This document shows, piece by piece, positions 1 to 26,890 of a DNA stretch of 26,890 nt. Every line of letters starts with the position of its first letter. Positions within the stretch are counted from its first letter, which is position 1. The DNA comes from an uncultured Clostridia bacterium (lineage in GTDB: Bacteria > Bacillota > Clostridia > Oscillospirales > Acutalibacteraceae), in contig CANQGN010000001.1 of NCBI GenBank assembly GCA_947623215.1, positions 1-26,890 on the forward strand, given 5' to 3'. The position numbers were made by a program, and so were the translations under genes. The notes below the pieces were generated by a model that was given only the letters and a program-made list of their open reading frames with translations, ran no database searches and was not told where the DNA came from.

Positions 1-56
1 AGCAGGCGCGGCGGGCACTCCCCCAAAAACACGTTGTACCCTGATTGTATTGCCTA
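1..56. mobile_element. Right end of a second MITE copy (continues upstream of window)
   Basis: TTGTACCCTGATTGTATTGCCTA at 34-56 is identical to the right TIR at 1974-1996. Confidence 0.75.
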
Positions 57-575
57 CTCTCTGACAAAGAGCCGCTGGAGGATATAGCCGTATCGCACGT
101 GCGGGGCGGCTGCTCGTATTTGGCGGTACAGCTGGAGATAACGCCCTATTTGCGCACCGAACCGCGCTACCACACGCCGGACTATTTTGGCGCGGGCAAC
201 ATACGCCGGGTGCGGCTAAGCGATTTTTGCGTATATCACCGCCTGCTCTACGGCCTGCCGCGCGACAATTGGCAGGATTATTGCCGGGGCCGGTACGTAA
301 ACGGCCTCATTGATTTGGAGCACTCCATAGAAGATTTAACCATAGAGAATTTTAGGCGGGACGTTTCAAAAGACTGCTGGCCGGACATGCCCACGCTGCA
401 TATTGAAACCCTGCGCCAAAACCGCCTGACCTACCAGGCGGGAGCGGGCGGCGCCCTTTCGCTGAGCGGCGGAGGGCGGGAGCGACCCGCCGATTTTGCC
501 TATACCATGACCCCGAACGATACGCTGGATGCCTGGGGCAGTATAAAAGCCCTGCACTTCACCACCGAAGCATAA
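45..575 (+). pseudogene. 3' remnant of a gene cut by the MITE; possibly the C-terminus of a right-handed beta-helix (pectin-lyase fold/GH28-like) protein
   Basis: The TTG start lies inside the TIR, directly after an in-frame TGA, with no RBS. Spaced motifs DIAVSHV, NIRRVRL and SIEDLTIENF resemble beta-helix rungs (inference only). Confidence 0.45.
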
Positions 576-698
576 AGCGGCCCTGTACGCGGCGAACCGT
601 TCACAAAAATCGGTGCAGCGAGGGGAAAACGGTTTTATTGTTTCGGCATATCCAATTGACGAGACGATAGCATATAAGCTTATCAGGAGGTATAAGAA

Positions 699-1037
699 AT
701 GAACGGCGCAAAGAGAATTGTAAAAATTCAGCTCGATTATTTACAAGGTCCTATTTGGATTAGTGACATCGAAACCGGAGAATCTTTAATGGGCATTGAA
801 CTGATCGATCATGATCTTATATTAAAAGAACTCAATAGACAAGCTGGGCAGTTGTTTAGCTCATATTATGAGTTTAATTCTCACGATCAACCGTGTTGGT
901 TTAATCATGAGCAAGAGAAAAAAGATAAGGATATTATGCTTGAATTGATCCGAAAAATTGTTGCCCGGCTTGACGAGATCAATGACGGTTCGTTCATTGT
1001 GGAAGACTACGAAACGGAGCGACTGAACGGCTTATAA
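699..1037 (+). CDS. Small acidic hypothetical protein, immunity-protein-like (112 aa)
   Basis: AGGAGG RBS at 685-690, AT-rich, first gene of a coupled array with a toxin fragment. The immunity role is inferred from size and context. Confidence 0.6.
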   Translation: MNGAKRIVKIQLDYLQGPIWISDIETGESLMGIELIDHDLILKELNRQAGQLFSSYYEFNSHDQPCWFNHEQEKKDKDIMLELIRKIVARLDEINDGSFIVEDYETERLNGL

Positions 1038-1267
1038 TGCGATTTGCTGAACCGGTTGGGAATGAGCCAGTACGTTTGATTTCATGCGAAACAGGTAAAG
1101 AAGTAAACGGCTTTGCGCAAAATTTAGCAAATAAATTAGGTCGAAAAGTTACCGCACCAAGTGATACAGTTTGGATTCATCCAAATGGCAGAATTACTAT
1201 CGGACCTAACGCAAGAACAGATACTGGAAAATGGATTTCCTATTTTCCCAAGAAAACGAGGGAATGA
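1037..1267 (+). pseudogene. Orphan C-terminal fragment of a polymorphic-toxin cysteine-peptidase-like (C80/caspase-like) domain
   Basis: VRLISCETG...FAQNLANKLG.KV.AP.DTVWIHPNG matches the pattern seen at Rhs-type toxin C-termini. The upstream His-Gly half of the domain is missing. TAATG overlap with the previous gene. Confidence 0.55.
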
Positions 1268-1269
1268 TT

Positions 1270-1653
1270 ATGAACTTAATAAGTACTGGTTACTTTAGGG
1301 AAATGCCTGACGGTAGACCTGACGATTTGTCAATAAAAGATTTTATCAATAAGAATACTGATTACCCTATTGATAAAATATGCGCTTACTTGGATAGCGG
1401 ACTTCCCCTTATCGTCTCGCCCGGAGTTGTTCGGGATGTTATCGACGAAAGCAAAGGAAATGCAGGATCACCGTCTATTCTTACTGACGGAAAGTGGGCA
1501 TGGTCGGAAGCGTTATCGTATTATGTAAAGAATTATCACCTTTTGCTGAATTCGCATTTTCTAAATACAATGATAGAAAATGGTTGGAAGATTCCTATTC
1601 GTGAAAATGAACTGGATTATTCAACAATTTTTATTGACGGAGTTCCGCTTTGA
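1270..1653 (+). CDS. Putative immunity protein for the upstream toxin fragment
   Basis: GAGGGA RBS at 1258-1263 (alternative ATG at 1264 overlapping the previous stop). The YLDSG...DV...TDGKWAW...L.YYV.NY pattern is typical of small toxin-adjacent proteins. Confidence 0.6.
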   Translation: MNLISTGYFREMPDGRPDDLSIKDFINKNTDYPIDKICAYLDSGLPLIVSPGVVRDVIDESKGNAGSPSILTDGKWAWSEALSYYVKNYHLLLNSHFLNTMIENGWKIPIRENELDYSTIFIDGVPL

Positions 1654-1719
1654 TACCAAACTGATTGGTAAAAATGGTAATGAAATCAGTGCAAATGTCG
1701 TTGTTGTTATTCAAAAGGA
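1654..1719 (+). pseudogene. Short remnant of another toxin-like domain (TKLIGKNGNEISANVVVVIQKD), cut at the MITE left end
   Basis: Reads in the 1580-1801 frame and is AT-rich like the array. The resemblance to phage MuF-type toxin tails is from recall. Confidence 0.35.
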
Positions 1720-1996
1720 TAGGCAATACAATCAGGGTACAATGCGCCTGACGCGGCGCGATTTCCCGATAGGCTTTGTTGTCGGCCTTGAAATACGTTA
1801 GTATTCCTGCGGCCTGCCGCCTTGCAAAGTCAAAAAATCGCGCACGCGGCAGGTCGAAGATTTTTGGGGAGAGCGCCCGTCGATGACTGCTAGGCGTGCG
1901 CTTGCAGCCATACTTGCCGTATGGCAAAAGCACAGAACGAAGCAGGCGCGGCGGGCACTCCCCCAAAAACACGTTGTACCCTGATTGTATTGCCTA
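1720..1996. mobile_element. MITE-like non-autonomous element, 277 bp including flanking TA
   Basis: Perfect 23-bp inverted repeats TAGGCAATACAATCAGGGTACAA (1720-1742) / TTGTACCCTGATTGTATTGCCTA (1974-1996). No transposase. Internal stems 1813-1820/1846-1853 and a long imperfect hairpin 1861-1969. Confidence 0.8.
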
Positions 1997-2574
1997 CTCT
2001 CTGACAAAGAGCCGCTGGAGGATATAGCCGTATCGCACGTGCGGGGCGGCTGCTCGTATTTGGCGGTACAGCTGGAGATAACGCCCTATTTGCGCACCGA
2101 ACCGCGCTACCACACGCCGGACTATTTTGGCGCGGGCAACATACGCCGGGTGCGGCTAAGCGATTTTTGCGTATATCACCGCCTGCTCTACGGCCTGCCG
2201 CGCGACAATTGGCAGGATTATTGCCGGGGCCGGTACGTAAACGGCCTCATTGATTTGGAGCACTCCATAGAAGATTTAACCATAGAGAATTTTAGGCGGG
2301 ACGTTTCAAAAGACTGCTGGCCGGACATGCCCACGCTGCATATTGAAACCCTGCGCCAAAACCGCCTGACCTACCAGGCGGGAGCGGGCGGCGCCCTTTC
2401 GCTGAGCGGCGGAGGGCGGGAGCGACCCGCCGATTTTGCCTATACCATGACCCCGAACGATACGCTGGATGCCTGGGGCAGTATAAAAGCCCTGCACTTC
2501 ACCACCGAAGCATAAAGCGGCCCTGTACGCGGCGAACCGTTCACAAAAATCGGTGCAGCGAGGGGAAAACGGTT
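1941..2574. repeat. Direct repeat copy 2, identical to 1-634
   Basis: Exact match at offset 1940. Confidence 0.97.
1985..2515 (+). pseudogene. Second identical copy of the truncated 176-codon ORF
   Basis: Translation identical to 45-575; the start lies within the TIR. Confidence 0.45.
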
Positions 2575-2756
2575 GCAAGCAATCCTGCACAGCTTTGCTG
2601 ATTTGGAAGCGGCGTATGCCGATTACAAAGAAAGAGCAAACCCACTACACCAATACATGCAGCGGCAATGGAGCTTTGTCGCCGGGATAGCGGAACCTTT
2701 TTACGAAATGAAATGGGTTGAAACGTGAGGGGAATAGTATCTTGTGGCTTAGATGT

Positions 2757-2791
2757 GCCCGAAAACCCGCATGAATGCCGGGCTTTCGGGC
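2757..2791. other. Imperfect palindrome GCCCGAAAACCCG-CATGAATGC-CGGGCTTTCGGGC
   Basis: 12/13 arm match, at the left edge of the XRE-ImmA module. Function unknown (terminator or element-end motif). Confidence 0.5.
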
Positions 2792-2905
2792 GATTTATTT
2801 TTTTGGAATTATTTCGCAATATATGTTCGAAATATATCTCAGTAAAACAAAAATGCTTCGACTTTAACTCCTTCAAAAAATTGAGTAATTTTTTGGCAAT
2901 TAGAC

Positions 2906-2934
2906 TTGACAAACTGGCAATTATCTGATATATT
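2906..2934 (+). promoter_or_regulatory. Sigma-A promoter (extended -10) for XRE-ImmA with tandem operator-like repeats
   Basis: TTGACA 2906-2911, 17-bp spacer, TG-n-TATATT 2926-2934. TGGCAATTA is repeated at 2894-2902 and 2915-2923. Confidence 0.8.
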
Positions 2935-2978
2935 TATGGTTGGATACCAAAAATGATAGCGCTTTAAGGAGGATTACT

Positions 2979-3290
2979 ATGGGAAAGGATTTAGGTTTGC
3001 GAATATCTGAATCTTTGCAAAAACGCGGAATGACACAAAAAGAATTGGCTGGACGAATTGGACTAACAGAAGCTGTCATATCCAGATATATCTCCGGGGA
3101 TCGAGAACCAAAGCCCGATGTATTAGCGAATATTGCCACTGCCCTTCACACTACATCGGACTATTTACTCGGTATTGAAAGTGAAGCTTTCAATCATTCT
3201 AAAATCCGGCGTTTAATTGCAAGAAATGCTTCGTCAATGACCGAACAGGAAAAAAAAGAGTTGATTAATGCATTGTTTGGGGAGGAGTAA
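2979..3290 (+). CDS. XRE-family HTH transcriptional repressor (ImmR-like)
   Basis: AAGGAGG RBS at 2966-2972 favours ATG 2979. HTH signature MTQKELAGRIGLTEAVISRYISGDREP. Confidence 0.92.
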   Translation: MGKDLGLRISESLQKRGMTQKELAGRIGLTEAVISRYISGDREPKPDVLANIATALHTTSDYLLGIESEAFNHSKIRRLIARNASSMTEQEKKELINALFGEE

Positions 3291-3292
3291 AA

Positions 3293-3841
3293 TTGGGGAT
3301 TTCTATATCACATACACGATATGAAGAAATAAAGCAAATCGTAGTCAATTTGTTTGTTAAGTTCGGGGTTTGCTGCGTGCCGGTCAATGGGTTTGAACTG
3401 GCAACAAAAATGGGAGTTAAGATTGTTCCATACTCAGCAATTCCTGAAAGCAAGCAATGGCTTTTATTAAAAAAGAGCAACGACGGTTTTTCAGTGGAGA
3501 AAAATATGGGTGAATGGTACATTTACTATAACGATAGGAAAGATTATGGCCGAATCAACAATACCATTATGCATGAAATTGGTCATATTGTTTTGGATCA
3601 TAGTGAAGATAGTGAACTAGCTGAAAAGGAGGTTAATTTTTTTGCAAAGTACGCACTTGTTCCTCCTATCCTTGTTCATAAATTGAAAATAGACAACCCA
3701 ACAGATATAGCAGAAATCTTTGGCGTAAGCTTTGAGGCAGCTTGTTATGCACATTCCTACTATAAGAAGTGGCTACAGTATGGCTCGCCAAAGTATACAG
3801 ATTATGAGATCGTTCTGCTAAATCTGTTCGATGTTGCCTAA
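3293..3841 (+). CDS. ImmA/IrrE-family zinc metallopeptidase (DUF955)
   Basis: HEIGH (HExxH) followed by EKEVNFFA; lies directly downstream of an XRE gene. Confidence 0.92.
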   Translation: MGISISHTRYEEIKQIVVNLFVKFGVCCVPVNGFELATKMGVKIVPYSAIPESKQWLLLKKSNDGFSVEKNMGEWYIYYNDRKDYGRINNTIMHEIGHIVLDHSEDSELAEKEVNFFAKYALVPPILVHKLKIDNPTDIAEIFGVSFEAACYAHSYYKKWLQYGSPKYTDYEIVLLNLFDVA

Positions 3842-3875
3842 TAAAAGGAAGGTGATGAAAATTGATTGTTTTTTA

Positions 3876-3923
3876 GAAAAAGAAAAACGCCTTACAAATT
3901 GTTAGCAGCAATTTATAAAGCGC
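3876..3923 (-). terminator. Putative intrinsic terminator on the minus (antisense) strand
   Basis: On the minus strand a ~15-bp stem (two mismatches of the plus-strand fold become G-U pairs) is followed by TTTTTCTTTTT. Confidence 0.6.
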
Positions 3924-3924
3924 A

Positions 3925-3989
3925 TTTCTTCGGATGCGAGCATCCTATTAAGTGGTACTAATATTATGCCACATCCGAGGAAGTTTTTC
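3925..3989 (+). terminator. Putative plus-strand terminator/attenuator hairpin
   Basis: TTCTTCGGATG (3926-3936) pairs with CATCCGAGGAA (3972-3982) with one G-U, plus inner GCAT/ATGC and TATTA/TAATA pairs, followed by T6. Confidence 0.5.
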
Positions 3990-4035
3990 AAGAGATTTTT
4001 AAAAAAATATTAACTTTATAGGAGAGCATAATATT

Positions 4036-4704
4036 ATGTCTAAAGTAAATTGCACTCGAAGTGGGTGCAAAGACGTTTTTCACGCATTTTTAGTAAAAAA
4101 TGCGCAGTTCGACGCCGATCTTGAAATTCCCCGAATCGATCCCGAAAGCGCCCTGCCCGAGCGGCTCGTCTCTTTCTCGAAAGCGGTTATGGGAAGCGAC
4201 TACGATCAGTGGGTACATTTTTACGAGGACGATGCCAACTTTGAACGCTTGTGGAACAAGCCGAACAAGTATCTGCCAATCCTCCAAAAGTACAAGGGTG
4301 TTATCACCCCGGATTTCAGTTTGTACCGTGATATGCCGCTCGTGATGCAGCAGTGGAACACATACCGAAGCCGGGCAATCGGTCATTGGCTGCAGGAAAA
4401 CGGCGTTCCGGTCATCGTAAATGTTCGGTGGAGTGACGAACGCACCTACGACCTTTGCTGTGCGGGCGTTCCAAGAAAAAGCACCATCGCAGTCGGCTCA
4501 CACGGTTGTGTCAAGCTCGTCCGTGAACGGGAGTTCTTCAAGCAAGGACTTGACTATACGGTAAAGAAACTCCGACCGCAGACGATTCTCGTTTACGGTA
4601 CCGCTCCGGATGCCATTTTTGACGAGTACCGTAAAGCGGGAATTCGTATCATTCAGTTTGACAGCGACTATATGATCGCTCACCGAAAGGCGGTGAACGT
4701 TTAA
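4036..4704 (+). CDS. DUF4417 domain-containing protein
   Basis: Motifs VHFYEDD..FER.WN.P, ITPDFSLYRDMP..MQ.WN.YRSRAIG...Q.NG..VI.NVRW and IAVGSHG...ILVYG, recognised as DUF4417 from recall. GGAG RBS. Confidence 0.85.
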   Translation: MSKVNCTRSGCKDVFHAFLVKNAQFDADLEIPRIDPESALPERLVSFSKAVMGSDYDQWVHFYEDDANFERLWNKPNKYLPILQKYKGVITPDFSLYRDMPLVMQQWNTYRSRAIGHWLQENGVPVIVNVRWSDERTYDLCCAGVPRKSTIAVGSHGCVKLVREREFFKQGLDYTVKKLRPQTILVYGTAPDAIFDEYRKAGIRIIQFDSDYMIAHRKAVNV

Positions 4705-5078
4705 TGGGGACTGGATTTCATGGAGGATTTGGAAACGGTACGAAAGGTGCTCAACAGCAGAGTGAAGAAAAACAATCCTTACCTAAAAACGATGCCCAGA
4801 TTAAACATATTTTCTCCGGAAAAGACGGGCACCTAACCGACACACCTGCTAATCGAAAGTTGCTTACTAATCTTGCAAACGATAGTAGTAAGTTTATTGG
4901 GAAAGACAAATACGGAAATTCTTGGAACGCAGAATTAAATAATGATGGTTCTCAAAGCTGGGTCAGGTACCAAAATGGAACAATCAACGAGGGCGGCAGA
5001 AATACATCTCCACGACCTTGGAACAGTGAAACAGGCTTAAACAACAACCCTGTAAAACGGAGGAGAAAGATGAAATGA
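4704..5078 (+). CDS. Small putative toxin: Gly-rich leader (MGTGFHGGFGNGTKG) plus polymorphic-toxin-like C-terminal domain
   Basis: TAATG coupling to DUF4417. The pattern KHIF..KDGHL.DTPANRKLL...AN...G.DKYGN.W...DGSQ.WV...NG.I..GG.N..PR.WN..TG resembles toxin tips of Rhs/haemagglutinin proteins (recall). Confidence 0.65.
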   Translation: MGTGFHGGFGNGTKGAQQQSEEKQSLPKNDAQIKHIFSGKDGHLTDTPANRKLLTNLANDSSKFIGKDKYGNSWNAELNNDGSQSWVRYQNGTINEGGRNTSPRPWNSETGLNNNPVKRRRKMK

Positions 5079-5413
5079 ATCAATTCGAATTATACTGTAT
5101 GATTTTTTATGTTCTTGATGCAGAGTGGGATGAAACGCATAACTCTGAACTTGGGGAATTTTTAAGCAGTGCTAACCCATTTTTGTTTACCGATATCGGT
5201 TCTGCTAATCCAACTGTTTACCTTCGTTTTTGCGAAGCGATCACTTCGCCAATCACGATTGAAAACAGCTATGGGATTGCTGTAAAATATGTAGCTTCGC
5301 TGGAGAATGCAGCGGTCAGCAAAGCGTTTGCAAGCATTGACGAAACGGAATGGCTGGCGTGCGTAAAAGATTATCTCTCCGGCGAACATAAGGGAAGTGA
5401 CTTGCCGGACTGA
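5075..5413 (+). CDS. Putative cognate immunity protein (112 aa, acidic)
   Basis: ATGA overlap with the toxin gene, last gene of the operon, no catalytic motif seen. Confidence 0.6.
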   Translation: MNQFELYCMIFYVLDAEWDETHNSELGEFLSSANPFLFTDIGSANPTVYLRFCEAITSPITIENSYGIAVKYVASLENAAVSKAFASIDETEWLACVKDYLSGEHKGSDLPD

Positions 5414-5525
5414 ATTGTAAAATGCAAACCACTCGGCACCACTCATTTTGCGATAATTGCAATGCTTTTCGCCATAGAAAATCGGATGAAGAAAATAACA
5501 CAAAGAAAAGCTGGTGTAAAAGCGC

Positions 5526-5554
5526 TTGTTTTTGCGGCAACTTGAAGCTATAAT
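5526..5554 (+). promoter_or_regulatory. Sigma-A promoter of the xylose operon
   Basis: TTGTTT 5526-5531, 17 bp, TATAAT 5549-5554. Confidence 0.65.
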
Positions 5555-5654
5555 AGAAAATGAGGAATTCTAAAAAACCGAAAAGACTCCCAACGGTTTC
5601 CCTATTCCCAAACCGGCCGGGCGAATACGGCCGGGCGAAAAGGAGCGGTTTACA

Positions 5655-7757
5655 ATGAACCTTTCAGCGGCGCGCAAAACGGCGGCAGCGCTGGTTGCGC
5701 AAATGACGGCGGAAGAAAAAATCGCCCAGCTGCAATACCAGGCGGAGGCTATTCCCCGGCTTGGCATACACGAGTACAACTGGTGGAACGAGGCCTGCCA
5801 CGGCGTGGCACGGGCGGGGGTGGCCACCGTTTTTCCCCAAACCATTGGGCTGGCGGCTACCTTTCACCCCGCGCTGGTGGGGGCGGTGGCGGGCGCCATT
5901 GGGGACGAAGCCCGGGCCAAATACAACGCCAGCGTGGCCTACGGCGACCGGGGCATTTACAAGGGGCTTACCTACTGGTCGCCCAACATCAACATTTTTC
6001 GCGACCCCCGCTGGGGCAGAGGACAGGAGACCTTTGGCGAAGACCCCTACCTTACCGCCACGCTGGGATGCGCCTACATTACCGGCTTGCAGGGCGAGGG
6101 CGACTTTTACAAAGCCGCCGCCTGCGCCAAGCATTTTGCGGTGCACTCCGGCCCCGAAAAGCTGCGGCACTCCTTTAACGCCGAGGTCAGCCAAAAAGAT
6201 TTGTTTGAGACCTATTTGCCGGCCTTTGAGCAGGCGGTTAAAAAAGCCGGGGTGGCGGGGGTCATGGGGGCCTACAACCGCACCAACGGCAAGCCCTGCT
6301 GCGCCAGCGAACCGCTGATAGCGGCAATTTTGCGGGAGCAGTGGCAGTTTAAGGGGTATTTTGTCTCAGACTGCGGGGCCATTGCCGACATTGCCGGCCC
6401 CCACGGCTATGCGGAAGATTTGCCCCACGCCGCCGCGGCGGCGCTGCGGGCGGGGTGCGACTTAAACTGCGGCGAAGCCTACGCCCATTTAACGGAAGCC
6501 TATGAGGCCGACTTAATAACCGACGACGACTTAACCCGGGCGGCCGAGCGGCTGTTTACCATTCGGGCGCTGCTGGGCGAGTTTGAGCAGCCCCGCCCTT
6601 ATGCCGACATACCCTACCAGACCCTTTGCTGCAAGGCCCACAAAGGCCTGAATTTACAGGCGGCGCAGCAAAGCTTGGTGCTCTTAAAAAACGAAGCGGA
6701 CTTTTTGCCGCTTGACCCGGCCAAAGCGGGAAGCGTCGCCGTGATTGGCCCCCATGCCCTTTCTACCCTGCCGCTGGAGGGCAACTACTACGGCCATGCG
6801 GACGAATATATTCCCTTAGCGGAGGGGATGCGCCGGGTGTTCGGGGCCAGCGAGATTCTGGTGGCGGACGGCTGCCAGGCAGATTCTGACCCCCGCCACC
6901 GCGAAGAGGGCTTTACCGACCTTGAAAGCGAGGCCATGGCCGCCGCCGCCCACGCGGAGGTAACGCTGCTCTGCCTGGGACTCAATCGCCATTTAGAGGG
7001 AGAAGACACCGGCGACGAAACCGACTACTCCGACCACGGCGACCGCAAAACCCTGCTGCTGCCCGCCCCCCAGCGCAAGCTGGCGGAGGCGCTGTGCGAC
7101 GTGTGCGAAAACCTGATTGTGGTCACCCTTGCCGGCAGCGGGGTAGATTTGGGCGAAAAGGTGCGCCGCCACGCCAAGGCCATTGTACACGGCTGGTACC
7201 CCGGGGCGCTGGGCGGGCTGGCGGTGGCCGGGCTGCTGGCGGGGCAGTTTTCTCCCTCCGGCAGGCTGCCGATTACCTTTTACCGGGCAGACTCTCCCCT
7301 GCCGCCCATGACAAACTACGCCATGGCGGGGCGCACCTACCGCTACCTTACGGAAGAACCGCTTTACCCCTTCGGCTACGGGCTTTCTTACGCCAAATTT
7401 CACTACAGCGAGTTTCAAATTCTCCGCCGCAGTGAAGAAGAAATCGCCGTGGCGGTTACGGTGCAAAACACAGGCGACATGCCCGCCCGCGAAACGGTGC
7501 AGCTTTACGCCCGCTATACCGACAGCCGCACCACCACCCCGCATTTTCAGCTTTGTGCGCTGGCGCCGGTAACGTTGCAGCCGGGCGAAGCGAGGCGGGT
7601 GGAAGCCGCCATAGACCGCTACTGGCTAAAGGCCGTGCTGGCAGACGGCCGCCGGGTAAACCCCAACGGCGGCATTACCCTGTTTGCCGGCGGCCACGCG
7701 CCGGACAAAACCAGCGAACGGCTGCTGCACAGTCATTGTTTAACGGCGGAAGTGTAA
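5655..7757 (+). CDS. Glycoside hydrolase family 3, beta-xylosidase/beta-glucosidase type, cytoplasmic
   Basis: WNEACHGV, WSPNINIFRDPRWGRGQETFGEDP, KHF, nucleophile motif VSDCGAI, C-terminal Fn3-like segment; no signal peptide. Confidence 0.95.
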   Translation: MNLSAARKTAAALVAQMTAEEKIAQLQYQAEAIPRLGIHEYNWWNEACHGVARAGVATVFPQTIGLAATFHPALVGAVAGAIGDEARAKYNASVAYGDRGIYKGLTYWSPNINIFRDPRWGRGQETFGEDPYLTATLGCAYITGLQGEGDFYKAAACAKHFAVHSGPEKLRHSFNAEVSQKDLFETYLPAFEQAVKKAGVAGVMGAYNRTNGKPCCASEPLIAAILREQWQFKGYFVSDCGAIADIAGPHGYAEDLPHAAAAALRAGCDLNCGEAYAHLTEAYEADLITDDDLTRAAERLFTIRALLGEFEQPRPYADIPYQTLCCKAHKGLNLQAAQQSLVLLKNEADFLPLDPAKAGSVAVIGPHALSTLPLEGNYYGHADEYIPLAEGMRRVFGASEILVADGCQADSDPRHREEGFTDLESEAMAAAAHAEVTLLCLGLNRHLEGEDTGDETDYSDHGDRKTLLLPAPQRKLAEALCDVCENLIVVTLAGSGVDLGEKVRRHAKAIVHGWYPGALGGLAVAGLLAGQFSPSGRLPITFYRADSPLPPMTNYAMAGRTYRYLTEEPLYPFGYGLSYAKFHYSEFQILRRSEEEIAVAVTVQNTGDMPARETVQLYARYTDSRTTTPHFQLCALAPVTLQPGEARRVEAAIDRYWLKAVLADGRRVNPNGGITLFAGGHAPDKTSERLLHSHCLTAEV

Positions 7758-7778
7758 AAAACAAGGGAGGGAAAGCGT

Positions 7779-9209
7779 ATGTATTTTATCGGCATTGACC
7801 TTGGCACCTCGTCGGTCAAACTGCTGTTGACCGACGAACACATGCACCCGGTGCGGCAAACTACCCGGTCGTACCCGCTCGACTTTTCGGCAGACGGCAA
7901 AAGCGAGCAAAACCCCGCCGACTGGTGGCGGGCGGTAAAAGAGGGGCTGCACGAGCTCACGGCAGGCCTCGCCCCCGGCGCGGTGGCGGCGGTGGGGGTG
8001 GGCGGCCAAATGCACGGGCTGGTGATGCTGGACGAACAGAACCGCGTAATACGCCCGGCCATACTGTGGAACGACGCCCGCACCGGCAAGCAAACCGACT
8101 ACTTAAACCAAACGGTGGGAAAAACAACCTTGCAGCGGCTGACCGGCAACATTGCCTTTGCGGGGTTTACCGCCACCAAGCTGCTGTGGGTAAAAGAGCA
8201 CGAACCACAGCATTTTGCCCGGTGCGCCAAAATTTGCCTGCCGAAGGATTACGTTAACTACATGCTCACCGGCGTTTGGGCGACGGACGTAAGCGACGCC
8301 TCCGGTACGCTGCTGTTTGACGTTTCACACCGCCGCTGGTCGGCTGAAATGCTGCAAATTTGCGGCCTTTCGCCCGAACTGCTGCCCCCCGTTTATGAAA
8401 GCGCGGCCCCCATTGGCACCCTAAAGCCGGAGCTGGGGCTGGGAGAAGGCGTACTCGTTTGCGCCGGCGCGGGCGACAACGCCGCCGCGGCTATTGGCAC
8501 CGCCACCGTGCGCGCCGGGCAGTGCAACCTTTCGCTCGGCACCAGCGGCACGGTGTTTGTGCCGACCGACGAATTTGTAAAGCCAGAGAACCCCGCGTTG
8601 CACTCTTTTTGCCATGCCAACGGCAAGTACCACCTAATGGGCTGCATTCTCTCGGCCGCCAGCGCCAACAAATGGCTGGTCGAAACCGTTTTTGAGACTG
8701 CCGACTATACCAAATACGCCCCGGCACTCACCGAGCAGCGGGCGAGCGGCTCCGTTTACTTTATGCCCTACCTTGCGGGCGAGCGCTGCCCGCATAACGA
8801 CGCGGCGGTGCGCGGCGGGTTTGTGGGGCTGTCGCTCAGCACGGGGCGGGCAGAGCTGCAAACCGCCCTGTTAGAGGGGGTTTCGTTTGCCATAAAAGAC
8901 TGCGTTCGGCTGATTCCCGGTGGCATTCAAGCCGCCACCGTTTGCGGCGGCGGGGCCAAAAGCGAGCTGTGGGTGCATATTCTCGCCAACGTGCTGGAAA
9001 CGGAAATCAGCGTGATACAAAGCGAAGGCCCCGCGCTGGGCGCCGCCGTTTTGGCGGCCGGGGCGGCGGGCTTCCAGCCTCTGGTGCGCCCGGCCATTGT
9101 AAAAACCGCTCAGCCCAGCGCCTCTATTGCGGCCATTTACCGGCAAAAGTATGCCAAATTCCGCACCCTATACCCCGCGCTAAAATATTTTTATAAGGAG
9201 GAAGCGTAA
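7779..9209 (+). CDS. xylB: Xylulokinase (FGGY family)
   Basis: GIDLGTSSVK, GQMHGLV, ILWNDAR, D.SDASGTLLFD, GAGDNAAAAIG, PYLAGERCP, GGGAKS. Confidence 0.92.
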   Translation: MYFIGIDLGTSSVKLLLTDEHMHPVRQTTRSYPLDFSADGKSEQNPADWWRAVKEGLHELTAGLAPGAVAAVGVGGQMHGLVMLDEQNRVIRPAILWNDARTGKQTDYLNQTVGKTTLQRLTGNIAFAGFTATKLLWVKEHEPQHFARCAKICLPKDYVNYMLTGVWATDVSDASGTLLFDVSHRRWSAEMLQICGLSPELLPPVYESAAPIGTLKPELGLGEGVLVCAGAGDNAAAAIGTATVRAGQCNLSLGTSGTVFVPTDEFVKPENPALHSFCHANGKYHLMGCILSAASANKWLVETVFETADYTKYAPALTEQRASGSVYFMPYLAGERCPHNDAAVRGGFVGLSLSTGRAELQTALLEGVSFAIKDCVRLIPGGIQAATVCGGGAKSELWVHILANVLETEISVIQSEGPALGAAVLAAGAAGFQPLVRPAIVKTAQPSASIAAIYRQKYAKFRTLYPALKYFYKEEA

Positions 9210-10700
9210 ATGACATTCCAAAACATTCCGGAAGTGAAACTGGGCCTGGTTGCGGTATCGCGCGACTGTTTTCCCGTGGCTTTAAGCGAAACACGCCGCC
9301 ATGCGGTGGCGGCGGCCTACCCCGGCGAGCTGTATGAGTGCCCGGTAACGGTAGAAAACGAAGCGGATATGCAAAAGGCGGTAGCAGACGTCGCCCGCGC
9401 CGGCTGCAACGCGCTGGTGGTGTTTTTGGGCAATTTTGGCCCCGAAACCCCCGAAACCCTGCTGGCGAAGCAGTTTCACGGCCCCTGCATGTTTGTGGCC
9501 GCCGCCGAAGAAAGCGCGGCCGACCTGATAAACGGCCGGGGCGACGCCTACTGCGGTATGCTCAACTGCTCTTACAATTTGGGGCTGCGGCGGCTGCGGG
9601 CGTATATTCCCGACTACCCCGTGGGCACGGCGGAGGAAGTCGCAACCATGATTGCCCGCTTTGTGCCCGTCACCCGGGCGATGATTGGCCTAAGCGGGCT
9701 GAAAATCCTCTCCTTCGGCCCCCGCCCGCAGGACTTTTTTGCCTGCAACGCCCCCATAAAGGGGCTGTATGAGCTGGGGGTAGAAATAGAAGAAAACAGC
9801 GAGCTGGATTTACTGGTCGCCTACAAAGCCCACCAGGGCGACCCCCGCATTCCGGCGGTCATGCGGGACATGGCGGCAGAAATGGGCGAAGGGCGCTATT
9901 ACCCCGACCTAAACGAGCGCATGGCCCAGTACGAGCTGACGCTGCTGGACTGGGCAAACGAGCACAAGGGCAACAGAGGCTATGTGGCCTTTGCCAACAA
10001 GTGCTGGCCCGCCTTCCCCAGCCAATTTGGGTTTGAACCCTGCTACGTCAACGCCCGGCTGGCCGCGCGGGGCATACCGGTGGCCTGCGAGGTCGATATT
10101 TACGGTGCGCTGAGCGAATACATCGGCGCCTGCGTAAGCGAAGACGCCGTCACCATTTTGGATATTAACAATTCCGTGCCGCAGGATATGTATGAGGCTG
10201 CCATTCGGCCCGCCGGCATATACAAACTCACCGACCTCTTTATGGGCTTTCACTGCGGCAACACCCCCAGCTGTAAAATGTGCAGCGAGCGGGCCATCAA
10301 ATACCAGCTCATTCAGCACCGGGTGCTGGAACCCGCCGGCAGCCAGCCGGACATCAGCCGCGGCACGCTGGAGGGCGACATTGCCCCGGGCGACGTTACC
10401 CTCTTTCGCCTGCAATGCGACAGCGAGGGCACGCTGCGCTCGTACATTGCGCAGGGCGAGGTGCTACAGGTGCCCACCCGCTCGTTCGGCGGCATTGGCG
10501 TGTTCGCCATACCGGAGATGGGGCGCTTTTACCGCCACGTGCTCATCGCAAAGCATTTTCCGCACCACGGCGCCGTGGCCTTCGGCCACTACGGCAAAGC
10601 CATTGCGGAGGTTTTGCGCTATTTGGGCGTTGAGGACATTTCCTATAACCGCCCCGCCGCCCTCCCCTACCCGGACGAACTGCCCTTTGCGTTTGAGTAA
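9210..10700 (+). CDS. L-fucose/L-arabinose-isomerase-like protein; candidate alternative xylose isomerase (XylA-II type)
   Basis: KLGLVAVSRDCFP, GNFGPE, RGDAYCG.LN, CE.DIYGA, GFHCGN, HH.AV. Starts 1 nt after xylB with an AAGGAGG RBS. Confidence 0.8.
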   Translation: MTFQNIPEVKLGLVAVSRDCFPVALSETRRHAVAAAYPGELYECPVTVENEADMQKAVADVARAGCNALVVFLGNFGPETPETLLAKQFHGPCMFVAAAEESAADLINGRGDAYCGMLNCSYNLGLRRLRAYIPDYPVGTAEEVATMIARFVPVTRAMIGLSGLKILSFGPRPQDFFACNAPIKGLYELGVEIEENSELDLLVAYKAHQGDPRIPAVMRDMAAEMGEGRYYPDLNERMAQYELTLLDWANEHKGNRGYVAFANKCWPAFPSQFGFEPCYVNARLAARGIPVACEVDIYGALSEYIGACVSEDAVTILDINNSVPQDMYEAAIRPAGIYKLTDLFMGFHCGNTPSCKMCSERAIKYQLIQHRVLEPAGSQPDISRGTLEGDIAPGDVTLFRLQCDSEGTLRSYIAQGEVLQVPTRSFGGIGVFAIPEMGRFYRHVLIAKHFPHHGAVAFGHYGKAIAEVLRYLGVEDISYNRPAALPYPDELPFAFE

Positions 10701-10706
10701 AAGGAT

Positions 10707-10822
10707 TGAGCCCCCAAGGGCGCGTTGAAAACCGCAAAATGAGCGCCGCGCGCAGCCCGTTTCATCCGTTGCGCGCGGCGTTTTACGCCGCAAAAACGCG
10801 CCAGTCCCCTTTTTGGGACTCA
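10707..10822. repeat. Nested GC-rich palindrome (REP/MITE-like or terminator)
   Basis: Arms TGAGCCCC/GGGACTCA (outer), GGCGCGTT 10719-10726 / AACGCGCC 10795-10802, CGCCGCGCGCA 10744-10754 / TGCGCGCGGCG 10770-10780. Confidence 0.65.
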
Positions 10823-10828
10823 TAGCGG

Positions 10829-10857
10829 TTGACAAACGACGGGCGCTTCGGTATAAT
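10829..10857 (+). promoter_or_regulatory. Consensus sigma-A promoter of the R-M operon
   Basis: TTGACA 10829-10834, 17 bp, TATAAT 10852-10857. Confidence 0.9.
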
Positions 10858-10863
10858 AAAAAC

Positions 10864-10898
10864 GCCGATATTTCGGCGCTGAGCAACGAGATATCGGC
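10864..10898. promoter_or_regulatory. Putative operator for the downstream HTH protein
   Basis: Inverted repeat GCCGATAT (10864-10871) / ATATCGGC (10891-10898) just 3' of the -10 box. Confidence 0.5.
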
Positions 10899-10935
10899 AC
10901 GGCAACGGGCAATCAGGCTGCAAGAGGTGTTTTCA

Positions 10936-11133
10936 TTGGTCTCATACGACAAATTGTGGAAAAAGCTCATCGACTGTAAAATGAAAAAGAAGGACTTAAA
11001 AAACGCGGCGGGGGTCGGTTCTACCACCATGTCGAAATTGACGAACAACGAACCCGTCTCCATGTCGGTAATGATTAAAATCTGTCTTGCCCTGCAATGC
11101 AACATTGGCGAGATAATGGACGTTGTATTATGA
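10936..11133 (+). CDS. Cro/C1-type HTH protein (controller-like) heading the R-M operon
   Basis: GAGGTG RBS favours TTG 10936. VSYDKLWKKLID..MKK.DL...AGVG.TTMSKL...E.VSM....KIC.AL.C.IG.IM is the HTH_26-like pattern. Confidence 0.85.
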   Translation: MVSYDKLWKKLIDCKMKKKDLKNAAGVGSTTMSKLTNNEPVSMSVMIKICLALQCNIGEIMDVVL

Positions 11134-12197
11134 GCTGTACTACGCTGAAGTGCCTTTCCCTTTTTTCCGGCGCGGGAATCGGCGAAACGTATTTTCGGGA
11201 TATTGGCGTCGACGTTGTCGTCGCCAACGAATTACTCGAGCGCAGAGCGAACTTATATCAAGCCGTTCACCCGGAAACAACCGTCGTTTGCGGTGATATT
11301 ACGGACGAATCCGTTTTTCAGCAAATCGTGCGTTCCTGCCCCCCAAAAGTCGATTTTCTTTTAGCATCGCCGCCCTGCCAGGGCATGAGCGTGGCGGGGA
11401 AAAACCGTTGCCAAAAAACCATGGAGTCGGACAAGCGCAACTATTTAATCACCTACGTGGTAAAGGCGATTCAATTGACCGACCCCACCTACGTGCTGAT
11501 TGAAAACGTTCCCGCTCTTTTAAAATTACAATTGGCGTATGACGCAAAATACCGAACGGTGCTTGAAATATTGCAGCACGAATTCGGCGACGACTACGTC
11601 ATCGACAGCGACGTTGTAGATTCGGCCGACTACGGCGTTCCCCAAACAAGGCTGAGAGCGATTATTAAAATGCACAAGCCCGGAACCGTATGGAATTGGC
11701 CCCCCAAAAAGGCGGAAAAGATAACGGTTGAACAGGCCATAGGGCATTTGCCCTCTTTAGAAGCGGGTGAAAAGTCGGATATTCGGTGGCATTTTGCGCG
11801 TAACCACACAAAAGAAAACGTCTTGTGGATGAAGCACACGCCTACGGGGCAATCCGCTTTTTCCAATCCGGTCTACTATCCTCAAAAAAAAGACGGAACG
11901 CGCATAAAAGGATACAATTCCTCCTATCGCAGAATGCGGTGGGACGCGCCCGCGCCGACCATTACCATACGAAACGACTGCATTGCTTCTCAACGAAACG
12001 TGCACCCCGGCAGGCTGCTGCCCGACGGCACCTATTCCGACGCCCGCGTATTAACCCCCCTGGAATTGATGCTGCTCGACTCGCTGCCCGCCAACTGGAA
12101 CATTCCGGACGATACGCCCGAATTGTTAATCAGGCAATGTATAGGCGAGTCGATTCCGCCGCTTATGCTCAAAGAAATGGTAAGAGGGATTTTATAA
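11130..12197 (+). CDS. DNA (cytosine-5) methyltransferase 1, M1.HgaI-like
   Basis: Motifs I (LFSGAGIG), IV (SPPCQG), VI (ENV), VIII (QTRLR). ATGA overlap with the HTH gene sets the start at 11130. HgaI similarity is from recall. Confidence 0.93.
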   Translation: MSCTTLKCLSLFSGAGIGETYFRDIGVDVVVANELLERRANLYQAVHPETTVVCGDITDESVFQQIVRSCPPKVDFLLASPPCQGMSVAGKNRCQKTMESDKRNYLITYVVKAIQLTDPTYVLIENVPALLKLQLAYDAKYRTVLEILQHEFGDDYVIDSDVVDSADYGVPQTRLRAIIKMHKPGTVWNWPPKKAEKITVEQAIGHLPSLEAGEKSDIRWHFARNHTKENVLWMKHTPTGQSAFSNPVYYPQKKDGTRIKGYNSSYRRMRWDAPAPTITIRNDCIASQRNVHPGRLLPDGTYSDARVLTPLELMLLDSLPANWNIPDDTPELLIRQCIGESIPPLMLKEMVRGIL

Positions 12198-13261
12198 TGG
12201 ACGCAATAAAGGCGATTTCTCTTTTTTCCAGCGCCGGAATAGGCGAGCTGCTGCTGAACAATGCGAACGTACAGGTGGTAGCCGCCAACGAGCTTTTGCC
12301 CAAGCGGGCGGAATGCTACTCGCATTTTTTCCCCGATGCGGCCATGTACTGCGGCGATATTAGGGCAAACGAAACGCAGGAGCAGATTGTTGCGGCGGCA
12401 AAACAAACCGGCGCTAAACTGTTGATTGCGACGCCCCCCTGCCAGGGCCTGAGCACGCTGGGAAAAAACAAAAAACAAATCCATTACCAAAAAGACAAAC
12501 GAAATTATCTTATTCTTTCGGCGTTGGATATTGTAGACCGCTGCGACTTTGATTACGTTTTAATTGAAAACGTTCCGACCTTTTTGGATATGGTATTTCC
12601 CTATGCCGACGATACCTTTCGGCTGGAAGAAATTTTAAAACAAAAATATTCAACACGATACGTCATTGAAGCAAGAGTATTAAACGCAAAGGATTACGGT
12701 ATTTGTCAATCTCGCCCCCGCGCAATCGTTAAGATGTATAAGCCAAACAAAAAATGGCCGTGGCCGTCGGAGGAACCGGAAATCACGCTGCGGGAAGCTA
12801 TCGGGTCTTTGCCGTCTTTGGAATCGGGCGAATCGTCGGATATTCCCTGGCATTTTGCAAAGCGGCACAACGAACGCGCCGTTTTGGCTCTTAAACATAC
12901 CCCAACGGGCAAAAGCGCGATTGCAAACGAAGTATATTACCCTAAAAAAGAAGACGGAACGCGAATTAAAGGATTTCATAATACCTTTAAACGAATGGAC
13001 TGGGATCAGCCCTGCCCCGCCAGAACAACCTTTAGCGGCAGCATGAGTTCGCACAACAACGTGCATCCAGGGCGGTTGCTGCCGGACGGAACCTATTCCG
13101 ACGCGAGAGTTCTTACTTTGCTGGAGACGTTTATCGTCTCGTCCATCCCGCAGGATATTGATTTCCCGGACGGTTCGACCGATACCTTCATCAGAACGGT
13201 CATCGGCGAGTCAATTCCGCCCAAGCTGATGATGAAGGTACTGGAAACCATAGGAAAGTAG
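12197..13261 (+). CDS. DNA (cytosine-5) methyltransferase 2, M2.HgaI-like
   Basis: LFSSAGIG, TPPCQG, ENV, QSRPR. Paralogous to MTase 1 (shared NVHPGRLLPDGTYSDARVLT). True start 12197 by TAATG overlap. Confidence 0.93.
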   Translation: MDAIKAISLFSSAGIGELLLNNANVQVVAANELLPKRAECYSHFFPDAAMYCGDIRANETQEQIVAAAKQTGAKLLIATPPCQGLSTLGKNKKQIHYQKDKRNYLILSALDIVDRCDFDYVLIENVPTFLDMVFPYADDTFRLEEILKQKYSTRYVIEARVLNAKDYGICQSRPRAIVKMYKPNKKWPWPSEEPEITLREAIGSLPSLESGESSDIPWHFAKRHNERAVLALKHTPTGKSAIANEVYYPKKEDGTRIKGFHNTFKRMDWDQPCPARTTFSGSMSSHNNVHPGRLLPDGTYSDARVLTLLETFIVSSIPQDIDFPDGSTDTFIRTVIGESIPPKLMMKVLETIGK

Positions 13262-13269
13262 GCGACGTT

Positions 13270-14730
13270 ATGCCGAGAACGGTAGAAAGAGATAAATGGA
13301 TTTTATACAAGCATACTTCAAGCTATGAACTCATAAAAGCCGTTGCATTGGACGTAAAAAACAGCTGCCAAGCGGATATTTCGGAAGCAGAACGCGAAAG
13401 AATGCAGGAGCGGCTGGCCGCCCTGAATCTTTACAAAGCCAGAAACCCCGACAAAAAGCCGCTTGATTCGATCGACCACAGAATCAATACGTTAGAGTTC
13501 TATATGTTTGGATATGAAGACGACGCGGCGGGCAAGCGGTTTATCTTCAGCCCGCTGGGCAATTTGTTTTTAAAGCATATCAACAACGAGGATAATCTGA
13601 GAAAAATATTTACAACCATGCTCTACGCCGTGCAGTTTCAACACCCGGCAAGCGGAACCGACAAGCGGTTTCAGCTCTATCCCTTTCGGCTCATTTTTCA
13701 ATTGCTGACGGACGAGCGGTTAAACGGAAGGCTGTATTATTCCGAATACGCATTGCTTGTCGCTTTTGTTCGTTCTATTAACGACGAGCAGTATGAAGAA
13801 TTGGTTAAAAAAATACTGGAATTAAGAGAAAAGTCCGATGAAGAAATTGCAAAGCTCTATCAAGAGGACGAGCACGCCTACGTAAACGCCGTTTACGAAT
13901 GGGAGTATTACGCCTGCAAGCTATTGTCTTCCGTCGGCATTTTAGACCGAACGAAAGGCGACCCCATTTGCAAGCTGTATCACCCCGCAAAGCCGGGCAG
14001 CCGCAGCAAGCCGACCGGCCGAACCGCAAGAAACGGCTACGTTTCGTTAAACAATGCCGTAAAAGAGTTTGTGCAATTGCTGTTAAACAGATATTCTTAT
14101 GCGCAGCCCCCGTTAAAGTTAGACGATCCCGAAAGAATGACGTTAGACGTTGTAAAAGAAATCTACAGCTTTTATCCGCCGGAGTTAATGAACGAAATCG
14201 GCGAAACCGTCGCGCTGTCGTCGTTGTTAGAGCTGCCGAAGCTGATTGAAAAATACGCAAACAACCCCGACAACGAGACCGCTTATTTGTTTGAAGAAGT
14301 GCTGGACGAGGGCTTTCGCATGTTTTATAACGTAGAAACCAAACGAATAGGCGGCGCGGGGCATACGGATATTGAGTGTTTGTACTTGCCAAAACGGAAG
14401 AAATTTGCCGTTGAATCCAAGTCTACCGCAAACAAGCTAAGCGGCATAAACGTCGGCAGACTGCGGGAACACCGGGAAGAAATCGGCGGCGCGTATACCA
14501 TTGTTATTACGCCGCGCTACGTACCCGCAGCCAAAAGGGATATAAAAGGAGCTCCCATTGTCATTATTTTGGCAAGCACCTTTGCCGAATATCTTTACAA
14601 CCATATTTTTCACGACGTAAGAGAAGTAGATTACGCTGACTTTGACGATATCATCACGGAACATCTCGGCGAGGACGTAAGCAAATTGATTTCCGACAAA
14701 ACGATGGCAAAATTTGCGACGAATAATTAG
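13270..14730 (+). CDS. Type IIS restriction endonuclease, HgaI-like (486 aa)
   Basis: Follows two m5C MTases, the layout for asymmetric sites. C-terminal TDIECL...AVESKS is a PD-(D/E)XK-type motif. Confidence 0.75.
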   Translation: MPRTVERDKWILYKHTSSYELIKAVALDVKNSCQADISEAERERMQERLAALNLYKARNPDKKPLDSIDHRINTLEFYMFGYEDDAAGKRFIFSPLGNLFLKHINNEDNLRKIFTTMLYAVQFQHPASGTDKRFQLYPFRLIFQLLTDERLNGRLYYSEYALLVAFVRSINDEQYEELVKKILELREKSDEEIAKLYQEDEHAYVNAVYEWEYYACKLLSSVGILDRTKGDPICKLYHPAKPGSRSKPTGRTARNGYVSLNNAVKEFVQLLLNRYSYAQPPLKLDDPERMTLDVVKEIYSFYPPELMNEIGETVALSSLLELPKLIEKYANNPDNETAYLFEEVLDEGFRMFYNVETKRIGGAGHTDIECLYLPKRKKFAVESKSTANKLSGINVGRLREHREEIGGAYTIVITPRYVPAAKRDIKGAPIVIILASTFAEYLYNHIFHDVREVDYADFDDIITEHLGEDVSKLISDKTMAKFATNN

Positions 14731-14732
14731 AT

Positions 14733-15143
14733 ATGGCTGATGTATTTGACGCGCAAAAACGCTCCGCCATTATGCGCAGCATCCGCTCGAAAAACAATAA
14801 AACAACCGAACTGGCGCTTATAAAATGGTTGAAAGCTAACGGCATAACCGGCTGGCGGCGAAACTATCCCGTAAAAGGGCGCCCGGATTTTGTGTTTCAC
14901 AAGCAAAAAACGGCGGTTTTTGTAGACGGTTGCTTTTGGCACGGCCACGATTGCAGAAATACGCATCCTTCCGACCATTCCGAATATTGGCAAAAAAAGC
15001 GCGAATGGAATATGTTGCATGATAAAGAAGTGACGGCATATTTTAAAAATCGCGGCTGGACGGTCATTCGCGTGTGGGAATGCGAATTAAAAAACAAAAA
15101 CCGGGCCATTCTTGCTGAAAAACTGCGCCCGTTGCTAAAATGA
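14733..15143 (+). CDS. vsr: Very short patch repair endonuclease
   Basis: MADVF...KRS.IMRSIRSK, PDFVF, FVDGCFWHGH, GW.VIRVWEC; adjacent to m5C MTases. Confidence 0.93.
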   Translation: MADVFDAQKRSAIMRSIRSKNNKTTELALIKWLKANGITGWRRNYPVKGRPDFVFHKQKTAVFVDGCFWHGHDCRNTHPSDHSEYWQKKREWNMLHDKEVTAYFKNRGWTVIRVWECELKNKNRAILAEKLRPLLK

Positions 15144-15266
15144 CTACGTTAAAAAATTGAAAAGCGGATGCAACCGAAACCTTTGCACGCTCCATTCAAA
15201 AAGAAAACGGCGCATGGCGGTTAGCGGACAACGTCTACTGATTTGCGACTTACCCTACAAAATGGA

Positions 15267-15304
15267 AAAACAGCTGCCGGGGGCGGTAATCCGGCAGCTG
15301 TTTT
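15267..15304. terminator. Bidirectional intrinsic terminator
   Basis: Perfect 14-bp arms AAAACAGCTGCCGG / CCGGCAGCTGTTTT between convergent genes. Confidence 0.85.
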
Positions 15305-15332
15305 GTTTGTCTTTATCTTTCTTTATCTATCT

Positions 15333-16208
15333 TTATTTGTCGCAGCGGCCGCAGTCGGAGCAGCCGTTGCAAATGGGTTTGCTGCCGCAGCGGGCGCAAT
15401 TTTGCCGAAAATGCGGCCGGTAAAGGGCTTCTTCCGGTATGGCCAAGCCAAAGCGGTCGGTCAACTTCCAGACTACCGGCCGACCCGCGTAGTACATGCC
15501 GGATTTATAGGCCATTTCGCTTTGTATTTGCTTATTTGGCAAATCATACCGCTTGCCGTCTTTTACAAACACGCTGCCCGTCTCTATAAAACAAAAGGTC
15601 ACGTTGTGCGCCGCGCATTCCGCCCGCAGGGCCGTTACCCAGTCAAAATGGCAGGGCCTTGCGCCGTCGTAATTCTCGCCGCCGCAAACCACCTGCTCTA
15701 TCTGCCCGCTCGCGAGGTATGGTTCTATGCTGACCGGCCCGAGAAAGGGGGCGCACATGACACCTTTATGCTTAAAGGGCAATTCCAGCAGCAGGGGAAT
15801 GCGCTCGTCTGCCCGGCGCTGGTTTTCGCAGGTAACGTTGAAGGCAATATTCTCCCACCCGTCGCCCCAGTCGGGCGGCAGGCAGTCTTTTACCCGCTGG
15901 GGGCGTTTGGTGAGCAAAAAGAATTTTACGTCGCTACGCTGCCGCATCATCTCCCAGGCGTCCGGCCGCCACTCGTCCGCCTCTTCCAAAAAGAAGTCGG
16001 AGGTCATGCAAACGCGAATCATCTCGCCGCTTTGGATTTTGTAACCGCCGCCCCGTTTTTTTTGCAGGGGGTAGGTAAAGCCGGCCCTGGTTTTGTAAAT
16101 ATCGGCGCCGTTTCGCTCGCGCTGCCGGTCGAGAAAATACATGTAGCAGTGCCGGCAGCCCTCGCTGCACTTTACGCAGCCGTGCCAGGGGTTCCAAATA
16201 TCGTGCAT
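15333..16208 (-). CDS. DUF5131 / phage Gp37-Gp68 family, radical-SAM-like protein
   Basis: WNPWHGC.KCSEGC.HCY (contains CxxxCxxC), LLTKRP, WV-like VVCGGE, extra C-terminal CxxC....CxxCxxCxxC. Start placed at MHDIWN, with a GAGG RBS. Confidence 0.85.
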   Translation of the reverse strand: MHDIWNPWHGCVKCSEGCRHCYMYFLDRQRERNGADIYKTRAGFTYPLQKKRGGGYKIQSGEMIRVCMTSDFFLEEADEWRPDAWEMMRQRSDVKFFLLTKRPQRVKDCLPPDWGDGWENIAFNVTCENQRRADERIPLLLELPFKHKGVMCAPFLGPVSIEPYLASGQIEQVVCGGENYDGARPCHFDWVTALRAECAAHNVTFCFIETGSVFVKDGKRYDLPNKQIQSEMAYKSGMYYAGRPVVWKLTDRFGLAIPEEALYRPHFRQNCARCGSKPICNGCSDCGRCDK

Positions 16209-16281
16209 GTTGCTCGCCTCGCTTGCCGCCAACCCGGAATAAATGCCGCCCAACCGGCGGGTTTTCCCTTTTTCCCCTTCC

Positions 16282-16310
16282 ATTATACCGATTTTCCCCC
16301 GCCGCGCAAG
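16282..16310 (-). promoter_or_regulatory. Sigma-A promoter for DUF5131
   Basis: Minus strand TTGCGC, 17 bp, TATAAT. Confidence 0.65.
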
Positions 16311-16328
16311 GCTTTTTTAAAAATGGTA

Positions 16329-16357
16329 TTGCTATTGTTCGCGATTTAGAATATAAT
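16329..16357 (+). promoter_or_regulatory. Sigma-A promoter for the HTH-Dam operon
   Basis: TTGCTA 16329-16334, 17 bp, TATAAT 16352-16357. Confidence 0.75.
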
Positions 16358-16387
16358 AGAACCATATCACAGCCGGAGGTGCGCCGA

Positions 16388-17458
16388 ATGGAGTTTATGT
16401 CTGCCAAAGAAGCCGCGGAAAAATGGGGCGTTTCGCCACGGCGGGTGGCCCTGCTTTGCGCCGAGCGCCGCATTGCCGAGGCGGCGCTGGTGGGGCACAC
16501 GTGGGTGCTGCCCGTTACGGCAAAAAAGCCGCCGGACGGGCGAATGACCCGCTATGCCCAGCCAACTGGCAAAACCGTAAGGCCCTTTTTAAAATGGGCG
16601 GGCGGCAAAGGGCAGCTGCTGCCCGAACTGGAAAAATACTACCCCTTTGCGGCCGGTAAAATAACCAAATACGCCGAACCCTTTGTGGGCGGCGGGGCGG
16701 TGCTGTTTGATATACTGGGTCGCTTTGACCTGGAGGCGGTCTACATTAGCGACGTCAACGCCCGGCTGATAAACGCCTACCGCATGGTACGGGACGAATC
16801 AAACGCGTTAATTCAGCTGCTCGCCGGGTATGAAGCCGACTATCTGCCGCTGGATGCGGAGGGGAGACGGCGCTATTATACCGAAAAGCGCGACCAGTTT
16901 AACCGACCGGCGGAAGCAGGCGAAAAAAACGCCGCCCTAACGCAGGCCGCCCTGATGATTTTTTTAAACAAAACCTGCTTTAACGGCCTCTACCGGGTAA
17001 ACCGAAAAGGGCAGTTTAACGTGCCCATTGGTTCTTACAAAGCCCCGTTGATTTGCGACGAGGCCAACCTGCGGGCGGCGGCGGAAAAGCTGAAAAACGT
17101 GCAAATGGTGCAGGGGGACTACAAGCGTTCCGCCGCATTCATCGACCGCCGCACCTTTGTCTATTTTGACCCGCCCTATCGGCCGATTACCCAAACCGCC
17201 TGCTTTACCGCCTATACCGAAAGCGCCTTTGGCGACGCCAAGCAGCGGGAGCTGGCGGCCTTTGTCAATGAGCTGAGCGGGCGGGGCGCCAAAATTGTGG
17301 TGAGCAATTCTGACCCGCAAAACGCAGACGAATCCGACCGCTTTTTTGAGGAACTGTACGCGGGGCACACCATCTGCCGCGTGAGCGCCAACCGCATGAT
17401 AAACAGCAACAGCAGGGCACGCGGCAAAATTAACGAACTGATTATATCCAACTTTTAA
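16388..17458 (+). CDS. Dam/DpnM-family N6-adenine methyltransferase with N-terminal MerR/excisionase-type HTH
   Basis: GGAGGT RBS. N-terminus MSAKEAAEKWGVSPRRV.LLC...RI...W.LP, then KWAGGK, EPFVGGGAV, FNGLYRVN.KG.FNVP.G, DPPY. Confidence 0.9.
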   Translation: MEFMSAKEAAEKWGVSPRRVALLCAERRIAEAALVGHTWVLPVTAKKPPDGRMTRYAQPTGKTVRPFLKWAGGKGQLLPELEKYYPFAAGKITKYAEPFVGGGAVLFDILGRFDLEAVYISDVNARLINAYRMVRDESNALIQLLAGYEADYLPLDAEGRRRYYTEKRDQFNRPAEAGEKNAALTQAALMIFLNKTCFNGLYRVNRKGQFNVPIGSYKAPLICDEANLRAAAEKLKNVQMVQGDYKRSAAFIDRRTFVYFDPPYRPITQTACFTAYTESAFGDAKQRELAAFVNELSGRGAKIVVSNSDPQNADESDRFFEELYAGHTICRVSANRMINSNSRARGKINELIISNF

Positions 17459-17472
17459 GGAGAGGAAGCAGC

Positions 17473-18021
17473 ATGATAAAGGGAGGAAAAGGTGGCGGCA
17501 ATACCAAAACCGGCCTTGCGTTTGAGGGAAAAACCGACCTGGCGAGCTTTTTAAAGCGGCAAAAAGGGTACGAGGTGCGGGGCGACAAAGTATTTTACAA
17601 CAACGAGCAGGTGGCGCGCGTTTTTAAAAAGCACGGATTTTATGATTTCTTGGAAGAATTGGGCATCGACTGGACCAAATGTATTTCCAAACAGCTTTTT
17701 CCCGACCATTGCCTGTACGTTGTGACCCACAACACGCTGTTTGTAATTGAATGTAAGTTTCAGCAGGTCAGGGGGTCGGTAGACGAAAAGCTGCAAACCT
17801 GTGATTTTAAGAAAAAGCAATATCAAAAGCTCCTTGCCCCGGCCAATATAGACGTGGAGTACGTATATTTGCTCAGCAACTGGTTTCGGGACGAAAGCTA
17901 CAAAGACGTGCTCGACTACATCATCAGCGTGCGGTGCCAGTATTACTTTGAGTATATTCCGCTTGCCAAATTTGGGCTGCCCGTTCCCCCCGCCGGGGGA
18001 GAGCGGCCGACCGAACGGTGA
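17473..18021 (+). CDS. PD-(D/E)XK nuclease, probable cognate type II restriction endonuclease
   Basis: FPD...IECKFQ catalytic-type motif; 14 nt downstream of the MTase with an AAGGAG RBS. Confidence 0.7.
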   Translation: MIKGGKGGGNTKTGLAFEGKTDLASFLKRQKGYEVRGDKVFYNNEQVARVFKKHGFYDFLEELGIDWTKCISKQLFPDHCLYVVTHNTLFVIECKFQQVRGSVDEKLQTCDFKKKQYQKLLAPANIDVEYVYLLSNWFRDESYKDVLDYIISVRCQYYFEYIPLAKFGLPVPPAGGERPTER

Positions 18022-18049
18022 AAAAACGCCAAACCCCACATCCTAAAGC

Positions 18050-18107
18050 AAACCAAAACACCCCCCTTATCGCGGCTTCTTGCTGCGGGCAGGGGGGTTG
18101 TCGGTTT
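18050..18107. terminator. Imperfect hairpin between convergent genes, probable terminator
   Basis: CCCCCCT/AGGGGGG stem with outer AAACC/GGTTT. Confidence 0.45.
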
Positions 18108-18143
18108 AGCGGAACCTTTCCTTTTGTCGGGGCGTCGCCCGGC

Positions 18144-18896
18144 TCAGGCAATCTCGGGCTGCGAGAGCGCGGAGAGCACCCGGCGTTTCACCTCCATAAA
18201 GCGCTCGGAGGCGGTAAACAGCGTGTCGCGCGGGCGGGGGGCCTCTACCGGCAGCTCCAGCGCAATGCGCCCCGGCCGCCCGGCGAGAATGAGCACCCGG
18301 TCGGCCAGAAAAATGGCTTCGTCCACGTCGTGGGTGATAAACATCACGCTGTGGCGCAGCTGCTCCATGCGCTCTAAAAACCACACGTGCATTTGGCGCT
18401 TGGTTATGGCGTCCAGTGCGCTGAAGGGTTCGTCCAGCAAATCGGCCTCGCCGCCAAACAGGCAGGTGCGCAAAAAGGCCGCCCGCTGGCGCATACCGCC
18501 CGAAAGCTGGGCCGGGTACTTTTCGGCCGTACCGGCAAGGCCGAATTCCTCTAACTTTTGGCGGCCAATGGCGCGGGCTTCGCTTTTTTTCATGCCGCCC
18601 AGCACCAGCGGCAGGGTGACGTTATCTACAATTTTTTTATGCGGCAGCAGCAAATCCTTTTGCTGCATGTAGCTCACCCGCCCGGCCTTGCCGGTTACCT
18701 CTTCGCCGTTTAACAGCACGGCGCCGGAGTCGGGCGACGAAAGCCCCGCCAGAATGTGAAAAAGGGTGGATTTGCCCACGCCGCTCACCCCCAGCAGCGC
18801 CACAATTTCGCCCTCGCGCAGGGTAAACGACACCCGGTCGAGCACCTGTTTTTCGCCAAAGGCCTTGCAAATGGCTTGTGCCGAAAGCTCCCCCAT
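18144..18896 (-). CDS. thiZ: ABC transporter ATP-binding subunit (NitT/TauT type; ThiZ-like)
   Basis: Walker A GVSGVGKST, LSGGMRQR, LLDEPFSALD, ITHDVDEA; TPP-regulated operon. Confidence 0.88.
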   Translation of the reverse strand: MGELSAQAICKAFGEKQVLDRVSFTLREGEIVALLGVSGVGKSTLFHILAGLSSPDSGAVLLNGEEVTGKAGRVSYMQQKDLLLPHKKIVDNVTLPLVLGGMKKSEARAIGRQKLEEFGLAGTAEKYPAQLSGGMRQRAAFLRTCLFGGEADLLDEPFSALDAITKRQMHVWFLERMEQLRHSVMFITHDVDEAIFLADRVLILAGRPGRIALELPVEAPRPRDTLFTASERFMEVKRRVLSALSQPEIA

Positions 18897-18909
18897 GGTA
18901 CCGCCCCCG

Positions 18910-19926
18910 CTACTGCGGCAGATAGTCGTTGGTAAAGCCGGTGTTTTCGGCCAGCTTTACCGCGGTCAGGTTGTTGTCGTTCAGCCAGGTGTAAAAGGCG
19001 TTCCAGCGGGCGGGGTCTATGTAACCCCAGCGGTCGCAGCCTCGCATGTATTCGCCCGAAAGGAACTTTTGGCTGGCCAGCACCAGCTCTTTGGCGCCGG
19101 TGAGCGAACCGGTGGTATCGCCCGCTATCAGCATGTCCGCCGCCTCTTCCGGATTATCTACCGCGTAGCGGTAGCCCTTGGCCGTGGCCGCCAAAAAAGC
19201 CTTCGCCACCTCGGCGTGCTGCTCTAAAAAGGCGTTGTTGGCAAACAGCACGGGGGTGTAGTAGTCAAACACCGGGTCTACCTTGCCAAAGTCAATGTAA
19301 TCATACGCCAGCCCCTGCAGCCCGGCGGAAATGCAGCCCCAGCCCTCAAACACCCAAATGGCGTCGGTCTGGCGGGCGGCCAGCGCGGCGGCTTCGTCGG
19401 TAATGTTGTTGTAAATCAGCTTCACCTTGTCCCAGTCGCCGCCGTCGTCGTTTACCAGCTTTTTCAGCATAGCCTGCTCAATGGGGGACTCCCAGGTAGA
19501 GTAGGTGTGACCGGTCATGCCGGCCGGGCGATCCATGCCCTCGCCCTTGCGGGAGATAATGCCGGAGGTGTTGTGCTGAATAAGCGCCGCCACGGTGGTA
19601 ATGGGCATGGGCTCGTCGCTTGCCCAGGCGGCGGCCAGGGTGTCCTGCGCGCTAATGGCAAAGTCTACCTGCCCGGCGGCGCACAAAGCGGCGGCGCCGT
19701 CCTCCGGCGGGGACTGAATGGTAACCTCCAGCCCGGCCTCTTTGTAATAGCCCAACTGCTGGGCCACGTAAAAGCCGGTGTGGTTGGTGTTGGGGGTAAA
19801 GTCTAAACAAAGCGAAACCTTGGCTAAGGAATCGGTGGGGGTAGCGGCGTTGCCGCCGCAGGCGCAAAGGGATAAGAGCAGGGCGGCGCACAGCAGCGCG
19901 GCCCCCAAACGGTGCAGGGTTTTCAT
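18910..19926 (-). CDS. thiY: ABC substrate-binding lipoprotein, NMT1/THI5-like (HMP/thiamine precursor; ThiY-like)
   Basis: Lipobox LSLCAC; LDFTPNTNHTGFYVA, D.YTPV, GFTN.YL. Confidence 0.88.
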   Translation of the reverse strand: MKTLHRLGAALLCAALLLSLCACGGNAATPTDSLAKVSLCLDFTPNTNHTGFYVAQQLGYYKEAGLEVTIQSPPEDGAAALCAAGQVDFAISAQDTLAAAWASDEPMPITTVAALIQHNTSGIISRKGEGMDRPAGMTGHTYSTWESPIEQAMLKKLVNDDGGDWDKVKLIYNNITDEAAALAARQTDAIWVFEGWGCISAGLQGLAYDYIDFGKVDPVFDYYTPVLFANNAFLEQHAEVAKAFLAATAKGYRYAVDNPEEAADMLIAGDTTGSLTGAKELVLASQKFLSGEYMRGCDRWGYIDPARWNAFYTWLNDNNLTAVKLAENTGFTNDYLPQ

Positions 19927-20717
19927 GAAGCTTTTTTCTCCTTTTTTTCATTTTGGGCCACGGCCTCCCATGGCATGGAAAGCCGGGTCACCACATGAAC
20001 CGCCAGCATCAGCAGCAGGCTGACGGCGACGATAACGATAATCACGGCAAAGACCTTATCGGTTTGATAGGCTTTGCGCACGCGGGTCATGTACATGCCA
20101 AGGCCGGAGTCGCCCCCCAGCCACTCGGCCACCACCGCCCCCACCACGGCGTAAGAGGCGGAAATTTTAAGCCCCGAAAAAAAGTGGGGCAGCGCGCCCG
20201 GCCACTTTACGTGAAAGAAAATTTGGCGGCGCCCCGCTCCCATGGCCCGCAGCAGGTTCATTTGGTCCGGATCGGCGGCGGCAAAGCCGGTAAGCAGCCC
20301 CATAGAAATGGGAAAAAAGGTGGTAAGGGCCACCAGCGCAATTTTGGGGGCGGTGCCAAAGCCCATCCACAGCACCAGCAGGGGGGCAATGGCAATGGTG
20401 GGCACGGTTTGCGACACCACCAGCAACGGGTAGACCGCCCGGCGCAAAAAACCGGCGGCGTCCATAACCGTGGCGGCGACCACGGCGATGAGTATGCCGA
20501 TGCCAAGGCCGCAAAAGGCCTCCCACAGCGTTACTTTGGCCCCCTGCCACAGGTAGCCTGCCTGTGAGACCAGCGCCGCCGCCACCGCGGTGGGGGAGGG
20601 CAGCATGTAAGCCCCCACCCGGCCGGAGGCGGTAAGGGCGTACCACACCGCCAGCAGCAGCAGTAAGGCCAGCAGCGGGGGGAAAACGTTAGTGAAATTT
20701 CGCTGTTTTTTCATCAA
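19923..20717 (-). CDS. thiX: ABC permease (ThiX-like)
   Basis: Multiple hydrophobic segments, SQTVPTIAIAPLLVLW.GFG, EAA-like loop LLRAMGA, GAVVAEWLGG. Confidence 0.88.
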   Translation of the reverse strand: MMKKQRNFTNVFPPLLALLLLLAVWYALTASGRVGAYMLPSPTAVAAALVSQAGYLWQGAKVTLWEAFCGLGIGILIAVVAATVMDAAGFLRRAVYPLLVVSQTVPTIAIAPLLVLWMGFGTAPKIALVALTTFFPISMGLLTGFAAADPDQMNLLRAMGAGRRQIFFHVKWPGALPHFFSGLKISASYAVVGAVVAEWLGGDSGLGMYMTRVRKAYQTDKVFAVIIVIVAVSLLLMLAVHVVTRLSMPWEAVAQNEKKEKKAS

Positions 20718-20985
20718 TCGTCAACAAATCTCCGCCCGGGCGGTAGGCGATTTTTACGTAGGCGCTTACCGACGGCGCACCGGCTTCTACCGCTATCTCC
20801 TGGCAGCGGACGACAATTTCCATAAGCTCGCGGTAATCTTCGCCCTCTATGGTGGTTTCAAAGGGGCCTACGTAATAGGTCAGCCCGGTAGAGCGAATGT
20901 AGTCGATAACGGTATCGACAATCCGCAGGGTTTCTTCGGTAGAGTCCACTTTGGGCAATACCTGAATGGCAACGCTTGCTTTCAT
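20689..20985 (-). CDS. Thiamine-binding protein (MTH1187/YkoF-like family)
   Basis: VAIQVLP, VGPFETTIEG; first gene after the TPP riboswitch. Confidence 0.8.
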   Translation of the reverse strand: MKASVAIQVLPKVDSTEETLRIVDTVIDYIRSTGLTYYVGPFETTIEGEDYRELMEIVVRCQEIAVEAGAPSVSAYVKIAYRPGGDLLTIDEKTAKFH

Positions 20986-21028
20986 GGTGTTTTTTCCTCT
21001 TTTCTTTGGCCGAAGCCGATTTTGCCGG

Positions 21029-21055
21029 AAAATAAAAAACCCGCCTGACGGCGGA
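21029..21055 (-). terminator. Riboswitch expression-platform terminator
   Basis: Minus strand CCGCC-GTCA-GGCGG followed by GTTTTTTATTTT. Confidence 0.8.
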
Positions 21056-21091
21056 GAGCTGCTGCGAACCGCAAAGGGGGCGGTTCGGTAT

Positions 21092-21188
21092 TCATACTCC
21101 CTGCGCCGGTACTAACCGTATCAGGTTCAAGGGGTCGAAGCGCACGCTTCCTCTCAGCCCCCACCCAAAGAGGGGGCTCCCCCGATGT
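21092..21188 (-). ncRNA. TPP (thiamine pyrophosphate) riboswitch
   Basis: Minus strand GGGGAGC...GGCTGAGAG...GACCCCTTGAACCTGATACGGTTAGTACCGGCGCAGGGAG matches the THI-box consensus, upstream of thiamine salvage genes. Confidence 0.96.
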
Positions 21189-21208
21189 TTTTTCATTTTC
21201 ACGGCGCT

Positions 21209-21237
21209 ATGATAGCACACCCGGCGGCGCTTGTCAA
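21209..21237 (-). promoter_or_regulatory. Sigma-A promoter of the TPP-regulated operon
   Basis: Minus strand TTGACA, 17 bp, TATCAT. Confidence 0.85.
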
Positions 21238-21255
21238 GAGGGGGCGGCAAAAAAA

Positions 21256-21918
21256 TTACCCCAGCAGCCGCCGGTCGAGTTCTCCCACCGATACAATCAG
21301 CACCCGGTTGGGCAGCGCCCCCGCCGTGCACACCCCCAGGCTGTAGCCCGGCAGGGAGTCGTAATTGGCCAGCCGCCACTCCCCCAGCCGGTAAAGCAGG
21401 CGGCCGTTTTCTGCTACCGGTTCAAAGGCCACCGGGCGGCGCAAATCGCCCGAACCGGCGCATTTGACCGCCGCCTCGCGCAGGGTCCACCAGTCAAACA
21501 GCCGGGCTCTTCGCCGGGCGGGGGGGAGCTCTTGCAATAGAGAGGTTTGCAGCGGGGTAAGCCCGCGCTGTAGGGCGGCTTCTCCCCCCGCCGCCGTTTG
21601 GCGCTGCATGTCTACCCCCACGGGGCGGTCGGCGAGCAGGCAAACGGTATACCGGCCGGAGTGAGACAAACTGAAGGCCGGCCCCGCCCCCACAGGCACC
21701 GGTTTCCCCCCCTTTTGCAGGGTGTAGGCGGGGGGCAGCGGCTGCCCCGGCGCTTCTAAGTGAAGGGCATAGCAAAGCAGCAGCTCGGCGGCAAGCGAGG
21801 CCCGCCGCTGCTGCGGGTTTTTTAGCGCCGCCAGTTTTTGCCGCCGCACCGCCGAAAGCAGCGGGGCGTAGGCGGGGTTGTTTTCGTTCAGTTTGTCGGT
21901 CGCCATACAGTAGAGCAT
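21256..21918 (-). CDS. sfp: 4'-phosphopantetheinyl transferase, Sfp type
   Basis: GGKP, FSLSHSGRY, VGVDMQ, WTLREAAVKC.G; GGGGAGG RBS. Confidence 0.85.
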   Translation of the reverse strand: MLYCMATDKLNENNPAYAPLLSAVRRQKLAALKNPQQRRASLAAELLLCYALHLEAPGQPLPPAYTLQKGGKPVPVGAGPAFSLSHSGRYTVCLLADRPVGVDMQRQTAAGGEAALQRGLTPLQTSLLQELPPARRRARLFDWWTLREAAVKCAGSGDLRRPVAFEPVAENGRLLYRLGEWRLANYDSLPGYSLGVCTAGALPNRVLIVSVGELDRRLLG

Positions 21919-21940
21919 GGTTGCCCTGCCTCCCCTTTAC

Positions 21941-21982
21941 AAAAACCGAAAGCGGCGTTTTGGTCAGCCGCTTTCGGTTTTT
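21941..21982. terminator. Intrinsic terminator after the clp-ectB-lipoprotein operon
   Basis: Perfect 16-bp arms AAAAACCGAAAGCGGC / GCCGCTTTCGGTTTTT. Confidence 0.9.
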
Positions 21983-21995
21983 CCTTTGTTTTGCG

Positions 21996-22751
21996 TTAAG
22001 CCTGTAAAAAAGCGAAGGAGTCGAACCGCCAGCCGTCCGCCGTGTTTACCAGCGAAAAATCGTAGGTTTGGGTGGTATAGCGCTCGGGGTCAGCGGGGGC
22101 GGTGTAAAAGGGCTCGCCCTCGTACCCACCCTCGGCATAATACACGGTGGCGGTGAGCGAAATGCGGCTGGGGGTGCGGCTGTTTACCACAAACACGTGC
22201 CCGGCGTAGTCGGCGTTTTCGGTGCCGGAGGCTTCAAGCAAACAGGCGTTGCCCGCTTCGTCTGCCTGCACGCAGCTGTCTTGCCCCAGCAGCGACTCCG
22301 CCACAAAAGAGGCGGTAAACACCTGCTCCAGCTCGGCGCGCAGCGCTTCTATGGAAGAAAAGCGGGGGTCAGAAATGGGGTGGTAGGTCATGCCGTTTAT
22401 CACCACAGAGGCGTTTTCGTTCACCTGAAAGAGGCAAAGGTTAAAGGCGCGGGTAAAGTCATACGCCCGCTCGTAAAGCAGCTGCAAGTCGCGGGTTAGG
22501 GGCGGGTCGCCCTTGGCCGTTAGGGCCGGGTCCTCGTTCGTTAACTCGCTGTAGGTAAGAGGGGCGGAGGAAACGGGCGACTCGTCGTCGCCGGAGGAGG
22601 GAACCACGGGCGCCGGCGGGGCGGAGGGTTCTGACAAAAAGGCGGAGGGAATAGAAGCCGGCGGGTCGCTGGGGGTAGCGCTCCCCCCCGCGCAGCCGAC
22701 GAGGGCGAGCGCCAGCGCGGCGACAAGGGCAAAACCAATCGTTCGTTTCAT
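21996..22751 (-). CDS. Lipoprotein, possibly IseA-like (DL-endopeptidase inhibitor fold)
   Basis: Lipobox LALVGC and a Pro/Ser-rich linker. Y......FSS.EAL.AEL.QVFT resembles IseA-family proteins (tentative). Confidence 0.6.
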   Translation of the reverse strand: MKRTIGFALVAALALALVGCAGGSATPSDPPASIPSAFLSEPSAPPAPVVPSSGDDESPVSSAPLTYSELTNEDPALTAKGDPPLTRDLQLLYERAYDFTRAFNLCLFQVNENASVVINGMTYHPISDPRFSSIEALRAELEQVFTASFVAESLLGQDSCVQADEAGNACLLEASGTENADYAGHVFVVNSRTPSRISLTATVYYAEGGYEGEPFYTAPADPERYTTQTYDFSLVNTADGWRFDSFAFLQA

Positions 22752-24034
22752 TGTTCGCTGCCTCCTTCCTGTTGGCTGTCGGCCAGTTCTTCCCGCAGCG
22801 CCTCGGCCAATATGCCAAGGCCGCGGCGGAGCTCATCCGGCTTTATTACCAGCGGCGGCATGAGCTTGAGTACCGCATTGTCGCGGCCTACCCGCTCTAA
22901 AATCAGGCCCTTTTCAAAGCAGCGGCCCATCACCCGGCGAGAGACGGCGTCGCCCCCCAAAGCGGTGAGGTCGACCCCCCACAGCAGCCCCACCCCGCGA
23001 ATTTGAATGCCGGGGTGCAGCGGGCGGACGGTTTGCTCTAAAAAGTCCGCCACAATGGCCTCTTTTTCGGCCACCTGCCGGTCAATTTGTTCGTCTACAA
23101 ACACTTGCAGCGCCTCGGCGGCCGCCACGAGCGAGAGCTGGTTGCCGCGAAAGGTGCCGGTGTGCTCGCCGGGCGACCAGAGGTCGAGCGACGGCTTCAT
23201 CAGCAGCAGGGCCATGGGCATACCCATGCCGCCAATGGATTTTGAAAGGGTGACCATGTCCGGCTGAATACCGGCGTGCTCAAACGAGAAAAAGTTGCCG
23301 CAGCGCCCGCACCCGGCCTGAATATCGTCTACAATCAGCAGCAGCCCGTGGCGGTCGCACAGCGCCCGCAGCCCCTGCAAATAGTCGGCCGGCAGGGGGT
23401 AAATGCCGCCGTCGGCCTGCACGGCCTCTACCACCACGGCGGCGGGCTTTTCTACCCCCGCGTGGTCGTCGGTCAGCAGCCGCTCCATATAGTCCAGCGT
23501 ATCCAGCCCCGGGAACATATAGGGCGCGGGGATGTGGGTAACGCCGTTTAAGGGGGCGCCCGCCCCCGCGCGGGAAGCGCGGTCGGTGGTGAGAGCGAGC
23601 GCACCGGCGGTCATGCCGTGAAAGGCCCCCATTAAGGCAAACACGCCCTGGCGGCCGGTGGCCTTGCGGGCTAATTTTAACGCCGCTTCTACCGCGTTGG
23701 TGCCGGTGGGGCCGGTAAACTGCACCTTATAGTTGAACCCCCTCGGCTGTAAAATGAGGGTTTGCAGCCGCTGCAAAAACAGGGCTTTGGGCTCGGTGTA
23801 CATATCCAGCGCGTGCACAATGCCGTCGCGCGATAAATAATCGATCACCGCCTGCTTCATACGGGGGTGATTGTGGCCGTAATTCACGCCGCCCGCCCCG
23901 CTGAAAAAGTCCAGGTATTCCCGGCCGTTTACGTCGGTTAAGCGGCTGCCCCGCGCCGTGCGAAACACGGTGGGAAAGCTGCGGCAGTAGGAGCGGACGT
24001 TGGATTCATATTGCTCAAAAATCTCGGTTGACAT
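22748..24034 (-). CDS. ectB: Diaminobutyrate--2-oxoglutarate transaminase (class III PLP aminotransferase)
   Basis: ESNVRSYCRSFP, DFFSGAG..NYGHN, GPTGTNAVEAALKLARK.TGR, FHGMT, DDIQAGCGR, LSKSIGG, PGEHTGTFRGN. Confidence 0.9.
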   Translation of the reverse strand: MSTEIFEQYESNVRSYCRSFPTVFRTARGSRLTDVNGREYLDFFSGAGGVNYGHNHPRMKQAVIDYLSRDGIVHALDMYTEPKALFLQRLQTLILQPRGFNYKVQFTGPTGTNAVEAALKLARKATGRQGVFALMGAFHGMTAGALALTTDRASRAGAGAPLNGVTHIPAPYMFPGLDTLDYMERLLTDDHAGVEKPAAVVVEAVQADGGIYPLPADYLQGLRALCDRHGLLLIVDDIQAGCGRCGNFFSFEHAGIQPDMVTLSKSIGGMGMPMALLLMKPSLDLWSPGEHTGTFRGNQLSLVAAAEALQVFVDEQIDRQVAEKEAIVADFLEQTVRPLHPGIQIRGVGLLWGVDLTALGGDAVSRRVMGRCFEKGLILERVGRDNAVLKLMPPLVIKPDELRRGLGILAEALREELADSQQEGGSEQ

Positions 24035-24069
24035 GGCGTTTTATCCCCCTTTTGGCGCCGAGGGTCGGC

Positions 24070-26385
24070 TTACGCCTCGCTTTTCAGCAGCGTTTCCGGC
24101 CCGGTTGTATGCAAAATAAAACCGGTAATCTCTTCGTCTGCGTGCTCTATCATGGCCTGCGCCACGGGGTCCTCTGCCCGGCGGCGCACCATGCCGCGCA
24201 GGTCGCGCGCGCCCCGGCTTTGGCCGTAAGACGCGGCGGCCAAAGCGGCGGGCACCGCGTCGTCCCACGCAAAGGTATAGCCCTTATCCGCCAGCGAATC
24301 GGCCAGCTCCTGCAACATAAGCACGGCAATTTGGCAAAAATGCTCTTCGCTCAGCGGGCGGAAGCAGACCACCTCGTCTACCCGGCCAATGAACTCCGGC
24401 CGCAAAAACTCCCGCAGGGCTTTCATGGTTTTTTCGTCTGACAAATCCTTTTGGTCCTTGCCAAAGCCCAGCGCACTGCCGCCGGCGCTGCCGGCGTTGG
24501 TGGTCATGACCAAAATGGTGTTTTCAAAGCTCACCTTGCGCCCCTGGGCGTCGGTAATGCGGCCGTCGTCTAAAATTTGCAGCAAAATGTTCATGACGTC
24601 CGGGTGGGCCTTTTCTATTTCGTCAAACAACAGCACGCTGTAGGGGCGGCGGCGCACCTTTTCGGTCAGCTGGCCCGCTTCGTCGTACCCCACGTAGCCG
24701 GGGGGCGACCCGATGATGCGGGAGACGGAGTGCTTTTCCATAAATTCCGACATATCCAGCCGAATTAGCGTTTCGGGCGAATGGAAAAGCTCGGCCGCCA
24801 GCACTTTTACCAGCTCCGTTTTGCCCACCCCGGTGGGGCCGGCAAAAATAAAGGAGGCCGGGCGGCGGCGGGGGCTGATTTGCAGCCGCGAGCGGCGCAC
24901 CGCCATAGAGACGAGGGCAATCGCTTCGTCCTGCCCTACGATTTTCTCCCGCAGGCGGTCTTCTAAATGGGCCAGCCGCTTTAAGTCGCCCTCTTCTATT
25001 TTGGCGGCGGGAATCCCCGTCCACAGCTCGACCACGCGGGCCAAATCGTCCCGCGTGACCCGGGTGCGGGCCTTGGGCTCCAGCTCGTTGGCCTCTTGCA
25101 GTTTTTGCGAAAGGGAGATTTTGCAGTTGGCGATTTTTTCGTAATCGGTGGGCTCTCCCCCATCGGGCTGCTCCAAGCCCTCCAGCTGCTCCTCCAAGTC
25201 GGCAATCTCTTTTTTGAGCACATACAGTCGGTCGCCCGCCCGATTGCGCAGCGCGGCGCAGGCGCAGGCTTCGTCTAACAAATCAAGGGCCTTGTCGGGC
25301 AAAAAGCGGTCGTGAATATACCGCTCTGACAGGGTGACCGCCTGCTGCAAAATAGACTGCGACAGGGTAACCGAGTGAAAGCCCTCGTAATAGCGGCGAA
25401 TGCCGCTTAAAATTTCTACCGTTTCTTCTACCGAGGGTTCCTCTACCCGCACGGGCTGAAAGCGGCGTTCCAGCGCACTGTCTTTTTCTATATGCTTGCG
25501 GTACTCGGTAAAGGTGGTGGCGCCAATGACCTGCACCTCCCCGCGCGAGAGGGCGGGCTTTAAAATGTTGGCGGCGTTCATAGACCCTTCGCTGTCGCCC
25601 GTGCCGACGAGCGAGTGCACCTCGTCTATAAAGAGAATAATATTCCCCTCGGCCTTTACCTCGTCTATCAGCCCCTTAATGCGGCTTTCAAACTGGCCGC
25701 GGAACTGGGTACCGGCCACCAAAGCCGTCATGTCCAGCAGATGAATTTCTTTTTCCGCCAGCTTGGCAGGCACCTCGCCGGCGGCGATTTTCAGGGCCAG
25801 CCCCTCTGCAATGGCGGTTTTGCCCACCCCCGGCTCGCCAATGAGGCAGGGGTTGTTTTTGGAGCGGCGGCTTAAAATTTGAATCACCCGGTAAAGCTCC
25901 CGGTCACGGCCGATGACCGCGTCCAGCTCGCCCGCCCGGGCGCGGGCGGTCAGGTCGGTGCAGTAAAGGCCCAGGTATTTACGGCGGCGTTCTTTTTTGG
26001 GGCGCTCTTTTTTGGGGCGCTTGGGGGGGTCGTTCGTCTCTGGCCGGCCGTTCGCTTCCGCTTCGCCCGCCGGGCCGCCAAACATTTTTTGCATAAAGGG
26101 AAAGGTGGCGGCGCCGCCGGGGGTAAAGCCTTCTTCCCCACTTTCGTCGGCCTCGTCGTCTTCGCCGGTAAAAAGCTCCATCATATGGGTCATTTCTTCC
26201 GACGCGGCGTCAATGTCGTCGTCAGACAAATTCATGCGGTTGAGCAAATCCGTTACCGGTTTTATATTGAGTTCCCGGGCGCATTTTAAACACAGCCCTT
26301 CCGGGTAGCTTTTTTCGCCCTCTACCCGGGTAATAAACACTATGGCCGGGCGCTTATGGCAGCGGGAACAGAGCTTTGGCGTCAT
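24070..26385 (-). CDS. ATP-dependent Clp protease ATP-binding subunit (ClpC/ClpE family) with N-terminal Cys motif
   Basis: CSRC...CLKC N-terminus (ClpE-like zinc site), [36 protein letters not shown]-like LRPEFIGR. Confidence 0.95.
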
Positions 26386-26890
26386 TGCGGTAAATCTCCT
26401 TCAAACTGTTCGGTTTCTATGTTGTAGGCACCCGTGCGAATGCCCTTAAAAATGGGGTAATATTGCAGCAGCGCCAGCAGCATGGCAACGCAGCAGGCCA
26501 CCGAAAGGGCGGTGAAGCTCCAGCGGGGCAGCAGCGGGCGCTTTAGCAAATTCAAGGCGATGTCTTGCGCCATCACGGCGAAAAAGGTAAGGTAAAGCAG
26601 CAGTGTGGCCGCCTTGCCGAAAAATTTGGACTCCGACGGGCGCGACCCCTTTTTAAGCAAAATGAGGGCGCCCGCCACCATGGCGGACTCTTTGAGCACC
26701 ATAACCACCAGCACCGGCCAAATGCCCGGGTGGCGCAGCACCAGCGCAAACACCACCGCCGCCATGGTTAATTTGTCGGCCAATGGGTCTACAATTTTGC
26801 CGAATTCAGAGATTAAATGGAACTTGCGGGCAATGCAGCCGTCTAACATGTCGGTAATGCCGGAGGCCACCAGCAGCACCGCCGCCGCCC
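26382..26890 (-). CDS. CDP-alcohol phosphatidyltransferase (PgsA-like), 5' end outside window
   Basis: TDMLDG.IARKF..IS.FGK.VDPLADK signature; hydrophobic helices; the frame stays open to the window edge. Confidence 0.88.
   Translation of the reverse strand, partial: AAAVLLVASGITDMLDGCIARKFHLISEFGKIVDPLADKLTMAAVVFALVLRHPGIWPVLVVMVLKESAMVAGALILLKKGSRPSESKFFGKAATLLLYLTFFAVMAQDIALNLLKRPLLPRWSFTALSVACCVAMLLALLQYYPIFKGIRTGAYNIETEQFEGDLPQ

Follow-up and report, generated by a model that had tools for sequence, protein, structure and literature searches.

The stretch of DNA analysed here (26,890 nucleotides, hereafter the window) carries one copy of a toxin cassette that is widespread in gut bacteria and phages. 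The cassette consists of three intact, overlapping genes on the plus strand, which encode a DUF4417 protein, a basic protein of 124 aa and an acidic protein of 112 aa, and it is located in a low-GC islet in the genome of a rabbit-gut bacterium. It is a real polymorphic toxin–immunity cassette, apparently of a type undescribed in the literature searched. The locus as a whole, in which the cassette is preceded by an XRE/ImmA (CapH/CapP-like) regulator pair and, further upstream, by remnants of two other cassette types at 699–1653, was read with moderate confidence as a horizontally acquired polymorphic toxin cassette headed by a repressor–protease switch. The three genes and the leader of the second were assigned as follows:

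4036..4704, + strand: ORF1, DUF4417 protein, the constant partner gene of the cassette (222 aa).
4704..5078, + strand: ORF2, leader-tagged predicted toxin, type T4 (124 aa, pI 9.99).
4704..4748, + strand: Gly-rich leader of ORF2 (15 codons), MGTGFHGGFGNGTKG.
5075..5413, + strand: ORF3, predicted cognate immunity protein, type I4 (112 aa, pI 4.16).

A first-pass annotation, made from the letters of the window, had described three translationally coupled genes with TAATG and ATGA overlaps, a basic middle protein with a Gly-rich start of 15 residues and an acidic third protein. All of these features were recovered in intact ORFs, with the TAATG overlap at 4702–4706 (ORF1/ORF2), the ATGA overlap at 5075–5078 (ORF2/ORF3) and the pI values given above. 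Its statement that ORF2 has no Rhs, LXG, WXG or MuF region agreed with the profile searches, in which neither ORF2 nor ORF3 had a credible match in Pfam, NCBIfam, PHROG or PADLOC. The N-terminus of ORF2 is not hydrophobic, as judged by inspection of the sequence and not with a dedicated signal-peptide predictor. The same order of three genes was found again in three unrelated chromosomal contexts, and the TAATG overlap with DUF4417 is present in 69 of 72 close loci; because of this recurrence of order, overlap and leader, the arrangement is considered to be far beyond chance.

In the 72 related loci, the ORF after DUF4417 begins with MGxG[FIY]HGGFGxTxG, and residues M1, G2, G4, G7, F9 and G10 are invariant in every one of them. 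At the invariant Gly positions, the loci between them use all four codons for Gly. Judged from the alignments, the leader is preserved by selection on the protein and not on the DNA, since the invariant residues survive synonymous codon changes. These codons bear on an alternative that is held to be quite unlikely, in which DUF4417 is an independent phage nucleic-acid enzyme (for modification or packaging), the toxin pairs insert beside it, and the leader, instead of being a recognition tag, serves as a landing pad for recombination and translational coupling. Selection on the peptide argues against a landing pad, as does the leader type (MGAGFHGGFG, MGxGxxGNFGNTKG or MGGRGAS), which varies along with the DUF4417 clade, whereas three DUF4417 loci in which the leader ORF is missing (L116, L135 and L136) are in its favour.

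Between loci with different tail types, identity is 73% over the leader and 7% over residues 16–60, and the tails of the 72 close loci belong to 12 unrelated types. Across about 85 loci, 18 tail clusters are paired nearly one-to-one with 19 third-gene clusters (T1–I1, 18; T2–I2, 13; T3–I3, 12; T4–I4, 6; T7–I5, 5); these counts are not independent events, as the 80 genome loci include close relatives of one another, and the set is biased towards the window's own DUF4417 clade because its profile was built from closer relatives. The site of exchange was located by comparison with locus L021, whose DUF4417 protein is 95% identical to that of the window and whose tail differs: the DNA is nearly identical up to the ATG, matches at 11–12/15 bases through +45 and shows random similarity thereafter. 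On this comparison, the recombination breakpoint is at the end of the leader, and the C-terminal domain is exchanged just after it. Among the tail clusters that were scanned, only three matched a Pfam family; the known tails are Ntox50 (E 1.2e-27), DUF6883 and Tox-PL1/Gln_amidase, and DUF4926 is the known immunity family. Two loci (L106 and L110) have several leader-tagged ORFs for one DUF4417. The suggestion of the first-pass annotation that the locus is a minimal polymorphic toxin system with swappable tips was thus borne out by the contrast between leader and tails, the breakpoint and the cluster pairing, and its statement that ORFs with MG..G starts and variable tails follow DUF4417 genes was also confirmed; conserved leader, variable tail and co-varying third gene occur together in 72 loci with 12 tail types.

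The predicted toxin domain comprises residues ∼21–115 of ORF2 (type T4 in this clustering). ORF2 has 132 small homologues, and the T4 domain was found in 1130 representative proteins, mostly at the extreme C-terminus, Rhs and PT-HINT toxins included; it ends the Rhs-repeat proteins P0147, P0162, P0256 and P0178 and the PT-HINT proteins P0195 and P0166, in line with the first-pass annotation, which had placed this C-terminal pattern at the tips of large polymorphic toxins. The structure model has two helices and a four-stranded sheet (pLDDT >89 over residues 21–110), and leader residues 1–20 are disordered (pLDDT <50). Residues H35, G42, H43, G66, D68, W74, G82, W86 and G98 are invariant in 59 sequences, and the T4 toxin is probably a nuclease-type enzyme that acts through H35, H43 and D68, as a candidate activity. 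A Foldseek search of the PDB with the ORF2 model gave nothing significant; the best match was Cami1 (E 0.5), a RelE-like protein. Look-alikes by Atlas features were Colicin_D, Ntox35, EndoU and Ntox50 (0.82–0.88), which serve as leads only. Kinship of T4 with Ntox50, suggested by a common Q-x-K-H-I motif, was rejected, as the hhalign probability was only 0.2%. At 124 aa, ORF2 is too small for receptor-binding or translocation domains, an observation that counts against the main reading.

ORF3 has no Pfam or PDB relative. I4 follows a T4-type toxin in six of seven DUF4417 cassettes, the seventh locus being cut, and the I4 profile matches the genes directly 3′ of one Rhs and one PT-HINT toxin with a T4 tip; at a second T4-tipped Rhs locus the downstream gene matched only marginally. 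In its pattern of occurrence the third gene tracks the toxin domain, as is expected of an immunity gene. The DNA-binding antitoxin of type II toxin–antitoxin systems was not found, ORF3 having no HTH, RHH or AbrB match, and the regulator appears to be the product of the separate XRE gene.

The remnants upstream were assigned as follows:

699..1037, + strand: orphan immunity gene I3, intact (112 aa).
1037..1267, + strand: 3′ remnant of a T5-type toxin, C-terminal 66 residues, without leader.
1270..1653, + strand: orphan immunity gene I6, cognate of the T5 remnant (127 aa).

Along its whole length the I3 product is 70–73% identical to the third-gene products of L029 and L055, and I3 immunity follows T3-type toxins in all 12 loci that carry it. 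The T5 remnant is 79% identical to residues 85–150 of the L089 toxin, and the I6 product is 68.5% identical, over its full length, to the third gene of the same locus. Because intact orphan immunity genes lie beside a truncated toxin, it is argued that the toxins reach the cell from outside.

Between these remnants and the cassette the following features were found:

2906..2934, + strand: promoter-like site before the regulator pair (TTGACA, 17 nt, TATATT, with TG), found by consensus scan.
2940..3290, + strand: XRE-family HTH repressor, CapH/ImmR-like (116 aa; Pfam HTH_3, E 1.1e-13).
3293..3841, + strand: ImmA/IrrE-type M78 metallopeptidase, CapP-like (182 aa; Pfam Peptidase_M78, E 2e-11).

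The promoter-like site matches 11 of 12 consensus positions, as a pattern match only. The repressor matched PADLOC capH (E 3e-13), and the peptidase matched PADLOC capP (E 1.1e-9) and phrog_87, a metallo-protease family (E 2.6e-16). About 40 of 90 loci have a homologous XRE/M78 pair 5′ of DUF4417. CapH/CapP is a DNA-damage switch (bioRxiv 10.1101/2022.04.27.489752), and Xre-COG2856 modules have been described (Makarova et al. 2009, PMC2701414). As in CapH/CapP and ImmR/ImmA, an XRE HTH gene and, after it, a gene for an M78 Zn-peptidase stand immediately before the operon, in the same orientation; the operon controlled here differs in being neither a known defence system nor a mobile-element core. 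By analogy, the pair would behave as CapH/CapP or ImmR/ImmA, and DNA damage would turn the operon on. For rabbit gut, a search of sequencing runs that was not limited to RNA gave DNA runs alone.

With such a switch in place, the cassette might act inside the producing cell, as an abortive-infection or addiction module in which phage infection or DNA damage is detected by the XRE/ImmA switch or by DUF4417 and the toxin is released from its immunity protein to kill or arrest the host. The likeness of the regulators to capH/capP, the controllers of anti-phage operons, is consistent with this, and Pfam and genome searches found neither an export signal nor export machinery; the cassette is also compact and mobile, in variable contexts that at times lie near restriction–modification genes (HsdR in L004). 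We nevertheless regard this explanation as unlikely: the three core genes have no PADLOC match, exported Rhs and PT-HINT toxins have the same toxin and immunity domains, and toxin and immunity genes are translationally coupled, with no labile DNA-binding antitoxin found by Pfam. An intact orphan immunity gene by a decayed toxin, together with tip exchange, is moreover a hallmark of conflict between cells.

The same DNA-damage-type switch would suit a bacteriocin-like toxin, released by SOS in colicin-type induction and escaping by prophage lysis, with DUF4417 only a chaperone or stabiliser. A prophage is suggested by a TerL-like gene at another place in the genome, and a small basic toxin with an acidic immunity protein resembles nuclease colicin domains with their immunity proteins. 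This account is very improbable, as a protein of 124 aa lacks a receptor-binding or translocation region and the conservation of DUF4417 beside packaging genes, from gut Clostridia to mycobacteriophages, is left unexplained.

ORF1 was assigned to DUF4417 (PF14386) with E 1.8e-74 and 249.7 bits against a cutoff of 28.9, over profile positions 2–182 of 183. Residues P32, F62, D66, D93, G144 and G157 are invariant in 28 diverse sequences. The AF2 model (pLDDT 89.4, pTM 0.85) is built of repeated β/α units; it is a confident α/β model with a fold that looks enzyme-like, a term taken only from the conserved Asp/Ser/Gln/Asn residues and the β/α architecture. Neither sequence and profile searches of solved structures nor Foldseek against the PDB gave a solved relative. 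The sequence searches, run with all three proteins and two profiles, returned nothing credible (best matches: R.HinP1I, E 0.78; NDUFA12, E 0.028; designed Pizza proteins, E 0.18; Spo0A, E 0.21), and Foldseek gave weak TIM-barrel-like matches only (best E 4e-3, TM ≤0.43). In BFVD, the best non-family matches were phage TGT/DpdA-like proteins and marginal (E 3e-3 to 2e-2, TM 0.40–0.51); no TGT was among the 50 best PDB matches listed. Assignment of DUF4417 as a TGT or DpdA transglycosylase was rejected, because direct profile comparison with 27 bacterial TGTs by hhalign was negative (probability 0.05%).

For an independent phage enzyme, these TIM-barrel-like and TGT/DpdA-type matches are the structural argument, with the TGT profile comparison speaking against it; fusions of DUF4417 to ParB-CTPase domains in phages and its position among packaging genes also point that way. 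Against it stand Atlas clusters in which, by cluster labels only, DUF4417 is fused to toxin domains: a ribonuclease domain, CPCC and a fold that matches a small T4-type toxin model. No such natural fusion was found among T4-bearing proteins of 250–312 aa, which carry PT-HINT or Rhs fragments or nothing recognisable, or in 28 further class-level loci.

The domain DUF4417 is encoded in 51 of the 399 genomes sampled from this class, and 421 loci with it were counted in a set of species-representative genomes. It is also present in 504 phage records, one instance being gene 1 of mycobacteriophage L5. Distant DUF4417 genes adjoin terminase genes in phages and are followed by predicted toxins with an MGGRG leader; the same succession is found at the left genome end of cluster A mycobacteriophages (Equemioh13 and L5). 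By PHROGs the neighbouring gene is TerS in L010 and TerL in L110. Terminase calls made by eye in these two loci were not confirmed by Pfam, and the presumed TerS in L110 and IPP52 matched only phrog_2412, a family without assigned function. The pairing of DUF4417 with the leader persists in chromosomal islets without other phage genes, a further point against an independent phage enzyme.

Under the preferred reading, of a polymorphic toxin cassette under a repressor–protease switch, the TAATG and ATGA coupling would cause the three proteins to be made together. The immunity protein would counter the toxin in the producer cell, and the leader would be the site at which the cytoplasmic DUF4417 protein, working in trans, binds or processes the toxin or loads it for export. 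Action on the leader fits the covariation of leader and clade and the Atlas fusion clusters. A phage origin of the export route is probable, since the distant DUF4417 genes that precede MGGRG-leader toxins adjoin phage terminase genes. It is possible, if doubtful, that DUF4417 and the leader form a new phage-derived delivery route by which small toxins are loaded into particles or onto packaged DNA. The leader would then be a loading tag and DUF4417 its reader, and the toxins would be injected into other cells; islets switched on by DNA damage would load toxin into co-induced prophage particles and so kill competitors without immunity. The module is also present in cluster A mycobacteriophages (M. 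smegmatis) and in streptococcal prophages, laboratory systems in which delivery is directly testable. If the proposal is true, the widespread domain DUF4417 gains its first functional context, and a new polymorphic-toxin architecture is defined in which the constant part has shrunk to a 15-residue tag and a separate partner protein. The cassettes also contain many unnamed toxin and immunity families, and protein loading or export in Gram-positive gut bacteria could be tested with so short a tag and its dedicated partner.

Among known systems, internal proteins of phage T4 such as Alt carry a capsid-targeting sequence that is removed by the prohead protease. A short N-terminal tag and small effectors encoded with head and packaging genes are common to both, but the sequences are dissimilar, and we know of no DUF4417 equivalent for the phage T4 system. 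In S8-PTS, the toxins bear a signal peptide plus a BetaH domain and the accessory protein is a subtilase (Li, Tan & Zhang 2022, PMC9424270). These systems share with the present cassette a Gram-positive, three-component layout of conserved accessory, polymorphic toxin with constant N-terminus, and immunity protein. The cassette, in contrast, lacks both signal peptide and BetaH domain, and its accessory is an unrelated cytoplasmic α/β protein; Pfam searches of the three proteins matched neither S8 subtilase nor BetaH.

For MuF toxins, packaging into capsids has been proposed as the mode of delivery (Zhang 2012; Jamet et al. 2017, PMC5576092). Likenesses are the phage-borne setting in a DNA-packaging/head module, the Tox-PL1 and Ntox50 domains and the small immunity ORF downstream. 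MuF itself is absent (no match in any of the three proteins by Pfam or PHROG), and DUF4417 adjoins terminase, whereas MuF toxins come after the portal. The toxin here is also separate, small and tagged with a short leader, and many copies are in islets without phage genes.

Polymorphic toxin systems are described (Zhang, de Souza, Anantharaman, Iyer & Aravind 2012, PMC3482391) as a constant N-terminal part with recombining C-terminal toxin domains and an immunity gene downstream; none of the passages retrieved from that paper by text search deals with DUF4417 or a Gly-rich leader, and a literature search for DUF4417 did not list it. The present cassette differs in that its constant part is a 15-residue leader plus a separate DUF4417 gene and that it has no known trafficking domain or secretion system. 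Trafficking domains were absent from ORFs 1–3 by Pfam, NCBIfam, PHROG and PADLOC; the inspected flanks contained housekeeping and no secretion genes, and in the genome WXG100 was not matched and a single TerL-like gene, not linked to the cassette, was found. In common with these systems, it has a constant N-terminus with swapped, variable toxin tails, co-varying immunity genes downstream, orphan cassettes, and a tip that recurs in other architectures, the toxin domains being common to several delivery types (Rhs, PT-HINT, Ntox50 and Tox-PL1).

The DUF4417 locus of the window is most likely a switch-controlled polymorphic toxin cassette, the constant part of which consists of a 15-residue tag and a separate partner protein. 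It comprises three genes:

4036-4704, + strand: ORF1, DUF4417 protein, 222 aa
4704-5078, + strand: ORF2, candidate leader-tagged toxin, 124 aa
5075-5413, + strand: ORF3, third gene (predicted cognate immunity), 112 aa

The first-pass annotation had described a translationally coupled trio of a DUF4417 gene, a basic middle protein and an acidic third protein, and these points were borne out. The stop of ORF1 and the start of ORF2 overlap as TAATG, and those of ORF2 and ORF3 as ATGA; ORF1 was matched nearly end to end by Pfam DUF4417 (E 1.8e-74), and the pI values are 9.99 (ORF2) and 4.16 (ORF3). ORF1 also matched the C-terminal half of phrog_940 (PHROGs). The N-terminal residues of ORF2 are MGTGFHGGFGNGTKG. 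No credible match to ORF2 or ORF3 was found in Pfam, NCBIfam, PHROGs or PADLOC. The G+C content is 35-48% across positions ~500-5550, save for a high-GC repeat copy near 2000-2500, against ~58-64% in the flanks, and the region was therefore regarded as acquired. A second stretch of lower G+C (11000-17500; 44-57%) lies 6 kb 3' of the cassette. DNA runs containing the window sequence came from rabbit gut metagenomes; the genome assembly holding the window (G000) is 1.46 Mb in size and 90% complete.

Loci for comparison were the best 80 of 421 genome loci (DUF4417 62-95% identical to that of the window) together with other loci in hand. The two ORFs following DUF4417 were extracted from each locus, and leader statistics were taken from those 72 close loci in which the second ORF is complete. 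The TAATG overlap with DUF4417 was present in 69 of these 72. Leader residues M1, G2, G4, G7, F9 and G10 were invariant and H6, G8, T12 and G14 nearly so. Where two loci differ in tail (the remainder of ORF2), identity was 73% over the leader and 7% over residues 16-60. All four Gly codons occur at the invariant glycines; the leader peptide is therefore under selection and is more than a tract of DNA homology. DUF4417 of the window is 95% identical to that of locus L021, and the tails differ; the DNA is near-identical up to the ATG, matches at 11-12 of 15 bases through +45 and is random past that point, which places the swap breakpoint at the leader end.

All-against-all BLAST of 85 loci gave 18 tail (T) clusters and 19 third-gene (I) clusters in near one-to-one pairing: T1 with I1 (18 loci), T2 with I2 (13), T3 with I3 (12), T4 with I4 (6; the window type) and T7 with I5 (5). 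The main exceptions were T5, which occurs with both I6 and I8, and T6, the 180-aa third genes of which were clustered into I1. By sequence match, some tails belong to recognised toxin domains of polymorphic systems: Ntox50 for T18 (E 1.2e-27) and DUF6883 for T1, the immunity of which is DUF4926. Among 28 further loci from the class sample, 18 showed the TAATG overlap together with an MG-start ORF, in many cases with a PT-TG-like stretch, seen by eye, between leader and toxin. The minimal polymorphic toxin system with swappable tips proposed earlier, that is, a constant leader, tails exchanged at its end and a co-varying third gene, was thus recovered in the locus comparison, as were the MG-start ORFs with variable tails that had been described there as often following DUF4417 genes. 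This evolutionary anatomy of the DUF4417 cassette is well supported.

The ORF2 domain (residues ~20-120) was found in 1130 proteins by exhaustive search of 1.84 billion representatives; among the longer proteins, most have it at the extreme C-terminus. Ten large proteins were tested, of which four carried Rhs repeats and one PT-HINT; the smaller proteins include more PT-HINT and Rhs fragments. The occurrence of this C-terminal pattern at the tips of large polymorphic toxins, as given in the first-pass annotation, is thereby confirmed. A profile of the window-type third gene matched the gene immediately 3' of an Rhs gene at two loci and of a PT-HINT gene at one (18.7, 15.9 and 6.4 bits) through a common L-G-x-x-L-S ... 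S-A-D-P motif region; the weakest match, at an Rhs locus, is marginal (E 0.002, four-sequence database). One toxin-immunity pair therefore serves unrelated delivery architectures, which is the standard argument for the predicted immunity role of ORF3.

In the AlphaFold model of ORF2 (pLDDT 81.7), leader residues 1-20 are disordered and the domain is compact, with two helices and a four-stranded sheet. H35, G42, H43, G66, D68, W74, G82, W86 and G98 were invariant in 59 sequences. Language-model look-alikes were colicin D, Ntox35, EndoU and Ntox50 clusters (0.82-0.88), which serve as leads only; Foldseek of the model against the PDB gave no significant match, and profile comparison with Ntox50 was negative. 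ORF2 is therefore called a probable nuclease-type toxin, and no activity is named.

DUF4417 itself was modelled confidently, with a pLDDT of 89.4 and a pTM of 0.85 as repeated beta-alpha units. Across 28 diverse sequences D66 and D93 showed no variation and S95 and N108 hardly any, and Q105 was nearly invariant in two overlapping alignments; on the secondary-structure map the conserved residues fall either directly behind strands or near the start of the next helix. No solved relative was found by sequence search. The best PDB fold matches were assorted TIM barrels (TM <=0.43). DUF4417 thus looks, from its model, like a candidate enzyme of a TIM-barrel-like class, with no reaction named. The best matches outside the family in a viral structure library were phage TGT/DpdA-type proteins with marginal scores; profile comparison with 27 bacterial TGTs was negative. 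By eye, neither a signal peptide nor a membrane segment was obvious.

A rival reading takes DUF4417 as an unrelated phage enzyme beside which toxin pairs insert by chance. Phage records with DUF4417 number 504, 385 of them mycobacteriophages, and include gene 1 of L5. ParB-DUF4417 fusions of phages are described in one published paper, with no function assigned there. Prophage-like loci of Clostridia have ParB-DUF4417 or DUF4417 plus an MGGRG ORF just 5' of TerS (L010) or TerL (L110), and in S. pneumoniae phage IPP52 the DUF4417 module lies two genes before TerL; the gene table of S. pyogenes phage A25 gives the same terminase-side placement (PMC8066415). The place just 5' of TerL that TerS would be expected to fill is taken by phrog_2412, a family without an assigned function, in L019 (4552-5022) and L110 (3575-3925).

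Leader-tagged genes accompany DUF4417 in phages as well. In Equemioh13 the following gene starts MGGRGGKGGPGP and carries a Tox-PL1/Gln_amidase domain, followed by a 104-aa ORF. In a Christensenellales phage it starts MGTRGSSS and has an ADP-ribosyltransferase-like tail by eye (R, S-x-S, E-x-E), with no Pfam match. In L5 (Z18946) an MGGRGSKGG frame lies directly 3' of the gp1 (DUF4417) stop. This frame (L018:1080-1400) reads MGGRGSKGGPGPGTG... and exceeds 100 codons; the annotated gp2 start (1305) is in another frame, and the old record may contain a hidden frameshift or a mis-called start of a leader-tagged protein. In the Equemioh13 record (L101:642-2627), the gene named 'VIP2 protein' is DUF4417, and the one named 'VIP2-like toxin' has a Pfam Gln_amidase domain (papain-fold toxin 1) rather than an ADP-ribosyltransferase domain; what 'VIP2-like' toxins do in cluster A phages is, according to a paper on Microbacterium phages, unclear.

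As judged by sequence, leader type tracks the DUF4417 clade: MGAG[FIY]HGGFGxTxG at >=60% identity to DUF4417 of the window, MGxGxxGNFGNTKG at ~50%, and MGGRG[AS], MGTRGSSS or MGGRSGSSG at 30-43%. At some loci two leader-tagged ORFs share one DUF4417 (L106:6775-7218; L110:5626-6249 and 7932-8393), the second in L110 lying past the terminase large subunit gene. The Atlas lists clusters with DUF4417 fused to a ribonuclease domain, CPCC or a fold that matches a small T4-type toxin model. Together, phage placement, leader tracking, multiple tagged ORFs and these fusions suggest that DUF4417 works in trans with leader-tagged proteins, and there are hints of a packaging-linked origin.

Two further sets of features lie 5' of the cassette:

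699-1037: immunity gene of type I3, full length, sharing 70-73% identity with the L029 and L055 third genes
1037-1267: T5-type toxin remnant (last 66 residues, without leader), 79% identical to the L089 toxin
1270-1653: I6 immunity gene, cognate of the T5 remnant, with 68.5% identity to the third gene of L089
2906-2934: strong promoter-like site (pattern match)
2940-3290: XRE HTH gene directly 5' of the cassette (PADLOC capH, E 3e-13)
3293-3841: M78 ImmA/IrrE-type peptidase gene directly 5' of the cassette (PADLOC capP, E 1.1e-9)

The adjacent ORFs at 699-1653 are, from their sequence matches, relics of other cassette types. In G000 the leader was found only once, in the window cassette. Intact immunity genes kept beside a decayed toxin are expected if such toxins come from neighbouring cells, which speaks against the rival reading of the cassette as an intracellular abortive-infection or addiction module. 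Identical 176-aa frames in high-GC DNA (45-575 and 1985-2515) stand on either side of the low-GC orphan array; either a recent duplication or an artefact of assembly may account for this exact direct repeat.

Close homologues of the XRE/M78 pair lie immediately 5' of the cassette in ~40 of 90 loci, and a different HTH gene with a ~175-aa gene takes this place in six of nine other inspected loci. CapH/CapP pairs derepress their operons upon DNA damage (bioRxiv 10.1101/2022.04.27.489752), and by analogy the cassette is probably induced in this way. Between the peptidase gene and DUF4417 lies a gap of 195 bp (3842-4035), in which the minus strand has a terminator-like hairpin (3923-3887) and each strand has weak promoter-like sites. 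A lysis-released, bacteriocin-like toxin is a further rival to the switch-controlled polymorphic toxin cassette. In G000 no WXG100 protein was found; in the assembly, the single TerL-like gene found (contig C54:7512-8114) is not linked to the window.

DUF4417 is patchily distributed, with 10 of 401 genomes positive in a sample across the phylum and 51 of 399 across the class (<=3 matching places per genome); 421 loci were confirmed in the species-representative genome collection. A set of 5.8 billion proteins held 132 ORF2 homologues (80-198 aa), and those aligned share the leader, a variable linker and the conserved domain. The order DUF4417, ORF2 homologue, ~105-aa ORF was present in all three homologues on long contigs, in entirely different chromosomal neighbourhoods and with the XRE/M78 pair at one. 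At L105 the cassette adjoins a large serine recombinase gene (L105:6981-8702), the only such case confirmed by Pfam, and resolvase-like ORFs were seen by eye near the cassettes of L030, L037 and L056; such genes may be a means of islet movement.

The passages returned by a full-text literature search for DUF4417 and PF14386 contained no link to toxins. Searches within a polymorphic-toxin survey and the MuF paper, and the S8-PTS paper's abstract and outline, likewise showed no DUF4417-leader toxin system. The DUF4417 cassettes are rated as a polymorphic toxin system whose constant module is apparently undescribed; the window cassette is an ordinary, intact example that has a T4/I4 tip and is accompanied by two orphan relics.
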